A DNA stretch of 64,000 nucleotides from contig JAMCSD010000002.1 in the NCBI GenBank assembly GCA_023380755.1, forward strand, positions 22,022 to 86,021, written 5' to 3'. Shown here in pieces: positions 1 to 64,000 of the stretch; positions within the stretch are counted from its first letter, which is position 1; the number at the start of each line of letters is the position of its first letter. Made by a program: the position numbers and the translations under genes. The notes beneath the pieces were generated by a model. The model had not been told where the DNA came from, did not search any database, and was given only the letters and a program-made list of their open reading frames with translations. The DNA comes from Patescibacteria group bacterium (GTDB lineage: Bacteria > Patescibacteriota > Microgenomatia > UBA12405).

Positions 1-279
1 GCTTTAGCTGACCGCAACCGACGGATTATTTTGACCTTATTGAAAAATCAGGGAAAAATGACAGTCAGTGAATTATTAAAAGAAATAAAATCGATTAGCC
101 AGCCAACTCTCTCCAGTCATCTCGCTGTACTAAAAAAGGCGAGATTAGTTGATTCACAAGTCGCCGGTAAATGGAGAAGATATTATCTTAAAGAGGAAAC
201 ACTAAACAATGTTATTAGTGAATTAAGTAAATTTATAGGAAACGGTAATCTAGCGGAGATTAAAGCAAGAAGAAGCTAA
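1..279 (+). CDS. ArsR/SmtB-family winged-helix transcriptional regulator (5' partial, frame open to window edge)
   Basis: Frame 1 is open from nt 1. The HTH segment reads TVSELLKEIKSISQPTLSSHLAVLKKARLV and is followed by the wing GKWRRYYL, typical of ArsR family. Confidence 0.8.
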   Translation, partial: ALADRNRRIILTLLKNQGKMTVSELLKEIKSISQPTLSSHLAVLKKARLVDSQVAGKWRRYYLKEETLNNVISELSKFIGNGNLAEIKARRS

Positions 280-321
280 AATTTAATTGACTATAGGTTA
301 ATCATCCATTAAATTACAGTA

Positions 322-1068
322 ATGGATGAACAAAAAAACCAATCAAGGATTTTTCGGACGAGTGAAGAATTAATTAGCATGTTTTTGGGATTGGCAATTG
401 TGTTAGTGGTGTTTTTATTGGTAGTTAATTTCTTTCAAAAAAAGAGAAGCGGGACAGTCGATGTTCCCGGGGTAAGTGATACCAGCTCTCAGCAACAAGT
501 GACACCGAGTCCGGTAAAGGTGACCAGCGGGGCGGTGGCTGCAGCTAAGGTATCTGCCAAGCCTACCCGGGCGGTAATACCGACGAAGGCTGTAGTACCA
601 ACAAAGAAAGTGGAAGTGACAAAAGCTCCGGAACCCACCAAAGCAGTGGTAAGTCCGAACCCGACGGTGAAACCGGAAAAGGAAGCCGTTCCGGGCGGCG
701 AGTCAAAAACATATGAGGTCAAAAAGGGCGATAGCCTCTGGAAAATCGCGACAGCCGAGTTGGGCTCCGGATATCGCTGGGTAGAAATTCAAAAGTTAAA
801 CAAGCTCCGGCAACCAGGACAGCTTGCAGTGGGGCAAAAGTTGACTTTACCAGCGGAAGAAAAGCAGCCGGTGATTACCCACAAAGCGGTTCCGAACCCG
901 ATTGAAGGAAACGAATACACCGTAGTCAAAGGTGATCATTTGTCCCGAATCGCTCTGAGGGCTTATGGTGACAGTTTCGCCTGGCCGCGGATTTATGAGG
1001 CCAACAAAAAATTAATCAGCAATCCGAATTTAATTTTCTCTGGCTGGAAGCTGACTATACCCAGATGA
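322..1068 (+). CDS. Membrane-anchored protein with two C-terminal LysM peptidoglycan-binding domains
   Basis: N-terminal TM helix (LISMFLGLAIVLVVFLLVVNFF). P/T/K/V-rich linker (PTKAVVPTKKVEVTKAPEPTKAVV). Two LysM repeats (YEVKKGDSLWKIA...GQKLTLP and YTVVKGDHLSRIA...GWKLTIP). Confidence 0.85.
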   Translation: MDEQKNQSRIFRTSEELISMFLGLAIVLVVFLLVVNFFQKKRSGTVDVPGVSDTSSQQQVTPSPVKVTSGAVAAAKVSAKPTRAVIPTKAVVPTKKVEVTKAPEPTKAVVSPNPTVKPEKEAVPGGESKTYEVKKGDSLWKIATAELGSGYRWVEIQKLNKLRQPGQLAVGQKLTLPAEEKQPVITHKAVPNPIEGNEYTVVKGDHLSRIALRAYGDSFAWPRIYEANKKLISNPNLIFSGWKLTIPR

Positions 1069-1081
1069 TAGAATAAGGCGC

Positions 1082-1155
1082 GCGGCTATAGTTTAGCGGT
1101 AAAACATATCCTTCCCAAGGATAGGTCGAGGGTTCAATTCCCTCTAGCCGCTCCA
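1082..1155 (+). tRNA. tRNA-Gly (anticodon CCC), CCA encoded, discriminator U
   Basis: Hand-folded cloverleaf. Acceptor GCGGCTA/TAGCCGC, D stem GTTT/AAAC, anticodon stem TATCC/GGATA with loop TTCCCAA, T arm GAGGG-TTCAATT-CCCTC, then T-CCA. Confidence 0.9.
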
Positions 1156-1176
1156 TATTCCATAAGGCAAGCAGTT

Positions 1177-1249
1177 GCCAGTGTAGCTCAGTTGGTAGAG
1201 CAGGGCTTTCGTAAAGCCAAGGTCGGGAGTCCGATTCTCCCCACTGGCT
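1177..1249 (+). tRNA. tRNA-Thr (anticodon CGU), no encoded CCA
   Basis: Acceptor GCCAGTG/CACTGGC, D arm GCTC-AGTTGGTA-GAGC, anticodon loop TTCGTAA, T arm GGGAG-TCCGATT-CTCCC (unusual C at position 55). Confidence 0.85.
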
Positions 1250-1313
1250 CAGGTAGGTGGGTGTTTGCCACCCACTATAAGATTTGGAAGAAATGTTACA
1301 ATTAAGGAAGTTT

Positions 1314-2036
1314 ATGGCTCAGTTTGTACGCAAAAGTCGCTTGGAAAGAAAAGCCGACGAACAAATAACCAAACGGACAATTGTTTTGGGGTTGGTGACG
1401 ATATTATTTTTAGTCTTTTTGGTGGTCTTGGGAATTCCGGCTTTAGTAAGGCTGGCGGTGTTTTTGGGTGATATGAAAAACAAGAATCAGCAAACAGTCA
1501 CCGATGTGACACTGCCGCCGTTAGCACCGCGATTATTTGTGCCCTTTGATGCCACCAATAGTGCCACAATTTCCGTTAACGGGACGGCTGAGGCGAAGAC
1601 CTCGGTGGAATTAATGAAAAATGATTCCTTTCTAGACAAAACTGATGTCACTGATAGTGGAGATTTTAATTTTGATAATGTGACCCTTGATAAAGGAGAA
1701 AATAAATTTACAGCGGTGGCGGTCAGCCCCAAGGGGGTTCGCAGTGAAGTGTCGAAAGATCTAGTAATTACCTATAACGATCAGCCTCCGAGTTTAACAA
1801 TGACGGCGCCCAACCAAGATTCCGTGACCGTTGATACAGCCGATTACGATATAACTGGCAAAAGTGATCCCGGGGTTAGCGTGACGGTTAATGGCCGGGT
1901 AGCCATGGTGGAGAATGATGGTAGTTTTAAGTTGAAAGTACAATTAAACCAGGGGAAGAATGATTTCGAAATAATTGCCACGGATAATGCCGGGAATCAG
2001 ACTAAAAAGACGGTCAGCGTGACCTACGATTTCTAA
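1314..2036 (+). CDS. Membrane-anchored extracellular protein with Ig-like beta-sandwich repeats (hypothetical)
   Basis: ORF 1284-2036. I prefer the ATG at 1314 because AAGGAA lies 4 nt upstream. One TM helix (IVLGLVTILFLVFLVVLGIPALV). Two repeats end in Ig-like motifs (KGENKFTAVAVSPKG and QGKNDFEIIATDNAGN). Confidence 0.5.
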   Translation: MAQFVRKSRLERKADEQITKRTIVLGLVTILFLVFLVVLGIPALVRLAVFLGDMKNKNQQTVTDVTLPPLAPRLFVPFDATNSATISVNGTAEAKTSVELMKNDSFLDKTDVTDSGDFNFDNVTLDKGENKFTAVAVSPKGVRSEVSKDLVITYNDQPPSLTMTAPNQDSVTVDTADYDITGKSDPGVSVTVNGRVAMVENDGSFKLKVQLNQGKNDFEIIATDNAGNQTKKTVSVTYDF

Positions 2037-3070
2037 AAGACAGCTAAGAGGAAGAGAATCGGCGCATAAAGAAGGGAGTTAGCGAAGAACGAGTGGACCA
2101 GGACAGCCCAAAAGAAAACACGATATTGCCAGGAGTGTGTTTTCAGATGAAGGATCCAGGCGGAAATGAAGAAAAACAAGCCGATGATTCCGGTAGTAGC
2201 CCAAATGGTAAGCAGGGAGTTATCGAATCCGGAGATAGAGTGGGAATAGGTGGGCTGATCGGTACGGATTAGGCTGAGACGGTTGTAACCATAACCGAAA
2301 ATCGGGGCAGTTTTGATAGTTTCTAGGGCAATCCGGTAATTTTCGACTTTGGCCAGGATAGTAGAAGTGCGACCGAGCCTGGTCCCCTCTCCGTAGGGTT
2401 TGGGAAGGAGGGTTATAGTAATTCCTAAGAGGATTAAGGTGCCAATAAAGAGGGATTTTTTCTTGATATTGAAGCTAGTGAAAGCTGCAGCCACAGCTAG
2501 AGAAAGCCAAGAGGCGCGGCTATAAGTTAGGGCCAAAGCGAGGTAGGTGGGGATTAGTAAGAGATAATTTTTTTGGAAATAGAGTGTAATTAACAAGAGT
2601 AAGAAAACCAAGGCGGTAAAAGTTGGATCAAAAAAGGTGCCGACGATACGATTGAGGTGCGGATCCCAATCCAAGGTACTGAAGTAAGTAAAATTGGGCC
2701 AAATAACGTACTGTAATAAGCCAAAAACGACGGTAGCCAGAAGAACGGTCAACAAGAGCTTTCGCGTCACTGGTGTGATGGTGGGCGGGAAAATGAAAAA
2801 TGTTAAAAGAGCAGTGAGGCGGATAAGATAGAAAAGAGGGGTCAGATACCAGTGAGTGGTAAATTCAATGAATAGTAAAACAAGCCAAGAATAGACTAAA
2901 AATAGGAAAAACCATCGGTTGTGTATTTTAAGTTTGCGCCGGGAAAGTAAGAAGAGAATATTAAAAATTGCCGCCAAGCAGACGGCAATGTCGAAAGAAA
3001 ATTTGGATAATTGCCCAAAATATAAGGTGACTATGGCCAGCCACAGGGTTATTTTTGCCAAAGTTGCCAT
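2033..3070 (-). CDS. O-antigen ligase/polymerase-like (Wzy_C-type) polytopic membrane protein
   Basis: About 10 predicted TM helices. The loop TYSRASWLSLAVAAAF resembles the Wzy_C/O-antigen ligase motif. Overlaps the upstream GT2 gene by 22 nt. Confidence 0.6.
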   Translation of the reverse strand: MATLAKITLWLAIVTLYFGQLSKFSFDIAVCLAAIFNILFLLSRRKLKIHNRWFFLFLVYSWLVLLFIEFTTHWYLTPLFYLIRLTALLTFFIFPPTITPVTRKLLLTVLLATVVFGLLQYVIWPNFTYFSTLDWDPHLNRIVGTFFDPTFTALVFLLLLITLYFQKNYLLLIPTYLALALTYSRASWLSLAVAAAFTSFNIKKKSLFIGTLILLGITITLLPKPYGEGTRLGRTSTILAKVENYRIALETIKTAPIFGYGYNRLSLIRTDQPTYSHSISGFDNSLLTIWATTGIIGLFFFISAWILHLKTHSWQYRVFFWAVLVHSFFANSLLYAPILFLLAVF

Positions 3071-3825
3071 AGTTTTGCCCTGACTAAAAACGAATGGAGG
3101 CTCATGGTGAGGGCCATAATGATGCCCGGGGTGCTATCGAGGAATCCCAAGCGGAAGATATAGTTTTGAAAGAATTTGCCCATTGGGTAAAAGATTATTT
3201 GAAAGAGGCTGGGAGGGGTGTGTTGACGGAAAAGTTCCTCCGCCCGGAGGTCGGAATAAAAGTTAATTTTGTTTAAAAAGGAATAAAGATCGGGGTGGGA
3301 AAAGTGGTGGAGCGTGTTATTAGTGATGAGGGGGGCAGATTTATCTTGCCAAATTTCGTGGACTTGGCCAATGAACTTACCCTGATGACGGTTAAACAGG
3401 CGGATAAGGCGGCACTGCCCGGTTTCGCCGTGCAATAGAATCCGACCGCCAAAGGTGTCCAGGCGACGGAAAGAGTAAGGCCGAAGGTCAGCCGGGTGAA
3501 AAGTATTGAGGAATTTAACCAGCTGCTGGTCGGGTTTTTCGTCAGGATCGAGCCAAATAATCCAATCATTACCCGCCTTCCCTACCCCGAACTGCCGTTG
3601 GGCAGAAAAGTCGTTATTCAATGGGTGTTCACAAATATTTAGTTTGGTAGCTTTGGGAAGCTTAAGGGATTTTAGGGCTTCAATAGTTTTGTCAGTGGAT
3701 TGATCGTCAACCACAATTATTTCGTTGAGGTTGGGGCACTCCCCCAGCCAATCGAGATTGTTTTTGATGTTTTCCGATTCGTTGTGGGTGAGAAGGAGGA
3801 GGGAGAGGTTAGTATTCGGGCTCAT
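3049..3825 (-). CDS. Glycosyltransferase family 2
   Basis: N-terminal GT-A signature LLLTHNESENI...IIVVDDQSTDKT and the acidic motif LDPDE. Confidence 0.8.
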   Translation of the reverse strand: MSPNTNLSLLLLTHNESENIKNNLDWLGECPNLNEIIVVDDQSTDKTIEALKSLKLPKATKLNICEHPLNNDFSAQRQFGVGKAGNDWIIWLDPDEKPDQQLVKFLNTFHPADLRPYSFRRLDTFGGRILLHGETGQCRLIRLFNRHQGKFIGQVHEIWQDKSAPLITNNTLHHFSHPDLYSFLNKINFYSDLRAEELFRQHTPPSLFQIIFYPMGKFFQNYIFRLGFLDSTPGIIMALTMSLHSFLVRAKLWQLWQK

Positions 3826-4909
3826 GCTTTATTTTACTTCCATATTTTAAAATTTGGTTTGTTGTGTATTCCCAATCAATAGTTGTAATTTTAAAAAATT
3901 TGATGCATTTTATTTCAGAAAGATTTTTTATAAGCTTATACTTTTCGAGCGTATTATTTGGCCATAATTTACCGTTAACATTATTTTTTATTATCTCAGG
4001 TGTGCCGCCACTGTTATTGCCAATTAGAAAACAATTTTCGTTTGCAGCTTCGAGGGTTGATAATCCAAACGGTTCATTTTGCTGATTAGCTATATAGAAC
4101 GTAGAATTTTTTAGAATCATTTTCTTCTCCAAGTCATCAATATTTTGCTTTATTATTATATTTTTGTTGTTTACTTGTCTTAAAAGGTGATCTCCCTCTA
4201 TATAGCTTCTTCCAATAATGATTAATTTTTCTTTTTTAAATTTGTTGAATATACTGATTAATTCTTCGAATCCTTTAATTTTTGATAAGAGTCCTATTGA
4301 CACATATGTGTGGTTGTTTGTTTTTGTTCGGGGTTGTTTTGTAATGTATTTTAATCCGGGGTAAATAACTTTTGCTTGCTTTTTGTAGACGGTTTTTATT
4401 ATATATTGGCTATATTTTGAGTTGCATATAATATTTTTTGCGTAACTACAATTGTTTAAATCAATGATTTTAATGGGATATCTGATTAACCTTGAGATTT
4501 TTTTATGGAGTGTATTGTGGTCGAAAGAGGTGCTTTCATAAAACTCTCGTTTCGGCTCGTGTAGTATATAAATTATCTTGTCTTTTTGCTTCAAAAACTT
4601 TAATAGATAAGGCGACTGTGTAATATAACAATGATGCAAAATAATTAGATCGAAACAAGACTTGTTAATAATGGCTGCCATAATCTTTTCTTTCTGACGG
4701 AGTTCAAAAATGGCTTGTAAAGTGAATGAGAATATGTTTTTCGTTTTATTTAAATGAAGTATATGAAGTTTTTTAAAGTATTTTGGATATTTCAAATCTT
4801 GAAAGCTAAACAATTCCAGTTCATTATCTTTACTTAAGTATCTGCTAGTTTCTAAAAAATAATTAAAAGCTCCACCTTGCGGTAAATTGTGAAATATACA
4901 AATTTTCAT
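3809..4909 (-). CDS. Glycosyltransferase family 4 (GT-B), encoded in a very AT-rich block
   Basis: C-terminal GT4 motif EPFGLSTLEAANENCFLIGNNSGGTPEII. The protein is Lys/Ile/Asn-rich, in line with sampled 60-nt lines at about 27-33% GC. Confidence 0.75.
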   Translation of the reverse strand: MKICIFHNLPQGGAFNYFLETSRYLSKDNELELFSFQDLKYPKYFKKLHILHLNKTKNIFSFTLQAIFELRQKEKIMAAIINKSCFDLIILHHCYITQSPYLLKFLKQKDKIIYILHEPKREFYESTSFDHNTLHKKISRLIRYPIKIIDLNNCSYAKNIICNSKYSQYIIKTVYKKQAKVIYPGLKYITKQPRTKTNNHTYVSIGLLSKIKGFEELISIFNKFKKEKLIIIGRSYIEGDHLLRQVNNKNIIIKQNIDDLEKKMILKNSTFYIANQQNEPFGLSTLEAANENCFLIGNNSGGTPEIIKNNVNGKLWPNNTLEKYKLIKNLSEIKCIKFFKITTIDWEYTTNQILKYGSKIKHEPEY

Positions 4910-4922
4910 ATTTGATTATTAT

Positions 4923-7436
4923 TTGACATTTATAAACTTATTGTATAGTTTTAAAGAGGTGAAGTATAGAATACTTGTGATTTTTATATGGGTTTGTGTG
5001 TTTTTTGTTAATTTTAGAGCTAAGAGTTTTGCAACAAACTTTTTTGATGATTTTGATACTAATGGGTTAGATAATAATGTTTGGGGTATTTTATATCAAA
5101 GTGAAGGTGCCAAGGTTACTGTGAATAATAGTATTTTAAGCCTAGATAGCTCAGATAATTATGCTCCGTTAGTTTTTAGCAAAAGTGAAGTTCAAATATT
5201 ACCGCAAGAGGATTATATTGCAAAATTTAAGTTTAGATACACACGCCTAGATGCAAGTGGTCAAGGTTTTGGAATTGGTTTTTTTAATAAGGATGGCCAC
5301 AATATTCAACAAGCTGCAATTTGGCAAGATGTTAATGATGGTTTGCAGGTTCTTTATGATAAAAGTTTTTCTAGTTTGACGTGTGATGAAATATCTAGTG
5401 GAGCTAGTTGGTACGGTGATATTCAGGTAAGGAGGTTTCCAGTTACAGATAGCTGGCATGTATTTGAAGTTGAGAAAGTAGGTAGCTCATTCAATTTATA
5501 TCTTGACCGGGAACAGAACACTAGTCCTGTTTTCTCATTCCAACAATTGTGTAATCCTAATCGTATTTCTTTAGGTAACATGCAGGTTGGTGGAGCGGGA
5601 ACATGGAATCCACTTCAGATTGATTATATTTCTATTGCTGCATCTAGCGAAGTAGAGACTCCCGAGCTGAGTCCGACACCGACAATAATTCCGACATCGA
5701 CTCCCCTGCCAACTCCGACTCCAACATTAGTCCCGTCCCCTACCCCCACCCCCAAAAAAGATAAGATAATTGTTATTCCCGGCCTGGGGGCGAGTTGGAA
5801 TACGGCAGCGATGGTGGGTAATGTCGATTTACCGAATGATCAATGGCATATTCTTTCGTTTGTGCATAATTACGATGGTTTAATGGCGACTTTGAAAAGA
5901 GAGGGTTATCAGGATACAGGTCCTAATCAAGATTTGTGGCTTTGGCCTTATGATTGGCGTGAAAGGATTACCGACATTACTGGGGAGTTAAATAACTTTA
6001 TTCAGCAGAATGTGGGAGCGGAAGAAAAGTTTGATCTGATTGGTCATAGCTTGGGTGGGTTAGTGGCGAGAATCTGGAGTCAAAATCACTCCGGAGATTC
6101 CAGGCTACAAAAAGTAATTACTTTGGGTTCGCCGCACCAGGGGACAATTAAGGCATATGAGGTCTGGGCTGGCGGAGAAGTGCCGAAGGATTGGGGATGG
6201 AAGGCGGTGGCTTTGAATGTTTTGCTAGAAATCCAAAAAGAAAGATTTTTGACAACCGTCAATGAGATCCGTAGTGTGGCGCCGGTGCTACAAGATATAA
6301 ATCCAACATTTACGTTTTTGAGGAAAAAGGGCGGTGAGATTGGATGGCAAAAAACGGTGGGAGCTAATAAATATTTAGATATCCAAAATTCATCTTTTAA
6401 TAAAGAGAAACTGAACACGGTGACCGCCGAGGGACTACCGACAAAAAGATGGATTATGGCCGAGGAGCCAAGTTTCATAGATAAATCTTTAATGAAATGG
6501 GCTGACGGGAAACCGATTTCTTATTTGGTGGAAGATGGTGATGGGACGGTTTTGTCTATCAGCGCCTCGGTAAGCGGAGTGCCGAATGTGGAAGTGGCGG
6601 CCAACCATGGGGGTATGGTGGACGCTTCGATACCTTATGTTTTGGATGTCTTAGGACTACCCAAGGTGGAAGCCACGACGTCGCCAAGCAGCACGATGGA
6701 TAATTCATTAGTGTATTTTATTGGTTCGCCGGCCTTCATTGAAGTGACATGTAATGATGGTGTTACCCACCATTCGGACATTGATGGGTATGTCGTGATC
6801 AGTAATAATGGTTTTTCCGAATGTAAAGTAGTAGTGGTAGGTACTGGGAGTGGTCAGTACCATTTGGTGGCGGGGAGTACCAATGATTATAATAGTTGGC
6901 GTTATTATAAGGGAGAAATAAGTACAGGGGAAAAGGAGGAATATTTGTTTGGCGTATCGCAAAGCTTGGTTAGCCAGAATAAAAATAGGGCTTTGACTTT
7001 TAATTTGATCGAGCAAGAGATTAAAAATCTGGGAAAAGCCTATCCTGGTAATGTCTGGCTGAAGAGAGCGTTAGAGATGACGAAGAAAAAACAAGTAGAA
7101 TCCTTATTGGAAATGGTCCTAAGGTTCAGGAATAATAGCCACGAATACCAAATCAGCAACCAGGTGATAGTTTATATTGCTGAGATACTGGCAAATGATT
7201 ATCAGGATAGCTCTCAGGGTTTGGCGAAGGCAGTTTTAAATGCAGCCAAAGTTAATAAGGACCGCTGGGGAAAGCAGGTCGGGAGCCGGAAAGTGCTTAG
7301 TGAATTCCAAATATCAAGTTTGAACCTATTATCAAACTACCTAGACCAAATGGAAGTTCTTTTTAAAGCCGGGAGGTATGGGGAAATTAAAGCCGATAGT
7401 ATTGTTATGGAAAAGTTAGTGAAAGAGGTTTGGTAG
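4923..7436 (+). CDS. Secreted multidomain protein: LamG/concanavalin-like domain, PT-rich linker, alpha/beta-hydrolase (PGAP1/LCAT-like lipase/esterase), helical C-terminal domain
   Basis: Signal/anchor YRILVIFIWVCVFFVNFRAKSFA. LamG-like beta-sandwich ending WHVFEVEKVGSSFNLYLD. Linker PELSPTPTIIPTSTPLPTPTPTLVPSPTPTP (nt about 5661-5754). Hydrolase motifs VIPGLGASWN, WPYDWR, nucleophile elbow GHSLGG and LGSPHQG. An alternative GTG start lies at 4959. Confidence 0.6.
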   Translation: MTFINLLYSFKEVKYRILVIFIWVCVFFVNFRAKSFATNFFDDFDTNGLDNNVWGILYQSEGAKVTVNNSILSLDSSDNYAPLVFSKSEVQILPQEDYIAKFKFRYTRLDASGQGFGIGFFNKDGHNIQQAAIWQDVNDGLQVLYDKSFSSLTCDEISSGASWYGDIQVRRFPVTDSWHVFEVEKVGSSFNLYLDREQNTSPVFSFQQLCNPNRISLGNMQVGGAGTWNPLQIDYISIAASSEVETPELSPTPTIIPTSTPLPTPTPTLVPSPTPTPKKDKIIVIPGLGASWNTAAMVGNVDLPNDQWHILSFVHNYDGLMATLKREGYQDTGPNQDLWLWPYDWRERITDITGELNNFIQQNVGAEEKFDLIGHSLGGLVARIWSQNHSGDSRLQKVITLGSPHQGTIKAYEVWAGGEVPKDWGWKAVALNVLLEIQKERFLTTVNEIRSVAPVLQDINPTFTFLRKKGGEIGWQKTVGANKYLDIQNSSFNKEKLNTVTAEGLPTKRWIMAEEPSFIDKSLMKWADGKPISYLVEDGDGTVLSISASVSGVPNVEVAANHGGMVDASIPYVLDVLGLPKVEATTSPSSTMDNSLVYFIGSPAFIEVTCNDGVTHHSDIDGYVVISNNGFSECKVVVVGTGSGQYHLVAGSTNDYNSWRYYKGEISTGEKEEYLFGVSQSLVSQNKNRALTFNLIEQEIKNLGKAYPGNVWLKRALEMTKKKQVESLLEMVLRFRNNSHEYQISNQVIVYIAEILANDYQDSSQGLAKAVLNAAKVNKDRWGKQVGSRKVLSEFQISSLNLLSNYLDQMEVLFKAGRYGEIKADSIVMEKLVKEVW

Positions 7437-7559
7437 AGAAATTATACACGATAAATAGGCAATTATTGGATTTTGACTTATATTAGCAGTTATAAAGTAA
7501 TAGTGCTAACTATATAAATAAGTATATATATTATTCTATATGTAGCTATCTGTATCTTT

Positions 7560-7931
7560 CTATGGCTTGAGGCGGCGGCCAGGTTGGGGCGAACGAGCCC
7601 GACGTTCCACAAAAAGAGAATGGTGTTCGCCGCCAGAGAAGAAGAGGGCGGTTTTGTTATTCGCCACATCGGTGCTAATCAGGCTAATTCGGGTGCTTTT
7701 GAGGTAGCGGATATCATTATCAGTATCCATTTCTCCAACGGTGACGTAACTAAGATTACCGGATGACCTTTTAACGTTTACCGTGACTCGGTTACTGTCA
7801 ATTTCAATAGGAACCTTGGCACCTTGATAAGCGATTAAGTGGCGACCCTGGGGCAGCTCGGTGGCTTTAATAGTGGTAAAGATACCGGTGGCAGAATCAA
7901 AAGACCTTTCGACGAGGTAGAATGGTGACAT
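7560..7931 (-). CDS. Hypothetical small protein (no family recognised)
   Basis: 123-codon ORF with normal composition and a basic C-terminal tail (RRARSPQPGRRLKP). I recognise no motif. Confidence 0.4.
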   Translation of the reverse strand: MSPFYLVERSFDSATGIFTTIKATELPQGRHLIAYQGAKVPIEIDSNRVTVNVKRSSGNLSYVTVGEMDTDNDIRYLKSTRISLISTDVANNKTALFFSGGEHHSLFVERRARSPQPGRRLKP

Positions 7932-7962
7932 AGCTTGTTAATTTGTAAAAGGGGCAGATGGG

Positions 7963-8036
7963 TGGTTGTTACAGGACTCGGACCTGTGACCTCATCGATG
8001 TGAACGATGCGCTCTAACCAACTGAGCTAAACAACC
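7963..8036 (-). tRNA. tRNA-Val (anticodon CAC), no encoded CCA
   Basis: Reverse complement is GGTTGTT-TA-GCTC-AGTTGGTTA-GAGC-G-CATCG-TTCACAT-CGATG-AGGTC-ACAGG-TCCGAGT-CCTGT-AACAACC-A. The T-loop again has C at position 55. Confidence 0.85.
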
Positions 8037-8083
8037 ATTTTGACCGATAGCAAATTATACCAAGACATATTAAACTTGAACGT

Positions 8084-8674
8084 ATGAAAGCAAGTTTGAA
8101 ATACCAGGAAGGTTTTGCTATAGGTTCATTGGTATTGGAGTTTGTCCAGTCGATAGTCTTAGCTTTATCGGTGTTTGTCCTTTTATACTTGTTTGTGGCT
8201 CAGCCAAATGAGGTCAAGGGAACGTCAATGGAGCCCAATTTTGAAAACGGTGAGTATCTTTTAACCGATAAATTGTCATACCAATTGGGAAAACCGCAAC
8301 GAGGCGATGTGGTGGTATTCAAGGCTCCCCCGTCGGAACCGTGTGCCGCTGATGAATGTGAATATATTAAAAGGATTATAGGTGTTCCGGGAGATAAGGT
8401 GATGGTTAAAGGCGGCCAGTACTTAAAGAATGGGCAGCAATTAAAAGAACCGTTTTTGCCAGCTGATTTTGTGACCGATCCGGGCAGTTTCGTAAAAGAA
8501 GGTGTTGAGGTGACAGTGCCGGGTGATTATTATCTTTGCTTTGGAGATAACCGGTCACACTCACGGGATGGCCGGGAGTTTGGAGTAATCAAGCGTGACA
8601 GTATCGTCGGGAAAGCTTTCTTTAAGTACTGGCCGCCAAGCTCGGTAGGTTTAGTACCGACGGTCAGATTTTAA
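8084..8674 (+). CDS. lepB: Signal peptidase I
   Basis: TM anchor followed by the catalytic Ser box GTSMEPNF, then RGDVVVFKAP, the Lys box YIKRIIGVPGD, and GDNRSHSRDGREFG. Confidence 0.9.
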   Translation: MKASLKYQEGFAIGSLVLEFVQSIVLALSVFVLLYLFVAQPNEVKGTSMEPNFENGEYLLTDKLSYQLGKPQRGDVVVFKAPPSEPCAADECEYIKRIIGVPGDKVMVKGGQYLKNGQQLKEPFLPADFVTDPGSFVKEGVEVTVPGDYYLCFGDNRSHSRDGREFGVIKRDSIVGKAFFKYWPPSSVGLVPTVRF

Positions 8675-9555
8675 GCGTTGGGTGTCAAATAAGATGTGTC
8701 GGAGTGGGTATCGTTGTCGGATTCGAGGGTTTTGTTACAAAGCTTTTGATAGAGGTTGCTGAGTTCGGTGAAGCGTTGGTCGATAGGCCCGTGAAATTGA
8801 AAAGTAACCCGAGTGACAACGTTGGTTTGGACAATTTTAACCTTAGTGGTTTTATCATCGAAAAATGATTCCAGGTCGCTGCCGATATTGTCCAGACGGG
8901 ATTTAAGGAATTGGGGTAAGTTTTCTTTGGTGATGGGGACAGTCCCCTCTTCAATCTTTTTGCGCATGCGGCGGGCAATATCTTCGGCGCGGCGGACAGA
9001 AGCCTTTTCCCGGAGAACGATTTTGTAGGCTTCGATCATCAGACGGGTGTCACTGATGCCGGAAAGGGCCCGAGCGTGACCTTCGGTGATGAGGCCGGTC
9101 AAAAGACCGTCCTTGAGGGCGTCGGGTAGGGTGAGGAGTTTGAGGACGTTGATGACATAAGGGATACTTTTACCCATGCGTTTAGCAATTTTGTTGTTAT
9201 CAAAGGTAAATTCTTCTTTTAGTCGTAAAAAGGCTTTGGCCCGTTCAATGGGGTTAAGGTCTTTGCGTTGGATATTTTCAACGATGGCCATTTCCAACAT
9301 TTGCTGGGGACTAGTTTCTTTGACGAGCGCAGGGACATATTCCAGTTTGAGAAGACGGGCTGCCCGCCATCGCCTTTCACCGGCAATTATTTGGTAGCCG
9401 GCCGGAGTCTTGGCGACAATAAGAGGTTCCAGAATTCCGTGTTCCCGGATGGAATCGACCAGTTCTGTCAAGGATTCGGGAGAAATAATCCCCCGGGGCT
9501 GAAGAGGGTTTGGCTCCAGCTGATTGGTAGGAATTTGAGAAACAGACTTCATCAT
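8671..9555 (-). CDS. parB: Chromosome partitioning protein ParB/Spo0J
   Basis: ParB N-terminal box LEPLIVAKTPAGYQIIAGERRWRAARLL. HTH region NNKIAKRMGKSIPYVINVLKLLTLP. Confidence 0.9.
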   Translation of the reverse strand: MMKSVSQIPTNQLEPNPLQPRGIISPESLTELVDSIREHGILEPLIVAKTPAGYQIIAGERRWRAARLLKLEYVPALVKETSPQQMLEMAIVENIQRKDLNPIERAKAFLRLKEEFTFDNNKIAKRMGKSIPYVINVLKLLTLPDALKDGLLTGLITEGHARALSGISDTRLMIEAYKIVLREKASVRRAEDIARRMRKKIEEGTVPITKENLPQFLKSRLDNIGSDLESFFDDKTTKVKIVQTNVVTRVTFQFHGPIDQRFTELSNLYQKLCNKTLESDNDTHSDTSYLTPNA

Positions 9556-9610
9556 GCTTTCAGCCTAGCATGAAAATGTTGGTGAAAAAAATATGACGAA
9601 GTGGATCAAG

Positions 9611-9862
9611 TTAAGCGTGGATAACGGTGACAAATTTCTTGCCTAAGCGTTGGAAGAACTTGACGATGCCAGGACGGACAGCGTAAATGGTGAAATCCTT
9701 TCCCAGCCGTGTTCCAATACCGGCATGAAAATGTGAGCCGACTTGACGGACAATAATTTGACCAACCTCGGTATGTTGCCCACCAGATTTTTTAACCCCC
9801 CGCCTTTGACCGGGACGGTTAGATTTTTGGTTAGTTTTACCTTGGGACTTGGTATGTGCCAT
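9611..9862 (-). CDS. rpmA: 50S ribosomal protein L27
   Basis: MAHTKSQGKT...GQIIVRQVGSHFHAGIGTRLGKDFTIYA matches the L27 core. Lies immediately downstream of rplU. Confidence 0.9.
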   Translation of the reverse strand: MAHTKSQGKTNQKSNRPGQRRGVKKSGGQHTEVGQIIVRQVGSHFHAGIGTRLGKDFTIYAVRPGIVKFFQRLGKKFVTVIHA

Positions 9863-9866
9863 AGAT

Positions 9867-10181
9867 TTAGTAGGTTATTTTGGTAATTTTTATATCGGTC
9901 AGTTGAGATCTAAAGCCGTGAGTTTTGCGGTAACGGGACTTGCCTTTGTACTTAAAAACCCGGATTTTATCACCCTGGTAGTGCTTGATTATTTCAAAGT
10001 CAACGCTGGCGTTTTGGACTAAGGGAGCGCCAATTTTAGCATCTTTGTCGTTAACGACCAATAGAACCTGGTCGGTAGATTGGGTTTGGCCGACTTTGGC
10101 GTCAATCAAGTCAACAGTATAGGTCTTGCCTTCCTCGATTTTGTATTGGCTGCCAGATATGGCAATAACAGCGTATTTCAT
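9867..10181 (-). CDS. rplU: 50S ribosomal protein L21
   Basis: MKYAVIAISGSQYKIEEGKTYTVDL is the canonical L21 N-terminus. The tracked ORF (to 10238) carries a 19-codon upstream extension that covers the promoter. Confidence 0.9.
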   Translation of the reverse strand: MKYAVIAISGSQYKIEEGKTYTVDLIDAKVGQTQSTDQVLLVVNDKDAKIGAPLVQNASVDFEIIKHYQGDKIRVFKYKGKSRYRKTHGFRSQLTDIKITKITY

Positions 10182-10188
10182 AGGTCTG

Positions 10189-10216
10189 ATTATAGCATGC
10201 TTAGGAAATTGATCAA
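10189..10216 (-). promoter_or_regulatory. Sigma-70-type promoter (TTGATC-N16-TATAAT with TGC extended -10) driving rplU-rpmA, probably leaderless
   Basis: Minus strand reads TTGATCaatttcctaagcaTGCTATAATcagacctATG. Only 7 nt separate the -10 hexamer from the ATG, and there is no Shine-Dalgarno. Confidence 0.5.
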
Positions 10217-10258
10217 ATATCGATATTATTGGGGGCAAACGGATAAGAAGGCTGAAGT

Positions 10259-11242
10259 TTAGGATGAGTAGATGATACCCAAGGAAAAAAGGAGGGACAT
10301 CAGCGATGAACCACCATAAGAGATGAATGGCAGGGGGATCCCGGTTACCGGCAGAATGCCAATATTCATCCCGATATTAACAAAGGCTTGGAACCAGATT
10401 TGAGTAACGACGCTGAGAGTGAAGAGGGAAAGAGCGGTGTCTGAGGTGGAAAAGGCTTTTTGGAGTAAAGCCCGAAAAAGGAAAAAATAGGCGACCAGAA
10501 GAGTAACAATCCCCACTAAACCAATTTCTTCAGCGAGGGAAGCAAACATAAAATCAGTTTGTTTTTCAGGAAGGAATTTTAGTTGGCCTTGAGAGCCTTG
10601 TTTAAAACCGCGACCGGTAAGCCCCCCGGCCCCGACGGCAATGGTGGATTGGATAACATTGTAACCTTTGTTTAGGGGGTCTTTTTGGGGCTCAAGAAAG
10701 TAGACGATACGGTTCCGTTGATAATCGTGGAGGCCATATTTCCATAAGAATGGAGAAGCAGTCAGGCAAGCGATGAGAAAGATGGCAGCAATTTTTGCAA
10801 GCTTGGGTTGGCCCAGAAAGGTGGGAACGGTGAGGGCCAGATAGGAAAGAGCGCTACCTAAGTCTGGTTGCGCCATGATAATTAAGGCGGGAATGAGGAG
10901 CCAAAATGGCTGTCCGGTAGTAACCAAAAAGAGAATAAAAAACGGTTTGGCAATTTCCGAGGGTTGAATAGTAAGCGGTCCGATGTCAATCCAGCGGCGG
11001 GAGCCACGGGTTATGTGATTTAAGAGAATTGGGGCGAAGAGAAAAAGACTGCCAAAGACAAAAAAAAGCCATCTTGAAGGAGCGGTATTTTTGGGAGAAA
11101 TTAGCCGACCGGCCAAAAAGAGCCCGATACCGATGGCCCAGCTTAAAAGTTGTTTGGGCAGCAGCTCCGGGGTGAGTGATAACACCATAAAGGTGTTTAG
11201 ACCAAAGAGGGTTAAAAGGCTTAAGAAAAAGCTAAGTGGCAT
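10259..11242 (-). CDS. SEDS-family peptidoglycan glycosyltransferase (RodA/FtsW paralog)
   Basis: Polytopic protein with motifs GSQGQLKFLPEKQTDFMFASLAEEIGLVG and GIPLPFISYGGSSL. It is a second SEDS gene outside the dcw cluster. Confidence 0.85.
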   Translation of the reverse strand: MPLSFFLSLLTLFGLNTFMVLSLTPELLPKQLLSWAIGIGLFLAGRLISPKNTAPSRWLFFVFGSLFLFAPILLNHITRGSRRWIDIGPLTIQPSEIAKPFFILFLVTTGQPFWLLIPALIIMAQPDLGSALSYLALTVPTFLGQPKLAKIAAIFLIACLTASPFLWKYGLHDYQRNRIVYFLEPQKDPLNKGYNVIQSTIAVGAGGLTGRGFKQGSQGQLKFLPEKQTDFMFASLAEEIGLVGIVTLLVAYFFLFRALLQKAFSTSDTALSLFTLSVVTQIWFQAFVNIGMNIGILPVTGIPLPFISYGGSSLMSLLFSLGIIYSS

Positions 11243-14030
11243 TGACTATTGTTAGCTTATCAGATTTTTCAATAGAAACCGCTAAGGTTTTTTCGAGGAT
11301 GGCTTTTTCAAAGGAGACTGGCCAGGTAGGGGCGAGGATTTTAATTTTTTGATCAAGTTTTAATCCCCGTTCTTTGCGCATTACCTGGATCGAGCGAACT
11401 AAGTCGCGGTACTCCCCTTCGGCTTTTAACTCCAGAGTAATGGTGGTGTCGAGGGTAATGACGTGGGGGCCACTATTTTTTTCCCAGATGACCTTTTTGA
11501 CATTAGTTTCTTCTTTAATGATGTCGGTGAGTTCCGTCGACGGGAGCGGTGCGGCGGTTTTAATGGTGACTTGGGCTAAGGGTTGGCGGATTTTGATTCC
11601 GGCTGCCTGGCGTTCGGCATGAACCAGCTGGCAAAATTCACGGACTAACTGCATGTCATCTTCGAGTTTCAGATCGATTAATTTTTCGTTGACAATAGGC
11701 CAATTCTGGGTGTGAACAGTAGTGCCCGAAGAATTGGGGGTAAAACCCTGAAGATTTTGATAAATGGTTTCGGTGAGATAGGGGACAAAAGGAGCCATGA
11801 TGACGGTCAGCTGAGAGAAGAGGTGGTAAAGAAGGGCAAGATTATCTGACCGGTCCCGGCTGCGGCGGATATACCAGGTGGATAGATTGGAGACAAAGTC
11901 TTCGATGGCTTTGGTGGCGGCCGCGGTGCTATATTTTTCCAAAGAGGCGGAAACCTTTTTGTTGGTGTGGTGGAGCTGTGAAAGGATCCAGCGGTCAAGA
12001 ACAGGAGCGGATTTTTCTAAAAGGAATTCGGTGGTATCGGGCTGCCAATTTTCGAAATTAGCATGTTGGGTAAAGAAACGATAGGAATTCCACAAGATTA
12101 AGAAAAACTCCCTTTTCACCTTATCAGCAATAGAAAAACCAAAATTGACGTTGGCAGCCGGCTTTTGCTGGCAGTACATCCAACGCATGGCATCAACACC
12201 CATCTGGGTGACAGCATCTTCCCAAGGGATACCGTTCTTTTTGGTTTTGTGGATGGTATTGCCTTTTTCATCGCGGACCTCGGCATGAGTAACAACAGCT
12301 TTATAGGGAGGAACCCCAACAAAGGTAACACTAAAAAACAACATCGAATAAAACCATAAGCGGACCTGTTCGGTCATTTCCAGGACCATATCCGCCGGAA
12401 ACCATTTTTGCCAGTAAGATTTATCTTCAAGATATCTGAGAGTGGAAAAAGGCACGACGCCGGCATCCAGCCAGACATCGCCAACGTCGGGGATGCGCGG
12501 GATGGCGTCACCGCAATGAGGACATTTGATCTGAATCTCGTCAATCCAGGGACGGTGGAAACTGGGAAGTCTGTCTACCAACTCGGGGATTACGGCGAGT
12601 GATTTGAGTTCTTCGATACTCCCGACAACAGTCAATTTATGGCATTTGGTGCACTCATAGAAAGGCAGGGCTAGGCCATAAAAGCGCTTGCGATTGATCA
12701 TCCAATCTTCCATGGTATCGAGCCAGTTTTGCATCCGACGGCCAATATATTTGGGATGCCAATCAACCTTTTTGGCAGCAGCCTTCAATAACGGGCGGAT
12801 TTCATCGGATTTAATAAACCAGGAGTCTTCGAGCCGGAACAAGCACTTGGTTTTACAGCGCCAGCAATGAGGGTAGCGATGGGTAACCGGCTCAGTTTTG
12901 AAAAGAGCACCGACAGATTTTAAATACTCAAAAACCTTGGAGGCGACATCGTGGGCATATAGTCCGGTAAGTTCACCATAGCCTTCAAGAAAGTGGCCGC
13001 TGGGGTCGAGGGGGGCCAGGGCGGCAGCATTAAGGCGCTTACCCAGTTCAAAGTCTTCTTGACCACAGCCAGGTGCAATATGGACAACGCCGGTTCCCTC
13101 ATCGGGGCTAACATCTTCCCAGTTGGTAATGTAGTGTCTAATGCCAGATTGGGCGGGAATGTCGAAAAGAGATTCATATTCTAAGTTTAAAAGAGTGGAA
13201 GCATCAATGGGTTCGTAGTCAGTTAGGCCAAGGCGATCAGCTGCCGTCTTTGCCAGGTAAACCGATTGGTCGTCGAGACGGGCTTTGACGTATTCATACT
13301 CCGTATTGATAGCCAATAATACGTTAGCGGCCAACGTCCAGGGGGTCGTAGTCCATGCCAGAACGTACTCATTATCTTTGCCTTTTAATTTAAACTTGAG
13401 GTAAACGGAGGTGTCAGTATCTTCTTGGTAGCCATCGGCTTCTTCGTGTTGAGATAAGCCGGTTTCACAGCGGGGGCACCAGGTGGTGGCGCTTTTCTTT
13501 TTAATCAACCAACCTTTTTCTTGGACAATTTTCAGGAAGTGCCAGATGTAAAGGTTGTTGGTTTGAGAGTTGGTGTAATAAGAATTATCCCAATCCATGA
13601 ACATGCCCAGGCGCTTTGATTGTTCGGTCTGAATCTGGCTATATTTTTGGACACGGGCAAGACAGGCTTTGGTAAAATTTTCCAGGCCAAAGTTAATAAT
13701 ATCTTTTTTGGAGTTAAATCCAGATTCTTTTTCGACTTCAACTTCGACCCACAGGCCTTGGCAATCAAAACCATTTTGAAATCTTTGTTGGAATCCTTGG
13801 GCGTTTTTGTAGCGCTGAAATAAGTCTTTTAGGGTTCGACCGCGGGCATGATGAACACCCATGGGGTTGTTGGCCGTGATGGGGCCATCGATAAAAGAAA
13901 ATATTTTTTCGGATCGGTCGTTTTTATGAAGATATTGGGAGACAAGGTCGTGGTCGTACCACCAGACTTCAATTTGTTTTTCCAGTTCCGGAAAATTAGG
14001 ATTTTGGGGAAGATCTTTAAAGTAAGCCAT
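11232..14030 (-). CDS. ileS: Isoleucyl-tRNA synthetase (type 2-like)
   Basis: Motifs GPITANNPMGVHHARGRTLKD (HIGH-region variant), TTPWTLAANVLLAIN, zinc knuckles WCPRCETGL / CWRCKT / CTKCH / CPHCG, and the KMSKS-like region HKTKKNG. Start chosen at MAYFKDLP (AGGA 11 nt upstream). The tracked TTG at 14069 lies inside a terminator hairpin. Confidence 0.9.
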   Translation of the reverse strand: MAYFKDLPQNPNFPELEKQIEVWWYDHDLVSQYLHKNDRSEKIFSFIDGPITANNPMGVHHARGRTLKDLFQRYKNAQGFQQRFQNGFDCQGLWVEVEVEKESGFNSKKDIINFGLENFTKACLARVQKYSQIQTEQSKRLGMFMDWDNSYYTNSQTNNLYIWHFLKIVQEKGWLIKKKSATTWCPRCETGLSQHEEADGYQEDTDTSVYLKFKLKGKDNEYVLAWTTTPWTLAANVLLAINTEYEYVKARLDDQSVYLAKTAADRLGLTDYEPIDASTLLNLEYESLFDIPAQSGIRHYITNWEDVSPDEGTGVVHIAPGCGQEDFELGKRLNAAALAPLDPSGHFLEGYGELTGLYAHDVASKVFEYLKSVGALFKTEPVTHRYPHCWRCKTKCLFRLEDSWFIKSDEIRPLLKAAAKKVDWHPKYIGRRMQNWLDTMEDWMINRKRFYGLALPFYECTKCHKLTVVGSIEELKSLAVIPELVDRLPSFHRPWIDEIQIKCPHCGDAIPRIPDVGDVWLDAGVVPFSTLRYLEDKSYWQKWFPADMVLEMTEQVRLWFYSMLFFSVTFVGVPPYKAVVTHAEVRDEKGNTIHKTKKNGIPWEDAVTQMGVDAMRWMYCQQKPAANVNFGFSIADKVKREFFLILWNSYRFFTQHANFENWQPDTTEFLLEKSAPVLDRWILSQLHHTNKKVSASLEKYSTAAATKAIEDFVSNLSTWYIRRSRDRSDNLALLYHLFSQLTVIMAPFVPYLTETIYQNLQGFTPNSSGTTVHTQNWPIVNEKLIDLKLEDDMQLVREFCQLVHAERQAAGIKIRQPLAQVTIKTAAPLPSTELTDIIKEETNVKKVIWEKNSGPHVITLDTTITLELKAEGEYRDLVRSIQVMRKERGLKLDQKIKILAPTWPVSFEKAILEKTLAVSIEKSDKLTIVNAT

Positions 14031-14053
14031 GGGTGTTATTTTCCTTTTTTTAT

Positions 14054-14078
14054 AAAAAAAATCCTTCAATAAGAAGGA
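14054..14078 (-). terminator. Rho-independent terminator-like hairpin with a U8 tract, between ftsZ and ileS
   Basis: Minus strand reads TCCTTC-ttatt-GAAGGA followed by TTTTTTTT. It ends 24 nt upstream of the ileS ATG. Confidence 0.6.
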
Positions 14079-14109
14079 TAGTTTCGGACTCCGGCTGGTG
14101 AGCGGAGTC

Positions 14110-14142
14110 TTAGTTAATGGTAATAATTGAGAGACAGGTCAT
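14110..14142 (-). promoter_or_regulatory. Candidate Ile-rich leader mini-ORF (MTCLSIITIN*) in the ileS leader
   Basis: ATG ACC TGT CTC TCA ATT ATT ACC ATT AAC TAA starts 10 nt downstream of a TATAAT box (14153-14158). Its stop abuts a 7-bp hairpin (GACTCCG/CGGAGTC, 14087-14109) upstream of the terminator. Confidence 0.25.
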
Positions 14143-14165
14143 GAATGCCAATATTATACAACAGA

Positions 14166-15326
14166 TTAATTGTTTTTCTTTAAAAATGAGGGAATATCAA
14201 AAGAATCAGAAATGTCGACTCCCGGAGGGAGTTCTTTGTTGCCGAGAAGCTCATTTATTTTTTCGGTATCATTGTTACGGTTGTCGGTGTGGTTGACTGG
14301 GGTAGGGGTGGAGACTACGGGTGGCGTAAAGAAGGGTTTTTTGGTTTGCCCGAATATGCGTTGGCGGGTTTCGTCAAATCCGGTAGCGATAACGGTGATC
14401 TTCATTTTATTTTTAAGACTGGGATCGATCGAAGCCCCAAAAATAATATTGGCATCTGGTGAAGCTTTTTCGGTGATGGCGTGGGCGGCTTCTTCGATTT
14501 CGGCCATGGTAAGGTCAGCTCCGCCGGTAATATTAATTAGGATGCCTCGGGCGCCATCAACATTGACCTCCACTAATGGTGAATAAATGGCTTGGTTGAC
14601 AGCTTCTTGGGCTTTAGTTTCCCCCTCCCCTTCCCCAACTCCCATTAAAGCTGAGCCGGCGTTGGACATGACACTTTTAATATCAGCAAAATCAAGGTTG
14701 ATTAAACCTGGGATGGTAATAAGATCCGAAATAGCCCGGGTACCTTTGGTCAGAACGGAATCGGCGGTTTTAAAGGCCTGCTGTAGGGTGGCTTTATTGT
14801 TAACTACTTCCATGACTTTTTGGTTGGGAATCACAATCAAAGTGTCGACATTCTTTTTAAGCTGGGCAATTCCTTCTTCGGCATTTGTCATCCGGCGGGT
14901 GCCCTCGAAAAGAAATGGTTTGGTGACTACGGCAATAGTCAAAATTCCTAATTCCTTTTTAGCGACTGAAGCAATGACAGGAGCGGCACCAGTGCAAGTA
15001 CCACCGCCCATACCACCAGTGATAAAAACCATATCAGTGCCTTCAAGGATTTCACGGATTTTGTCGTGCGACTCTTCGGCTGCTTTTTGACCGACTTGGG
15101 GGTTGGAACCGGCCCCCAAACCTTTGGTAAGTTTTTCTCCGATCTGGATTTTGATCGGAGATTGAGAGTTGAGCAGGGCTTGGGAATCAGTATTGATGGC
15201 CACAAAATCAACGCCGTTAATGCCGCCTTCACCAATCATGGAATTGACAGCATTGTTGCCGCCTCCGCCAACCCCTAAGACTTTTATTTTGGCAAATTGT
15301 CCGGCCAGTGTTTTGATTAGGGCCAT
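14166..15326 (-). CDS. ftsZ: Cell division protein FtsZ
   Basis: Motifs IKVLGVGGGGNNAVN, the tubulin signature region GGMGGGTCTGAAPVIA, NTD, and the C-terminal peptide DIPSFLKK. Confidence 0.97.
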   Translation of the reverse strand: MALIKTLAGQFAKIKVLGVGGGGNNAVNSMIGEGGINGVDFVAINTDSQALLNSQSPIKIQIGEKLTKGLGAGSNPQVGQKAAEESHDKIREILEGTDMVFITGGMGGGTCTGAAPVIASVAKKELGILTIAVVTKPFLFEGTRRMTNAEEGIAQLKKNVDTLIVIPNQKVMEVVNNKATLQQAFKTADSVLTKGTRAISDLITIPGLINLDFADIKSVMSNAGSALMGVGEGEGETKAQEAVNQAIYSPLVEVNVDGARGILINITGGADLTMAEIEEAAHAITEKASPDANIIFGASIDPSLKNKMKITVIATGFDETRQRIFGQTKKPFFTPPVVSTPTPVNHTDNRNNDTEKINELLGNKELPPGVDISDSFDIPSFLKKNN

Positions 15327-15330
15327 AATT

Positions 15331-16581
15331 TTATGGAAGTAACGGTTCGATCAGATCTTTAAATCTTCCAAACAAGGTGCCGACTTTGACTTTTGACTTG
15401 CTGCGGGTAGTGGAGATTTTGCCTTTTTTCTCTTGATGGAAACCGTACATTAATAAACCAATAGAACTAGTATACCCGGGATTTAAGATTTCATCTACTA
15501 AGCCCCCAATCTTGGGAGGAGAGGCAATCCGTAAGGGTAAAGGAATGATGGATGAGCAGATTTCTTTGACCATGACTGTTTGGGCACCACCACCGGTGAG
15601 AACTATTCCGGCGGGAATTAAGGCTTTATAACCACTTTTATTAATTTCATCGTCTATTAACGAAAATATTTCTTCCAAACGCGGCTTGATAATACCGTTG
15701 ACGGCTGTTTGAAGAGAGATCTTGTGTTGTTCAGATTCCACTCCAAAGTGACTCAGCTCAACTTCATCTTCAAAATTTTTGTTTTCAACATATTTACCTA
15801 ACTTAGTTTTAATTTTTTCGGCATCATCAAGAGAAAAACGTAAGCCGATAGCTAAATCATTAGTGACATTGGTGGCTCCGACGGGTAAAACGGAAGCAAA
15901 GCAGGGTGAGGATTCGCTGAAAATGGTAATGCTGGTAACAGTACCACCGATATCGACCAGGGCTACTCCTAACTCGCGCTCAGTTTCGGTTAAAGCGGTG
16001 GTGGCGGTGGCGATGCCCGAGTAAGCGAGTCCAGAGATCTCGATGCCCACCTCATCGAGACATTTTTCGAGGTTTTTGAGAGCCGAAGTAGAGGCGACAA
16101 TGATATTGGTTTCCACTTCCAGGCGGACTCCATTCATACCTATGGGGTCAACAATCCCCTCCTGACCATCAACAGTATAAACACGAGGGATGATATGGAT
16201 AATCTCTTTACCGGCCGGCATGGTCACGGCTTTAGCCGCCTCGATTACCCGGTCGACATCGGCGGCGACAATTTCTCCGTTGGGTGAGGCCACAGCGACA
16301 ACACCTTTGGAGTTTAGTGACTGAATGTGGGAAGCAGCAATAGAGATGTAGGCGTCTTTTATTTGAATACCGGCCATTCTTTCGGCAGATTCAACGCTTT
16401 TAGTGATAGTCTCGACGGCTTGCTCGAGATTAATAATTTGGCTTTTACGGAAACCTAAACTGGGAACCGGGGCGACGGCAATGATGTTAAATCGATCTTC
16501 AGCTTCAAAATATTGGCCGACAATAGTGGTAACTTTACTAGAGCCTATATCGATACCATTAATTATTTTTGAGTGTTGCAT
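15331..16581 (-). CDS. ftsA: Cell division protein FtsA
   Basis: Actin-fold phosphate motifs GIDIGSSKV and VDIGGTVTSITIF, plus LTGGGAQ. Lies directly upstream of ftsZ. Confidence 0.95.
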   Translation of the reverse strand: MQHSKIINGIDIGSSKVTTIVGQYFEAEDRFNIIAVAPVPSLGFRKSQIINLEQAVETITKSVESAERMAGIQIKDAYISIAASHIQSLNSKGVVAVASPNGEIVAADVDRVIEAAKAVTMPAGKEIIHIIPRVYTVDGQEGIVDPIGMNGVRLEVETNIIVASTSALKNLEKCLDEVGIEISGLAYSGIATATTALTETERELGVALVDIGGTVTSITIFSESSPCFASVLPVGATNVTNDLAIGLRFSLDDAEKIKTKLGKYVENKNFEDEVELSHFGVESEQHKISLQTAVNGIIKPRLEEIFSLIDDEINKSGYKALIPAGIVLTGGGAQTVMVKEICSSIIPLPLRIASPPKIGGLVDEILNPGYTSSIGLLMYGFHQEKKGKISTTRSKSKVKVGTLFGRFKDLIEPLLP

Positions 16582-16933
16582 ACGGTCGGAGACTACTTAA
16601 ATCGATAAATTCAGCATGCTTACCATTCATTGTAGCGATTTTTAAAATTTTTTGTAAAGACGCTATTTGGAAAAATGGGTCATTATTGGTACTGATCATG
16701 GCGATAAAGTCATGATTCCCCGATCGGATTGAGAGGCGACAAAAATCAAGAAATTCCTGACAATCTGGACTTTTGGAAAGTGTCAGATTGTTGCTTTGGA
16801 GGCTAAATTCCAGCTTATTTAGAAAACTGGGATTATAAATTACTTGTTTGGTGAGGAAGGTACTGTTGGACATTATCAGCCCGATGACAATGCTCATTAT
16901 ACCAAGAATGCTCAGGTATCTATACCATCTCAT
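16559..16933 (-). CDS. Small bitopic membrane protein in the FtsQ/DivIB position (minimal FtsQ-like, hypothetical)
   Basis: Single N-terminal TM helix (YLSILGIMSIVIGLIM) and a domain of about 95 aa. The call rests on synteny between murG and ftsA only; no POTRA motif was recognised. Confidence 0.35.
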   Translation of the reverse strand: MRWYRYLSILGIMSIVIGLIMSNSTFLTKQVIYNPSFLNKLEFSLQSNNLTLSKSPDCQEFLDFCRLSIRSGNHDFIAMISTNNDPFFQIASLQKILKIATMNGKHAEFIDLSSLRPYATLKNN

Positions 16934-18002
16934 GGATGAGATTTCTTAAACAATAATTTATTTGAGGTTTGATTTCGGAAATGTGGTTTGGGGAAAAGGA
17001 CATTTTTTGAATGGTATCCAGTAGTGTTTTTGGGGTCAGTTCGGCTTGTGGCAGAATTTGAGTTTGGTGAGGTAAGGATTTTTTGACCCACTGAGCATTT
17101 TTAAGTTGTTCATCCTGTTGGGAGAAAGGGAGAGGAATAAGAATGGACTTTTTTTGGAGAGCAACAATTTCTTGGCAGGTATTAGCTCCGGCGCGGCTGA
17201 TAATTAAGTGGGCTTGGTGAAAAACCCAACCGATATCATCAAGTCCGACGTAATGAACGGGATAATAGTGATCCAGGCCGGTGGTTTGAGTGGCGATCTT
17301 CTCGTAATCTAATTTGCCAGTATGGTGCAAAACGGTAAACTGTTTTGTTAGTTGCGGAATAATCTGAAGAACTGTTTGATTAATAACGCTGGAGCCTTGG
17401 GCTCCGGCGGTGATGTAAAGCAAGGGATAAAAGGAAAGATCTTTTTTTAACTTAGTAAAATTGGAAGTTTTATTCATAAAAATTTCCTGGCGGAGCAGAT
17501 TTCCGGTAATGACGATTTTCGGTTGGGGTAATTCGTTGATTTGATGATCGTCATTAAATGATAAGGCGATTTTATTGGCAAATAAGCTGTTGATTTTGGT
17601 CGATAAGCTATTAGTTAATGTCTGTTCATGAGTGATGGTCGGGATATGGTGGAGCCTAGCAGCAGCCATTACCGGAACGGAAATATAACCACCAAAAGAG
17701 ACAACAATATCGGGATTGATCTGACTGACCAAATTGTAGGCTAAGGCTAAGGCCCGGATGGTTTTGGGAATGCCCAAGATGGTTTCGGGAAGATAGCGGC
17801 GATTGTGTTTGCCGCTGGTGAGAGGGAAAAAGTTGACTTTAAGTTTGGGTATAATTGTGTTGACGAGATGGGTTTCCGATTTAAAAACGTCGCTGATGTA
17901 ATTTACTTGCCAATGAATTTGGGAATCTTTTTTTAGCTGATGGATCAATTCTATGGCCGGGGTGTGATGGTTGCCGGTGATAAGGATTGATTTGGTTATC
18001 AT
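16920..18002 (-). CDS. murG: Lipid II synthase MurG (UDP-GlcNAc:lipid I GlcNAc transferase)
   Basis: Motifs ILITGNHHTPAIE (diverged G-loop 1), YITAGAQGSSVIN (G-loop 2) and ISRAGANTCQEI. Sits in the dcw position after ftsW. Confidence 0.85.
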   Translation of the reverse strand: MITKSILITGNHHTPAIELIHQLKKDSQIHWQVNYISDVFKSETHLVNTIIPKLKVNFFPLTSGKHNRRYLPETILGIPKTIRALALAYNLVSQINPDIVVSFGGYISVPVMAAARLHHIPTITHEQTLTNSLSTKINSLFANKIALSFNDDHQINELPQPKIVITGNLLRQEIFMNKTSNFTKLKKDLSFYPLLYITAGAQGSSVINQTVLQIIPQLTKQFTVLHHTGKLDYEKIATQTTGLDHYYPVHYVGLDDIGWVFHQAHLIISRAGANTCQEIVALQKKSILIPLPFSQQDEQLKNAQWVKKSLPHQTQILPQAELTPKTLLDTIQKMSFSPNHISEIKPQINYCLRNLIHEMV

Positions 18003-19080
18003 CTACAGGAGTATACTTCATCTGCCTGTTGACTACCAAGCCGATGGCCGCAAAGAGGGTCAAAAGTGAGGAGCCGCCGTAAGAAATGAACGGCAAAGGG
18101 ACACCGGTCAAAGGAACGAGAACGGCAATAGCGGCAGTATTAATGATAGTTTGGTAACTGATCCATAATCCCACTCCCATAATGATTAACTGATCAAAAG
18201 GGTCAGTGGCTAACTTGGCCACCTTGAAGATTGAGGTAATCAAAAAATAGTAAAGAAGAAGGATTAAAAAGATGCCAAAAAAACCGAGCTCTTCTCCGAT
18301 GACCGCCAGGATAGAGTCGGTGGCCAGTTCTGGCAAATATTGGTATTTGTGATTGGAGTTGCCCAAGCCTTTGCCAAATAATCCGCCGGAAGATAGGCTA
18401 AGAACGATTTGATTGGTATGGTAGCCAGAACGGGAGGCGTCGTCATGAGGCGACAGCAGGGTTTGGAGCCGGGCATGGCGGTATGGGGAAAACAAGATTA
18501 AGACCAGGCCGACAGCAGCAAAGACGGAAGTTAAGGTTAGAAGTTGGGTAATATTACCGTTACCCAAATAATATAGGGAGAAGATGACGGCGGTGATGAG
18601 GACGACGCTGCTCATGTTCGGTTGAAGAATGATGAGAATTAAGGGTGGTAAAAGGGCGAGGAGAATATTTTTAAGACTATTCTTGGAGGGGTGGGAAATC
18701 AATTTAGCAAAATAAAATATGGCGGCGAGTTTGAAGATTTCCGTTGGTTGGATAGCGAAAAAACCTAATGATAGCCACCGCCTGGCACCTAAAATGGTTG
18801 TGCTAAATCCGGGAATGAGGACAATTACTAATAGTAGAGTGGATAATAAATAAAGTGGGGTGGTTATCTTTTTAAGGTAGGTAAATTTGAGTCGAGAGAC
18901 TACAAATAGAACCATGGAACCGACAAAAATCCAAAGCAACTGTTTTTTAATGAAAAAGTAATGATCACCAAAAGAAGCCTGGGCTTCAGCAAGAGTGGAT
19001 CCGGCTAAAAAGATGAGACTGACAGCCACCAGGGTATAGATGCTGATGATTATTTTAGAAATTCGGGAGATTAATCTCAT
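17881..19080 (-). CDS. ftsW: SEDS-family lipid II polymerase FtsW
   Basis: Motifs NSNHKYQYLPELATDSILAVIGEELGFFG and GVPLPFISYGGSSL. The C-terminal 40 codons overlap murG. Confidence 0.85.
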   Translation of the reverse strand: MRLISRISKIIISIYTLVAVSLIFLAGSTLAEAQASFGDHYFFIKKQLLWIFVGSMVLFVVSRLKFTYLKKITTPLYLLSTLLLVIVLIPGFSTTILGARRWLSLGFFAIQPTEIFKLAAIFYFAKLISHPSKNSLKNILLALLPPLILIILQPNMSSVVLITAVIFSLYYLGNGNITQLLTLTSVFAAVGLVLILFSPYRHARLQTLLSPHDDASRSGYHTNQIVLSLSSGGLFGKGLGNSNHKYQYLPELATDSILAVIGEELGFFGIFLILLLYYFLITSIFKVAKLATDPFDQLIIMGVGLWISYQTIINTAAIAVLVPLTGVPLPFISYGGSSLLTLFAAIGLVVNRQMKYTPVDDNQINPYHRQPSHPGHRIDPSAKKRFPNSLASKLHQRRF

Positions 19081-20113
19081 AAGGGTTAGTGGTAACAGGA
19101 TGGTCTAGGTGGATAGTTTTTACAGTGGTACCAAAATTATCTTTGGGGGTTATTTCGGTGCCAATAATACGATTATTATAGAAGCGGTCTTGAGGTGTGG
19201 GAATATCGAGATCGTGACTAAATTCATTAAGATGATAATAGAAAAGAGGGGTGACTCCGGCTTTTTGTTCCAGTTGGGAATAAAAAGCATAGGAAGCGGT
19301 CAGTCTGGGGTTACATTCTAGAAGATAAACTTGAGACTCGGGAGTGATGAAAAAATCAAGACCAAAGAAACCAAGGTAATTGAAATCCTTTTTGATGGAG
19401 TTACCAAATTGGGCAGTTAGGTCGAAAATTTTTTCTAAGATAGGGGTTGGGGCGCCTGAAGGCCATTGGCGGCCGACAGTGGTGAAGGGGTTAAGGGTGA
19501 GATTTTTAACTCCGGTCAACTGAAGAGCAGGAGGACTTTGAAGTAATTGCCCTTGGTATAAGCAACAGTTGTTAAGTAGGGTGTAACCGGATAGAAGCGG
19601 CATAATCTTAACAGGTATATTAGGAGTGAGTTGACTGGTTTTTCCGGAGCGGTAAGTTGATTGTCCCGCCCAGCCGAAATGAGTTTGGATAACGAGATCG
19701 GAGGTTTGAAATCGAGACTGGCATTCGGAAATGAGTTGGGGGGAAAATGGGCCAATATAGTAAGGAATTACCGGAAGGTGATTACTAGTGGCAAACTTAG
19801 CAAAGAGGATTTTATCTTCCAGAACTCGGTTGACTTTCGCCGCGTTGGCAACATAAAGCCATTGATGTTCTCGGCAGAGGTGTTCGATTTTGGCCGACGG
19901 CTTAAAGGGGATGATAGCTGCTGGAAAGTTGTTTCGGGTCTTTTCAATATAATCAATCACATCGGGGTGGCTGAGAAGGGCGCCGCTATTTTTGGGAATA
20001 TTAAGCTGGAATTCGGAAAGCTTAATCCGATGAAAGTTGGGGAAATCTGGGCCGGGATCAAAATCAAGGCTTTCATCAACTACCAATAAAAAATAATGGT
20101 AACGGCTCATCAT
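19055..20113 (-). CDS. ATP-grasp fold ligase, unknown specificity (not a recognisable Ddl)
   Basis: C-terminal ATP-grasp core LGFFGLDFFITPESQVYLLECNPRLTASY. It occupies the dcw slot usually held by murD/ddl, and its start overlaps the upstream PLP gene by 4 nt. Confidence 0.6.
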   Translation of the reverse strand: MMSRYHYFLLVVDESLDFDPGPDFPNFHRIKLSEFQLNIPKNSGALLSHPDVIDYIEKTRNNFPAAIIPFKPSAKIEHLCREHQWLYVANAAKVNRVLEDKILFAKFATSNHLPVIPYYIGPFSPQLISECQSRFQTSDLVIQTHFGWAGQSTYRSGKTSQLTPNIPVKIMPLLSGYTLLNNCCLYQGQLLQSPPALQLTGVKNLTLNPFTTVGRQWPSGAPTPILEKIFDLTAQFGNSIKKDFNYLGFFGLDFFITPESQVYLLECNPRLTASYAFYSQLEQKAGVTPLFYYHLNEFSHDLDIPTPQDRFYNNRIIGTEITPKDNFGTTVKTIHLDHPVTTNPYEINLPNF

Positions 20114-20913
20114 CGTTTGGCTCCGGTCAATAAAATAACAGGATAATTACCCACGTTTTGGTGAAGTTCCCGGGCTTTAAACAGTCCAGCTAAGCTTAAA
20201 GCCCCTTCATTAGAAGTGATGATATTATTGGCTTCCAAGATGGCTGAAGCATCAAGAATTTGTTGGTTTTGAAGGACGAAAGCGTTGGTGATGAGAGGAA
20301 GGAGGCGGGGCTTAAGAGGCAAATATTTTACGGAAAGGGCATCGGTAATCGAAGTGGACTCGGCTGTAAATTTTTTATCAAAATGGGAAGCAATGGGGCA
20401 ATAAAAGGCTGGCTGAACGGCAAACATGGGAATAGCGGGTGGTATGGCCTGGCGAATTCCGAGGAAAGTAGTGCCACTACCAACGGGGACGAAGAGGCTA
20501 GTCATTTGAGGAAGCTGCTCAAGCAGTTCCCGCCCGATCTCTTGATAGCCTAATAAGGCGGTGGGGTCGGTGGATTGGCGAAGAAAAAAGGCACCGTTGG
20601 CTTTAGAAAAAACAAAGGCGTCTTTGATGGGATTAAGTGAGGTTACCAGTTTGGTATGATTTAATAAGGCTTTCTTATGGGGGTTAATTTTAGGTGAGAC
20701 AAAGACGGTCAGATCGATATGGTTGAGAGAACAGTAATGAGCAGCGGAAATGGCGGCATTACCGGTGGAAGAAATTACCGCCCGGGTGATATGTTCATCG
20801 GCCAGTCTTTGGACCTGAACTGATAGGGCACGATCTTTGGCGGATCCAGTAGGGTTTTGATCTTCTCTTTTGATGTAAAAATCTCCAATTTTGCTAAGTA
20901 GAGTTTTGGCCAT
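20110..20913 (-). CDS. Fold-type II PLP-dependent enzyme (threonine synthase/cysteine synthase family), short form
   Basis: PLP-lysine motif KREDQNPTGSAKDRA and ISSTGNAAISAA. At 267 aa it is shorter than typical family members. Confidence 0.7.
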   Translation of the reverse strand: MAKTLLSKIGDFYIKREDQNPTGSAKDRALSVQVQRLADEHITRAVISSTGNAAISAAHYCSLNHIDLTVFVSPKINPHKKALLNHTKLVTSLNPIKDAFVFSKANGAFFLRQSTDPTALLGYQEIGRELLEQLPQMTSLFVPVGSGTTFLGIRQAIPPAIPMFAVQPAFYCPIASHFDKKFTAESTSITDALSVKYLPLKPRLLPLITNAFVLQNQQILDASAILEANNIITSNEGALSLAGLFKARELHQNVGNYPVILLTGAKR

Positions 20914-20950
20914 ATCTATATTAGAATACGTTATATTTTAACTTAAACAT

Positions 20951-21118
20951 ATGACGAATGTTCAAGACCAAATAATATGTCCCGATTGTAAGGCCGAAAT
21001 TAATCATCCGGAGAAATTGGAAGTCGGTGATATTGTGGAATGCCAGGAATGCGGTACGGAGGTGGAAATTACTTCACTGGAACCTTTGGTATATCGGGAA
21101 ATCATGGAAACGAAATAA
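20951..21118 (+). CDS. LysW-like zinc-ribbon protein (55 aa), absent from the supplied ORF track
   Basis: My translation is MTNVQDQIICPDCKAEINHPEKLEVGDIVECQECGTEVEITSLEPLVYREIMETK. The CPxC...CxxCG pattern and spacing match the LysW amino-group carrier fold as I recall it (CPECGAEL...GELVVCEDCGAELEV..LDPL). The acidic EDWGE tail is missing. Confidence 0.55.
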   Translation: MTNVQDQIICPDCKAEINHPEKLEVGDIVECQECGTEVEITSLEPLVYREIMETK

Positions 21119-21685
21119 TTATTCGAGGCAGTTAGGCCGGTAAACTCCTTCCTGGAAAAATGAAGGTACCGCAAAGGAGATTTGACCATATTTAACTCCT
21201 CTGCCATCTCGACTGCTGTCGACATAGGTAACCACATCAAGAACTTTCTCGACCACAAAAACCACATGATGCCCTTTTTTTTGGCGAACAAGGTCCCCGG
21301 TAGTGATATTTTCGAGAGAAATAGAGTGAGAAATGGGTGCCGAGGTGAGCATGTCAGCAGAAGTTCGTCGGGGGTTAAGCAAACACTGTTTCCCCAGTAG
21401 CTCGGAGTAAAACGCGATTAAATGACAAGCAAGACCAGAGCAGTCGATACCGATATGGTGTTTTTTTTGAAAATTATAAATTTGTTGGGGAGTTAAACTG
21501 AGGATTTTAATCCCTTCTTTGTTGGCGTATTCGACTGTTAATAGGGCAATTTCTTTAGCACTTCCCTTGCCGACAGCGGCATTTTCACCAAGATTTTTAA
21601 ACTTACCGGTGTTTTGAAAATAGGGAATACCAAGATAGTGATTGATTTCTGCCCGTAAAGCAGTAATTAGTTCAATCCCAGCCAT
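21119..21685 (-). CDS. NlpC/P60 (C40) family cysteine peptidase/amidase without signal peptide
   Basis: Catalytic Cys motif GIDCSGLACHLI and downstream His (KKGHHVVFVVEK). No N-terminal signal or TM segment. Start taken at MAGIEL (21685). Confidence 0.6.
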   Translation of the reverse strand: MAGIELITALRAEINHYLGIPYFQNTGKFKNLGENAAVGKGSAKEIALLTVEYANKEGIKILSLTPQQIYNFQKKHHIGIDCSGLACHLIAFYSELLGKQCLLNPRRTSADMLTSAPISHSISLENITTGDLVRQKKGHHVVFVVEKVLDVVTYVDSSRDGRGVKYGQISFAVPSFFQEGVYRPNCLE

Positions 21686-22701
21686 ATACCAAAAACCGCT
21701 AAGATAATGGCCGCGAGCCAAGAGCGCATGACAATTTTTGGTTCTTCCCAACCGATTTGTTGAAGGGTTAAGTGTAAGGGAGCTGCCGGAAGTAGTTTCT
21801 TTTTCCAGAATCGTTTAGAGATAATCTGTAAAGCGCTACTTAAACCTTCGACGATGAATGGTGAACCGACGATAAGGAAGGGCACGATTTTTCCTAATAA
21901 TAAGGCAATCACGGCAAAAGTGGCACCAAATGATAGGGCGCCGACATCACCTAGCCAGATCCGAGCGGGATAAATATTGAAATAGAGAAAAGCGATCAGA
22001 GCTCCGATCCAGAGAGCGAGGAAAACGGAAATCGGAGTATCCAGGGAGTTATTAGATAGAAACCAAAAAGAAAAAAGGGCGATCATCAGCAGTCCAGAAG
22101 ACAATCCATCGAGGCCGTCAGTGATATTAAAAAAGTTAGCGAATCCAACGATAAGGAGGACAGCAATGGGAATATAAAGGGCTCCAAGGTGGATAGCCCC
22201 CAGGAAAGGGATGTAAATAAAATTGATTCCTAAAGTAAAATAAATTAAAAAGGCGGAGATAGAGGCCAAAAATAGTTGTAATAAAAGTTTATGGCGCATT
22301 CGCAAGCCAAAAAAACCGCTCTTTCTGAAACCGAAAAATTTCAAGATATCGTCATATAATCCGACTAAGGCAAAGCTGATGAAGGTGTAAAAAATAACCA
22401 GTAACTCCTTGGAAATATCGTAATTGCGGCTAATAAAAATATTAGTGATCTTTAGGGTCGGGAGGATGAGGGTGAACAGGATACAGACGGAAATAATGAC
22501 CAGTAATCCCCCACCGACAGGGGTACCCGCTTTATGGCTGTGAAATTTATCAAAAATTGGCGTATGTTCATTAAGAAAATCGAGAGTTTTCTGTTTTTGG
22601 CGGAGGAACTTAAGTTTGTATAGAAGGTTAATAAAGGGGATAACTAAAACACTGGTAAGAAGGAAAGAAAATAGAAGTAAGCCGAGGTACAAATGGGTCA
22701 T
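21667..22701 (-). CDS. mraY: Phospho-N-acetylmuramoyl-pentapeptide transferase MraY
   Basis: Motifs HKAGTPVGGGLL, YDDILKF, NFFNITDGLDGLSSG and LGDVGALSFGA. Confidence 0.95.
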   Translation of the reverse strand: MTHLYLGLLLFSFLLTSVLVIPFINLLYKLKFLRQKQKTLDFLNEHTPIFDKFHSHKAGTPVGGGLLVIISVCILFTLILPTLKITNIFISRNYDISKELLVIFYTFISFALVGLYDDILKFFGFRKSGFFGLRMRHKLLLQLFLASISAFLIYFTLGINFIYIPFLGAIHLGALYIPIAVLLIVGFANFFNITDGLDGLSSGLLMIALFSFWFLSNNSLDTPISVFLALWIGALIAFLYFNIYPARIWLGDVGALSFGATFAVIALLLGKIVPFLIVGSPFIVEGLSSALQIISKRFWKKKLLPAAPLHLTLQQIGWEEPKIVMRSWLAAIILAVFGIWLGLN

Positions 22702-22719
22702 GATCTAGTTTAGTATACC

Positions 22720-24048
22720 TTATATCTTAATATATTCGATATTAGCCCCCAAGGAAACCAGCCGTTCAGCCAATTTTTCATACCCACGTTCAATGAATTC
22801 GACGTTGTCGATAACTGATTCGCCAGTAGCTGCAAGAGCGGCGATGGTAGTACAAGCACCAGCCCGGAGATCGTTGACGGCGACATTGATGGGTTTAAGT
22901 TCGGAAGGGCCATAAATTTTTACCCCATGGAAGTAGTCAGGCCGATCAGAATCGAGATTGAAGTGGTAGTAGGTTTCGGGATTTTTTATTTTGGGGTTAA
23001 AAAATTTAATTTTAGCGCCCATTTTTTCCAGGGTGGGAATGTGCTGAAAGCGGGAAGGGAAAATCCGCTCGATAAGGGTACTGCAGCCATGAGCTTGAGT
23101 GAGTAAAACGGAGAAAACGGCCTGCCAATCGGTCATGAAGCCGGGTTCCGGCTCAGTCTCAATGTCAATGGCGCGAAGGCGTTTGGTCCAGCTAACTGTG
23201 ACTTCATCCCGGCCGGTTTCGACACGAGCGCCCATTTGCTGGACTTTATCGAGGAAATTTTTAATAATTTCCGGATTAATCCGTAAAATGTTTACTGAGC
23301 CTTCGGTAGCTAAGGCGGCAACAGCAAAGGTGACAGCCTCATTACGATCAGCGATCACTTGATGCTTGGTAGGAGACAGCCAAGGAACACCATCAATAAT
23401 AATCTGACCGGGATCGGTGGGGTGACGTTTAATTTTGGCGCCCATGGAATTGAGCATTTCGACCAGATCATCAATTTCGGGTTCGCGGGCAGCATTATTA
23501 AGGATGGTTTGACCATCAACTAAGGCGGCGGTCATGATTAAAACTTCAGTGACCGTGTGCGAGGGTTTAGGGAAAGTGTAGGTGGTCGGGCGGATCTTTT
23601 CAGTCGAAAAGACAACGGTGTCACCAACAAAATCGGTATGGATGTTCATAGCTTTAAAGCAATCGAAAAGACGGTCTAGCGGCCGAGCACCTAACTTATC
23701 GCCGCCGGGAAGGGGGATAATAGCTTTGCCGGTACGGATAAGTAAGGGGGCGGCGAACATGAAAGAAGAGCGGGATTTTTCGCCGGTCCCGTGAGGAACG
23801 GTGGAATTGGTAATGGTAGGAGTGGAAATTTCAATACTATGCTCGCCGGTTTTAAGAATTTTGGCCCCCAAAGATTTGGCGATGCTTTCAGTAATACGGA
23901 CATCAGAAATTTGGGGAATATTTGTGATTTGGACGGAGTGCTGAGTCAGCATCGAAGCGATAATTTCTTTCCAGGAAGCGTTTTTGGCACCTCTGATGGA
24001 AACCTCACCGGATAATGTTAAGCCGCCGTGAATTATGTATTTGGACAT
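22720..24048 (-). CDS. murA: UDP-N-acetylglucosamine 1-carboxyvinyltransferase MurA (Asp at the fosfomycin-target Cys position)
   Basis: Motif IRGAKNASWKEI and the active-site loop PLPGGDKLGARPLD, which aligns with E. coli LPGGCAIGARPVD. Confidence 0.95.
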   Translation of the reverse strand: MSKYIIHGGLTLSGEVSIRGAKNASWKEIIASMLTQHSVQITNIPQISDVRITESIAKSLGAKILKTGEHSIEISTPTITNSTVPHGTGEKSRSSFMFAAPLLIRTGKAIIPLPGGDKLGARPLDRLFDCFKAMNIHTDFVGDTVVFSTEKIRPTTYTFPKPSHTVTEVLIMTAALVDGQTILNNAAREPEIDDLVEMLNSMGAKIKRHPTDPGQIIIDGVPWLSPTKHQVIADRNEAVTFAVAALATEGSVNILRINPEIIKNFLDKVQQMGARVETGRDEVTVSWTKRLRAIDIETEPEPGFMTDWQAVFSVLLTQAHGCSTLIERIFPSRFQHIPTLEKMGAKIKFFNPKIKNPETYYHFNLDSDRPDYFHGVKIYGPSELKPINVAVNDLRAGACTTIAALAATGESVIDNVEFIERGYEKLAERLVSLGANIEYIKI

Positions 24049-24049
24049 A

Positions 24050-25363
24050 TCATGATGAATGGTTAACGTTAGTAAAGTAGTTAACGAGACCGGAAAAGGT
24101 ATTTAAGCCCTGCTGACCGCCAGAACTAAAATGAATTAAAATATCCCCTTTTTTAAGGGTAGCTTGATAATGTTTAGTAATAGCTGGGTAATCGGGAAGA
24201 TAATGGCTTTTGGAGCCGATTTCAGCTAAATAGTCCTTGGCGGTGGTTCGGGAATTTTTGGGAACAGAGCGGCTATATTTTAACGGAGCAATGACGATTT
24301 CGCTGGCTGCATCAAAAGTACTTTGGAAATCAGAGAGACTTTTTTTGTATTGTAAAAATGAAGCGTGTGGTTCAAAGAAGACTTTAATGGGGTGAGAAGG
24401 ATAATGGTTTTTAACCGCTTCAAGTGCTTGTTTGATACGGGAAGCTGATTGGGCAAAATCATCAATAAAGATGATGTCTTGGGCAACCTGGCAAATTTCC
24501 AGACGTCTTCTAATACCCCGGAAGCTAGCGATAGCATTTTTAATTAGAAGGTCAGTGATTTTAAGTTGCCGGCAAAGCGCGTAGGCAGCATTGAGGTTTT
24601 CTTGGTTAAATTGCCCCAAGAGGGGTGTTTGAAAGTGGAGCAGGGAATTATACGCAATGGTGGGTGCCGGACTATATTGGGCTAAGGCGGTAGCTTGCGG
24701 GTCATTTTGGTTGTAAACCAATAGGCCATTTGGCGGTAATTTCTTAACTAATTTTAGATAGGCATTGAAGTTGTCTTTTTCGGTATCATAAGAGTCTTTA
24801 TGTTCCCAGGCGGCTGAAGTCAGGACTAAATATTTGACTGGGTAATAGAGGAACTTAGCCTGTGTGTCGAGGCCGTTAATTGATTCGTCGGCTTCGACAA
24901 CGGACCAGGGTGAGTCGTTGAGGCGAAGTGAGGGAAAATCATTGACGGCTTGACCGCCGAAAAAGTAAGCAGGTTCAAAGTTAGCCTGAGTCAAAATCCA
25001 TGAAAGCAGAGCTGAGATGGAAGTTTTGCCGAATGATCCGGCAACTAATATTGACTCATCATGGATAACGTTATCGGCTAGATACTGAGTGGCACTAATA
25101 TAGGGTATGTTTAAGCCTTGGATAGCGGCGAACTCTTCCCGACAGCGTTGAAAAGATTGGTAAGCAGCGCCAATGATAGCTAAATCAATCTTTGGGGTAA
25201 TAGTGGTTTGGTTAATGAGGATATGATGCCGTTCGAGGATCGGGCCGTTGGGAGGGTAAACTTGATCTTGATCGGACCCGGTGACGGTGTGGCCTAAGCG
25301 TTGCAGCTCGACGGCTAAGGCGGTGGTCATGGCACCAGCAATACCAACGATATGAATATGCAT
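24050..25363 (-). CDS. Mur ligase of the MurC/Mpl clade, closest by eye to Mpl (UDP-MurNAc:peptide ligase)
   Basis: MHIHIVGIAGAMTTALAVELQRLGHTVTGSDQDQVYPP, NIPYISATQYL, P-loop GSFGKTS and VVEADES parallel E. coli Mpl (MRIHILGICG...GHEVTGSDANVYPP...NIPYMSGPQWL...VIEADE). Start set at MHIHIVG. Confidence 0.7.
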   Translation of the reverse strand: MHIHIVGIAGAMTTALAVELQRLGHTVTGSDQDQVYPPNGPILERHHILINQTTITPKIDLAIIGAAYQSFQRCREEFAAIQGLNIPYISATQYLADNVIHDESILVAGSFGKTSISALLSWILTQANFEPAYFFGGQAVNDFPSLRLNDSPWSVVEADESINGLDTQAKFLYYPVKYLVLTSAAWEHKDSYDTEKDNFNAYLKLVKKLPPNGLLVYNQNDPQATALAQYSPAPTIAYNSLLHFQTPLLGQFNQENLNAAYALCRQLKITDLLIKNAIASFRGIRRRLEICQVAQDIIFIDDFAQSASRIKQALEAVKNHYPSHPIKVFFEPHASFLQYKKSLSDFQSTFDAASEIVIAPLKYSRSVPKNSRTTAKDYLAEIGSKSHYLPDYPAITKHYQATLKKGDILIHFSSGGQQGLNTFSGLVNYFTNVNHSS

Positions 25364-25367
25364 AGGT

Positions 25368-25967
25368 TTAGTTATTTTTAGTATATTTAACCCAATCACC
25401 GTTATCAAAGACTTCAAATCCTGGCATGTTTCGTTTGTAGAATCCGGTGTCGGGGGAAAATTGGCCCAAGTAACAATAATCTAATCCCTGGTGGTAACTG
25501 TCGACGATAACTTGAAGAACCATGCGAATAGGAAGATTGAGCCGCTGATACGAGGGATCATAAAACACATAGGCAATATGGGACATGGCCGGTGTGACCA
25601 GACAAATGGCATAGCCGATGATTAAATCATTTTGCTGCCAAATGTAAAGTTCATTGAAGATGTGGTTGTTAAAAACTGTTTTAACTGAAGAAGTAGGAAA
25701 ATCCCATTTTAAAAGTGACAGCCAATGGTGAATTGTTTTTAAATTCTCGGCCGTTAAAGTAAAAGAATTGAGGGGTGTTCGTTCGTAATGGAATTGGTCG
25801 GTTTTTTTAAGAATGCGCCGATTTTCCGAAGAGAGAGAGTATTCATGTAAGTTAGAGCGACAGCTAGTAGACTGGTAAAAAAGTCCCTTTTGGTTCCGTT
25901 GGGGCAGAAGGCCTTGTTGGTAGATGTGGGGCAAAGAATCAGTAGGGGTGAGATTAAATGCCGGCAT
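25368..25967 (-). CDS. ATE/Bpt-family aminoacyl-tRNA-protein transferase homolog (ATE_C-like core only)
   Basis: SSENRRILKK, MSHIAYVFYDPSYQRLNLP, and GLDYCYLGQFSPDTGFYKRNMPGFEVF resemble the ATE_C consensus (S.vY.FYDP ... YLGY ... YK..F.P.E). There is no Cys-rich N-terminal domain. Confidence 0.5.
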   Translation of the reverse strand: MPAFNLTPTDSLPHIYQQGLLPQRNQKGLFYQSTSCRSNLHEYSLSSENRRILKKTDQFHYERTPLNSFTLTAENLKTIHHWLSLLKWDFPTSSVKTVFNNHIFNELYIWQQNDLIIGYAICLVTPAMSHIAYVFYDPSYQRLNLPIRMVLQVIVDSYHQGLDYCYLGQFSPDTGFYKRNMPGFEVFDNGDWVKYTKNN

Positions 25968-25970
25968 AGA

Positions 25971-27218
25971 CTAAGTATTTTTAACTTCCCGTAACTTAAA
26001 GGCAGTCATAAAAGCGGCTCGTTCTGACCAGGGATATTCGGTGGTGCCGTGAAGGATGGTGGTTTCGTGACCTTTGCCGCAGGCCACGACAGTATCACCA
26101 GATTTAGCTAAAGATATGGCTAAATTAAAAGCATCCTGACGGTGAGGAATATTGTAATATGTGAATTTTTGTGAGCTGAGCTGCGATTCGTCGAACCCAC
26201 TAATTATTTGTTCGTTGATGTCGGCAATTTGTTCATTACGGGTATCATCGGCGGTGACAATACCGATATCCGCCAGCCGGGAGACAACTTTGCCCATCAG
26301 CGGACGTTTGGATTGATCACGACCGCCGGTAGCGCCAAAAATGGCGATTAAACGACCACGGCAATTTTTTTTGAGCGAGGAAAGGGTTGTCTCGAGAGCG
26401 GCTGGAGTGTGGGCAAAGTCGATAATGGTGGTAATGCCTAGGTCGTTGGCGACCAACTCGCGGCGGCCTTTCATTTCCGGAAAACTAATTATAGTTTTGG
26501 CAAAGACGGCGGGATCAATTGAAAGCTGTTGACAGATGGCAAAGGCGAGGAGGATGTTATTGACTTGGTAATCGTAATTACTATCGGTAGATAGATGGAC
26601 TTTGTTAACATCAAAACTTAATTGGTCGGCTGTGATTTTAATATTTTTGGCTGTGTAATCGGACTTTTGTTTTTGGCTGTAGGTAACGATTTTGGCCGGT
26701 GTATTGGTTATCAGGGTGTTAAAGGATTCATCATCACGGTTGAGGACGGCGATATCACAAAGTTTAAAGAGCTGAGATTTGACTTTAATATAAGTATTCA
26801 TATTATGGAAGTAATCCAGATGCTCATGGGTAATATTGGTAATTCCGGCGATTTTAAAACGACAGCCAGAAAAACGGAACTGATCAAGGGCGTGGGCAGT
26901 AACTTCCACGACCACATGGGTAACATTTTCGTCAAGCATCTCTTTGAAGATTTTTTGGACTAAGGAGGGATCGGGCGAGGTCATGTGGGGGGGAATAGGT
27001 AAAAGACGGTCCTGGATTTTGGCGCCAATAGTTGACAAAACACCGACCTTTAAGCCGGAGCGGCGCAGAACTTCATAAATTAGGTTGCAGGTAGTAGTTT
27101 TGCCGTCAGTACCGGTGACGGCAATTAAAGTGAGATGTCGGCAGGGAAAGGCGTTAAGAGCGGCAAATAAATAGCTTTTTGGCAGGTGCCAAAGGTAATT
27201 TTTGACTTGCTGGAACAT
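25971..27218 (-). CDS. murE: MurE-like UDP-MurNAc-L-Ala-D-Glu:diamino acid ligase lacking the N-terminal UDP-binding domain
   Basis: P-loop VTGTDGKTTT sits at residue about 35 (about 115 in E. coli). Other motifs are EVTAHALDQFR, TNITHEHLDYF, DFAHTPAALE, ADDTRNE (DNPR position) and ACGKGHE. Confidence 0.8.
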   Translation of the reverse strand: MFQQVKNYLWHLPKSYLFAALNAFPCRHLTLIAVTGTDGKTTTCNLIYEVLRRSGLKVGVLSTIGAKIQDRLLPIPPHMTSPDPSLVQKIFKEMLDENVTHVVVEVTAHALDQFRFSGCRFKIAGITNITHEHLDYFHNMNTYIKVKSQLFKLCDIAVLNRDDESFNTLITNTPAKIVTYSQKQKSDYTAKNIKITADQLSFDVNKVHLSTDSNYDYQVNNILLAFAICQQLSIDPAVFAKTIISFPEMKGRRELVANDLGITTIIDFAHTPAALETTLSSLKKNCRGRLIAIFGATGGRDQSKRPLMGKVVSRLADIGIVTADDTRNEQIADINEQIISGFDESQLSSQKFTYYNIPHRQDAFNLAISLAKSGDTVVACGKGHETTILHGTTEYPWSERAAFMTAFKLREVKNT

Positions 27219-27239
27219 GTGACTGCCTAATTATAGCCG

Positions 27240-28850
27240 TTAAAGCGGCGAATTGGAAATTTGCGAAGCCAAATCAAACCAGATGGGGGCAGCGGTGCTG
27301 GAACCCCAAGGGGAAGTTCGGGGATTGTCGATGGTGACGATCATGGTAAATTTGGGATGATTGCAGGGAGAAAAGCCGATATATGAGGCAATAGAATTGT
27401 CGGAACTATAGGAACCATTAATCGCAATTTGAGCCGTTCCCGATTTGGCACAAACCTCCAGGTTTTTAGGCTTAAATTTACCAACAACACCATTCTCCAC
27501 GGCGTATTTTAAGATAGATTTCATCAGGGTAATGGTGGCTGGTGAGTAAATTTGGGTGGATGGTAAATTGCGGGAGTTAACCGTATCCCGATCGTCATCT
27601 AAGAATTCCACCATCTTAGGATAAACCTTGGCGCCATTGTTGGCGATAGTATTGAAAGCAGTGAGCATTTGTAACTGGGTGATGGCGATGCCTTGGCCAA
27701 AGGATGCTGTGTCGAGATCAATTTGACTCCAGCTCTTTTTGAGTACCGGTTTGGCTTCACCCTGAAGATCAATGCCGGTCTTTTGATTTAATCCCATTTT
27801 TTGGTAGAACTGAAGGAAACGATTCAAGCCGATAGTTTCGATAATATAGCTCATACCAATATTATCGGAATTTTTGATGATATCTTGCAGGGTGGAATCC
27901 GGGTGAGTCGCATTATCCCAATTGGTGATGGTGTTAGAGCCGACGACTTTGGGCTTATTACAACCGGTACAAATAAAGTCGGGGGTGATCGATTTAAGGT
28001 CTAAAGCTTCGGCCATGACAATAGGTTTAAAAATCGAACCGGGTTCAAATAATTTGGAAATAATAGGATTGGCAAAAGCAGAGGGAGTCGCCGAAGAGGT
28101 GGCGGTAAAACTGGCCATAGCTAAAATTCCACCGGTGGCCGGATCCATGATAGTAATGGAACCGGAGTCAGCTTGATATTTTTCAATCCCCTCTTTAATT
28201 GTTTTTTCGGTAAGGTTTTGCAATTGTCGATTCAGATAGAGATGAAGGTTTTTTCCGGGGAAACCTTGGGTCTGCCAATTGGTATCGAGCAATAGAGCAT
28301 TGCCTAAGGCATCTTTAGAAAGTCTAAAAAAACCGGGTTTACCGGCTAATAATTTTTGATAGTAACTTTCCAGACCGGTGACCAGTGGTTTGGCAAGATT
28401 ATTTTCTGGATAATAACGGTTGGTGAAGGAGGAAAAAGACAATCCGGGTAAGGTTAATCCGGCTTGTTCTTCAAAAGTAAAACTTTGGGGAAAGGTGTAC
28501 CACTTAAGAGTATCATCCGACTTAAACTTATCAATTGCTTTTTGATTTTCACTGATAAAATCGGGTTTACTCAAAGTAATTTTTTGCAGAATAGTTTCCA
28601 GTGGGTTTTGAAAGTTGGGTTTGTAGAGGGATAAGCGATAGAGGGTTTGATTCTGAGCAATAGGAAAGTTGTCTTGGGTAAAAATAAGGCCGCGACTGGG
28701 TTCACTAATTTCTATTTTGTAACTTTGGAGCATGGAATTGCGCCGTAACTCCCCTGATTTGATTACTTGCCAGAAAAAAAAGCGGCCAATGATGACCAGA
28801 AAACAGCCAATAATCGCCATGGTGAGAGTCTTGAGGCGGTTTTTATTCAT
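27240..28850 (-). CDS. ftsI: Class B penicillin-binding protein / peptidoglycan D,D-transpeptidase FtsI
   Basis: N-terminal TM anchor. Transpeptidase motifs SxxK (GSIFKP), SxN (NSDNIG) and KSG (AKSGTAQ). Confidence 0.9.
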   Translation of the reverse strand: MNKNRLKTLTMAIIGCFLVIIGRFFFWQVIKSGELRRNSMLQSYKIEISEPSRGLIFTQDNFPIAQNQTLYRLSLYKPNFQNPLETILQKITLSKPDFISENQKAIDKFKSDDTLKWYTFPQSFTFEEQAGLTLPGLSFSSFTNRYYPENNLAKPLVTGLESYYQKLLAGKPGFFRLSKDALGNALLLDTNWQTQGFPGKNLHLYLNRQLQNLTEKTIKEGIEKYQADSGSITIMDPATGGILAMASFTATSSATPSAFANPIISKLFEPGSIFKPIVMAEALDLKSITPDFICTGCNKPKVVGSNTITNWDNATHPDSTLQDIIKNSDNIGMSYIIETIGLNRFLQFYQKMGLNQKTGIDLQGEAKPVLKKSWSQIDLDTASFGQGIAITQLQMLTAFNTIANNGAKVYPKMVEFLDDDRDTVNSRNLPSTQIYSPATITLMKSILKYAVENGVVGKFKPKNLEVCAKSGTAQIAINGSYSSDNSIASYIGFSPCNHPKFTMIVTIDNPRTSPWGSSTAAPIWFDLASQISNSPL

Positions 28851-29109
28851 TAGGATTGAGGTAGTTGGTAATGGGAGTCAGTTCCCCGGAAGGTGAACTA
28901 TTTTGAAAATGGTTAATAGAGGTTAGGTCGCTAAACTGGTTTTGCAGTTTTTCCACGTCCCTTTTGAGATTATTTTCGGTATGACGTTGAGTATTGAAAC
29001 GATTATTCAAGGAAAGGATCAGATTGGAATAAATGAGGGAGATGATTACTTGGGTAATGATTACCAAAATGGCAATAATAAAAATCAAGCGAAGGGTGGG
29101 GCTCCTCAT
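28843..29109 (-). CDS. FtsL/septum-formation-initiator-like bitopic protein
   Basis: TM helix (LIFIIAILVIITQVIISLIY) followed by a coiled-coil-like segment (NNLKRDVEKLQNQFSDL). Sits in the position between rsmH and ftsI. Confidence 0.45.
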   Translation of the reverse strand: MRSPTLRLIFIIAILVIITQVIISLIYSNLILSLNNRFNTQRHTENNLKRDVEKLQNQFSDLTSINHFQNSSPSGELTPITNYLNPNE

Positions 29110-29112
29110 AAC

Positions 29113-29982
29113 TTATTTTATCTTGAAAAGGCGTAGCTTAGCGGATCGAGATAGAGGGTTCTCTTTGATTTCTTGAGGGGAAGGGGTAATGGGCTTGGGA
29201 GTACAAAGAATTTGGGAAGAGTGTTGTCTGGTGAATTGTTTAACCAGACGGTCTTCGCCGGAATGGAAGGTAATAATGGCGACTTGGCTTTGCGGAAAAT
29301 TTAACAAGGCCTCCAAGGCTTTATTGAGGTTAAGGTATTCCTCGTTAACCACGATGCGGAGAGCCATTAAGATTTTGGTGGCTGGGTGAATGTCGGTTCG
29401 AACACCGCGATGGTGGTAAAAGTCTTTGATGATTTGGGCTAGGTCGGCAGCAGTAGTGATGGGCTGATGGTGCCGTTCTTTGACAATAAGGTCGGCTAAT
29501 TCTTGACTGAAAGGCTCTTGGGCTATTTTAGAGAAAATAATAAAAAGTTCAGTAGCACTGGAATGGTTAATGATGTCTTTAGCAGACAGTTTAGCAGTGT
29601 TATCTAGCCGCATGTCCAAAGATTGAGTATCGGAAAAAGAAAAACCACGGCCGGCTCCCTGGAGTTGATTTTGGCTCAAGCCTAAGTCGAAAAGGATCCC
29701 TTTAAAATGGACTTGGGGGTACATTTCAATTATTTTGTGAATATCGGCAAAGTTTAACTTGAGGGGGATAAAGTTGCTCAACAGTCCAGCTTCCAGGAGA
29801 CGGTGGGTGGCCAACTCTAGGTTGGACTGATCGCGGTCGAGACCATAGACTGTGGCACCTTTCTGTAATAAAGCCAGAGTGTGACCACCGTTGCCAAGAG
29901 TCGCGTCGATAAAGCAATCCCCAGGTTGCGGGTCAAAATAGTGAATAACCGGTTGTAACAGGACCGGGTAATGATAGGCCAT
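29113..29982 (-). CDS. rsmH: 16S rRNA (cytosine1402-N4)-methyltransferase RsmH/MraW
   Basis: HYPVLLQPVI, SAM-binding DATLGNGGHT, DLGLSQNQL, and ITFHSGEDRLVKQF. Confidence 0.95.
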   Translation of the reverse strand: MAYHYPVLLQPVIHYFDPQPGDCFIDATLGNGGHTLALLQKGATVYGLDRDQSNLELATHRLLEAGLLSNFIPLKLNFADIHKIIEMYPQVHFKGILFDLGLSQNQLQGAGRGFSFSDTQSLDMRLDNTAKLSAKDIINHSSATELFIIFSKIAQEPFSQELADLIVKERHHQPITTAADLAQIIKDFYHHRGVRTDIHPATKILMALRIVVNEEYLNLNKALEALLNFPQSQVAIITFHSGEDRLVKQFTRQHSSQILCTPKPITPSPQEIKENPLSRSAKLRLFKIK

Positions 29983-30683
29983 TACTGGGTAGTGTAATCT
30001 CCGGAAATGATACTTTTATCAGCCTTGGTGAGGGTGGCCGGGCTGATATCGGTGACAATCCCCTTCCCGGAACCACTACTAAAGATGGAATAATTGTTTT
30101 TGGGGTTTTTAACTAAGACAAAGAAATCATTCCCTTGCGGTTTGGCTTTGATGGTGACATTATCACTTTTTAAGTTGATATTACCCTGCTTTTTAAGATC
30201 GGCAGCGGAGAGAATGGCAAAGGGAAGCTCAAAAGTGGCTGAAGCATTGTCAGTGGTGACAAAGGTGAGGGTCAGAGTGCCACCGGTGACCCCATCATCA
30301 TATTTATATTTACAGCCATTGGTGCAGGAAGAGGTCCCTAGGAGCAATTTTCTATCCAGATTTTTGTCTCCAGAGAGTTTAATAGTATCGCCTAAGCCCT
30401 TTTCGATATCGAGACCATTGTCGGAAGCAGTATAAAGTAGCTCGTATTCGAGCTGGGCCGCTTTTGAGGTGATATTGCCAATGGTCATTGACAGTTCATG
30501 GCCATCTTCACGGGGAGTGAGGGTGAGTGTGGGCAACTCGTCCTGACTGAGCTTGAGTTCGGAAGCGGCTGGGGTGGGGACCGCCTTTTTGTTGGAAGTA
30601 GTTTTGGCTGGACCACAAGCGGCTAATAGTAATGAGGCCAGGACTAAACCGGTTAAAGGGGCAAGTTTTATTTTCATGAGCAT
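29982..30683 (-). CDS. Lipoprotein, function unknown
   Basis: Signal peptide with a lipobox (LLLAAC-GP). The mature part is beta-rich. It takes the place where mraZ usually precedes rsmH. Confidence 0.6.
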   Translation of the reverse strand: MLMKIKLAPLTGLVLASLLLAACGPAKTTSNKKAVPTPAASELKLSQDELPTLTLTPREDGHELSMTIGNITSKAAQLEYELLYTASDNGLDIEKGLGDTIKLSGDKNLDRKLLLGTSSCTNGCKYKYDDGVTGGTLTLTFVTTDNASATFELPFAILSAADLKKQGNINLKSDNVTIKAKPQGNDFFVLVKNPKNNYSIFSSGSGKGIVTDISPATLTKADKSIISGDYTTQ

Positions 30684-30686
30684 ATT

Positions 30687-32012
30687 CTAGAGGTTTTCCA
30701 GTTTCTTTTCCAGCCAAGATAAAACCTCGGAAGATTTTAACCGAATTTGTTCCATGGTATCGCGGTCACGAATGGTGACGGTATCGTCCTCCATGGTCTG
30801 GTAATCGACAGTCAAACACCAGGGAGTGCCGATTTCATCCTGACGGCGGTATTTTTTACCAATGTTGCTGGAGTCATCCCAATCAATGGAATATTTTCGG
30901 CTAAGAGACTGATAGATTGATTCAGCTTTTTGAACCAGCTCCGGCTTATTAGCGGCCAAGGGGAAAATAGCCATTTTGTAAGCGCTTATTATGGGGCTGA
31001 TTTGCAGCCAGGTACGGATTTCACCATTTTCGAGCTTATCTTCATGATAGGCATCAAGGAGCATAAAGAAGAAACTGCGGTCGACACCTCCTGAGGTTTC
31101 GGTTATCCAGGGAAGGTATTTCTCGTGACTAACGGGATCATTGTAACTGAGATCTTTACCGCTAAACTTACTGTGCTGAGTGAGATCATAGTCCCCGCGC
31201 CAGTGGATACCTTCCATTTCGGCCCACCCCCAGGGAGCTCGATATTCAATATCAAAAGCCTTTTTGGCGTAAAATGCCAATTCATCTGGAGCATGTTGGC
31301 GGAAGCGAAGTTGATCTTTATGATTAAAAATCTTTTGGTACCAATTCATCCGGTTGTCTTTCCAGTATTCGTACCACTTGTCCATTTCGGCAGGGTGGAC
31401 GAAGTATTGGATGTCCCACTGTTCAAATTCGCGAGCACGGTAGAGGAAATTTTTTGGGGTAATTTCGTTACGGAAAGCCTTGCCGATTTGGGCGATACCA
31501 AAGGGGATTTTGACTCGAGTAGAATCGACCACGTTGATAAAATCCAGGTAAATTGTTTGACAGGCCTCACCTTTTAAATAAGCGGTCATTTTTTCGCCTT
31601 CAATAACACCGACCTCGGTCTGGAAAAGTATGTTAAATTTACGAGGAGCGGTAAATGGACCGCCGCAATCGGGGCACTTGCTGGGATCGTCTAAAAGGTC
31701 GGGACGAAAACGATGGTGGCAATTCTTACATTCGACTAACAGGTCGCCGAAGTTTTGCACATGACCTGAAGCTTCCCAGACCTTCGGATGAGTAATGATC
31801 GAGCCGTCAATCCCGACCACATCCCGGCGCCGGATAACATTATCCCGCCACCAAAGGTTTTTCCAATTGAGTTTCATTTGGGAGCCGACCGGTCCATAGT
31901 CATAAAACCCTTGAATACCGCCGTAAATTTCACTATCTTGAAAGATTATTCCCCGCCGCTTACATAAGCTGACGATTTTGCTGACAATATCGTTTTCTTT
32001 TTCGTTTACCAT
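30687..32012 (-). CDS. glyQS: Glycyl-tRNA synthetase, homodimeric class II type
   Basis: The N-terminus IVSLCKRRGIIFQDSEIYGGIQGFYDYGPVG is canonical, with class II motifs downstream. Start set at MVNEK. The 28 upstream codons of the tracked ORF cover the leader RNA. Confidence 0.95.
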   Translation of the reverse strand: MVNEKENDIVSKIVSLCKRRGIIFQDSEIYGGIQGFYDYGPVGSQMKLNWKNLWWRDNVIRRRDVVGIDGSIITHPKVWEASGHVQNFGDLLVECKNCHHRFRPDLLDDPSKCPDCGGPFTAPRKFNILFQTEVGVIEGEKMTAYLKGEACQTIYLDFINVVDSTRVKIPFGIAQIGKAFRNEITPKNFLYRAREFEQWDIQYFVHPAEMDKWYEYWKDNRMNWYQKIFNHKDQLRFRQHAPDELAFYAKKAFDIEYRAPWGWAEMEGIHWRGDYDLTQHSKFSGKDLSYNDPVSHEKYLPWITETSGGVDRSFFFMLLDAYHEDKLENGEIRTWLQISPIISAYKMAIFPLAANKPELVQKAESIYQSLSRKYSIDWDDSSNIGKKYRRQDEIGTPWCLTVDYQTMEDDTVTIRDRDTMEQIRLKSSEVLSWLEKKLENL

Positions 32013-32150
32013 ATGGCCCCTAAAAATTGTAACATCTCTAGGGACTCCGCAGCTGCGGGGTGGTTCCACCCTGATTAGTAAGTTATGCTGATCCAATTAA
32101 CTTACCCACTTGATTATTAACCTCCAGGGAGCCAATCCCCTATCGACGGT
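32013..32150 (-). promoter_or_regulatory. Glycine T-box-like leader (short Stem I with GGC, Stem III, antiterminator with UGGAACC bulge, SD-sequestering helix)
   Basis: Minus strand contains AAUCAGGGUGGAACC, matching the T-box core AAnnnGGGUGGnACC. Helix A1 is AGGG/CCCU. The 7-nt bulge is UGGAACC. Helix A2 is ACCCCGC/GCGGAGU around an AGCU loop. Stem III is GUAAGUUA/UAACUUAC. A hairpin loop UUGGC exposes a Gly codon. GUCCCUA can pair with UAGGGGC, which contains the SD. Confidence 0.6.
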
Positions 32151-32158
32151 TATGGAAA

Positions 32159-32167
32159 ATTATAGCA
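32159..32167 (-). promoter_or_regulatory. Extended -10 promoter element TGCTATAAT for the glyQS leader
   Basis: The same 9-mer occurs at the rplU promoter. It lies 2 nt after the recO stop and about 9 nt before the first leader helix. Confidence 0.45.
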
Positions 32168-32169
32168 CG

Positions 32170-32730
32170 TTAGCGAAAGAGCTTATTACTCTCTAGTTTC
32201 TTTTCGATGATCGATTCCAAAAAGCTTTTAAGGTAACGTTGGCAGGATTTGTAATCGCCTTTCTTATAAAACTGAAGGATATCAGCAGGAATACCGAAGC
32301 CGAGAATTTTGGTAAGCTCGATTTCGTTACCAATATATTTTTTGACATTATTGTCGTTAATGGCTTGGACAATGTTGACAGCGATATCATATAAGCCTTC
32401 GGTGTGCTGGTTTTCGGCTACCAATTGGTTGATAAACTCCAAAAAGTAAAAGAGAAGGTTATGTTGAGTGAGACTTTTTTGGTGGTGGAGAAAAGAACTA
32501 ATGGTTTGAGCTTCAGAAAGCCAGGTTTGCCCGTTTTTTTCATAAAGATGAACCTTGATGATATTGCCTAACTGCAGGCTGCCTAAGCGGCTACTTTTAA
32601 TGTTTTTAGCGCCAACGGCTTTAGTAATGATCTTACCCAAGCCGGGAGTAAGGAGAGTGACCAGAAGATCGTTTTCTTTAAGGGTTTTTTTGTTGATTAC
32701 TAGAGCAGCGGTAGAGGTATAGGATGGCAT
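32170..32730 (-). CDS. recO: DNA repair protein RecO (short form)
   Basis: N-terminal OB-fold pattern (ALVINKKTLKENDLLVTLLTPGLGKIITKAVGAKNIKSSRLGSLQLGN). At 186 aa it lacks the zinc-finger region of longer RecO proteins. Confidence 0.75.
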   Translation of the reverse strand: MPSYTSTAALVINKKTLKENDLLVTLLTPGLGKIITKAVGAKNIKSSRLGSLQLGNIIKVHLYEKNGQTWLSEAQTISSFLHHQKSLTQHNLLFYFLEFINQLVAENQHTEGLYDIAVNIVQAINDNNVKKYIGNEIELTKILGFGIPADILQFYKKGDYKSCQRYLKSFLESIIEKKLESNKLFR

Positions 32731-34674
32731 TTATAATGAGAGTTTGATGGTTTTGTCCGCCGTCCAGTTGAAGGTTTCGTATTTTTGGCCGTTAACCCAA
32801 AGCTCATAAGGAATCGGTTTGGTTCCGGGTTGCTTTTGGAGTAAGAGAGTATAACTGCTGCTGGGAGCAACGGACGAGGTGTATTGGACGGAAGTTCTCA
32901 GGCTTCCCGGGGGGAATAATGGATATTTATTACCATAAAAACCTTCAAAGACTTGTTTCCCTAATTCTTCGTAAAGAACAGGTTCGACTTCAGAGCCGGT
33001 CATTTTAACCAGTTGACTACCGGTGGGGACATAAAATCGAAACCAGTCACGATATTTTTGAGCGTTAAGACATAAATCGCCTTTCTCCAAATTACAGTTA
33101 GAGGGAGGGAAGGGATCAGTATAAGTGATAGTAATTTTATGTTCGACCTTGCCATTAGTGCTGATAATCTCGTGTTTAATCTTCTCGCTTAAAAATAAAT
33201 TAGTTTTGTTACTCGACATATTAGCATCGTTGATATGAAGGTAATCAGTGTTCTTGTCAACCTGGGCGATGGCACCGGCGATATTGGCTTGGACTGCAGC
33301 AGCTTGAACATTTTTGTCCACGAAGTAAAAGAGCATATGTTTTTCATAAATGTCATTTAGTAGACCTTCAGCTAAGGGTCCGATTTTCTCTTTAGGAGAG
33401 CCCATGGCATTGGCTAAAAGGGAATGCATTAACGGTCCCAAAAAGCCCTTACGTTGGGTATCGATGTAGTTACGGGGTTTACCGGCAATATATTCCAGCT
33501 GGTAGATAATTTGAGGACAGCCGCCGCAGCGTTTGTCTGGTTCGGGAGTAAAATTCCCCCAACCGGGAACACCGACACGACCCAAGACTTTAACGAAATC
33601 AACCAATACTTGAGTATCCAGGCCAACGATAGCATCAAATTTGTCAGCAGGATCAGCTTTTTGAAAATAGGGCAACATGGTTTCGATGGAAGTCGGAAAA
33701 TCGGGGGAGATGTTCATGTCGCGGATGTTCCAATAGGGAACGTTGATATGGTAAGCCTTAATCGGACGGGGAGCAGGAACAGTACTTTTGAGTTTGGAAT
33801 CAAGAGAATAAATATCGTCGGAAGCCACTGGAGTAATCTTGCCCTTATCGACCTTAAGGATACCGTAGGCGGTCCAAAAACCACCGGTAGGTCGAAGTTC
33901 GGCGTCATTTTGGAAAAGCAATAAATACTGGCGTGGAGTATCTTTGCCCAGGAGCCAGGAGGTTTTAGAAAGAATTGGCTGGCCGTCTTTTAAGAATTGA
34001 TCGACTTGACCGACAACCTCTTGGGCTTTAAGGATGTTGCTTTGAATTTTGAAGCCTTTATATTCTTCTGGGTAGCGGCTGGCATCTATTTTGTCTAAAG
34101 AATCTTGAATTTTAGATATTTTTTGCTCAATAACGTTTAATTGAGGAACAATTCCTTCAATGGAATCAGTTAAAAAGGCAATCCGGTCTTCGGTGGTTTT
34201 GGCACTGTTAGTCGCTGAGCCTTTAAAACCGATAAAGTCTTGATAAGGTTCAATAGCCTTGATCACGATATCAGCGGTATCCAAACCATCACTGGTAATG
34301 GAAAGTAGCTGCTGGCCATCAGAGTAATAATTTTTAGCAATGGGAATAGCGGAAAGTATAGCTAGTTTTTGGTAGGACTTAGCGAGGTTTTGTTGATCTT
34401 GCCTTAAAGAAGCCACTTCGCTTTTCATTTTATTTAAGTCTTTGCTGGCTAAGATGCTTTGAATTTCCGCCTGTTTATTTTTTAATTGGTTAACTTGGGT
34501 TAAAAATTCTTTTCCAGGTAAGTAGATGGTAGTAAAGGCAAAAATACCGATAACGAGGAGGAGGGCAAAGAAGGCGGTGAGGATATAGAGCGTAGCTTTA
34601 AGAATAGGATGAAGTCTTTTTGGTGGAGCCATCGGAGGTTCTTGATTCGGTAACAGTGAAGGAATTTCGGTCAT
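32731..34674 (-). CDS. DUF4012 domain membrane-anchored protein
   Basis: N-terminal TM anchor and coiled-coil region. The diagnostic motif FQNDAELRPTGGFWTAYG is present. Confidence 0.75.
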   Translation of the reverse strand: MTEIPSLLPNQEPPMAPPKRLHPILKATLYILTAFFALLLVIGIFAFTTIYLPGKEFLTQVNQLKNKQAEIQSILASKDLNKMKSEVASLRQDQQNLAKSYQKLAILSAIPIAKNYYSDGQQLLSITSDGLDTADIVIKAIEPYQDFIGFKGSATNSAKTTEDRIAFLTDSIEGIVPQLNVIEQKISKIQDSLDKIDASRYPEEYKGFKIQSNILKAQEVVGQVDQFLKDGQPILSKTSWLLGKDTPRQYLLLFQNDAELRPTGGFWTAYGILKVDKGKITPVASDDIYSLDSKLKSTVPAPRPIKAYHINVPYWNIRDMNISPDFPTSIETMLPYFQKADPADKFDAIVGLDTQVLVDFVKVLGRVGVPGWGNFTPEPDKRCGGCPQIIYQLEYIAGKPRNYIDTQRKGFLGPLMHSLLANAMGSPKEKIGPLAEGLLNDIYEKHMLFYFVDKNVQAAAVQANIAGAIAQVDKNTDYLHINDANMSSNKTNLFLSEKIKHEIISTNGKVEHKITITYTDPFPPSNCNLEKGDLCLNAQKYRDWFRFYVPTGSQLVKMTGSEVEPVLYEELGKQVFEGFYGNKYPLFPPGSLRTSVQYTSSVAPSSSYTLLLQKQPGTKPIPYELWVNGQKYETFNWTADKTIKLSL

Positions 34675-34691
34675 GTATTAAGTGTATCAAA

Positions 34692-35360
34692 CTACCAATG
34701 AGAAATCATGCAAAAGGGAGTTTTCAGAAGGATCAGGATTTCTTGTCTCATGGATCGGGTGCGAATGTAGTGAGAATCCAGCCGAGCCCGCTGTTCAAAG
34801 GAGAGGTCATTACGACCTGAGGTTTGCCAGAGGCCAGTAATGCCTGGTTTAACTGAGCGGATATCTTCGATATATTCTTTGGTCTGAGGATATTTTTTGG
34901 CATATTCGCATAATTCTTCTTCACGGTAAGCCCGCGGGCCTACCAGGGTCATTTCTCCTTTGAGGACATTAATGAACTGCGGCATTTCGTCGATAGAGAA
35001 GGCGCGGATATATTTACCCACCGGAGTAATGCGCGGGTCTTCTTTAATCGAGAGTTTCCAGCCGGCAGCTTTGTATTTTTTCCAAAGCTCTGGGTATAAT
35101 TTTAACCTCTCGTCGTTGTTGCCGGTGTACATGGTGCGGAATTTATACATAAAGAATTCTTTGGAGCCTTTGCCAACGCGTTTTTGAGCAAAGAATACTG
35201 GTCCGGGAGAAGTTAGTTTGATAAGAATTGTGGTCACCAGCATGATTGGCGAGCTTAATATTAAGAGAACGAGGGAACCAATGATATCGATCAACCTTTT
35301 AACAATATTGAACAGAAAAATGCGTTGCTTCACAAATAAACGTGACTGATTAGTGATCAT
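34692..35360 (-). CDS. Polyprenyl-phosphate sugar-1-phosphate transferase (WbaP/WcaJ-type priming enzyme, small form)
   Basis: Motifs RLIDIIGSL, YKFRTM, and DEMPQFINVLKGEMTLVGPRA. Confidence 0.9.
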   Translation of the reverse strand: MITNQSRLFVKQRIFLFNIVKRLIDIIGSLVLLILSSPIMLVTTILIKLTSPGPVFFAQKRVGKGSKEFFMYKFRTMYTGNNDERLKLYPELWKKYKAAGWKLSIKEDPRITPVGKYIRAFSIDEMPQFINVLKGEMTLVGPRAYREEELCEYAKKYPQTKEYIEDIRSVKPGITGLWQTSGRNDLSFEQRARLDSHYIRTRSMRQEILILLKTPFCMISHW

Positions 35361-36424
35361 CGTTCAAAGAAATGTTTAGTTTTCTGGTCTGCCACTATTG
35401 TAGCAACTAAATCGCGAACCTTGGCCGAGAGTGGTAGTTGGCAAACTAAAAGTCCGGCGGGAGTGTCGATAATCGCCAGGTTGCTGACACCAATTAAACC
35501 GATTAACTTTTGAGGATTACCGGAGAGTAAACATGTGGAACTATCGATGGAAATATAGGGAGTTTGTTGGTTGAAGGTTGCAATTTGATTCTGGTCTTTT
35601 GACAGGAGCTGGTAAATGGACTGCCATTCGCCGACATCCGACCAGGAAAAGGTAGCGGGGATCATGGTTAGATTATGGGAACGTTCAGAGACCACATAGT
35701 CAAAAGCGAGATGAGGGCTTTGATGGTAAATACGGGCTAAGGAGGTGGGACTATCGGATCGGAGCAGTTGTTGGAAGATCTGATGGTATTTGGGACTGTG
35801 GATTGACAGCGAATGTTTGAGACTGGATAAGGAGAAAGTATAAATTCCTGAATTCCAGAACCATTGGGGATTACTGATTAAGCGGCGGCAGAGTGATTTT
35901 TTGGGCTTTTCGATAAATCGTATCACCGGATAAGGGGTACGGTGGCCAGAGATCTTGATATATCCATAAGATGGGTTGGGGGAAGTGGGGGTGATACCAA
36001 TGGTGACAATAGTCCCCCGTTGGGCCTGATGGTAGGCTGACTGAAGGCAAGAACGGAAACTCTCCAGTCCGGCAACAAAATGGTCTGCCGGAGTGGTGGT
36101 GATAATTGCTTGGGGATCTATCTTGGATATAACTGAGGTGGCATAAAGAATGGCGGTAGTCGTGTTTTTTCTTTCAGGCTCGAGCAAAACATGTTCACGG
36201 AATTTTTTGAGCTTGGCAGCATAAATTTTATTGGAAACGATGTAGAGATGACCTTTGGGGACTAGGTTTCGGCATCGGGCGATAGTTTCTTCAAGGAGAG
36301 TTTTGGTGGAGTCAATTTTAAGAAATTGTTTTGGTTGGCGGGAAGTAGACAGAGGCCAAAGACGTGGTCCGGTGCCACCACAAAGAATTACCAGGAAATG
36401 GTGGTTTTCTGATACTGCTGCCAT
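35357..36424 (-). CDS. manC: Mannose-1-phosphate guanylyltransferase
   Basis: NTP-transferase loop VILCGGTGPRLWPLS, followed by KQFLK. Length and order are consistent with ManC/CpsB. Confidence 0.8.
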   Translation of the reverse strand: MAAVSENHHFLVILCGGTGPRLWPLSTSRQPKQFLKIDSTKTLLEETIARCRNLVPKGHLYIVSNKIYAAKLKKFREHVLLEPERKNTTTAILYATSVISKIDPQAIITTTPADHFVAGLESFRSCLQSAYHQAQRGTIVTIGITPTSPNPSYGYIKISGHRTPYPVIRFIEKPKKSLCRRLISNPQWFWNSGIYTFSLSSLKHSLSIHSPKYHQIFQQLLRSDSPTSLARIYHQSPHLAFDYVVSERSHNLTMIPATFSWSDVGEWQSIYQLLSKDQNQIATFNQQTPYISIDSSTCLLSGNPQKLIGLIGVSNLAIIDTPAGLLVCQLPLSAKVRDLVATIVADQKTKHFFER

Positions 36425-37494
36425 ATATTTTTTAAAGACTTAAAAAAGTCTACCATGAAGCGTTGACGAGAAAAGCGATGAGCATTTTGGCGACAAGAAT
36501 CAGGAGAGAATTTATTTTTGGGAAAGATCTTTAAAGCTTGGATTAAAGAGGAAACACTTTGTTCCGGAAAAAGAAGCCCGGTGCGGCCATCAATGATCGT
36601 TTCGGAAAACCCACCTCGTTGATAGGCAATGACGGGTTTGCCGCAGGCTTGGGCTTCGAGAGCAGTATAGCCAAAATCTTCGAGTTGCGGACAAATCAAA
36701 GCTTGACAGTTTTGATAATGGAAAATTACTTCCTTTTGGGATAAATCACCCAAGAATTCAGTCTTCGAGCCTTTGGCAATTGACTGGAGACGAGCCAGAT
36801 CACGTCCAGTGCCAATGATTTTGAGTTGATTATTAGTTTGACGACAGGCTTCGATGGCCAGTTCAATTTTTTTATGGGGAACCAGGCGGGAAACAACTAA
36901 AAAATAAGGGGTAACTGACATAGTAGTGTTTTGAGGTCGAAAAACATCAAGGTCAACACCGGGATAGATGACTGGCGATGGGCGATGAAATTTTTTTTGG
37001 ATTCTCTTTTGGACTGTTTTGGAGATAGCAAAATAAAAATCAGGTCTTTGGGCATAAATATAGTCAATTTTTTGGTAAAGAGAAATGAAAGGTTGGAGAA
37101 AATTCGACGGCCTGAGGGAATAAAGATAACGGTTGGGAGTCAGGCAATAACAAAGGTGTAGGGTTCCAGGAAGGGTGATCAGGCATTGGCCATGAAAGCT
37201 GGTCAAGGAAATAACAATATCAAATTCAGAAAAATCAAATTGCTCGAGAGCAATCGGCTGAATTAGGGCAGAAAGAAGGTTGTTTTGTCGGAAAAAAGGA
37301 AAATTATTTAAGAAACTAGTACGGGGAATGATAGGAGACGGCAACCAGGAAGTTTTTTGGGGATTAAAAACAGTAGTGAATAGCTCGGCCTGGGGAAAAA
37401 GCTGGAGAAGATCGAGAAGAAGGCGTTCCGCCCCACCCCACTGGTTCAGCCAATCGTAAAAGATGGCTATTTTAGCGGTGGAGAATTCTTTCAT
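36388..37494 (-). CDS. Glycosyltransferase family 4
   Basis: GT-B C-terminal motif EDFGYTALEAQACGKPVIAYQRGGFSETI. Confidence 0.8.
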   Translation of the reverse strand: MKEFSTAKIAIFYDWLNQWGGAERLLLDLLQLFPQAELFTTVFNPQKTSWLPSPIIPRTSFLNNFPFFRQNNLLSALIQPIALEQFDFSEFDIVISLTSFHGQCLITLPGTLHLCYCLTPNRYLYSLRPSNFLQPFISLYQKIDYIYAQRPDFYFAISKTVQKRIQKKFHRPSPVIYPGVDLDVFRPQNTTMSVTPYFLVVSRLVPHKKIELAIEACRQTNNQLKIIGTGRDLARLQSIAKGSKTEFLGDLSQKEVIFHYQNCQALICPQLEDFGYTALEAQACGKPVIAYQRGGFSETIIDGRTGLLFPEQSVSSLIQALKIFPKNKFSPDSCRQNAHRFSRQRFMVDFFKSLKNIWQQYQKTTISW

Positions 37495-38578
37495 AAAAAC
37501 TAAAGGTTTGAGCGGCAGTTTGCGACCAGCTATATTTTTTAACTTGTCGGTAACCTTTGTTAATCAAATCTTTTCTTAAGGAGGGGGATTTTTGTAAAGC
37601 AACGATTTGGTGAACTAGCTCAGAGCTGGAATGAGGATTGAAGTAAAGAACTGAGTCGCCGTAGACTTCGGGAAGACAGGAGGAATTAGAAGAGATCACC
37701 GGGCAGCCCATCGCCTGTGCCTCTAACCCAGGGAGGCCGAAACCTTCCATTAATGATGGAAAAACAAAGGCTAAAGCATGCTGGTAGTGCGACACAAAAG
37801 CCTGATCGTCAACAAAACCCAAGAATTCGACCCGGGAGTCTAAGTTTAGCCGGTGAACAAGCTCCCTGGTCCGGTTTAAAAATTTACTGGGTTTGGAAAT
37901 TATTTTTAAGTGGAGATCGGGTATTTTTTGGAGAGAGTCAAAAATAATATTGATATTTTTATGAGGATAAAGATTACCTGTATATAAAATGTATGATTGG
38001 GATTCAGGAGAGGGTTTGGTCTTGACAAAGAAGGATTTGTCGACAGCTTCGTGGGTGGTAATAATCCTTTCGGAACTAACTCCAAAGTGATGAATAATGA
38101 AATTCCGCCAGTAGTCAGAGGGAACGAGGAGATAATTGGTTTTAATGACGATCTGGGTGGTGAGCCTGTAAGCCCAATACTTAGGCCAATAAAAGATGGG
38201 ATTTCGGGTAGTAGTTTCCTTGCCTTTGGAAAAATGTTTAATCAAGTCATGGATGGTGACTACCGTCGGACCAGTGTAGAGAATAGGTTTATTGAAATGA
38301 GGTATATGGACCAAGTCGGGATGAAGCTCGTGGAGTAATCGCGGGAAAAGGAGTTGTTCTTTGAAAGAATAGTGGCGGAAATTAGCAATAATATAACTAT
38401 AATCTTCCCCTAATTCCTGTTTAATTTGATCAGCCAATTCAGAGTAGACAACTAAAGTCCACCGGTATTTAGAAAAATCTTTGAGATGAGGGAATTCGTG
38501 TAATAGGTTTTGGATATAACGGCCGATGCCGGTGTGTTTCGGGCCATAAAGTCGAGCGTCAATGACGATGTGTTTCAT
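37472..38578 (-). CDS. Glycosyltransferase family 4
   Basis: Motif EGFGLPGLEAQAMGCPVISSNSSCLPEV. Confidence 0.8.
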   Translation of the reverse strand: MKHIVIDARLYGPKHTGIGRYIQNLLHEFPHLKDFSKYRWTLVVYSELADQIKQELGEDYSYIIANFRHYSFKEQLLFPRLLHELHPDLVHIPHFNKPILYTGPTVVTIHDLIKHFSKGKETTTRNPIFYWPKYWAYRLTTQIVIKTNYLLVPSDYWRNFIIHHFGVSSERIITTHEAVDKSFFVKTKPSPESQSYILYTGNLYPHKNINIIFDSLQKIPDLHLKIISKPSKFLNRTRELVHRLNLDSRVEFLGFVDDQAFVSHYQHALAFVFPSLMEGFGLPGLEAQAMGCPVISSNSSCLPEVYGDSVLYFNPHSSSELVHQIVALQKSPSLRKDLINKGYRQVKKYSWSQTAAQTFSFYERILHR

Positions 38579-39531
38579 GGGGTTAGCTGGGCTTTGGCAG
38601 TCCGAAAAATTTCTAAGAGATTGATGCCGAGGTTAACCATAGATCGTGTAAAAGGGTTATATTGTTGATTAAGGTTACGTCTATAAAAGATCCGCATGGC
38701 TTGAGTTGAAGCTTGGGCAATCTTTAATTTTGTTTGGCGAGAGGCGGTGGTCAGACCAGCTGTCTGTTTCTTAATTCCAGAGGAAATACCCTGATAATGA
38801 GTAATAAATGTGTTCGGATTGTACCACAGCTGGTAATTCCCCTTTTGGAGCTGGAAGCAGAGGTCGAGATCTTCGCCATAAAAATAATAGTCTTCACACC
38901 ACCATTTAATATTTTCACCGACAGTTTTTTTGATCATCAGGAAAGCGCCACTACAAGCTTCAATTTTTTGGGGCCGGGAATAGTCTAAGTGGCCGAGGAA
39001 GTAACCATTGAGAAGTGGAGAATGAGGGAAAAGAGTGCCGAGGCCAGAAAAGTGACAGAAAGAGCGCCAAGGAGTGGGAAAACCACGGTGACATTCGAGT
39101 TGGGTTTGTCCGGATTTAGCGAGGATAATTTGGCAGGTGCTAGCATCGACCTGAGGGTGGTCCTGAAAGAACTCGATCATTTTTTTGAGGGTATCTTTTT
39201 CAACAGTAGTGTCGGCGTTTAAGAAGAGTACATATTCTGTTTGGGGATCAAGAATTTGAAGACCCTGGTTGTTGCCGGCAGCAAAACCAAGGTTGGAGGC
39301 CAAGGTAAGATATTTGGTGTGGGAAGGGGTATACGTTTTGGAAAGTTCGAGGGAATTATCGGTCGAGGCATTGTCGACCACAATAGTATTAAAGCGGGTA
39401 TAAGTTGACAGTTTAAGGCTGGCAAGGCATTTCGCCAGATAGTCTTGGGAGTTGTAATTAAGAATAATCACCGATAATAATGGTAATTTACTGGGTGATG
39501 TTTTCATAAATATTATTGAGTGTATTGGCAC
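38575..39531 (-). CDS. Glycosyltransferase family 2
   Basis: Motifs LSVIILNYNSQDYL...VVDNASTDNS and NADT. Confidence 0.8.
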   Translation of the reverse strand: MPIHSIIFMKTSPSKLPLLSVIILNYNSQDYLAKCLASLKLSTYTRFNTIVVDNASTDNSLELSKTYTPSHTKYLTLASNLGFAAGNNQGLQILDPQTEYVLFLNADTTVEKDTLKKMIEFFQDHPQVDASTCQIILAKSGQTQLECHRGFPTPWRSFCHFSGLGTLFPHSPLLNGYFLGHLDYSRPQKIEACSGAFLMIKKTVGENIKWWCEDYYFYGEDLDLCFQLQKGNYQLWYNPNTFITHYQGISSGIKKQTAGLTTASRQTKLKIAQASTQAMRIFYRRNLNQQYNPFTRSMVNLGINLLEIFRTAKAQLTP

Positions 39532-40690
39532 TTTTAGCCCAGGAGTAGAATTCTTTGACTAAGAGTTGGGCATTGGTGCCAATGGTTTCGCGAAGTTGGG
39601 AGTCGGTTAAAAGTTTAACCGCGTTTTGGGTAAGTTCATTGTAATCGCAAACGATGGCGTCATGATCGTTCTGAATATTAATGCCTTCCATCCCCTGCTT
39701 GGTGGTCAAAACGGGAAGTTTACAAGCCATAGCTTCAAAAAATTTGGTTCGGGATCCTCCACCGCTTTTAATCGGGGCTAATAAGATCCAACTTTTTTGA
39801 TAATAAGAACGAGGATCGTTGGGAAGGCCGTCATTGGCTGCTTCTTTAATAATGACATTGGGATCTTGAACATGATCAAAGGTGGCAGGGGCAAAACGGC
39901 CGATAATGAATAAACGGGCAGTAGGAATTTTAGCCTTGATACTTGGCCAAATATCCCGAAGAAGTAAGTTGGCACCTTCACTATTTTGCATCCATTTCAT
40001 GTTGGAAATACCAAAAAGGATGGAAGGGTAAACGGTTTTTTTAACTTTTGTTTTGGGTTGAAAATATTGATCGTCAACGCCATTGGGAACAATTTGGATA
40101 TCTTTACGGCTTGAAAGTTGAGACATAATTAACCGATCTTCTTCGGAAACAGCGGCAATGTAATCGGTCTTTTTCCAATAATAACTTTCCCAGTATTTGA
40201 TCTTAAAAACATCAAACCAAAGAAGAAAAGAAAACAGTTTTTTGAAACCGTGAATGGTTTCGACATAATGCTGATAAACGGCAAATTCAATAGTTTGATC
40301 GACGAGCATAATGGGGATGTCGGTTTGCGGGATGTTGGGCATCAAGTAAAAGCATTCGGTGTGGATCAGGTCATAATGCGTCTGGCTTAGCTCTTCACGA
40401 ATTTTACTTTGTAACTCATCGGATAAGTAATTGGTAACCAGGAAAGGGTAGGTGCTAAAGCCAGTAAGGAGAATTTTTTTAAGATCCCAGGTTTTGCCCC
40501 GCTTAATGATAATTACCTTAGAACAATATTGCTTTAATTCTTCTAAGCCCTTTTGGTCGCGGGTAAAACAAATTAAAGTGATTTCATTTTGCAGGGAAAG
40601 ATGTTTGATTTGAAAAAAGGAGCGGGTCTGACCGCCAGATTGGGACCGGCAAGGCAGGTAGGGGGTAATCATTAGGATGCGGCGTTTCAT
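39488..40690 (-). CDS. Glycosyltransferase family 4
   Basis: Motif GGGSRTKFFEAMACKLPVLTTKQGMEGI in a GT-B architecture. Confidence 0.7.
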   Translation of the reverse strand: MKRRILMITPYLPCRSQSGGQTRSFFQIKHLSLQNEITLICFTRDQKGLEELKQYCSKVIIIKRGKTWDLKKILLTGFSTYPFLVTNYLSDELQSKIREELSQTHYDLIHTECFYLMPNIPQTDIPIMLVDQTIEFAVYQHYVETIHGFKKLFSFLLWFDVFKIKYWESYYWKKTDYIAAVSEEDRLIMSQLSSRKDIQIVPNGVDDQYFQPKTKVKKTVYPSILFGISNMKWMQNSEGANLLLRDIWPSIKAKIPTARLFIIGRFAPATFDHVQDPNVIIKEAANDGLPNDPRSYYQKSWILLAPIKSGGGSRTKFFEAMACKLPVLTTKQGMEGINIQNDHDAIVCDYNELTQNAVKLLTDSQLRETIGTNAQLLVKEFYSWAKSANTLNNIYENITQ

Positions 40691-42099
40691 TGGTTTAGGT
40701 CAAGGATGACAAACTGATTATTTTTGAATATGGCAGGATAATTTTTCATCATCATGTTAGTGTAATTATCAAAGTTAACGGAAACAAGATAAACCGGGCG
40801 GGGGGTAACTAAAGTTTTTATATGATTGACGTCGTAAATTTCGATCGGCCAGCCAGCCCGGTGGGTTTGATAAAGAAAGGCAGTGTCGCCATTATAAGGA
40901 GCAACAACAGTCGCATTAGGGGGAATCATCTGGTTGACTTGGTCGCCGGCAGTGACTATGACTGGATTGTTGATTTGATAATAACCCTGGATGTCGTACC
41001 AGGAAAAAGCGATGGTGGCAATTAAGATGACAAGAGCGGAAATAAGGCCAATTAATCGACGAGAGAATACAAAACGGCTAACATAAAAAAGCCCGGTACC
41101 AGCCATAATGGAAACGAAAGGAATAATCAAGGTTTGGTAATAATCGTGTTGAACATTACCGCGGGCGATAACTATGAAATAAAGTAAAATTCCCAAAGAT
41201 AACAGTAAAAGTATGGTTTGAGACCGGTCTTTTTTGTAAGCGAAGCCCAAAAAGAAGGGAATCGTTCCAAAGGAGCCTAAGATTAATTTGGCGAGCCGCT
41301 CATCAAATAGCCAACGGAACCAAGCCGGACGAAAACGGATGTTGCCGCCATTAAATAACCAGTCGGAAGCCGGAATACCTTCGGGGTGGCGGGAAATCCA
41401 TAAGCGCCACAGGATGAAAGGAACCAGAGAAATGAGACCAAAAAGTATAACCTTAAAAAAGGGTTTTCGGTGAAAAAGATAAAATTTATATAGAAATAAG
41501 TAACCAATTAACGGAAATAATAATAAAGCGGTATATGGTTTAAGAAGAATGGAAATGCCCAGAGGTAAAGAAGCAAGGACGAAGGAGTTATTGAGGAGAA
41601 ACCATAAGGAAAGAACCATAAAGAAAACCGCGGTGGGTTCGGGAAGAATTGTTCGAGAATAGTAAATGTTGTAGGGCAGAAAGAGAAACAGAACTAAGGT
41701 AAAGGCAGCCGCCAAGAAACTCTTCGTAATTTTTTGAGTAATGAAGAATAAAAGAAGGGCGCTGCCGAGGGAAAAGAATATGGATACCAGCCGTTGGACT
41801 TCTTCGGGGGTGAGGTGAAACATTTTCAGAGGCTGGTAAAGTAGGGCAGAAAGGGCATTATAAATTGGGACTTCCACCAGGCGATAGCCTTGGGGATTGT
41901 CTTTGCCTGATGGGACGTTAGAAAGGTCGTGGTAAATAGGATTTAAGAGGTCAATGCCATGATCGATATAGTTGCGGGTGACAGAGGCGGTGTCAGCTTG
42001 ACGCCATGAGTGCCAATCAGCAACGGGATTATTAAACTTATAGAAGCGGACCAGTAACCCAGTGGCGAGTAAGGCGACAATTAGTAGTTTTTTAATCAT
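40687..42099 (-). CDS. GT-C fold glycosyltransferase (ArnT/PMT-like, polyprenyl-phosphate-sugar dependent)
   Basis: About 11 TM helices. The first loop carries WRQADTASV, an Asp-containing GT-C-like motif. There is a C-terminal soluble domain. Confidence 0.7.
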   Translation of the reverse strand: MIKKLLIVALLATGLLVRFYKFNNPVADWHSWRQADTASVTRNYIDHGIDLLNPIYHDLSNVPSGKDNPQGYRLVEVPIYNALSALLYQPLKMFHLTPEEVQRLVSIFFSLGSALLLFFITQKITKSFLAAAFTLVLFLFLPYNIYYSRTILPEPTAVFFMVLSLWFLLNNSFVLASLPLGISILLKPYTALLLFPLIGYLFLYKFYLFHRKPFFKVILFGLISLVPFILWRLWISRHPEGIPASDWLFNGGNIRFRPAWFRWLFDERLAKLILGSFGTIPFFLGFAYKKDRSQTILLLLSLGILLYFIVIARGNVQHDYYQTLIIPFVSIMAGTGLFYVSRFVFSRRLIGLISALVILIATIAFSWYDIQGYYQINNPVIVTAGDQVNQMIPPNATVVAPYNGDTAFLYQTHRAGWPIEIYDVNHIKTLVTPRPVYLVSVNFDNYTNMMMKNYPAIFKNNQFVILDLNQ

Positions 42100-43499
42100 A
42101 CTTTAGAAGAGTGTTGGGAATATTCGAGAATCCAATAGTAGATCCCCATCATAATCCAAAACAGGAAAGCAGTTTTGGAAGATTCAAAAACATCAATAAA
42201 AGTGGCATTAACGAGCATGGTAATGACGGCGGCCATAAGGATTAGGGCTGATTTTTCGAGAATAGTGGATTTCTTTTTGAAGATCAGAGGAATGGTACGA
42301 ATGATAAACCACGCCAGGATCAGGGCGAAGGTAACAAAGCCCAAAAGACCACTTTCACCTAGGGATCGGAGGAAGTCATTGTCGGTAGCTAGGGTGATTG
42401 AGCCGGGTCCGGTGCCGACTAGAGGATTTTTAAGAAAAGCAGTAATCGCCCGGGGCCATTCGACATTAAAGCGGATTTCGCCGGAACGGGAAACACCAGC
42501 ATCAATGTCTACCGGCGGATAACTTTCAGGGACACCGTGGTGGACTATCCCAGGGGTGGGGGTGACTTTGGGGGGTTTAATGACGGCGATGGGTGGTGGG
42601 GCGGCAGTGGGTAGGTTTGTTGGGGTGGGAGTGGCTGTATTTTGTTGGGAGGGGGTAGGTTTAATGGTATTAATGGTGGCCAGTAAGCGTTGGTTCAGGT
42701 CCCGGGAATTCATAATACTAAAGATTACTAACCCGGATACAGGAATAATCCATAAGTATTTACGGATAAGGATTAAACCCAGAACCATGCCACCCCATAG
42801 GGCAAAGGTAGAGACCCGAGAGGCGGTGTAAGTGAGAATTTGGAAAGAAATCAACCAAATTAAAATAAGTAATATTTTTTGGTAGATATTTTTACTCAGG
42901 ACCGCAAGGCACCCTAAAATAATAAGGACAATAGACATATAAACCGCGAGGTCGTAATGTCCGGCAAAGGTGGAATTTATCCGGGTCCAAACGGAAAGGC
43001 TTAAGAGTTGCCCCTTAGAGAACTCCTCGTTCATAGTGGAGACGACAGGAAACTGAAGGTATTTTTGACCGTAACCGTAAAGAGAGACTCCCAGGGTAGC
43101 AATAGTCATAAAAATAACCGGATATTTTAGATCCTGAACTCCGTTGATAGCCGCAATAGCCACGAAAAAGAGAGACATGTATTCGATATGCCGGAGAAAA
43201 TTAAGGAGGAGTAAGCCGGGAGAATCGGTTTTGAAAATAAAAATGGCAGTAACAGTGGAAATAAAGATGGCCAAGAAATAGGCCAAAAATACTTTAGTAA
43301 TCGGCAGCTTAAGTAAAGAAAAGTGATTTTTAATTTGGTGAAGAAGTAAAAAAACTAAAGCTGCCGAAACCAAGATATCCTCCAGGCGAATGGCAACATA
43401 GGTTTCGGTGACGCCATACAAGGGAAACTTGGGATATAAAGGGATAGTCAAAAGAAGGATAGCCAAGATGGGACGAAATATTTTTAAATTTTTGAACAT
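42096..43499 (-). CDS. O-antigen polymerase/ligase-like (Wzy_C-type) membrane protein with a proline-rich insert
   Basis: Polytopic protein with the loop TYTASRVSTFALWGGM. Insert PTPSQQNTATPTPTNLPTAAPPPIAVIKPPKVTPTPG lies at nt about 42548-42660. Confidence 0.55.
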   Translation of the reverse strand: MFKNLKIFRPILAILLLTIPLYPKFPLYGVTETYVAIRLEDILVSAALVFLLLHQIKNHFSLLKLPITKVFLAYFLAIFISTVTAIFIFKTDSPGLLLLNFLRHIEYMSLFFVAIAAINGVQDLKYPVIFMTIATLGVSLYGYGQKYLQFPVVSTMNEEFSKGQLLSLSVWTRINSTFAGHYDLAVYMSIVLIILGCLAVLSKNIYQKILLILIWLISFQILTYTASRVSTFALWGGMVLGLILIRKYLWIIPVSGLVIFSIMNSRDLNQRLLATINTIKPTPSQQNTATPTPTNLPTAAPPPIAVIKPPKVTPTPGIVHHGVPESYPPVDIDAGVSRSGEIRFNVEWPRAITAFLKNPLVGTGPGSITLATDNDFLRSLGESGLLGFVTFALILAWFIIRTIPLIFKKKSTILEKSALILMAAVITMLVNATFIDVFESSKTAFLFWIMMGIYYWILEYSQHSSKV

Positions 43500-44404
43500 G
43501 CGGTTTGATAAATTCCGGCAAGCTGGCTATTGCCCTGTAACTGATATAGTATACGTCTTAAGGTGGCGTTTACCTTAAGCATGAAGGTAGCCAACTGGGT
43601 ACTAAGGCGGCCATGGTGCTTAGAAAAAAAATGGATAATTCCCTGGTACTCATTGGTGATAGTATTGAGCTTAGTTGGAGAAGAAGCACCGCCTAAATGG
43701 ATGACCTGAGCTCCGATTAAGTAATGAACCGAAAGATGGGGATATTGTTTTTTAAGGCGGTAAAACCACTCAACTTCTTCGGCGTACATGAAATAATCTT
43801 CATCAAGTTTGATAGTTTGGGCGAGATGGCGGCGAATAAGAACAAAGGCGCCGGTAACCCAATCTTGGGTATGGTTGCGAAGGTAGAAAGTATCATGAGT
43901 ATAAAACTGCGGGCTATGGGGGTGGATTGGTTTAACAAAGTAATTAACTAAAGGTAAATCGTCGAGGTTCGTCGACCAGGTAAAGGTGTTAAGCAGATTA
44001 GGAAAGAATCCACCACTAGGCTGAACGGAACCGTCAGCATTTAGAAGCTGAGCGGTACAGGCGGCGGCTTCCGGATGGCTAGAAAGCCATTTCAAGCATT
44101 GACTGATCGCTCCATTCTGAATGAGGGTATCTGAATTAAGAAGTAGGATGTAGTTTCCCTGCGATTCGGCGATTCCCTGATTATTGGCCTTGGCAAAACC
44201 TAAATTCTTTTTATTAACAATTAATTTGATTTTTTTATTTTTTTTAAGTTGGATAACAGAATTATCGGTAGAAGCGTTGTCGATTACTATAATTTCAAAG
44301 GGAATATCTTGAAGTTCACGGTCCTGATTAATGGATTTGAGGCAATTTAAGGTAATGTCAGCGGTATTGAAGGAAACAATAATAATCGATAAAACCGGGT
44401 TCAT
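43484..44404 (-). CDS. Glycosyltransferase family 2
   Basis: Motifs LSIIIVSFNTADIT...VIDNASTDNS and NSDT. Confidence 0.8.
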   Translation of the reverse strand: MNPVLSIIIVSFNTADITLNCLKSINQDRELQDIPFEIIVIDNASTDNSVIQLKKNKKIKLIVNKKNLGFAKANNQGIAESQGNYILLLNSDTLIQNGAISQCLKWLSSHPEAAACTAQLLNADGSVQPSGGFFPNLLNTFTWSTNLDDLPLVNYFVKPIHPHSPQFYTHDTFYLRNHTQDWVTGAFVLIRRHLAQTIKLDEDYFMYAEEVEWFYRLKKQYPHLSVHYLIGAQVIHLGGASSPTKLNTITNEYQGIIHFFSKHHGRLSTQLATFMLKVNATLRRILYQLQGNSQLAGIYQTACSKI

Positions 44405-44961
44405 GAACGTTTAGAAAAAACGACACTTTTAGCAACATATAAGGCGTAAATTATGGCAACTTCTGTTCCAAAAAAAGAAAATAACCTTTTGGGAACAGAG
44501 GTGGGGAAAACACGGGTAGTAATCTTAGCTTTAAAGACCTGATTGCCGACAAGAAGTTTGTTGGCAGCCCGTTTGTCGGGTTTGGTGAAGACGTCATTTT
44601 CCCATTCATAACCATTAACGAACAGTGATTCTTTAAAAGGAATGACAAATTCTTCAAGATAATAACTTTGCATAGTATCTTTAAAGATAATCTTGGCCCG
44701 TTCCGGGGGATGATTAAGATGGATAAGCAAGGGGGAGCGATAAACCTGGGAATAAAATGACATTACCTGTTGACGGTTTTGGTCGGTGAAGTATCCGGCG
44801 ACGTTAGGAATTTGGACGGTGTCCCCTTCTTCGGTGGATTTGACACTGTGGGGTAAGTCGGGAACCTCGGGAGTGGGAGTGATTAAGTACCAGAAAGCCA
44901 CTAAATTAAATCCTAGGAAAATTAAAAGTCCGATTTTTTTAAACATATTTATTGAAACCAC
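44401..44961 (-). CDS. Hypothetical membrane protein (N- and C-terminal TM helices)
   Basis: ORF with TM segments IGLLIFLGFNLVAFWYLI and FFGTEVAIIYALYVA. Start and stop overlap the neighbouring genes. No family recognised. Confidence 0.45.
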   Translation of the reverse strand: MVSINMFKKIGLLIFLGFNLVAFWYLITPTPEVPDLPHSVKSTEEGDTVQIPNVAGYFTDQNRQQVMSFYSQVYRSPLLIHLNHPPERAKIIFKDTMQSYYLEEFVIPFKESLFVNGYEWENDVFTKPDKRAANKLLVGNQVFKAKITTRVFPTSVPKRLFSFFGTEVAIIYALYVAKSVVFSKRS

Positions 44962-45542
44962 ATGGCTCGGCCAAGCCGGTAATTAAGGTTTTTAAGACGC
45001 CGGTCAGTAATTTTTTTGGCGGGAACTCCGCCCCAAACTTCTAGCGGGGGAATGTCTTTGGTAACTACCGCTCCAGCGGCGACAACGGCACCATTACCAA
45101 TTTTGACGCCAGGCAGTATTATAGCCCGAGGGCCGATGAAAACATAATCACCGATGGTGACGGAACCATAGGAATTACCAAATTGCGGATCGTGGATATT
45201 ATGTTCATCGTTGTAGATTAAAACTTCACTGGCAATATCGGTATGACTGCCGATGGTTAGAGGCGCCCGGCCATCAAGGAAGCAATGGTCGCCGATAATG
45301 GTGTCCTCACCTATGGCAATTCCCTCAGGATTAAAAAAGTTGGCGCCGCAATGAATGGTGGAGCTGAGAGGTAGTTTTATGCCGGAAAGAATGTAGAAGA
45401 ATTTACGGATAGTGTGAATGGGGATGTGGCCGATAATCCTTAGAATGAGTAGCCAGAACTCAAGAAGTATGGTTCGGATCCGATTAACAATTTTGTCGAT
45501 CATTTGAGGAAAGCTTAAATTATGACCCTCTCGATCTTGCAT
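44949..45542 (-). CDS. Left-handed beta-helix (hexapeptide-repeat) O-acetyltransferase
   Basis: Hexapeptide repeats IGEDTIIGDHCFL / IGDYVFIGPRAIILPGVKIGNGAVVAAGAVV. Confidence 0.8.
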   Translation of the reverse strand: MQDREGHNLSFPQMIDKIVNRIRTILLEFWLLILRIIGHIPIHTIRKFFYILSGIKLPLSSTIHCGANFFNPEGIAIGEDTIIGDHCFLDGRAPLTIGSHTDIASEVLIYNDEHNIHDPQFGNSYGSVTIGDYVFIGPRAIILPGVKIGNGAVVAAGAVVTKDIPPLEVWGGVPAKKITDRRLKNLNYRLGRAMWFQ

Positions 45543-45549
45543 ATAAGGA

Positions 45550-46623
45550 TTATAGCGCCTTTAGGAGCTTGATAAAGTTTAAAGCAGCCTTGTCCCAGGA
45601 GAAAGTGGCACTTCTTTGGGGACCAAGCCGGGAATATTTTTGGTAAATACCAGGCTTAATGATCGATGTCATAGCAGTAAGAAGATCGGTGAGGTTGGTC
45701 GGGTCAAACAAGATTCCGGCGCGATCAATTACTTCCGGGAGGGAAGCTGCGTTAGAGCTTAAAACTGGAGTGCCGACCGCCATGGCTTCGATAGCGGGAA
45801 TGCCGAAACCCTCGTAAAGACTGGGGATAATTAAGGCTTGAGCGTGTTTTAGAAGTGACCATTTAAAACTTTCAGTAATATAATCCATGAAAACAATGTC
45901 ATCTTGAAGATTCAGCTGGCTAACGGTGGCGAAAATTTCATCATAAAGCCAGCCTTTTTTGCCAGTGATGACTAACTTGTATCGGCGGTGTGTTTGGTGA
46001 AACTGGGCGAAAGCTTGAATAAGAAAAGGAATATTTTTGGAAGGCTTGAGGGTACCCAGGGAAAGAAAGTAAGGGTGGTGGGGAAAAGGATTCTCGGTAT
46101 CAATTGCGGCCGGTAGTTCGACTCCCGGATAAATTACTGATATTTTATCTAAAGGAATATGGTAAATATCGGCAATTTCCTTTTTGGTAAATTCGGAAAT
46201 GGTAATTATGTGGGTGGAGTGTTTAATGGAGTTTTTGGTCCAATTTTTTAGTTGGTAAAGGTCTTTGGGGGTAAATTGTTCGGGATAATGAAGAAAACCG
46301 AGATCCATAATGGCGCAAATGACGGGAGACGGTGAAAATAAAGGTGTATAGTGTCCCAAGGAAATGAAAAGATCGGGTTTGGGACCGATAAAAAGATGGA
46401 GAGGTAAGGCCAACCTGGTCCAAAGTTTATGGGGGCCAAAGACTCGATAGTGCCAGTGAGAAGAAGCAGGGGGAAGATCGGGTAGGGGGGCAGTTTTAAG
46501 ATAGATGGAGTATTTGTTTTGGGAGTCTTGTTGATGAATATGACGGAGTAGTTGATAGGCATATTGGCCAATGCCGACGCGATGATCATTGTTAGCTTCG
46601 TTACCGTCGATTCCGATAATCAT
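45550..46623 (-). CDS. Glycosyltransferase family 4
   Basis: Motif EGFGIPAIEAMAVGTPVLSSNAASLPEV. Confidence 0.8.
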   Translation of the reverse strand: MIIGIDGNEANNDHRVGIGQYAYQLLRHIHQQDSQNKYSIYLKTAPLPDLPPASSHWHYRVFGPHKLWTRLALPLHLFIGPKPDLFISLGHYTPLFSPSPVICAIMDLGFLHYPEQFTPKDLYQLKNWTKNSIKHSTHIITISEFTKKEIADIYHIPLDKISVIYPGVELPAAIDTENPFPHHPYFLSLGTLKPSKNIPFLIQAFAQFHQTHRRYKLVITGKKGWLYDEIFATVSQLNLQDDIVFMDYITESFKWSLLKHAQALIIPSLYEGFGIPAIEAMAVGTPVLSSNAASLPEVIDRAGILFDPTNLTDLLTAMTSIIKPGIYQKYSRLGPQRSATFSWDKAALNFIKLLKAL

Positions 46624-47759
46624 TTATTGCCTAATTGTTGATAAAGTTTTAAGGTGTTTTGGGCAGTAATTTCCCAAGAGAACTTTTTGGCTTGAACTAA
46701 ACCTTTCTTTATTAAAGCATTTCGGGCATCGGTTTTGGTGATTTTAGAGATGGCTGATTTGATAGCTGATACAGAATAAGGGTCAATCAAAAGGGCGGCA
46801 TTGTCCCCCACTTCGATCAAAGAAGAATTGTGGCTGGTGATAACCGGTGTCCCAACTGCCATGGCTTTAATGACAGGCAGGCCGAAGCCTTCGTACAAAG
46901 AAGGATAAACTAGCGCGGTAGCAGCAGCGTGAAGTTGTACTAGGTCGTTTTCATCGACAAAACCGAGGATTTTGATGTCCGGGCGGTTGATCTCGATATC
47001 TTCGCCCCAACCATATTTTCCAGTAATGGCTAATTCCAGGTTGGATTTAGGGTGCTGAGTTTTGAAGCGGACGAAAGCTTGAACCAGGCGATGCAAATTC
47101 TTACGAGGTTCCCGGGTACCTTGGGCTAAAAGAAAGTCATGGAGATGGTACTTGTTTTTGATTGAGCTGATGAGTTGTGATTTATGTTCTGCTTTGAGTT
47201 TATAAAACTGATTATATTTTTCCTCTGCCGCTTCGTAGATAACCATGGTCTTGGCCGGATCGATATTGGGATAGAGTTTTAAAAGATCTTTTTGGGTATT
47301 TTGGGAGACACAGATAAACCGGGAAGCTTCACGTGATGCCCAGAACATTTTTAAGCGATGGGTGGAAACGATCTTGGGGTGAAGCCAATGAGGAAAAAGA
47401 AAAGGTGTCAGGTCGTGAATGGTGCAAACAGATTTAGCCTTCGCGGTCGGAGGCTGGGTCCAGTCGGAAGTATGAAAGATGTCACAATCACCAATAAATT
47501 GTTCAATCGGAAAAACGTGGAGCCGATTCCACAATAAACTGAGAAAGGTGGGCGGTAAACGATAAATGAATAAGGTGCAGTTGGGGTATTGGGCGGCAAG
47601 AGTGGCCATTTCGGCTGGTAATTTCAGACGCCAGGAAGAAAAGAAGAGTTTATAGTGATTTTTCTTATCATTGATGAGGAGATTTTTTACCAGATTGTAG
47701 GTGTAATTAGAAACGCCGGTACCGTAAGCGACCGAGGTAATGTCAATTCCAATAATCAT
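46620..47759 (-). CDS. Glycosyltransferase family 4
   Basis: Motif EGFGLPVIKAMAVGTPVITSHNSSLIEV. The N-terminus MIIGIDITS is paralogous to the preceding gene (MIIGIDGNE). Confidence 0.8.
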   Translation of the reverse strand: MIIGIDITSVAYGTGVSNYTYNLVKNLLINDKKNHYKLFFSSWRLKLPAEMATLAAQYPNCTLFIYRLPPTFLSLLWNRLHVFPIEQFIGDCDIFHTSDWTQPPTAKAKSVCTIHDLTPFLFPHWLHPKIVSTHRLKMFWASREASRFICVSQNTQKDLLKLYPNIDPAKTMVIYEAAEEKYNQFYKLKAEHKSQLISSIKNKYHLHDFLLAQGTREPRKNLHRLVQAFVRFKTQHPKSNLELAITGKYGWGEDIEINRPDIKILGFVDENDLVQLHAAATALVYPSLYEGFGLPVIKAMAVGTPVITSHNSSLIEVGDNAALLIDPYSVSAIKSAISKITKTDARNALIKKGLVQAKKFSWEITAQNTLKLYQQLGNK

Positions 47760-47765
47760 GGCAAT

Positions 47766-48707
47766 TTAGTTTAGCATTTTACGTTTGTGAAGCATTTTGG
47801 GCAGGTGGATGAGAGTCTCAATATAGGTACTAGCCAGGGTGAAGGGTATTCGGGCTAAGGGGGTATTTTTAATCAGACCGGAACAATTACGTAATCTTTC
47901 TGTAAAAATTTCCGGAAAATGTGACAGAATGGTTTTGAAAGGATAGTTTTTAGCAATCAGGTAAATCCAATTTTTAGCATCCATCCGGTGGCGAAAATTG
48001 CCCATCTGACGGCTGGTGCCGCCGCCAAGGTGGTAGGAAACAGCTTGGGGGATAAAAATGGTTTTAAAACCGTGGTGATGGAGGCGGAAGGCGAGATCAA
48101 CATCTTCTTCATAAGCAAAGAAATCGGGGTCAAAAAGGCCGATTTTTTGGAGCACCTCTCGCTTATAAACGACCAATGAGGCCGAGGCTCCCCAAATCAG
48201 ATGCGGTTTTTGGCGAGAATAATCAGAGGGGGAGAATTTCTTTCCATTATTAATATTAAAAGCCTTGCCTTTGAGGAAAAATTGAAGTCCTTCGGATTCA
48301 ATCTGGGTGCCATCTTGGTTGAGTACCAAGCCAAAGAAAGAGGCGATGGATGGATCGGTGGTGCGTTTGATTTCGGCCACAACAAGGGTAAACCAATTAG
48401 GGTTGAGGGTAAGATCGTTATTACAGATAATGACAAATTCGGATTGGGAAGCGGCGATCCCCCGGTTGACAGCGCCAGCAAAACCGAAGTTTTGGTTAAG
48501 GCTTATAATTTTTTTTGATGGAAAATCAAACTGGGTAAAAATTTCTTTGGAACCATCTTGGGAATAGTTATCGACCAGGATGATTTCAAACTGAGCGGCA
48601 TGGCAATGATTTATGGCACTTTTTAGGGAATTAAGACACGAGGGTAGAAATTGGACACCGTTGTAATTGGGAATAACGACAGAGAAAGTGGGTTTAGAGT
48701 TGGTCAT
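47766..48707 (-). CDS. Glycosyltransferase family 2
   Basis: Motifs FSVVIPNYNGVQFL...LVDNYSQDGS and YEEDVDL. Confidence 0.8.
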   Translation of the reverse strand: MTNSKPTFSVVIPNYNGVQFLPSCLNSLKSAINHCHAAQFEIILVDNYSQDGSKEIFTQFDFPSKKIISLNQNFGFAGAVNRGIAASQSEFVIICNNDLTLNPNWFTLVVAEIKRTTDPSIASFFGLVLNQDGTQIESEGLQFFLKGKAFNINNGKKFSPSDYSRQKPHLIWGASASLVVYKREVLQKIGLFDPDFFAYEEDVDLAFRLHHHGFKTIFIPQAVSYHLGGGTSRQMGNFRHRMDAKNWIYLIAKNYPFKTILSHFPEIFTERLRNCSGLIKNTPLARIPFTLASTYIETLIHLPKMLHKRKMLN

Positions 48708-49182
48708 AAGGAAGATTGATAGTTTCGCCGACCCGGAGGTTCAGTTTTTGAGAATCGCCGGCATTTAACTCGATAACGTATTTGGCAGGTGTGGAATTTT
48801 GATAAATCTTTAGTTGATTAAGAGCGACGCCGGGCTCGGGATTTGCTGTGGCAATGGAAACAATCTGGCCCTGGTGATCAAGCCAAACCATATCGAGAGG
48901 GATGAGGGTATCTTTCATCCAGAATGGCAGTGTCGTATCCTGGCCAAATATAAAAATCATACCGCAGGTTGGGCAAAGTTCCTTCCGGTTCGAGAGACCA
49001 GCAGCCCGTTCAGAATTACTTCGGGCAATTTCGAGGAGATATTCTTTTTGGTTAAAAACAACGGAAATAGTCGGCAGATTGTTGTTAGTTGGCGGGTTCA
49101 ATACTAGAATTAAATTGCGGATAAGTAGCCAGGCGACTAAGCCCAAGCAGAGTAAAACGATAATGACTTTAAGATCGGCCAT
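48694..49182 (-). CDS. DUF192 domain protein (membrane anchored)
   Basis: Motifs RAAGLSNRKEL..GMIFIF and LPFWMKDTLIPLDMVWLD. Start at MADLKVI, with GGAAAG 6 nt upstream. Confidence 0.7.
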   Translation of the reverse strand: MADLKVIIVLLCLGLVAWLLIRNLILVLNPPTNNNLPTISVVFNQKEYLLEIARSNSERAAGLSNRKELCPTCGMIFIFGQDTTLPFWMKDTLIPLDMVWLDHQGQIVSIATANPEPGVALNQLKIYQNSTPAKYVIELNAGDSQKLNLRVGETINLPYDQL

Positions 49183-49238
49183 AGTTACTTTCCTATTGTA
49201 GCCTAGTGTCACGCCCTAGTGTATATTAAACTATACCC

Positions 49239-50165
49239 ATGCTGAAAATGGTAAAGACAGTCTTTGGATCTCGGGTTTTCCGCTTGTTGTTTTCAGCAGT
49301 CTTATTTTATTTCGCTTTTCGTAAGGTGAATATTGTCCGATTGTTGAGCGAGCTACGAATGGTACCCGGATGGTTCCTGTTAATAATAGTTCTCTACTTT
49401 ACGGTTAGCATGACAGTGGGAGCGGTCAGGTGGATGCTACTGGTTCTGGAAAATCCAAAAGTAAAGGATATCCGTAATTTCTTAAATGCATCGTATTCCG
49501 GTGCTTTTTACAGTTTATTTTTTCCGTCGGCGGTAGGAGGAGATTTAGTTAAATGGCTGCCTCTTTTAGAAAAATATCCTCATCTTTCAAAAACAAAGCT
49601 AGCTAGTTCGGTATTAATCGATCGGGTGGTGGGATTATCGGCTTTTGCTTTAATGGCTTTTATCTCCGTATCTGTTGGAAAATTACTCAAATTCCCCTTT
49701 CCGGATTATCTTTTTTGGTTGTTTTTATTTTTGTTTGTCGGGGTAATTGTTTTTTATCTTTTTGTCTTTACGGTTGATTTTGAAAAACTGTTCGGGAAAA
49801 TTAAGTTCTTAAGAAGAATTTTAGATATTTTAGATATCTTAAAAGCGGGTAATAAGAAACGGATTTTTACATGCTTGTTAATTTCGATAGTGGCCGAACC
49901 AGTGTGGATTTTACCCATCTGGTTTTATAGTTTAATTTTTAATGCCGGGATGAGTTTAATGTCGGTATTTATTTTTATACCGGTGATCAACCTAATCATT
50001 GTGCTACCGATATCTTTTGCCGGTTTTGGCGCCCGAGAGAATTTATTCGTCTTGTTTTTTTCGCAATTAGGACTGTCGGAGGAGAAGATATTATTGGTAT
50101 CAACTTTTACGGGGATTATTGGTATTTTGAACGCTTTGTTGGGAGGACTGATTAGTTTAATATGA
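49239..50165 (+). CDS. Flippase-like / LPG-synthase-TM (UPF0104) family membrane protein
   Basis: About 8 TM helices. The RWMLLV motif follows TM2, as in the UPF0104/MprF-TM family. Confidence 0.55.
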   Translation: MLKMVKTVFGSRVFRLLFSAVLFYFAFRKVNIVRLLSELRMVPGWFLLIIVLYFTVSMTVGAVRWMLLVLENPKVKDIRNFLNASYSGAFYSLFFPSAVGGDLVKWLPLLEKYPHLSKTKLASSVLIDRVVGLSAFALMAFISVSVGKLLKFPFPDYLFWLFLFLFVGVIVFYLFVFTVDFEKLFGKIKFLRRILDILDILKAGNKKRIFTCLLISIVAEPVWILPIWFYSLIFNAGMSLMSVFIFIPVINLIIVLPISFAGFGARENLFVLFFSQLGLSEEKILLVSTFTGIIGILNALLGGLISLI

Positions 50166-51124
50166 TCTTAATTACCGGCGGTGCAGGTTATATTGGATCG
50201 CACATCAACAAGCTACTATTTAAAAAGGAAAGGGAAACGGTAGTCTTTGATAACCTTTCGACTGGTCATCGGGAATTAGCCAAATGGGGACATTTGGAGG
50301 TTGGAGATCTGGGTAAGGTGACGGAAATTGAAAATGTATTTAAAAAGTATCCAATTGAGAGCGTGATCCACTTTGCGGCATCGAAAGCAGTAGGAGAATC
50401 GGTGGAAAACCCGGAAAAGTATTACTATAACAATGTAGTAAATACCCTAAATTTGCTGGCGGTAATGAAGAAGCAAGGGGTAAAAAAAATTGTTTTTTCA
50501 TCTTCAGCCGCCACTTTTGGCGATCCGCAATATAATCCAATCGACGAAAAACATCCGCAAAATCCGATAAATCCTTATGGTTATACCAAACTGGTAATGG
50601 AGAAAATGCTGGAAGATTACGTTAAGGCGTATGATTTTCGTTATGCAGCGTTGCGGTATTTTAATGCGGCAGGGGCAGATCCGGATGGAGAAGTAGGAGA
50701 ATGGCCGGGGTCAGGGCAAAATTTAATACCTTTGGTTCTTGATGCAGCCATAGGGGTGCGGGAAGAGATAAAAATCTTTGGAACCGATTATCCGACTGCG
50801 GATGGGACTTGTGTTCGGGATTATATCCATGTCTCTGATTTGGCGACAGCGCATGTTTTAGCCCTGGATTATTTAGACAAGGAAAGTGGATGTTTTAATT
50901 TGGGGAACGGACAGGGTTCTTCAGTAAAAGAAGTGGTAGCTATGGCTAAAAGAGTGACGGGGGTTGATTTTAAAGTGACGGAATCGGCGCGCCGGCCGGG
51001 TGATCCGGCAATCCTGATAGCTGATTCGTCAAAAGCAGAAAAGGTACTCGGCTGGAAACCGAAATATAACGAGCTCGCAACGATAATCAAAACAGCTTGG
51101 GATTGGAGAAAGAAACTGGCTTAA
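50162..51124 (+). CDS. galE: UDP-glucose 4-epimerase
   Basis: ILITGGAGYIGSH, SSSAATFG, and the YxxxK catalytic motif (PYGYTKLVMEK). Confidence 0.85.
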   Translation: MILITGGAGYIGSHINKLLFKKERETVVFDNLSTGHRELAKWGHLEVGDLGKVTEIENVFKKYPIESVIHFAASKAVGESVENPEKYYYNNVVNTLNLLAVMKKQGVKKIVFSSSAATFGDPQYNPIDEKHPQNPINPYGYTKLVMEKMLEDYVKAYDFRYAALRYFNAAGADPDGEVGEWPGSGQNLIPLVLDAAIGVREEIKIFGTDYPTADGTCVRDYIHVSDLATAHVLALDYLDKESGCFNLGNGQGSSVKEVVAMAKRVTGVDFKVTESARRPGDPAILIADSSKAEKVLGWKPKYNELATIIKTAWDWRKKLA

Positions 51125-51996
51125 AGCTGACTTTTAAGACGTAAAAGCCCTTCGTTTAAATCAGAAAACCTGACCCCAAGTGAGGTGATTTTTTGGTTGG
51201 ACAAGGAAAGATTCTTTTGCCAAGGGCGACAATTGGGTAGTGAGGAATTAAAATAATCAGATAAGGTACTGCGGCGGATTTCGCGAGGATCAAAATCAAA
51301 GAGCAGGGCAATTTCGCGGGCAAGGTCATAGGGTGATGAAAAAGAAGAACCGACCAGGTGGAAAATTCCGGTTGACTGTTCTTGGCATAAGAAATTAATT
51401 CCGGTAGCGATATCGTCAATAAAAGTCGGGGTGATGGTTTGATCAACGAAAAAAGGTTTTAGGCGGTGGTATTGGAAATCGTCAATGATCCGGCGAATAA
51501 GATCTTTTTTGAGGTCGTAGGAGGCACGGTAAGGAAAAGAGATTCGCGCAATAGCAAAATCAGAAAGTTTTGTCGAAACTATTTGTTCACCTCGGAGCTT
51601 AGTTTCTCCGTACCATTCAATGGGATGGGGCGTGTCGGTTTCAGTATATGGCCCATTTTTAGTCCCATCAAACACAAAATCAGTGGAAACATATATCAGG
51701 TACTTTTGGTACTTTTTACATAAATTAACAATGTTTTCGGTACCGGTGACATTAAGTTGATAACAGAAGCCATTTTTATCACCACGTTGCTGCCAAGCGG
51801 CACGGGTGTCGGTAAAAGCGGCTAAATGGATGACCGCTGAAGCCTGGGGGTGATTTATAAACACTGGTTCGAGGGTTGATGGTTTTAAGATATCGTGTCC
51901 ACTATGGCGCGATAAATCGTGAAATTGGTGCTGAGGAAAGAGTTCCACAAACCGCGAGCCGACTAGACCGGATAAACCGGTACCAATTATTTCCAT
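51121..51996 (-). CDS. rmlD: dTDP-4-dehydrorhamnose reductase-like SDR (RmlD family)
   Basis: Motifs GTGLSGLVGSRF, HLAAFTD, and YVSTDFVFDGTKNGPYTETD...YGETKLRGEQ. Confidence 0.65.
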   Translation of the reverse strand: MEIIGTGLSGLVGSRFVELFPQHQFHDLSRHSGHDILKPSTLEPVFINHPQASAVIHLAAFTDTRAAWQQRGDKNGFCYQLNVTGTENIVNLCKKYQKYLIYVSTDFVFDGTKNGPYTETDTPHPIEWYGETKLRGEQIVSTKLSDFAIARISFPYRASYDLKKDLIRRIIDDFQYHRLKPFFVDQTITPTFIDDIATGINFLCQEQSTGIFHLVGSSFSSPYDLAREIALLFDFDPREIRRSTLSDYFNSSLPNCRPWQKNLSLSNQKITSLGVRFSDLNEGLLRLKSQL

Positions 51997-53013
51997 TTAA
52001 CGGAGTAGGGCTAAATCAGAATCGATCATCATTTTAATAAGTTCCTTAAAAGTGGTTTTGGGTTTCCAACCGGTAGCTTGGCGGATTTTAGAGGCATCCC
52101 CCACCAGCGGTCCGGTTTCGATCGGACGCACCCATTTAGGATTGATGGTGACATGGTCGTGCCAATTAAGGCCGACGTAGGAGAAGGCGGTCTCACATAG
52201 TTCTTTGATGGTGTGGACTTCACCCGTGCCAACGACAAAATCATCGGGATGGTCAAGCTGCAGGATCTGCCACATGGCCTCCACATAATCACCGGCAAAA
52301 CCCCAATCACGCTGGGCTTCAAGATTGCCAAGCTGAACTTTACTTTGGTGGTCAATAACGGGCAGGCTACCCTCGGCTAAGGGAATTCGGGAATCTTTAA
52401 GACCCAACTTAATGGCAGCCACAGCCAGTGAGACTTTGCGGGTGACAAAATCAGGACTGCGGCGAGGGGATTCGTGATTAAAAAGAATGCCGGTAGCAAT
52501 AAATAAATTAAAAGATTTCCGATAAATTTGGGCGTCAAAATGGGCTAAGGCTTTGGCAGCAGCATAAGGATTGGCCGGATGAATCGGGGTATTTTCATTT
52601 TGAGGAACAACTTTAGTTTCCCCAAAAAGCTCGCTGGTGCTCGCCTGATAAACTTTGGTCTTGGGGCAAACATTGCGGACAGCTTCAAAAATTCTTAAGG
52701 CTCCCAAACCGGTTTGGTCAGCGGTGGCGATCGGTTGATTCCAGGATTCCCCTACGTGCGATTGGGCGCCAAGATTATAAATTTCGTCAGGCTGGACCTG
52801 GCTAAGGTACATACTTAAGCAGGCAGGGTCGGAAAGATCACCTAAAAGAAAATTAATTTCATGCTTAAGATGAGCGACGTTGCCGTAACTTTGTTTACTG
52901 TTACGCCTTAATAATCCATAAACTTGGTAATCTTTACTTAGTAACAGTTCGGCCAAATAGGAACCGTCTTGACCGGTAATGCCGGTGATAAACGCCTTTT
53001 TATTTTTTTTCAT
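51997..53013 (-). CDS. gmd: GDP-mannose 4,6-dehydratase
   Basis: Motifs AFITGITGQDGSYLAELLL, YQASTSELFG, YAAAKA and FNHESPRR. Confidence 0.9.
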   Translation of the reverse strand: MKKNKKAFITGITGQDGSYLAELLLSKDYQVYGLLRRNSKQSYGNVAHLKHEINFLLGDLSDPACLSMYLSQVQPDEIYNLGAQSHVGESWNQPIATADQTGLGALRIFEAVRNVCPKTKVYQASTSELFGETKVVPQNENTPIHPANPYAAAKALAHFDAQIYRKSFNLFIATGILFNHESPRRSPDFVTRKVSLAVAAIKLGLKDSRIPLAEGSLPVIDHQSKVQLGNLEAQRDWGFAGDYVEAMWQILQLDHPDDFVVGTGEVHTIKELCETAFSYVGLNWHDHVTINPKWVRPIETGPLVGDASKIRQATGWKPKTTFKELIKMMIDSDLALLR

Positions 53014-54031
53014 AAGAAGTATGTTGATAATTATTTAGTTTTTGATAAAAAAGCTCAGCTTCCTTTTTGGAATTTGTCCACCAATCAGAATTTTGCTGGT
53101 ACCATTGGATAGTAGCTTTAATCCCCTCTTCCAGCGTATGTTTGGGGGTCCAACCGAGTTGTTGGTTAATTTTGGTCCAGTCAACCCGGTAATCATCGTG
53201 ACCGGGACGATCGGGAACATAATTAATTTGGTCAATGTTTTTACCCATAACTTGGAGGACGGTCTTAACTAAGTTTAAATTAGTACTGCCGTCCTTAAGG
53301 CCGCCGATGCAGTATGTTTCCCCAACCTTGCCTTTGTTTAAGATTGTATCAATAGCAGAACAATGGTCTTCAACATAAAGCCAATCGCGGATGTTGTCTC
53401 CTTGGCCATAGACAGGGATTTTTTGGTTGTTTAAAACGTTGGTGATCATCCGGGGGATAAATTTTTCCGGATTTTGGAAAGGACCGTAGTTATTGGAACA
53501 ATTAGAAATGGTGACAGGTAAGCCAAATGTCTTAAAAAAGCTGCGAACAAAATGATCAGAAGAGGCTTTGGAAGCAGCATAGGGACTGGTCGGGTTATAA
53601 GGGCGGTTCTCACGAAAGAAGTCCTGGGGGTCAAGACGGTTAACGGAACCGAAAACTTCGTCGGTGGAAATATGGTGAAAGCGCTTGACAGAGTGTTTTA
53701 GGGCAGCACTGAGTAAAACATAAGTGCCAAGGACATTGGTCCGCACAAAAAGCGTCGGGTTATCGATGGAGCGGTCGACATGGGATTCGGCGGCAAAGTG
53801 AACGACAACATCGGTTCCGGACATGACCTGATCGACAGCAACTTCATCAACGATGTCGCCTTTAACAAAATGATAACGGGGATTATGGCTGCAATCCTGT
53901 AAGCTAGCCGGGTTGGCAGCATAAGTAAGGTTGTCAAAGTTAATGATCGTGTCTGCCGGATGATTTTTAAGCCAATAGTGGATGAAGTTGCTACCGATAA
54001 ACCCCATCCCGCCGGTGACTAAAAGCTGCAT
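53000..54031 (-). CDS. rmlB: dTDP-glucose 4,6-dehydratase
   Basis: Motifs [33 protein letters not shown] and SNNYGPFQ. Confidence 0.9.
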
Positions 54032-54078
54032 GTGGGTCCAGTATATACTATGTAGTTAACAGTTTCTATCGCGGCGAT

Positions 54079-54810
54079 ATGAAGGGAATTGTTTTGGCCG
54101 GTGGTAAGGCTACCAGGTTACGTCCTTTGACCAAGATTACCTCGAAGCAACTGCTTCCGGTTTATAACAAACCGATGATTTATTATCCCCTTGAGACCTT
54201 AATCAAAGCGGGGATCAAAGATATTTTAATAATCATTGCCCCGGATTATTCGGGACACTTTTTAAATTTATTGGGATCGGGACGTGAATTTGGAGCAAAA
54301 TTTTCTTATGAAATTCAGGAGGAGCCGAGGGGATTGGCTGATGCTTTTATAATTGGGGAGAATTTTATCGGGAGTGATAATGTGACGTTGATTTTAGGCG
54401 ACAACATATTTGATATGGATTTTAGCCAAGCAATCGGCGGCTTTAAGAAAGGAGGGTTAGTGTTTGCCAAGAAAGTGGCTGACCCAGAGCGTTACGGAGT
54501 GGTCGAGTTTGATAAAAGTAGGAATGTTGTCTCGATTGAAGAAAAACCGTCGAAGCCAAAAAGTAATTATGCGGTTCCCGGGTTGTATGTTTACGATAAC
54601 CGGGTAATCGATATTGCCAAAAAATTAAAGCCATCACCGAGGGGCGAAATCGAAATAACCGATGTCAACAACGCCTATCTGAAAATGGGTGAGTTGAGAG
54701 TGGAAGTAATTGACGGCATCTGGGAAGATGCCGGAACTTTTGAAAGTTTGTTACGCGCGAGTAATTTAATGGCCGAAAAAGAAGGAAAAAAAATGGGATC
54801 AAAATTATGA
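54079..54810 (+). CDS. rmlA: Glucose-1-phosphate thymidylyl/nucleotidyl-transferase (short RmlA-like form)
   Basis: Motifs [30 protein letters not shown] and ERYGVVEF. Confidence 0.8.
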
Positions 54811-55487
54811 TTGTGGTCATTGCTGGGATGCATCGCAGCGGCTCAACGTTTGTATTTAATGCGGTCAGGGAGTTGTTAGAAAAAAGAGGCAAGACCATTT
54901 GGATTTCAAGTGATAAATATGAGGACGTTATGGCCTTGTCGAAAGGCTACAAGAATATTATTATTAAGAGCCACTTGCCGGATGAGGGGATTACTCGTCT
55001 AGTAGAAGAGAAAAAGGCAGTATGTATCGGAACAATCAGAGAACCACAAGAGGCAATTAGATCTTTGATGAGAGTTTTTGGTTTTTCTTTCGAGATTTCA
55101 AATAAGCACATTTTTAACTGGTTAGGCTGGTATCAACAAAACCGGAAATTTGTATCGATCATAAAATATCAATTGGTCAATCATGCGCCTTTGATAGCCG
55201 TAATTCTTGTGGGTTGGTATATATTTGCAGGATTATTAATCTATGAAAGCATCAAAATTACAAAGAAATATAACAAAAATAGACTTCGGCAAAAACTAAA
55301 GGAGTTAAAGCCAGATGATGCTAATGTGGTCGATGCGGGTTTTAGTTATTATGATAAGGAAACTTTTTTTCATCGAAATCATATCTCTGAAGAGGGAGAG
55401 GAGGTGGGGCCGGTTTTGAGTGAAGAACAGCAAAGATTTATTCAGGAGGAAGCGAGGAAATATGGATTTTTGAAAATGTTAAATTGA
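54807..55487 (+). CDS. Sulfotransferase-like P-loop protein with an internal hydrophobic segment
   Basis: 5'-PSB-like motif [15 protein letters not shown], then KSH, then a 3'-PB-like [12 protein letters not shown] hydrophobic stretch [18 protein letters not shown] lies mid-protein. The gene is low in GC. Confidence 0.45.
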
Positions 55488-56753
55488 TCGGCTGACAACA
55501 AAAACGTAGTTCGTAGTAGCTGAGCCGCCAATGTTAAGCATAAGACCGTGATCGGAATTCGCCACTTGGTAATTTCCCGCTTGGTGGGTAACTTGACGGT
55601 GAAGGTCTAGCAGCATCCGGACACCGGTGGCGCCGACGGGATGACCGACACCAATCAGACCGCCGCTGGGATTAATAGGATTTTTACCGCTAATGGTGAT
55701 AGAACCGTTTTCGATGACTTCATATTCCTTGCCAGGTGGAGTTAGGCCAAAGGCAGAGATAGCGGCATACTCACTAGAGGTGAAACAATCATGGGTTTCA
55801 TAAAAATCAATTTGTTTTTCCGAGAGTTTGGCTCGGGAAAGCGCATCCAGGACTGCCTGTCTGGTCCAGGGTAAAACAAAAAGATTAGAGGAAGATTCGG
55901 AGATTTTTTCGGAAAAAAGCACCGGAGCGACCCGATGACCCCAACCACTAATAGTAGATAGCGTATTAGCTTTGGAGAGATGCCGATGTTGAAGATATTT
56001 TGAAGAGTATTTAGGTGAGGCAAGAATAATACAAGCAGCCCCGTCAGTAACTTGAGAACAATCAGTCACGCTTAATTTACCGCCGACGGAAATGTTATAG
56101 TTTCCCTGGCGATGGCAGGCGTGGTTTTTATTCATAAACCAGCTGCGGGTTTGGGCTAAAGGATTAAGTTTGGCATTATGGTAGTTGATTGATGATATTT
56201 CCGCTAAGTTACTAAGAAACCTATTTTCATCGAGTTGATAACGGGATAAATAGACATCAGCTAGTTGGCCAAAAAGTTTGGGAAAGGGAAAAGAAATGTT
56301 TTTTGCCTCTTTTTCATAATAAGCAGCCGTTCCTAAAAAGTCACCGCCAACAGCCGAACTGACGGTTTTCATAACTTCGATGCCTAAAACAATGGCTAAG
56401 TCATAATCCCCGACTCTTATTTTGGTGGCGGCGGCGTCAATGGCGACCGAACCTGAAGCGCAAGCTGCTTCAAACCTACTTCCGGGAACACCAAAAAAGG
56501 ATGGGTGGATTTCTGTAAAGAAGGCGCCCAAGTGTCCTTGGTTAAAATACTGTTCCCCATCAAAGTTACCCAAAAAAATGCCGATTTTGTTTTTCTTATT
56601 AAGACGAATAATTTCTTGAAAATCTATTCCAGTATCGGAAAGGGCGTCAGAAATTACTTCCCGCATCATGGCAATAAATGTTTTGCCTTCTTTGGACCAG
56701 TTACGTTGAAAATCAGTCTGAGCGCCACCGATAATATGTACTATTGATGTCAT
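55479..56753 (-). CDS. Thiolase-fold enzyme (acetyl-CoA C-acetyltransferase-like)
   Basis: Active-site Cys [12 protein letters not shown], then [10 protein letters not shown], and [20 protein letters not shown]. Confidence 0.8.
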
Positions 56754-58043
56754 TTATATGGCTCTAATAAAATTACGATAATCTAATTGATTTTGAAGTT
56801 TATAAAAGTGGTCGATAGAGGAAGAAAGAGTTTGGGGAACTGGTAATTTGAATCGGTGAATGAGTTTTACCGTTGGCTGGTAACCGCCCAAAAGATCGAT
56901 TAAAGCTGATGGTGGCAGCCAATTAAAACCATAGCCCATGACCAAGTCAATATCGTGAAGTTGATTAACAACGGTACCAACTAAGGATAAAGAGTAACTG
57001 ATATAACGAGCGATAAAATAAGCCATAATTTCTGATTCTTGGGTGTTGCCGGTTAGTATGTCGTTAAAGGCTTCTTGGTACTGAGCGACGGAGATCTTGG
57101 CTTTGATCTTGGTAAGTAAGGGAAAGTTTAGAACCGGTATGGGCTCATAACGGAGTTTGACGGTATTGAAGACATATTTCTGGCCATTTTCGTTTTTATA
57201 AAGACCCTGGCCAGATTTATTGCCAAGATATCCCCGGGAGATAAGAAAGGTAAGAAACGCGGGCATTTTAAATGTCTCATGAGCTTCGTCAGAGGTGTGA
57301 AGATACAAATTATCAACAATTGCTTGATGAACATCGAGTCCAACCAAATCAGAAGTGGCCATGGGAGGTAAGGTGTGGCCGGTCACTCCGCCCAGAAGTT
57401 CGTCGATATAGGTAATTCCGCCGAGATCTTGGTAGCGGTTGGCAAATTGGGCGGCTTCATTAAGGATTTGAAATCCGATCCGATTTCCGGCGAAACCGGG
57501 GCTATCTTTGGTAATTACCACCTGGCGGTGAAGTTGGTTTGAGAGATAACTAATTAGTTCCGCCTGGGTAGAAGGGTCAGATTTGTTGGTAGGGATAAAT
57601 TCACAAAGTAATAACCGGTAAGGAGGATTATAAAAATGAGTCCCAAAATAAAATTTAGATTCACTTTCGGTAAAACACTTGGATAACTCGTTTATGGAGA
57701 GACCTGAAGAAACGGTGGAGACAATTGAACCTGATTTTTTATATTTAGCAATTAGGGAGGTAATCTCCTTTTTGAGTTCTAAGTTTTCGGCAGTTAACTC
57801 AAAAATCCAATCACTTTGAGGAATGCAGCTAGCTAAGTCGGCGTAGGTTTGCGGAATGAACTGATGAGCAATGGTATCAGTCTTGATGGAATCTTGCGCA
57901 ATATGTATCCCCTCTTGGGCTTTTTCTAAAGTCCTGGCAACCATAAAAATTTTAGCTTCACCAAACCCGGCGATAATTCCGGCGCAATGAGAACCCATGG
58001 TGCCATTAGCGCCTAGAATGGTAACGGTTTTGATGGATTTCAT
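56754..58043 (-). CDS. 3-hydroxyacyl-CoA dehydrogenase family protein
   Basis: Rossmann motif VTILGANGTMGSHCAG and the family motif SPGFAGNRIGFQILNEA. Its stop abuts the thiolase start. Confidence 0.75.
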   Translation of the reverse strand: MKSIKTVTILGANGTMGSHCAGIIAGFGEAKIFMVARTLEKAQEGIHIAQDSIKTDTIAHQFIPQTYADLASCIPQSDWIFELTAENLELKKEITSLIAKYKKSGSIVSTVSSGLSINELSKCFTESESKFYFGTHFYNPPYRLLLCEFIPTNKSDPSTQAELISYLSNQLHRQVVITKDSPGFAGNRIGFQILNEAAQFANRYQDLGGITYIDELLGGVTGHTLPPMATSDLVGLDVHQAIVDNLYLHTSDEAHETFKMPAFLTFLISRGYLGNKSGQGLYKNENGQKYVFNTVKLRYEPIPVLNFPLLTKIKAKISVAQYQEAFNDILTGNTQESEIMAYFIARYISYSLSLVGTVVNQLHDIDLVMGYGFNWLPPSALIDLLGGYQPTVKLIHRFKLPVPQTLSSSIDHFYKLQNQLDYRNFIRAI

Positions 58044-58080
58044 GGTTCAGCTTATTATAAGTTAAAAAATTATAAAAAGT

Positions 58081-58893
58081 TTAAGAAAAATGGTAGAAAC
58101 GTTCGAAAGAAGTGAAGGAGCGGCCGACTAATAATTTTTTTAGCTTAGGGAAGGTTTTTTTTAAATTAAGTTCGTGGATAAAAGTTTCCATTGGTTTTAA
58201 GGGAATCCTGGGGTGTGTCGGGTCAAGTTCCCAGGGGTGAATATAGAAAATAACCGGATGGTTTTGGCGGTTTACAGTCTGTGTTAACAATTTAATTATT
58301 GGAAGTGGTAAGAGGCGGAAATAAAAACCGCCGGAGAACGGAAATCGCTGATGGTGAATTTCTAAAGTAGAAGGAGGTGTTTCGGTAATCGAGCCTATGG
58401 AGGTAGAAAAGCGAGGAGCCTGGTTGTCCCCATAAAGATAAGTTTTGTACGGGAAGACGCTGGAGGAGTACTTTAAATGGTATTTGGCCAAGATGTCCCA
58501 GAACCAGGGTGTTTCAGAACGACAAACGGACCAGGCAGGTGCACGATAACCTAAAACCTTTTTTTGGGTGATATCTTCTAATAAAGTGACAGTTTTTTTG
58601 AGATCACTTTCGAACTGTTGGGGTGACATAAGATTGATAAACTGATGATGGAACCCGTGACAACCGATTTCATGGCCTAGTGAAGCAATTTTTTTAATTA
58701 ATTGGGGGTGTCTTTTGGCTACTTCACCAACCACAAAGAAGGTGCCGTAATTTTTGGTTTTACCTAAATGATCTAAAAGTTTCTCGGTGGGAGCGATGAC
58801 ACGATAATCATTGGTCTTGAAGGGCTGGCCAGCTGGTGATGAATGATACCAATCTTCTAAATCGACAGAGAAAATGTTTAATAATTTTTCCAT
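58081..58893 (-). CDS. Polysaccharide deacetylase (DUF3473-containing, EPS-locus type)
   Basis: N-terminal FSVDLEDWYH, then GTFFVVGEV, HEIGCHGFHH and YRAPAWS. Confidence 0.8.
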   Translation of the reverse strand: MEKLLNIFSVDLEDWYHSSPAGQPFKTNDYRVIAPTEKLLDHLGKTKNYGTFFVVGEVAKRHPQLIKKIASLGHEIGCHGFHHQFINLMSPQQFESDLKKTVTLLEDITQKKVLGYRAPAWSVCRSETPWFWDILAKYHLKYSSSVFPYKTYLYGDNQAPRFSTSIGSITETPPSTLEIHHQRFPFSGGFYFRLLPLPIIKLLTQTVNRQNHPVIFYIHPWELDPTHPRIPLKPMETFIHELNLKKTFPKLKKLLVGRSFTSFERFYHFS

Positions 58894-58945
58894 TGAGCTT
58901 TGGTTTAATGCGTGATAAATTAGTTAGATAAGCTTAAGGATAACA

Positions 58946-60028
58946 ATGGATATCATAACAAAAAACGAACGAGGTTGGCGGGTTAGCGATTATCAAAAAA
59001 AGTATAAAAAGAGTATTTTAGATTTGTTTAAAAAAGAGTATCCGGAGTCAAAACTATGGGACGGTGATTTTTTTGAGTGGCAACACTTTCATAATCCAGC
59101 AGGTAAATCAGTGATTAAATTAGCGATAAATGCCAACGATGAGGTGGTGGGTTTTTATTGTGTTTCACCACAAGATTATTCGGTCAAGGGTAAGATTGTC
59201 CATGGGTCGATATCTTTAAGCACGTTGGTGAGAGATGACTTTAGAGGGATGGGGATATTTACGATTTTAGCTCAAGAATGTTTTAAAGAATGCCAAAAAT
59301 TAGGAATAAAATTTACTTTGGGTTTTCCGAACCAGAACTCATACCCGGGTTTTATGAAAAAGTTGGGATTTACAGATTTGGGTGAAATGCCTTTGTTAAT
59401 CAGACCTTATAATTTAAACCATTTGATTACAGAAAAGTTTAACTCTAAGTTATTGGGCGTTTTCATGAATCCTATCGATTGGTTTTTAAAAACTTTTCGC
59501 TATTCAGGAAATGATCTGGTTGAAGGTGAAGACATTGGAAGGCAGCAAGATGATATTTGGCGAAAGGCGAAGGTACGCGAGAAAATTTTGGCTGTTAGAG
59601 ATAGGAATTTCTTAGGCTGGCGAACGAAATGGCCTGGTAGAAATTACAAATGCTTATATCTTCGGGAAAATAACCTGGTTAGAGGTTATATTATTTTGAC
59701 AACTTTCTTAACTGGAAAAATAAGAAATGGATTGATCGCTGATTTTTTTATTGAGGATTCGAAAGAGATTGACAAGATAGCCGTTAGATTGTTAAAACAA
59801 GCAGATTCTTTTTGGAAAGAGAATAAGGTTGACCAGGCAGGTTGCTTATTAAGCCAAGATTCAACAGAATATAAAATACTTAAGAGACATGGTTACTTTA
59901 ATTGTCCGGATTTTATTAAACCGCAACCAATGAGAGTAATTGTGAAGTGGCATGAAGGGAATGTTCCATCAGAATTAAGTGATTTAGGAAAATGGTATAT
60001 TACGCTTATAGATTATGATGTGGTATAA
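58946..60028 (+). CDS. Two-domain GNAT-fold acyltransferase
   Basis: GNAT core VVGFYCVSP...VRDDFRGMGIFTILAQECFKECQKLGIKFTLGFPNQNSYPGFMKKLGF, followed by a second domain of about 150 aa. Confidence 0.6.
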   Translation: MDIITKNERGWRVSDYQKKYKKSILDLFKKEYPESKLWDGDFFEWQHFHNPAGKSVIKLAINANDEVVGFYCVSPQDYSVKGKIVHGSISLSTLVRDDFRGMGIFTILAQECFKECQKLGIKFTLGFPNQNSYPGFMKKLGFTDLGEMPLLIRPYNLNHLITEKFNSKLLGVFMNPIDWFLKTFRYSGNDLVEGEDIGRQQDDIWRKAKVREKILAVRDRNFLGWRTKWPGRNYKCLYLRENNLVRGYIILTTFLTGKIRNGLIADFFIEDSKEIDKIAVRLLKQADSFWKENKVDQAGCLLSQDSTEYKILKRHGYFNCPDFIKPQPMRVIVKWHEGNVPSELSDLGKWYITLIDYDVV

Positions 60029-60034
60029 GACTTT

Positions 60035-61510
60035 ATGAAAATAATGCTTGTGAGCCCTCCCTTTTATCGTATTTTGGGTTTATATAACCGCTACTATCCT
60101 TTTGCCCTAGTTCTGTTAGGGACTATACTTAAAAAGGAAGGTTATCAGGTAGCGGTATATGATGCCGATTTTTACCTTAAACCAGAGACAATTAATTATG
60201 CCCAAATTCTGGAACGAGAAACTGTTTTTGTGGAGTCACTAAATGACAAGAACAATAAAATTTGGGACGAAGTAATAAAAAATATTAAGAAATATAAACC
60301 AGATGTTTTGGGGATATCGGTTTATACAACTTTTGCTGGATCGTCTTTTCATCTAGCTAAGTTAGTAAAGAAAGCTTTACCGAAATGCAAAATTGTGATG
60401 GGCGGACCACATGCAACCGTAAAAGCTGACGAAATTTTAAAAATATGTAGGGATGTGGATTACGTGATTCGAGGTGAAGCGGAAGAATCTTTTAAAGGCT
60501 TAATAGCGCATCTTCGCGACAAAAAGAAAGGAGAGATTAAAGTTTTGGGCGTATCTTACCGGAAGGGAAAGAAAATAATTCATAATGGTAATAGTGTGGC
60601 GCCAACAGATTTGGATAAATATCCGTCACCGGATCGAAGTATTCTTTTAAACGAGAAACAACTGTCTTCTGAAGATATGGGTTTGGTGATGACCAGTCGA
60701 GGATGTCCATTTAGATGTACCTACTGTGCTTCGACAAAAGGAATTCGTTACCGATCAGTTGATAATGTAATTAAGGAAATTACAGAAGTAAAAAGGAAAT
60801 ATGGCACTGTTCAGTTTACATTAAAAGATGATTCATTTACGGTGGATAAAAAGCGGGTGAAGGAATTTTGCCAGAAATTAATAGATTTAAAAATCAATAT
60901 TAAATGGGAGTGTAATACAAGAGTAAATTTAATTGATGAAGAGATGCTGAGGATTATGAAAAAAGCTGGTTTAAATTTTATAAAAGTGGGGGTAGAGTCC
61001 GGATCACAAAAGATGATTGAGAGAATGAATAAAGGGATAACGCTGGATCAGATCAGAAAAGCGGCGCAATTATTTAGGAAGTTAGGTATTCATTGGACCG
61101 GCTATTTTATGATGGGTGTCGTCGGAGAAACCGAAGAAGATATTTACGAGACAGTAAAGTTTTTAAATGAGGTTAAGCCGAATTTGGGAGTAATCGCCGT
61201 ATATGAGGCTTTTCCGGGAACAGTCATGTTTGAGGAGGGGAAAAAATTAGGATTATACCGAGATGATATGAGTCTGAAGGACTTTTACACCATGACTCCC
61301 GAAACTTATTATAAGAAGGATCCGAAGATACAAAATGATCGCATCAAACCGGAAAGATTTGACGAGATTGAAGCAGAAGTAAATCAAGCTTTTTATAAAA
61401 ATAACCGTAATTTGATTAATGTTTATGCTATGGGAAGATCGAAGATGGGTGTTTACCTTCGGGACCCAAAAATCTTGATCGAGGATGCGAAAAAATTACT
61501 GAGTTATTAG
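60035..61510 (+). CDS. B12-binding-domain radical SAM enzyme (class B)
   Basis: N-terminal cobalamin-binding-like domain (PDVLGISVYTT...IVMGGPHAT). Radical SAM cluster motif SRGCPFRCTYC. Confidence 0.8.
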   Translation: MKIMLVSPPFYRILGLYNRYYPFALVLLGTILKKEGYQVAVYDADFYLKPETINYAQILERETVFVESLNDKNNKIWDEVIKNIKKYKPDVLGISVYTTFAGSSFHLAKLVKKALPKCKIVMGGPHATVKADEILKICRDVDYVIRGEAEESFKGLIAHLRDKKKGEIKVLGVSYRKGKKIIHNGNSVAPTDLDKYPSPDRSILLNEKQLSSEDMGLVMTSRGCPFRCTYCASTKGIRYRSVDNVIKEITEVKRKYGTVQFTLKDDSFTVDKKRVKEFCQKLIDLKINIKWECNTRVNLIDEEMLRIMKKAGLNFIKVGVESGSQKMIERMNKGITLDQIRKAAQLFRKLGIHWTGYFMMGVVGETEEDIYETVKFLNEVKPNLGVIAVYEAFPGTVMFEEGKKLGLYRDDMSLKDFYTMTPETYYKKDPKIQNDRIKPERFDEIEAEVNQAFYKNNRNLINVYAMGRSKMGVYLRDPKILIEDAKKLLSY

Positions 61511-61511
61511 T

Positions 61512-62240
61512 ATGAAAGAAAAGGTCTTAATCTCGATCCCGGCTTATAATGAAGAACTGAATATTGGCTCGACCATAAAAAAATTAAAAAGTTTTTCACA
61601 CGGAAAAAATTGGGATATTTTGGTAGTTGATGACGGTTCAAAAGATCAAACATCAATCGAGGCAAGAAAATACGGCGTAATTGTAGTCAGGCACCCCTTT
61701 AATATGGGGTATGGTGTAGCTATTCAAACTGGATACAAATATGCGTTGGAAAATGGCTATGATATTTTGGCCCAGATTGACGCTGATGGGCAGCATGATC
61801 CAAAGTATATCGAAGAAATGATAAAGGACTTGAAAGAAAAGCGGTTGGATGTGGTCATTGGTTCTCGGTTCAGAAAAAATACTGATTATCACGCACCATT
61901 AGCTCGAAGGATTGGGATGATAGTGTTTAGTTTTATTGTCAGTTTAGTAACCAGACGTAAGGTTACCGATTCGACTTCAGGTTATCAAGTGATTAGCCGG
62001 CGAGTATTAAGTTTTTTATGTTCTGATTCGTTCCCCTGCGATTATCCGGATGCAGATTTGCTGATAATGTTGCATTTTGCTGGATTTAAGGTAGATGAAA
62101 TTCCGATGAAGATGTATGAAAACAAGACCGGAAAATCAATGCATGGAAGTTTGATAAAGAACTTCTATTATGTTGCCAAAATGACGCTGTCAATTTTTAC
62201 AATTGTTTTACGTAGAATTACCAGTTTACCAAGCTTCTAA
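61512..62240 (+). CDS. Glycosyltransferase family 2, polyprenyl-phosphate sugar synthase-like (DPM1/PpgS type)
   Basis: Motifs LISIPAYNEELNI, VVDDGSKDQT, QIDADGQHDP and a C-terminal membrane segment. Confidence 0.75.
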   Translation: MKEKVLISIPAYNEELNIGSTIKKLKSFSHGKNWDILVVDDGSKDQTSIEARKYGVIVVRHPFNMGYGVAIQTGYKYALENGYDILAQIDADGQHDPKYIEEMIKDLKEKRLDVVIGSRFRKNTDYHAPLARRIGMIVFSFIVSLVTRRKVTDSTSGYQVISRRVLSFLCSDSFPCDYPDADLLIMLHFAGFKVDEIPMKMYENKTGKSMHGSLIKNFYYVAKMTLSIFTIVLRRITSLPSF

Positions 62241-62241
62241 A

Positions 62242-62598
62242 ATGCCTCGAGTCCAGCAGTTATTTTTTTATATAGTCGCGATTTTTTTGTTGGTACTGAT
62301 CCTAAATTTAGTTCGAAAAAGAAAGCTTAGAGAAAATTATAGTTTATTGTGGATATTTATTTCCTTTGTACTGATGCTGATTGTCCTGATGTATCCATTG
62401 TTAGTTAAGTTTTCAAATTATTTTCTGGCTAACCCGACATCGATGATTATGTTTTGTGGTATGATGGCTTTATTGTTATTGATATTACAACTATGTTTAA
62501 TGAATTCGGTACAGGCGACACAGATAAAGAACTTAGTGCAAAAGATAACGCTTTTGGAGGAAAAAATTGTTCATCTAAAGGATACGTCAAGTAAATAA
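62242..62598 (+). CDS. Small 3-4 TM membrane protein, DUF2304-like partner of the GT2
   Basis: MPRVQQLFFYIVAIFLLVLILNLVRKRKLRENYSLLWIF. Start at ATG 62242, just after the GT2 stop. It ends in a C-terminal coiled segment. Confidence 0.55.
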   Translation: MPRVQQLFFYIVAIFLLVLILNLVRKRKLRENYSLLWIFISFVLMLIVLMYPLLVKFSNYFLANPTSMIMFCGMMALLLLILQLCLMNSVQATQIKNLVQKITLLEEKIVHLKDTSSK

Positions 62599-62630
62599 AT
62601 TAAAATAAAATTATTATTTATCCAAAGGAA

Positions 62631-64000
62631 ATGAAAAAAGGAAATAATCGAATATATTTACTATATCCTCCAATATCAAAACAGGAGAGATATTCATCAG
62701 ATTTGGGTAGTGCTGGAGGTGAACAAATACCTTTAGGAATTTACTGCTTAGCAGCTTATCTACGGGAACAGGGATATGAGATTAAGGTGACAGACGGGGA
62801 AACCGAAAAATTAACGGGAAATCAGATTATTAAAGAAATAAAAAGGTTTGATCCTTTTGTGGTCGGAATAAGTTCGACTACGGTGGCATTCCATCGGGCT
62901 TTGGAAATGGCTAAATTAGTGAAGAAAAAGTTCCCGAAAGCAAAGATTATTTTGGGTGGACCACACGTTACTTCAAATTACAAAGATGCCTTATCTTTTA
63001 AGGAGTTTGATTACGAGGTTTTACGGGAAGGGGAAATTACGACCGTCGAACTTCTAAAGGCAATTCAAGAGGGAAAGCCGGTTGAGAATATAAAAGGTAT
63101 TGCCTATAGGAAAAACGGCCAAGTTGTGGCCACTCCACCTAGGGAATATATCAAAAACCTGGATGAATTACCTTTTCCGGCCTACGATTTAATCAAAGAC
63201 ATTAGTTTATATACCCCTGATTTGTCGAATTACATGTCAACACCGGTGATTAATATTATGACTAGTCGTGGTTGCCCGAATCAGTGCACTTTTTGTGACC
63301 GGGCAGTATTTGGACAGTTATACCGAGAAATGTCTGCCGAACGGGTAGTAGAACTAATAAAGTATCTGGTAAAAACATATAAAGTCAGAGAAATTGATTT
63401 TACGGATGATACCTTTATGATAAATAAAGTACGATTTAGAAAAATATTCCAACTTCTTAAGGAAGAAGGTATTAGTTTTTATTGGACCTGTACTAGCCGG
63501 GTTAACACAGTTGATTTTGAGACTCTAAAGTTAGCAAAAGAGACAGGCTGCTGGCATATCGCATTTGGGGTTGAATCCGGAGACGAAGATATTCTTAAAT
63601 TGATAAAAAAGAATATAACTATGGAGCAGATAAGAAAGGCGATGAATTGGTGTAAACAGTTGGGGATTAAAAGCAAAGGATATTTTATTGTTGGTCACCC
63701 CGGTGATACGGTCGAGACAATCAATAAGACCATAGATTTGGCTTGCAGTCTGCCGTTAGATGATATCTTGGTTACGATAAATACGCCGATTCCCGGATCT
63801 CCACAATACTTTTTTATTAAGGAATATGGAGATTTTGATGAATCGGACTGGTCTAAATTTAATTGCTGGAGACCGGTTTTTATTCCCAAGGGACTATCTA
63901 AAGAATTATTGCTAAAGAAACAACGAGAGATGTACCGGAAATTTTATGTTAGGCCGAGAATTGTTTGGCGTTATTCAAAAGGTATATTTGGACGAGGAGG
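62631..64000 (+). CDS. Second B12-binding-domain radical SAM enzyme (3' partial, absent from the ORF track)
   Basis: I translated 456 codons from ATG 62631 (AAGGAA upstream) to the window edge without a stop. Motifs are FVVGISSTT...IILGGPHVT and SRGCPNQCTFC. Paralogous to 60035-61510. Confidence 0.8.
   Translation, partial: MKKGNNRIYLLYPPISKQERYSSDLGSAGGEQIPLGIYCLAAYLREQGYEIKVTDGETEKLTGNQIIKEIKRFDPFVVGISSTTVAFHRALEMAKLVKKKFPKAKIILGGPHVTSNYKDALSFKEFDYEVLREGEITTVELLKAIQEGKPVENIKGIAYRKNGQVVATPPREYIKNLDELPFPAYDLIKDISLYTPDLSNYMSTPVINIMTSRGCPNQCTFCDRAVFGQLYREMSAERVVELIKYLVKTYKVREIDFTDDTFMINKVRFRKIFQLLKEEGISFYWTCTSRVNTVDFETLKLAKETGCWHIAFGVESGDEDILKLIKKNITMEQIRKAMNWCKQLGIKSKGYFIVGHPGDTVETINKTIDLACSLPLDDILVTINTPIPGSPQYFFIKEYGDFDESDWSKFNCWRPVFIPKGLSKELLLKKQREMYRKFYVRPRIVWRYSKGIFGRG

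Follow-up and report, generated by a model that had tools for sequence, protein, structure and literature searches.

We found that glyQS, in the 64,000-nt stretch of DNA analyzed here (the window), is preceded by a leader that is probably a working glycine T-box riboswitch in strongly reduced form, controlling the initiation of glyQS translation. From 5' to 3', the leader consists of a K-turn hairpin with the glycine codon GGC in its loop, an 8-nt linker, an AAGUG-Stem III-AA segment, the T-box core and a hairpin that buries the SD-like sequence (Table 1). It lies between recO and the glycyl-tRNA synthetase (GlyRS) gene, which we take to be the same position as in Bacillus. The GlyRS of the window was 74-82% identical to those of Shapirobacteria MAGs, and the host was therefore assigned to the CPR. 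A preliminary description of this DNA had proposed a translationally acting, reduced glycine T-box in a CPR-like genome; this reading appears to hold, as the leaders were conserved with compensatory changes, the GGC hairpin covaried, the SD-burying hairpin recurred in relatives and the host belongs to the CPR.

Table 1. Features of the glyQS leader and of associated genes, with positions numbered along the window
Feature	Positions	Strand	Description and basis
Extended -10-like element TGCTATAAT	32159..32167	minus	Sequence; predicted promoter
Whole element	32150-32016	minus	Immediately 5' of the glyQS ATG (32012)
Ultrashort Stem I	32120..32150	minus	Fold; Rfam alignment; RNAalifold; partner-swap test
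Specifier GGC (glycine codon), terminal loop	32131..32133	minus	Invariant in 15/15 MAFFT-aligned leaders and 29/29 model-aligned copies
Single-stranded linker UAAUAAUC	32112..32119	minus	Sequence; 8 nt
AAGUG (5'-RRRxG purine string preceding Stem III)	32107..32111	minus	Sequence and relatives
Stem III, G-GUAAGUUA/UAACUUAC-U	32077..32106	minus	G.U + 8 bp, 12-nt loop AUUGGAUCAGCA; followed by AA (32076-32075)
T-box core AAUCAGGGUGGAACC	32076-32062	minus	Fits T-box consensus AAnnnGGGUGGnACC
Antisequestrator	32040..32072	minus	A1 + bulge + A2; computed -10.8 kcal/mol
Helix A1, AGGG/CCCU	32072-32069 with 32043-32040	minus	Covariation
T-box bulge UGGAACC, 7 nt	32068-32062	minus	Sequence
Helix A2, ACCCCGC-AGCU-GCGGAGU	32061-32044	minus	Covariation, bulge-proximal part
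Sequestrator hairpin GUCCCUAGAGAU-GUUACA-AUUUUUAGGGGC	32016..32045	minus	In MFE fold
glyQS, alpha2-type glycyl-tRNA synthetase, 441 aa	30687..32012	minus	Translation; Pfam HGTP_anticodon + tRNA-synt_2b
tRNA-Gly(CCC), U73, encoded CCA	1082..1155	plus	ARAGORN, Rfam, sequence

Ultrashort Stem I and the specifier

Stem I is a hairpin of 31 nt, ACC-GUC-GA-UAGGGG[AUUGGC]UCCCUG-GA-GGU, in which a C-stem (ACC/GGU), a 3-nt bulge (GUC) and tandem G.A/A.G pairs (K-turn/GA motif) are followed by the helix UAGGGG/UCCCUG and the loop AUUGGC. The preliminary description had already recognized a short hairpin with the Gly codon GGC in its terminal loop, and its position was confirmed; the loop was amended, as relatives favored six nucleotides, closed by a G.U pair, above the K-turn-type tandem G.A pairs. 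In the alignment to the Rfam T-box model (RF00230), the hairpin was placed on the Stem I base and K-turn, and the only deletions were the distal Stem I (74 model positions) and Stem II (40 model positions). None of the components of the elbow-binding platform (long Stem I, internal Specifier Loop/S-turn, AG bulge and distal loop) was present in the leader. The K-turn is predicted from its sequence pattern, which aligned to the GA motif of the model, and five relatives (L015, L019, L024, L026 and L037) lacked it.

When pairing was counted in one fixed register, only 42-62% of Stem I was paired, because the two loop types of the family, G[AUUGGC]U and G[UUGGCA]U, move the 3' arm by 1-2 nt; Stem I was therefore evaluated by partner-swap energy and RNAalifold in place of fixed-register counts. 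The native arms gave -5.27 kcal/mol in the partner-swap test, compared with -2.91 kcal/mol for swapped arms (0/10000 permutations), and RNAalifold independently predicted the hairpin unaided, together with Stem III and A1. The arms covaried, and the enclosed GGC was invariant and agreed with the gene downstream, which was either glyQS or glyA/SHMT. We also considered pairing of the loop UGGC with a GCCA located between the SD and the AUG of the window, and rejected it since relatives had no GCCA there.

Stem III, T-box core and antisequestrator

The linker that follows Stem I is too short to hold a Stem II or a Stem IIA/B pseudoknot, and in 29 copies, GGC stood 17-32 nt (median 26) away from the G of RRRxG. 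The purine string conforms to the published definition of the RRRxG motif (PMC7583486), and AAGUG, AAGAG or AAGCG was found in every Stem III-bearing copy. The discriminator flanks, AAGUG-Stem III-AA (32111-32075), were conserved in relatives and are arranged as in solved discriminator structures. Stem III, which had been noted as a Stem III-like helix, showed compensatory changes in relatives: in the MAFFT alignment, 91% of it was paired and 7 of its 8 pairs were compensatory, and in 29 sequences these values were 94% and 8 of 8. Three relatives (L001, L015 and L019) were missing this helix.

The core fits the T-box consensus at every specified position, as had been claimed, and GUGG.ACC was invariant in 15/15 leaders. 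The region had also been called a textbook antiterminator. A1, the bulge and A2 were indeed found at the positions given; however, A2 contained one C.A mismatch and was closed by an A-U pair, not by the canonical G.U. Pairing reached 93-94% in A1, where 4 of 5 pairs showed compensatory changes, and 91-97% in the portion of A2 next to the bulge, where all three pairs did so. Steric sensing of the 3'-aminoacyl group has been ascribed mainly to a G.U wobble at the A2 base (PMC7583486). This wobble is absent from the window and was not conserved in the family, where the closing pair of A2 was GU in 15, AU in 6, GC in 4, CG in 2 and UA in 2 of the 29 copies.

Cognate tRNA and proposed mechanism

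The variable base of the bulge (UGGN/NCCA) is A, which matches U73 of the tRNA-Gly(CCC) encoded in the window. The preliminary description had pointed to this tRNA, and its U73 and CCA were confirmed; however, its anticodon, CCC, is not the partner of GGC, and we rejected tRNA-Gly(CCC) as the ligand because C would oppose C at the third position of the codon. A search of the window and of about 75 related loci for the tRNA-Gly(GCC) that it had proposed to locate found no such gene. Since GGC and GGU made up 75% of the Gly codons in neighboring genes, a GCC isoacceptor is expected, and the identity rules of bacterial tRNA-Gly would assign U73 to it.

From this anatomy, we infer the following switch for the binding and charge discrimination of tRNA-Gly. 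In the OFF state, the free mRNA would fold the 12-bp sequestrator hairpin, which ends 3 nt 5' of the AUG, so that the SD-like AGGGG would be buried and no translation would occur. In the ON state, the anticodon of uncharged tRNA-Gly(GCC) would pair with GGC in the terminal loop of the K-turn-bearing Stem I, and the free 3' UCCA of the tRNA would pair with UGGA in the T-box bulge. The A1/A2 antisequestrator would thereby be stabilized, the strand GUCCCU would be withdrawn from the sequestrator and the ribosome-binding site would be released, whereas charged glycyl-tRNA would be rejected at its 3' end. Such a design would have to draw its affinity from three G-C codon-anticodon pairs and the discriminator contacts; in other T-boxes, affinity is provided by the Stem I platform, which contacts the tRNA elbow, or by Stem II. 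T-boxes with a truncated Stem I have been reported to show hardly any tRNA binding when Stem II is missing (PMC7583486; PMC11297988); this counts against function here, since the window element lacks both Stem II and the elbow platform.

Taking the window and its relatives together, we lean toward a joint reading in which Microgenomates (CPR) hold a natural minimal T-box that would read tRNA-Gly by two contacts alone, a three-base-pair loop-anticodon interaction and a 3'-end discriminator. This T-box would dispense with the elbow contact, with Stem II and with an obligatory G.U sensor pair. Its length, counted from Stem I through A1, would be about 100-115 nt, or ~90 nt without Stem III. On the same reading, it would serve glyQS and glyA as a translational switch in the window and as a terminator switch in relatives, at times in tandem.

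Sequestrator, promoter and output

The sequestrator pairs 32045-32034 with 32027-32016 over 12 bp. The hairpin draws its 5' arm from the 3' strands of A2 and A1 and is therefore mutually exclusive with the antisequestrator; its 3' arm carries the SD-like AGGGG (32021-32017), the sole SD-like element before the start codon (ATG, 32012-32010), located 4 nt 5' of the AUG. The preliminary description had noticed that the 3' strand of A1/A2 can alternatively pair with UAGGGGC (32022-32016); the competing hairpin was confirmed, although it extends over 12 bp, not 7. Its computed energy was -16.0 kcal/mol, compared with the -10.8 kcal/mol that explicit structure evaluation gave for the antisequestrator. 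As the register varies between sequences, per-sequence folds were used for the sequestrator in relatives, and these revealed an SD-burying hairpin in 12 of 15 Shapirobacteria-type leaders. This recurrence bears out the comparison that had been suggested for the sequestrator, but covariation on the MAFFT columns was weak (70% paired vs 59% when slid by +1). The SD-sequestering platform is thus a predicted structure that recurs in relatives.

The extended -10 reported in the preliminary description was confirmed as a sequence; it starts 2 nt past the recO stop codon (32172-32170) and would place the start of transcription at about 32152. The motif TGNTATAAT occurred four times in the window, each time on the minus strand, compared with 2.6 expected, which is not above chance, and a promoter scan, which demands a -35 hexamer, did not report the extended -10. 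The sequestrator itself contains a second -10-like sequence, TGTTACAAT (32034-32026), 13 nt ahead of the ATG. In four relatives (L079, L024, L026 and L015), TATAAT was found 7-10 nt before the ATG, and TGCTATACT follows the terminator in L078. Given TGTTACAAT and the TATAAT of the relatives, glyQS expression may partly bypass the leader.

These internal -10-like sequences would suit a working tRNA-Gly sensor whose output is not mainly SD sequestration, but mRNA stability, Rho-dependent termination or inducible transcripts on top of a basal promoter. Family members with intrinsic U-tract terminators (L078, L042a, L150a, L175 and L105) point the same way, as do two of the 15 leaders (L012 and L022), in which the hairpin has no SD-like purines, and the modest use of SD sequences in the window, where 32 of 60 long ORFs had no SD-like motif in a crude scan. 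We nevertheless consider such an output unlikely for the window, where the only SD-like element is enclosed in the hairpin, which ends 3 nt short of the AUG, and where a scan found neither a U-tract nor a terminator-like site after the sequestrator, in line with the preliminary description. In addition, SD-like motifs were found in leadered loci and in 0/31 leaderless relatives, which favors control of translation initiation.

Distribution and covariation in relatives

The leader was present at 13 of 44 Shapirobacteria glyQS loci, the other 31 being leaderless, and about 70% of Shapirobacteria species had no leader. It was also found in Gottesmanbacteria-like and other contigs; in the Gottesmanbacteria-like contigs, the same RNA stood upstream of glyA (SHMT), and tandem copies occurred. 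In a MAFFT alignment of 15 leaders, which was not fitted to structure, 80.8% of cells were paired, compared with 62.5% in shuffled and 38-47% in slid controls, and 17 of 20 pairs had changed on both sides. In 29 model-aligned copies, 86.5% of cells were paired and 20 of 21 pairs were compensatory (0/500 shuffles). The comparison of glyQS leaders that had been suggested thus revealed a conserved element, with compensatory changes in Stem III, A1 and A2 and covarying arms of the GGC hairpin. A metagenome scan with the pattern TGGCN{35,65}CAATTAGGGTGGAACC matched at least 120 loci; among the matches listed, roughly half represented the canonical T-box of one gut organism with a chance TGGC, all at 30.7 bits (model R1), and about a dozen were useful new family members. 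The pattern fixes the 5' strand of A1, and these loci therefore add nothing to A1 covariation.

The patchy distribution could suggest a relic, a canonical glycine T-box in decay that would have kept its shape and lost its tRNA response, for example as a constitutive translational damper. The loss of the Stem I platform and of Stem III in the three relatives named above, together with the unconserved G.U sensor pair, is compatible with decay, and the nearest non-CPR GlyRS relatives, those of Dictyobacter (58-60% identical to the window GlyRS), have a leader (L043) with full-length canonical Stem I features. A relic is, however, hard to reconcile with the invariance of GGC, UGGNACC, RRRxG and AA in leaders that have diverged to about 50% column identity outside these motifs, with the maintenance of every helix by compensatory changes, and with the tandem recurrence of the element before glyA in another phylum-level lineage, and we regard it as improbable.

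Autoregulation of aminoacyl-tRNA synthetases through leader mimics is known from E. coli thrS, and the K-turn-like motif could attract an L7Ae-type protein; the leader might thus be a protein operator, bound by GlyRS or by a K-turn protein, with tRNA not the ligand. We judge this very improbable. The loop presents the codon GGC, not the anticodon GCC, and therefore does not mimic tRNA-Gly; moreover, the tRNA 3' end finds its exact complement in the conserved UGGA bulge, the five relatives mentioned above lack the K-turn and the same RNA precedes glyA.

Covariance-model scores

When the 401-nt region around the leader was searched with Rfam, the T-box (RF00230) was the sole match, with 27.5 bits and an E-value of 2.3e-4, and was aligned end to end (model positions 1-219); in the whole window, the element was the only T-box-like match (E 0.036). 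The Rfam scan proposed in the preliminary description therefore gave a global alignment, but its score was below the curated gathering score of 93 bits. At this gathering score, neither the window nor any of 19 related loci, canonical-looking Dictyobacter leaders included, gave a T-box match. Family members scored 27-54 bits and the long Dictyobacter leader 60 bits. Because a canonical-looking leader also fails, the gathering score does not discriminate here, and E-value mode and purpose-built covariance models were used instead. A model built from 14 relatives, with the window sequence left out, matched the leader with 63.6 bits (E 1.3e-12), whereas its next-best match in the window scored 11.8 bits.

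The resemblance to a T-box is far beyond chance. An accidental likeness to the T-box consensus in which GGGTGG/CCACCC is merely a palindrome, the alternative that the preliminary description had set against its own reading, agrees with the low Rfam score and with the free-RNA MFE fold, which pairs GGUGG with CCACC, but is refuted by the comparative data and has a negligible probability: the palindrome was not conserved, relatives varied after ACC (GCG, GUC, CUC and AUC), the covariation fitted A1/A2 instead and the leave-one-out model recognized the leader.

Significance

T-boxes are a model system for one RNA reading the identity and charging state of another. According to the current structural view, capture of the tRNA requires either the elbow platform of a long Stem I or, in T-boxes with a short Stem I, clamping of the codon-anticodon duplex by Stem II. 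If the minimal reading is true, two generalizations would fall, namely the dependence of a truncated Stem I on Stem II and the need of transcriptional T-boxes for a long Stem I. It would define the minimal natural requirements of tRNA sensing and the reach of three G-C pairs that replace tertiary contacts, would put the necessity of the G.U sensor pair to the test, and would offer a compact scaffold for engineered tRNA sensors. Genome-reduced CPR bacteria, which are usually credited with little regulation, would then monitor tRNA-Gly charging at both glyQS and glyA. For annotation, standard pipelines overlook this family, because its scores lie far below the gathering score. Close relatives with a leader and with a leaderless glyQS provide a natural comparison of regulated and unregulated genes.

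Comparison with known T-boxes

Ultrashort (US) Stem I translational T-boxes were reportedly described for ileS of M. smegmatis and M. tuberculosis by Sherwood, Grundy and Henkin in 2015 and Battaglia et al. in 2019. As later publications describe this class, its overall architecture is similar to that of the window element: a short hairpin, with a K-turn at its base and no elbow platform, carries the Specifier in its terminal loop, the discriminator consists of Stem III and A1, bulge and A2, and the predicted output is an SD sequestrator competing with an antisequestrator. The two also differ. The known class is stated for ileS and tRNA-Ile only, whereas the window element has a GGC specifier and its family precedes glyQS or glyA; its hosts are Actinobacteria, whereas the present host is a member of the CPR (Microgenomates); and, in contrast to the known class, some members of the window family carry intrinsic terminators. 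For tRNA binding, the known class is described as needing an S-turn in Stem II together with a Stem IIA/B pseudoknot (PMC7583486; PMC11297988), where the window has the 8-nt linker instead. The translational model of TBDB was run on Actinobacteria and class I hits only.

The canonical glycine T-boxes of B. subtilis, G. kaustophilus and O. iheyensis and those of Chloroflexi such as Dictyobacter (L043) share with the window the GGC specifier, the K-turn, a linker in the place of Stem II, the RRRxG-Stem III-AA arrangement and a UGGA/UGGG bulge suited to U73. In contrast, their Stem I is long (~90 nt), with an internal Specifier Loop, an AG bulge and a distal loop, all of which are deleted in the window. 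A long Stem I stacks on the tRNA elbow and was reported to be essential for transcriptional T-boxes (PMC7583486). Canonical leaders end in a terminator and close A2 with G.U, whereas the window leader ends in an SD hairpin and closes A2 with A-U. The preliminary description knew of no T-boxes from the CPR lineage, and the searchable literature likewise contained no link between T-boxes and CPR/Patescibacteria. Judged by its predicted anatomy, the design appears leaner than any natural tRNA sensor that we found described in the searchable literature.

Architecture of the glyQS leader

The coordinates of the preliminary description, which had read this minus-strand region as a short-Stem I glycine T-box, were all correct when checked against the sequence; its observation was confirmed and its T-box interpretation was supported. 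Helix A2, one of the two helices around the T-box bulge, was present as described, but it contained one C.A mismatch and was closed by an A-U pair.

Features of the glyQS leader and its flanking genes
Feature	Position	Strand	Basis
recO-like gene	stop end at 32170	minus	Pfam RecO_N
TGCTATAAT	32167-32159	minus	sequence
31-nt hairpin ACC-GUC-GA-UAGGGG[AUUGGC]UCCCUG-GA-GGU	32150-32120	minus	sequence
GGC in terminal loop of 31-nt hairpin	32133-32131	minus	sequence
8-nt linker between GGC hairpin and AAGUG		minus	sequence
AAGUG	32111-32107	minus	sequence
Stem III, 9 bp (AA follows at 32076-32075)	32106-32077	minus	sequence
AGGG-UGGAACC-ACCCCGC-AGCU-GCGGAGU-CCCU	32072-32040	minus	sequence
AGAGAU-GUUACA-AUUUUUAGGGGC, then CAU, then glyQS ATG		minus	sequence
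glyQS (class II GlyRS, 441 aa)	ATG at 32012	minus	translation and Pfam

The gene order in this part of the window (29116-34674, minus strand) was DUF4012 protein, recO, the T-box, glyQS, a 233-aa ORF without a Pfam match, and rsmH. In Bacillus, recO likewise lies beside the GlyRS gene with a T-box in between, and the common order is a hint that the site has long been inherited vertically. The GC skew was positive in all 4-kb bins of the window (1-64000; 0.08-0.26), its cumulative curve rose steadily with no turning point, and all four TGNTATAAT matches lay on the minus strand, which fits a single replichore with strong strand bias.

Covariance models and compensatory changes

The Rfam scan proposed in the preliminary description was positive in E-value mode, where RF00230 scored 27.5 bits (E 2.3e-4) and was the sole match when 401 nt were searched, and revealed no T-box in the window at the gathering score. 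Model positions 1-219 were spanned by the alignment. Two large deletions interrupted it, one of 74 positions in distal Stem I and one of 40 positions in the region of Stem II. In the whole-window Rfam search, the leader was the only T-box-like match (E 0.036). Because any sequence matches a model made from itself, covariance model R2 was built from 14 related leaders with the window excluded; it matched 32156-32037 at 63.6 bits (E 1.3e-12), and its second-best match in the 64 kb reached 11.8 bits.

When 15 leaders were aligned with MAFFT alone, with no fitting to structure, pairing was 91% in Stem III, 93% in A1, and 91% in the bulge-proximal part of A2, and 14 of these 16 pairs changed on both sides. 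Over all 20 pairs, the poorly aligned lower Stem I helix included, 80.8% of cells were paired, compared with 62.5% in shuffles (0/500 reached 80.8%) and 38-47% with a slid partner. The alignment of 29 model-aligned copies is biased towards the model, yet it agreed with the unfitted one: 86.5% of cells were paired, versus 66.2% (shuffled) and 37-50% (slid), and 20/21 pairs were compensatory. The comparison of glyQS leaders suggested earlier thus bore out Stem III, A1, and A2, all paired with compensatory changes in relatives, and RNAalifold independently predicted the GGC hairpin, Stem III, and A1. Chance resemblance to a T-box is excluded by the E-value of the R2 match and by the covariation in both alignments.

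Fixed columns understate the pairing of Stem I, since the register of this hairpin shifts between loop types (G[AUUGGC]U versus G[UUGGCA]U or G[AUGGCA]U). In a partner-swap test, the native arms around GGC gave a mean of -5.27 kcal/mol, and arms swapped between sequences gave -2.91 kcal/mol (0/10000 permutations). GGC was invariant across every copy; UGGNACC, the AA 3' of Stem III, and AAGUG, AAGAG, or AAGCG 5' of it were also conserved, and the overall mean column identity of the leaders was ~50%. An operator bound by a protein does not fit, as the loop displays the codon and not the anticodon.

We also observed a recurring motif, YUGGA(N)AUCA/AACA, in the Stem III loop (window 32086-32097) and at the same place in the related loci L008, L060, L042b, L146, L161, and L153b. 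The tetranucleotide UGGA in this motif is also that of the T-box bulge, and the motif might provide an additional contact or serve as a docking site in place of lost tertiary contacts.

Distribution among relatives

Scanning a single genome for each species gave 205 relatives of GlyRS. Those closest to the window protein were 74-82% identical and named mostly Candidatus Shapirobacteria, which places the host in the Microgenomates group of the Patescibacteria group. The upstream DNA was long enough in 44 Shapirobacteria loci, of which 13 carried a homologous leader of ~120-150 nt. The remaining 31 glyQS loci (L002-L057), ~70% of the related species, were without it; a -10 box, mostly TATAAT, lay 5-9 nt upstream of the ATG in 27 of them and an SD-like motif before the glyQS ATG in none, and glyQS is therefore apparently leaderless in those Shapirobacteria. 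T-box-led and leaderless glyQS alternated among close relatives. This patchy occurrence shows that the element is dispensable.

Additional copies were found with R1, the covariance model of 15 leaders: two in tandem in a Gottesmanbacteria MAG (L042, 845-1178), upstream of glyA (SHMT), a 180-aa ORF, and glyQS. A metagenome pattern scan yielded, among the matches listed, further members before glyQS (L190, L146, L161), glyA (L153, L144, L168, L170), and small ORFs (L150, L175). Tandem mini glycine T-boxes were observed in L042 and also in L144, L168, L170, L153, L150, and L175; copy 1 ended in a U-tract terminator and copy 2 mostly in a hairpin over the SD. On Gottesmanbacteria-like contigs, the tandem pair preceded an operon of glyA, the 180-aa ORF, and glyQS.

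The patchy distribution would also suit a relic of a T-box, but this is unlikely given the invariant functional nucleotides, the compensatory changes, and the tandem copies before glyA.

Expected tRNA partner

The UGGA of the bulge is complementary to a U73-CCA tRNA end. The sole tRNA-Gly in the window (1082-1155), singled out earlier for its discriminator, indeed has U73 and an encoded CCA; its anticodon is CCC, which would set C against C at the third position of GGC, and it was rejected as the partner. Because GGU and GGC make up 82/109 glycine codons in five neighbouring genes, a GCC isoacceptor should exist under standard decoding rules; tRNA-Gly(GCC) was not found in the window or in ~75 related loci. 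On the plus strand (1082-1250), tRNA-Gly(CCC) and tRNA-Thr(CGU) lie 21 nt apart. An Rfam 'Plastid-ycf2' match antisense to tRNA-Gly was spurious (33.3 bits versus a gathering score of 65.7).

Expression platform

The competing hairpin of the preliminary description was recovered, but with 12 bp (32045-32034 with 32027-32016) instead of seven. In the free-RNA fold it contained AGGGG and ended 3 nt from the AUG. Its computed energy was -16.0 kcal/mol, versus -10.8 kcal/mol for A1 plus A2, which is the usual T-box arrangement of a weaker A1/A2 needing stabilisation by the ligand. No U-tract or terminator-like site was present after the hairpin. In 12/15 Shapirobacteria-type leaders, the equivalent hairpin began with the A1 3' strand (CCCU or CCUCU) and ended, a few nt upstream of the AUG, in purine stretches such as AAGGA, AGAGA, AAGGG, or UAGGA. 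L012 and L022 had the hairpin without such SD-like purines, and the unconstrained fold of L190 had no hairpin starting at the A1 3' strand. A stem and U-run instead ended L078, L042a, L144a, L153a, L150a, L175, and L105.

A -10-like TGTTACAAT was observed inside the window sequestrator (32026-32034, minus strand), 13 nt before the ATG; TATAAT lay 7-10 nt upstream of the ATG in L079, L024, L026, and L015, and TGCTATACT lay downstream of the L078 terminator (L078 2976-2984). Such boxes in or after the platform may mark an additional, unregulated promoter, or they may be the starting point from which the leaderless state arises. The most serious rival reading is control that is not purely translational; the boxes inside the sequestrator, in the window and those four loci, and the modest apparent SD use in the genome on a crude scan both speak for it. 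As judged from the sequence, we consider it quite probable that the leader functions as a switch that responds to tRNA-Gly and controls translation.

Comparison with described T-boxes

In the review of Zhang (2020; PMC7583486), the discriminator comprises RRRxG-Stem III-AA and A1/bulge/A2 with a G.U pair at the A2 base, the main aminoacyl sensor; Stem III is described as indispensable for tRNA 3'-end binding, a long Stem I is generally required in transcriptional T-boxes, and the tRNA affinity of truncated Stem I alone is barely detectable. The window leader, in contrast to described T-boxes, is without the platform and Stem II. Where G.U is reported, it has A-U, and the 29 copies have G.U (15), AU (6), GC (4), CG (2), and UA (2). 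Stem III was absent from three Shapirobacteria leaders, L001 (2940-2960), L015, and L019 (both 2925-2945), in which AAGUG (AAGUA in L001) was followed directly by a few A-rich nt and then A1. The K-turn was absent from L015, L019, L024, L026, and L037. The T-box reading stands despite these departures.

Outside CPR, the nearest relatives by GlyRS were from Dictyobacter (Chloroflexi; 58-60% identity). Stem I was long in their leaders (60 bits), which had an AG bulge, a distal loop, and the GGC specifier placed internally; this is consistent with the mini form having descended by reduction. We observed possible intermediates: L113 (1042-1188), with GGC in an internal loop below a 5-bp distal hairpin, and L194 (5255-5404), a Firmicute-like glyQ leader with GGC in a large terminal loop, adjoined by a second hairpin with a loop (GGUAGUGAAAG) similar to platform motifs. 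L171, L183, L179, and L132 are possibly arranged like L194.

No T-box paper on the candidate phyla radiation, Patescibacteria, Microgenomates, or similar groups was found in the searchable literature, subscription papers being mostly outside it, and the TBDB translational model was applied to Actinobacteria and class I hits only. Ultrashort T-boxes, defined by the Specifier in the terminal loop, are all reported to regulate ileS (2023 preprint, 10.1101/2023.02.28.530422), and T-boxes without Stem II are reported to be the glycine ones (2024 paper, PMC11297988). The window element therefore unites both known reductions: a single CPR RNA for glycine has an ultrashort Stem I and is without Stem II. 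It is predicted to work as T-boxes do. By its discriminator and specifier logic, as read from the sequence, it is a member of the T-box superfamily, and it does not show the Stem I and Stem II features by which each described subclass is defined.

Follow-up and report, generated by a model that had tools for sequence, protein, structure and literature searches.

Lipid carriers loaded with amino sugars are made by two-component synthases such as GacI/GacJ of Streptococcus pyogenes and PpgS/Rv3632 of Mycobacterium tuberculosis. Both are polyprenyl-phosphate-HexNAc synthases, and the GT-C transferases of their systems are GacL and Rv3779. In the ArnC/ArnD/ArnE-F/ArnT pathway, which supplies the aminoarabinose of lipid A, a GT2 likewise puts a modified sugar on undecaprenyl phosphate. 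Radical SAM enzymes that remodel a lipid-bound sugar are known from the HpnI-HpnK-HpnJ route to bacteriohopanetetrol cyclitol ether and from the calditol synthase Cds (PMC13459092). Methylation or dehydration of unactivated sugar carbons has precedent among class-B radical SAM enzymes (PMC12931638). Here we describe a locus that would bring these elements together, located at the end of a stretch of 64,000 nucleotides (hereafter the window). Searchable literature yielded no published description of a cassette combining radical SAM enzymes with a polyprenyl-phosphate sugar synthase, in agreement with the original prediction that this is not a described pathway.

Gene order and the candidate sugar synthase

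Five genes follow one another on the plus strand. The operon begins with a GNAT-family N-acyltransferase (58946-60028, 360 aa; Pfam Acetyltransf_1/9) that carries a C-terminal extension of ~200 aa. It continues with the B12-binding-domain radical SAM enzyme rSAM1 (60035-61510, 491 aa), a soluble-type, PpgS/GacI/DPMS-like polyprenyl-phosphate glycosyltransferase (GT2; 61512-62240, 242 aa), a small DUF2304 membrane partner of the GacJ/Rv3632 family (62242-62598, 118 aa counted from the ATG) and a second B12-binding-domain radical SAM enzyme, rSAM2 (62631-64000), which is cut by the window end. Successive gaps measure 6, 1, 1 and 32 nt. The predicted order, tight spacing (gaps of 1-32 nt) and quoted motifs were all found again, including GISxxTT and GGPH in both rSAM1 and rSAM2.

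Transcribed divergently from the operon, on the minus strand, is a DUF3473-type polysaccharide deacetylase (58081-58893; Pfam Polysacc_deac_1 and DUF3473) that reaches 233.8 bits on TIGR03006 (cut-off 276.2) and matches ArnD weakly. The same strand encodes a 3-hydroxyacyl-CoA dehydrogenase (56754-58043; Pfam 3HCDH_N and 3HCDH) and a thiolase (acetyl-CoA acetyltransferase, 55479-56753; NF004936 at 583 bits, cut-off 375). A large surface polysaccharide cluster of 20 kb adjoins the cassette inside the window, and a gene with the Pfam domain LPG_synthase_TM lies at 49239-50165. None of the cassette genes was recognized as a flippase gene, and no cobalamin transport or salvage genes were found in the 64-kb window.

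GT2 matches Pfam Glycos_transf_2 with 101.8 bits and contains the motif DADGQHDP. Its top NCBIfam match is PpgS (118 bits, cut-off 370) and the closest solved sequences are PfDPMS, ArnC and GtrB. Its partner scores 68.5 bits on PF10066 (cut-off 25.5) and has ~3 transmembrane helices and a C-terminal helix by hydropathy. Orthologs of GT2 with 58-79% identity adjoin DUF2304 in four further loci (L084, L085, L087, L089). As judged from sequence, the pair is a predicted GacI/GacJ- or PpgS/Rv3632-type polyprenyl-phosphate sugar synthase. The anticipated synthase with a small membrane partner is thus borne out by the Pfam and NCBIfam matches, by the solved relatives and by a study that describes the DUF2304 family as both activator and partner of GacI and PpgS (bioRxiv 10.1101/180810).

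Two radical SAM families and their neighborhoods

Pfam profiles and high-confidence models give rSAM1 and rSAM2 the full class-B architecture. The B12-binding and Radical_SAM domains score 68.7 and 98.2 bits in rSAM1, with CPFRCTYC providing the CxxxCxxC cysteines C224/C228/C231, and 83.6 and 110 bits in rSAM2, with CPNQCTFC providing C215/C219/C222. Of rSAM2, 456 of 480 aa fall inside the window; the full-length protein is P0121 (480 aa). AF2 models (pLDDT 93.6 for rSAM1, 87.4 for rSAM2) have the same structural neighbors, namely MgmA, AprD4, TsrM, OxsB and TokK. The close neighbor AprD4 has the same N-terminal domain and is not known to use cobalamin. Because a hydropathy scan found no hydrophobic segment in either protein, both are presumed to be cytoplasmic.

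The top NCBIfam matches of rSAM1 are BchE (191 bits) and HpnJ (190 bits), both far under their cut-offs. rSAM2 matches HpnJ over nearly the whole profile with 262 bits (cut-off 577.6) and BchE with 209 bits. Weak matches extend to the lipid modifiers HpnP, HpnR and the ladderane-associated TIGR04072. Neither protein reaches any curated NCBIfam cut-off, families of unrelated function included. Both top-scoring curated families, HpnJ and BchE, are non-methylating, an observation that speaks against methylation. So does the cysteine of a W-x-C-(N/T)-(T/S)-R strand, invariant in both rSAM families, which in a comparison of a handful of sequences was common to HpnJ and AprD4, whereas three methylases of solved structure (TokK, CysS, MgmA) lack it.

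The two enzymes had been called paralogous. They are distant paralogs rather than close ones, as they share 30% identity, roughly the level that either of them shows to other B12-type radical SAM enzymes in general. Their sequences separate them into two distinct, separately conserved ortholog groups, each with ~50-65% identity over many phyla. The rSAM1 family (~493 aa, ~50% identity) spans Patescibacteria, Omnitrophota, Bacteroidales, Sedimentisphaerales, Phycisphaerales and Solirubrobacterales. The rSAM2 family is very strongly conserved, with a mean column identity of 65% from Patescibacteria to Nanoarchaeota. Both are predicted B12-type enzymes that are widely conserved and uncharacterized.

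Each family keeps company with a sugar synthase. Among rSAM1 members (46-67% identity), a GT2 is 0-1 genes away in nine contexts from Patescibacteria, Omnitrophota, Bacteroidales, Sedimentisphaerales, Solirubrobacterales and unclassified bacteria. Orthologs of rSAM2 (47-84% identity) were collected from metagenomic loci with a family-specific DNA pattern. A GT2 lay within 1.5 kb in 10/12 fully flanked loci compared with 9/55 loci of generic paralogs, a like-for-like enrichment (Fisher p ~2e-5) in which the counted loci are not phylogenetically independent. Three synthase architectures occur beside rSAM2: GT2 with DUF2304, GT2-GtrA_DPMS_TM fusions and GtrB-length GT2s. DUF2304 was absent from the control loci (0/79). 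In 17 rSAM2 loci there is also a multi-TM protein that ends in TPR repeats at its C terminus. One Nitrospirae locus (L092) has no GT2 within 10 kb of its rSAM2. The coupling of radical SAM enzyme and synthase is thus conserved well above chance in several phyla.

Conservation of the block as such is another matter: each rSAM family is paired separately with GT2 and widespread, whereas outside the window the complete five-gene block was seen just once, in a close relative (Shapirobacteria contig L089). There, a 13-TM membrane protein (unk634), a methyltransferase, GT1 genes and Wzm/Wzt follow 3' of the syntenic block. In the source genome the ortholog of this 13-TM protein, P0241, shares a contig of 122,194 bp with the proteins of the window. 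The acyl genes have a patchier distribution. GNAT orthologs are directly 5' of rSAM1 in three loci (L085, L086, L089) and adjoin rSAM2 in two (L091, L106). Both L089 and L085 have the deacetylase in synteny, and L091 has it in split form. Dehydrogenase (61% identity) and thiolase (72%) are syntenic in L089, with a thiolase likewise in L085 and L086. Deacetylase and GNAT are missing from most rSAM2 loci.

Proposed route and competing readings

We read the cassette as a module for decorating a lipid-linked sugar with radical SAM tailoring, to which we assign a probability of about 50%. GT2 and DUF2304 would, by homology to GacI/GacJ and PpgS/Rv3632, use a nucleotide sugar to load polyprenyl (undecaprenyl) phosphate with a HexNAc-type sugar at the cytoplasmic face. 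The conserved linkage suggests that rSAM1 and rSAM2 each modify the sugar loaded by GT2. They may act on the polyprenyl-phosphate sugar, as ArnD does on Und-P-Ara4FN, or shortly before transfer. It is probable that the sugar of this route is what the radical SAM enzymes tailor. The likeliest chemistry would be methylation of unactivated sugar carbons, which would keep the glycosyl-phosphate donor intact. Methylation specifically is a tentative assignment, and C-methylation ranks as the most likely reaction, with an HpnJ- or AprD4-like rearrangement as a serious alternative.

In the window's lineage, deacetylase and GNAT may additionally swap the N-acetyl group. The thiolase is the presumed first step of acyl-donor supply and the dehydrogenase the presumed source of 3-hydroxyacyl-CoA for GNAT. 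Since these two enzymes would feed the exchange, the new N-acyl group is probably 3-hydroxybutyryl. The completed lipid-linked (amino) sugar would then be flipped across the membrane and passed by the 13-TM protein to a surface polymer of the 20-kb cluster. As the pairing of radical SAM enzyme and synthase recurs in many phyla, it points to a radical step in cell-surface glycan synthesis that, if true, would be undescribed.

The strongest competitor, though unlikely, is that at least one radical SAM enzyme rearranges the lipid-linked (amino)hexose without methylation, by ring contraction to a cyclitol, epimerization or AprD4-like dehydration/deoxygenation, as HpnJ acts with HpnI and HpnK on bacteriohopanetetrol-GlcNAc. 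HpnJ is the top curated match of rSAM2, but the score is less than half the cut-off and the identity to genuine HpnJ of ~32% does not exceed that of other paralogs. A genuine hpnI-hpnJ-hpnK-LPG_synthase_TM locus (L157) follows the same logic of lipid-linked GlcNAc glycosyltransferase, radical SAM enzyme and deacetylase. The window likewise has a deacetylase beside the operon and an LPG_synthase_TM gene, yet the deacetylase is not an obligate neighbor of rSAM2. The sugar-acting AprD4 is among the top structural neighbors and, in two loci (L153, L154), a nucleotide-sugar-type SDR 3' of rSAM1 recalls a dehydratase and reductase pair. The cysteine shared with HpnJ and AprD4 also favors rearrangement, with the small number of sequences compared weighing against it. 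Moreover, a carbocyclic product could no longer donate a glycosyl group, which fits poorly with the conservation of polytopic transferase-like partners beside the cassette.

It is less likely still that the enzymes make an unusual NDP-sugar in solution, which the dedicated GT2 then loads onto polyprenyl phosphate, so that gene linkage reflects substrate supply rather than tailoring on the lipid. Without a hydrophobic segment the proteins have no membrane anchor, the SDR in L153 and L154 would suit such a route, and partners of the soluble GT2b and small methyltransferase kinds are found in four loci (L001, L004, L087, L155). However, many rSAM2 loci consist of GT2(+DUF2304), rSAM2 and a membrane transferase without other nucleotide-sugar enzymes, and the known sugar-modifying class-B enzymes GenK, GenD1 and Fms7 use glycosides and are not known to use NDP-sugars. 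This scheme differs from the preferred one solely in the order of steps. Finally, a radical modification aimed at the polyprenyl carrier, at some other membrane lipid or at a protein/peptide, with GT2 adjacency reflecting only a shared envelope function, would fit the weak matches to lipid modifiers, the rSAM2 of L092 alone among lipid A, BamA and fatty-acid genes and the PagL and OmpH genes near the L001 cassette, but is improbable given that the immediate partner is consistently a polyprenyl-phosphate sugar synthase in three architectures and that a peptide-modifier context is seen for ~30%-identity paralogs in RiPP clusters (e.g. on a C. estertheticum plasmid), while rSAM1 and rSAM2 lack neighboring genes for a precursor peptide, PqqD or a protease.

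Comparison with described systems

In its synthase, the preferred lipid-linked decoration route resembles GacI/GacJ and PpgS/Rv3632. A short GT2 that has no membrane domain of its own adjoins a ~115-aa DUF2304 membrane protein, the surrounding genes form a surface polysaccharide cluster (in the close relative L089 accompanied by an ABC exporter), and a polytopic membrane protein, the presumed transferase, lies 3'. Unlike the window, neither system includes a radical SAM enzyme; GT2 stays far below the PpgS cut-off, and no similarity of the 13-TM protein to GacL, Rv3779 or other known GT-C enzymes, Pfam GT-C families included, could be detected. With Arn the locus shares a GT2 that matches ArnC structures and a polysaccharide-deacetylase-family enzyme, which in Arn alters the N-acyl group once the sugar is on its lipid and has yet to be flipped. 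Radical chemistry is absent from the Arn pathway, which also differs in sugar, acceptor and type of organism; Patescibacteria are not known to synthesize lipid A.

The characterized class-B enzymes GenK, GenD1, Fms7, TokK, CysS, MgmA/QCMT, TsrM and OxsB, together with AprD4, have the same two-domain architecture and fold, but share only 15-22% identity in structural alignment. Their substrates are soluble antibiotics, peptides and proteins, and none is linked to a polyprenyl-phosphate sugar synthase. From HpnJ and Cds the window differs in the lipid, a polyprenyl phosphate carrier instead of a hopanoid or GDGT, and in having no hpn or shc genes. Its deacetylase is of the DUF3473 kind, whereas HpnK is of the YdjC type. 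Nevertheless, the logic is similar: a glycosyltransferase adds a hexose or GlcNAc to a lipid, a deacetylase follows and then a radical SAM enzyme, which in HpnJ is of the same B12-domain type.

The operon and its surroundings

Five ORFs on the plus strand at 58.9-64.0 kb encode a GNAT-type N-acyltransferase (58946-60028; 360 aa; Pfam Acetyltransf_1/9), a first radical SAM protein (rSAM1; 60035-61510; 491 aa; B12-binding and Radical_SAM), a GT2 protein (61512-62240; 242 aa; Glycos_transf_2), a DUF2304 protein (62242-62598; 118 aa counted from the ATG; DUF2304) and a second radical SAM protein (rSAM2; 62631 to the window end; 456 aa visible; B12-binding and Radical_SAM). All five Pfam assignments exceed the gathering score, and the successive gaps of 6, 1, 1 and 32 nt indicate that the ORFs form an operon. 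A promoter and terminator scan of 58-64 kb returned sites no more numerous than in shuffled sequence. The plus-strand gene order of the original prediction is borne out by the tight spacing and the Pfam assignments, and every motif it named was found (CPFRCTYC, DADGQHDP, CPNQCTFC, GISxxTT and GGPH). Its description of the radical SAM proteins as paralogous holds at the superfamily level only, since rSAM1 and rSAM2 are just 30% identical. An exact copy of rSAM1 (P0001, MCL4383939.1) and the exact full-length rSAM2 (P0121, 480 aa, MCL4383941.1) are recorded on one 122,194-bp 'Patescibacteria group bacterium' contig. These accessions are two apart, yet both the GT2 and the DUF2304 ORF intervene (61512-62598); the small DUF2304 gene may have been left unannotated in the deposited GenBank record.

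Immediately upstream of the operon and divergent from the GNAT gene, minus-strand genes at 55479-58893 encode a thiolase, a 3-hydroxyacyl-CoA dehydrogenase and a DUF3473 polysaccharide deacetylase. The same arrangement is syntenic in a Shapirobacteria contig (L089) and partly so in two further loci (L085 and L091). For a Patescibacterium, genes of the fatty-acid type are an unusual finding. Thiolase and dehydrogenase look like a private supply of 3-hydroxyacyl-CoA (3-hydroxybutyryl-CoA?) for re-acylating a de-N-acetylated amino sugar. Together with the deacetylase and the GNAT they suggest a lineage-specific exchange of the N-acetyl for a 3-hydroxyacyl group, which is probably 3-hydroxybutyryl.

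A surface polysaccharide cluster of ~20 kb (34.7-54.8 kb) contains Bac_transf, ManC, several GT4 and GT2 genes, Wzy_C-like and PMT-like membrane proteins, Gmd, RmlA/B/D-like enzymes and an LPG_synthase_TM protein (49239-50165). A weak sulfotransferase-like ORF (54807-55487) adjoins the cassette, and the clusters of two relatives carry sulfotransferase, PAPS reductase and APS kinase genes (L084, 14454-17172; L155, 13116-15361); the glycan that the cassette decorates may be sulfated. The division and cell wall (dcw) cluster occupies ~14-30 kb. It holds an ATP-grasp (ATPgrasp_ST-like) and PLP-enzyme pair between mraY and ftsW (19055-20913) and a 199-aa ATE_C/FemAB-like ORF flanked by two Mur ligases (25368-25967), extra genes that suggest a non-canonical peptidoglycan stem or cross-bridge.

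Family membership of the radical SAM proteins and the synthase pair

Both radical SAM proteins carry a CxxxCxxC motif within the PF04055 core (CPFRCTYC in rSAM1, 98.2 bits; CPNQCTFC in rSAM2, 110 bits; cut-off 29.5) and an N-terminal B12-binding domain (PF02310; 68.7 and 83.6 bits, respectively; cut-off 32.1). AlphaFold models with pLDDT values of 93.6 (rSAM1) and 87.4 (rSAM2) matched class-B structures in Foldseek with E-values of 1e-19 to 1e-24 and TM-scores of 0.6-0.7. The modeled folds resemble TokK, OxsB, TsrM and MgmA, consistent with class-B membership, and both proteins have the same class-B neighbors with none preferred. The closest PDB sequences are MgmA/QCMT (9CCB), AprD4, TokK, CysS and OxsB.

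Neither protein reached the curated cut-off of any NCBIfam model. The HpnJ model (TIGR03471) scored 262 bits for rSAM2 and 190 bits for rSAM1, below the equivalog cut-off of 577.6, and the identity between rSAM2 and annotated HpnJ is 32%. Neither the window nor the related loci contain hpn or shc genes, in contrast to a genuine hpn locus (L157). Scores for BchE (TIGR02026; 191 bits for rSAM1, 209 for rSAM2; cut-off 481) and for the radical SAM diol dehydratase AprD4 (NF033070; 87.5 and 77.8 bits; cut-off 500) likewise fell short. The cluster cysteines of both proteins are spaced CX3CX2C, as against CX3CX3C for the AprD4 family, AprD4 itself aligning as CPYPCRFYC. With such scores the database label 'anaerobic Mg-protoporphyrin IX monomethyl ester cyclase' on family members is an over-annotation, and the label 'YgiQ' is equally unsupported. 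By these cut-offs neither protein falls into a named family, whether of unrelated function or not. In every respect that can be tested they are members of the class-B superfamily, yet they belong to no characterized family.

The rSAM1 ortholog group (46-67% identity; 62% mean column identity) comprises Patescibacteria, Omnitrophota, Bacteroidales, Sedimentisphaerales, Phycisphaerales and Solirubrobacterales. The rSAM2 group (53-85% identity; 65% mean column identity) comprises Patescibacteria, Bacteroidales, Nitrospirae, Desulfitobacteriaceae, Aminicenantes, Planctomycetota, Victivallales and a Nanoarchaeota MAG. The plasmid collection held neither family, only HpnJ, BchE and other paralogs at no more than 33% identity. 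Two radical SAM genes on a Clostridium estertheticum plasmid lie in a RiPP-type cluster (PqqD, S8 protease, ABC transporter) and are unrelated.

AprD4, a top neighbor of both proteins, has the N-terminal domain but is not known to bind cobalamin. In class-B enzymes cobalamin is bound base-off, and no ligand motif is diagnostic of it (PMC12931638). For these two reasons a cobalamin dependence of rSAM1 and rSAM2 is putative. Cobalamin transport or salvage genes were not found within the 64-kb window.

The GT2 protein has the GT-A GT2 domain of polyprenyl-phosphate glycosyltransferases (PF00535, 101.8 bits), and its DADGQHDP motif aligns to DADLQHPP of archaeal dolichol-P-mannose synthase PfDPMS (DAD...Q..P motif). 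Its top PDB matches are PfDPMS, ArnC and GtrB, all three of which are polyprenyl-phosphate glycosyltransferases. The best curated match is PpgS (NF058614) with 117.9 bits, below the equivalog cut-off of 370; by these scores it resembles PpgS but is not its ortholog. The DUF2304 gene starts 1 nt past the GT2 stop codon and encodes a small protein with ~3 TM helices predicted from hydropathy, which scores 68.5 bits against PF10066 (cut-off 25.5). GacJ and Rv3632 belong to this family; each is a small membrane protein that binds a synthase and stimulates it, GacJ the Und-P-GlcNAc synthase GacI and Rv3632 the polyprenyl-P-GalNAc synthase PpgS (bioRxiv 10.1101/180810). Family scores, PDB relatives and the GacJ/Rv3632 precedent agree that the original prediction was right to call the pair a polyprenyl-P-sugar synthase and its small membrane partner. 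As such the pair belongs to a known kind and is already known biology.

Gene neighborhoods in other genomes

In order to collect rSAM2 loci, we ran a DNA pattern that encodes the family-specific peptide GISSTTVAFHRA against the metagenome collection and obtained 60 loci, every one with an rSAM2 ortholog of 47-84% identity. The GT2 genes beside rSAM2 show three architectures: a ~245-aa GT2 with a ~124-aa DUF2304 protein, a GT2-GtrA_DPMS_TM fusion of 343-408 aa, or a GT2 of GtrB length (325-341 aa). When genomes were scanned with the rSAM1 alignment, the generic RGCPxxCxxC motif dominated the matches; the loci obtained, almost all of them paralogs of 27-35% identity, were reused as a negative control. 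Counting only loci with at least 1.5 kb on either side, a GT2 gene lies within 1.5 kb of rSAM2 in 10 of 12 cases, compared with 9 of 55 generic B12-radical-SAM paralog loci (Fisher p ~2e-5, a value that is indicative only since the loci are phylogenetically non-independent). DUF2304 was absent from all 79 control loci. A Desulfitobacteriaceae locus (L091) encodes DUF2304, GT2, rSAM2, EamA fragments, a GNAT and a split deacetylase, and a Nitrospirae locus (L092) has no GT2 within 10 kb of rSAM2. Apparent GT2-radical SAM fusions (549-891-aa ORFs in L115, L148, L136 and others) proved to be stop-to-stop ORF extensions on high-GC contigs.

Among the rSAM1 neighborhoods, the gene order in Shapirobacteria loci (L085/L086) is GNAT, rSAM1, GT2 and DUF2304. 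A locus with an rSAM1 67% identical to that of the window (L084) reads methyltransferase (MT), rSAM1, GT2, DUF2304 and a 13-TM protein. An Omnitrophota locus (L087) has rSAM1, GT2b, GT2 and DUF2304, GT2b being a soluble GT2 of ~262 aa that is 38-47% identical across L001, L004, L087 and L155. An unclassified bacterium (L004) has rSAM1, MT196, GT2b and a radical SAM gene. The array in L155 comprises a radical SAM/MT fusion, radical SAM, GT2, DUF2304, rSAM1, MT196, GT2b and a 677-aa protein. The fusion (3080-5398) joins a B12-type radical SAM and a class I SAM methyltransferase domain in 772 aa and sits between wzt and the radical SAM/GT2/DUF2304/rSAM1 array, so that this polysaccharide locus totals three class-B enzymes. 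In a Sedimentisphaerales MAG (L153) and a Solirubrobacterales MAG (L154) rSAM1 is followed by an SDR and a GT2 gene. Between the two loci (L153, 9573-11643; L154, 6234-8182) the SDR and the GT2 are 81-82% identical, so that either the module has recently been passed on horizontally or the binning is at fault.

In one Bacteroidales genome a slot beside recQ holds GT2a, rSAM1, GT2b and a third radical SAM type (L001, 6490-13720). The second radical SAM gene there is only 31% identical to rSAM2 and was rejected as its ortholog; the cassette is analogous, not the same. Another Bacteroidales genome carries GT2, DUF2304, rSAM2 and a TPR membrane protein in the recQ slot (L113, 3-6549), and the two cassettes look interchangeable at a single locus.

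Full synteny with the window was seen on a Shapirobacteria contig (L089, L090, L132), and L089, at 63-85% identity, served as a stand-in for the sequence past the window end. It encodes thiolase, 3HCDH and deacetylase on the minus strand, followed on the plus strand by GNAT, rSAM1, GT2, DUF2304, rSAM2, a 634-aa protein and a class I methyltransferase, and then minus-strand GT1 genes and Wzt/Wzm. The stretch L089 11459-14163 holds the 634-aa protein, with the methyltransferase after it; the protein has a soluble domain at its C-terminus in addition to ~13 TM helices. Its 63% identical ortholog P0241 (M1116_00645) is encoded on the source contig, so the P0241 gene almost certainly lies directly past the window end. 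A 629-634-aa protein of this type comes after the cassette in L084, L085 and L089. It has no homologs in Pfam, NCBIfam or the PDB, and searches with its own profile against PDB sequences and Pfam were likewise empty. Word-indexed homology search of a 5.8-billion-cluster collection found only five relatives, those with names belonging to Patescibacteria/Shapirobacteria. We consider the family a candidate novel GT-C-like transferase. Loci from other phyla encode multi-TM and TPR proteins in place of the 13-TM protein: 17 rSAM2 loci have a ~700-aa protein whose N-terminal domain is polytopic and whose C-terminal part carries TPR repeats, which we infer to be a TMTC/PMT-like transferase.

Overall, the functional coupling of radical SAM protein and synthase is well supported by linkage. 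The predicted radical modification of a lipid-linked sugar is supported in part; the complete five-gene block was found only in the window genome and in the L089 genome, the widespread pattern being that each radical SAM family separately adjoins a GT2 gene.

Proposed chemistry and comparison with known systems

By homology, GT2 and DUF2304 make a polyprenyl-P-sugar. From linkage, operon structure and radical SAM proteins free of hydrophobic segments we infer that rSAM1 and rSAM2 tailor this sugar on the cytoplasmic side, either on the lipid-linked intermediate or just before transfer. The tailored product would then be flipped and moved by the downstream polytopic protein onto the polymer of the neighboring cluster. 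The cassette contains no dedicated flippase (GtrA, ArnE/F or similar). Candidates are the LPG_synthase_TM protein (49239-50165), the EamA fragments of L091 and the GtrA_DPMS_TM domains fused to GT2 in other rSAM2 loci.

Among class-B reactions C-methylation is the most frequent, and a donor that has undergone it can still be transferred. The main rival is a rearrangement of the HpnJ, Cds or AprD4 type (PMC13459092). HpnJ and BchE, the closest curated families, are non-methylating. Moreover, both families have an invariant Cys in a W-x-C-(N/T)-(T/S)-R strand (C293 in rSAM1, ~60911-60913; C287 in rSAM2, ~63489-63491) that HpnJ and AprD4 share and that BchE and the solved methylases TokK, CysS and MgmA lack. 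In this small sample of sequences the residue may be a mark of class-B enzymes that act on sugars and do not methylate. A genuine hpnI-hpnJ-hpnK-LPG_synthase_TM locus (L157) also follows a strikingly parallel logic to the window. For these three reasons we retain rearrangement as the main rival to C-methylation. L157 (4548-9193) is on a Mycetohabitans endofungorum megaplasmid, where the hpnI-hpnJ-hpnK operon of the hopanoid cyclitol ether system is followed by an LPG_synthase_TM gene, as the window too encodes one. Systems that remodel lipid-linked sugars may thus share LPG_synthase_TM as a partner resembling a flippase.

The farthest-reaching interpretation, to which we assign a probability of about 0.4, leaves room for either chemistry: rSAM1 and rSAM2 would found two widespread families that act directly on polyprenyl-phosphate-linked sugars, the first radical C-H tailoring at the lipid-carrier stage, yielding C-methylated, deoxygenated or carbocyclic surface sugars and depending on scavenged cobamide. 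If true, such sugars are to be expected in the envelopes of many anaerobes that are uncultivated, among them Patescibacteria, Omnitrophota, Bacteroidales, Nitrospirota and DPANN archaea. Symbionts with reduced genomes would rely on scavenged cobamide to make their envelope glycans, and in Patescibacteria envelope synthesis would include a cobamide- and Fe-S-dependent step, with a bearing on host or community dependence. Two large, highly conserved families of 'B12-binding radical SAM proteins', mislabeled BchE or YgiQ in databases, would gain their first functional context. The cassette is a solid, testable lead for these orphan enzyme families and to a putative new reaction.

The literature that could be searched gave no description of a class-B radical SAM enzyme coupled to a polyprenyl-phosphate sugar synthase, and the coupling is also absent from recent reviews on B12-dependent and lipid-modifying radical SAM enzymes (PMC12931638, PMC13459092). 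Parts of the proposed route have precedents: ArnD acts on a lipid-linked intermediate, as proposed here for rSAM1 and rSAM2, and the flip-and-transfer steps follow the scheme by which GacI/J/L add GlcNAc side chains. The Gtr, Gac, Arn and PpgS polyprenyl-phosphate routes are a general bacterial means of decorating surface polymers outside the cytoplasm. In the systems known, tailoring at the lipid-carrier stage relies throughout on polar chemistry (deformylation, for example); conserved pairing with radical SAM enzymes of class B would bring C-H functionalization to this stage.
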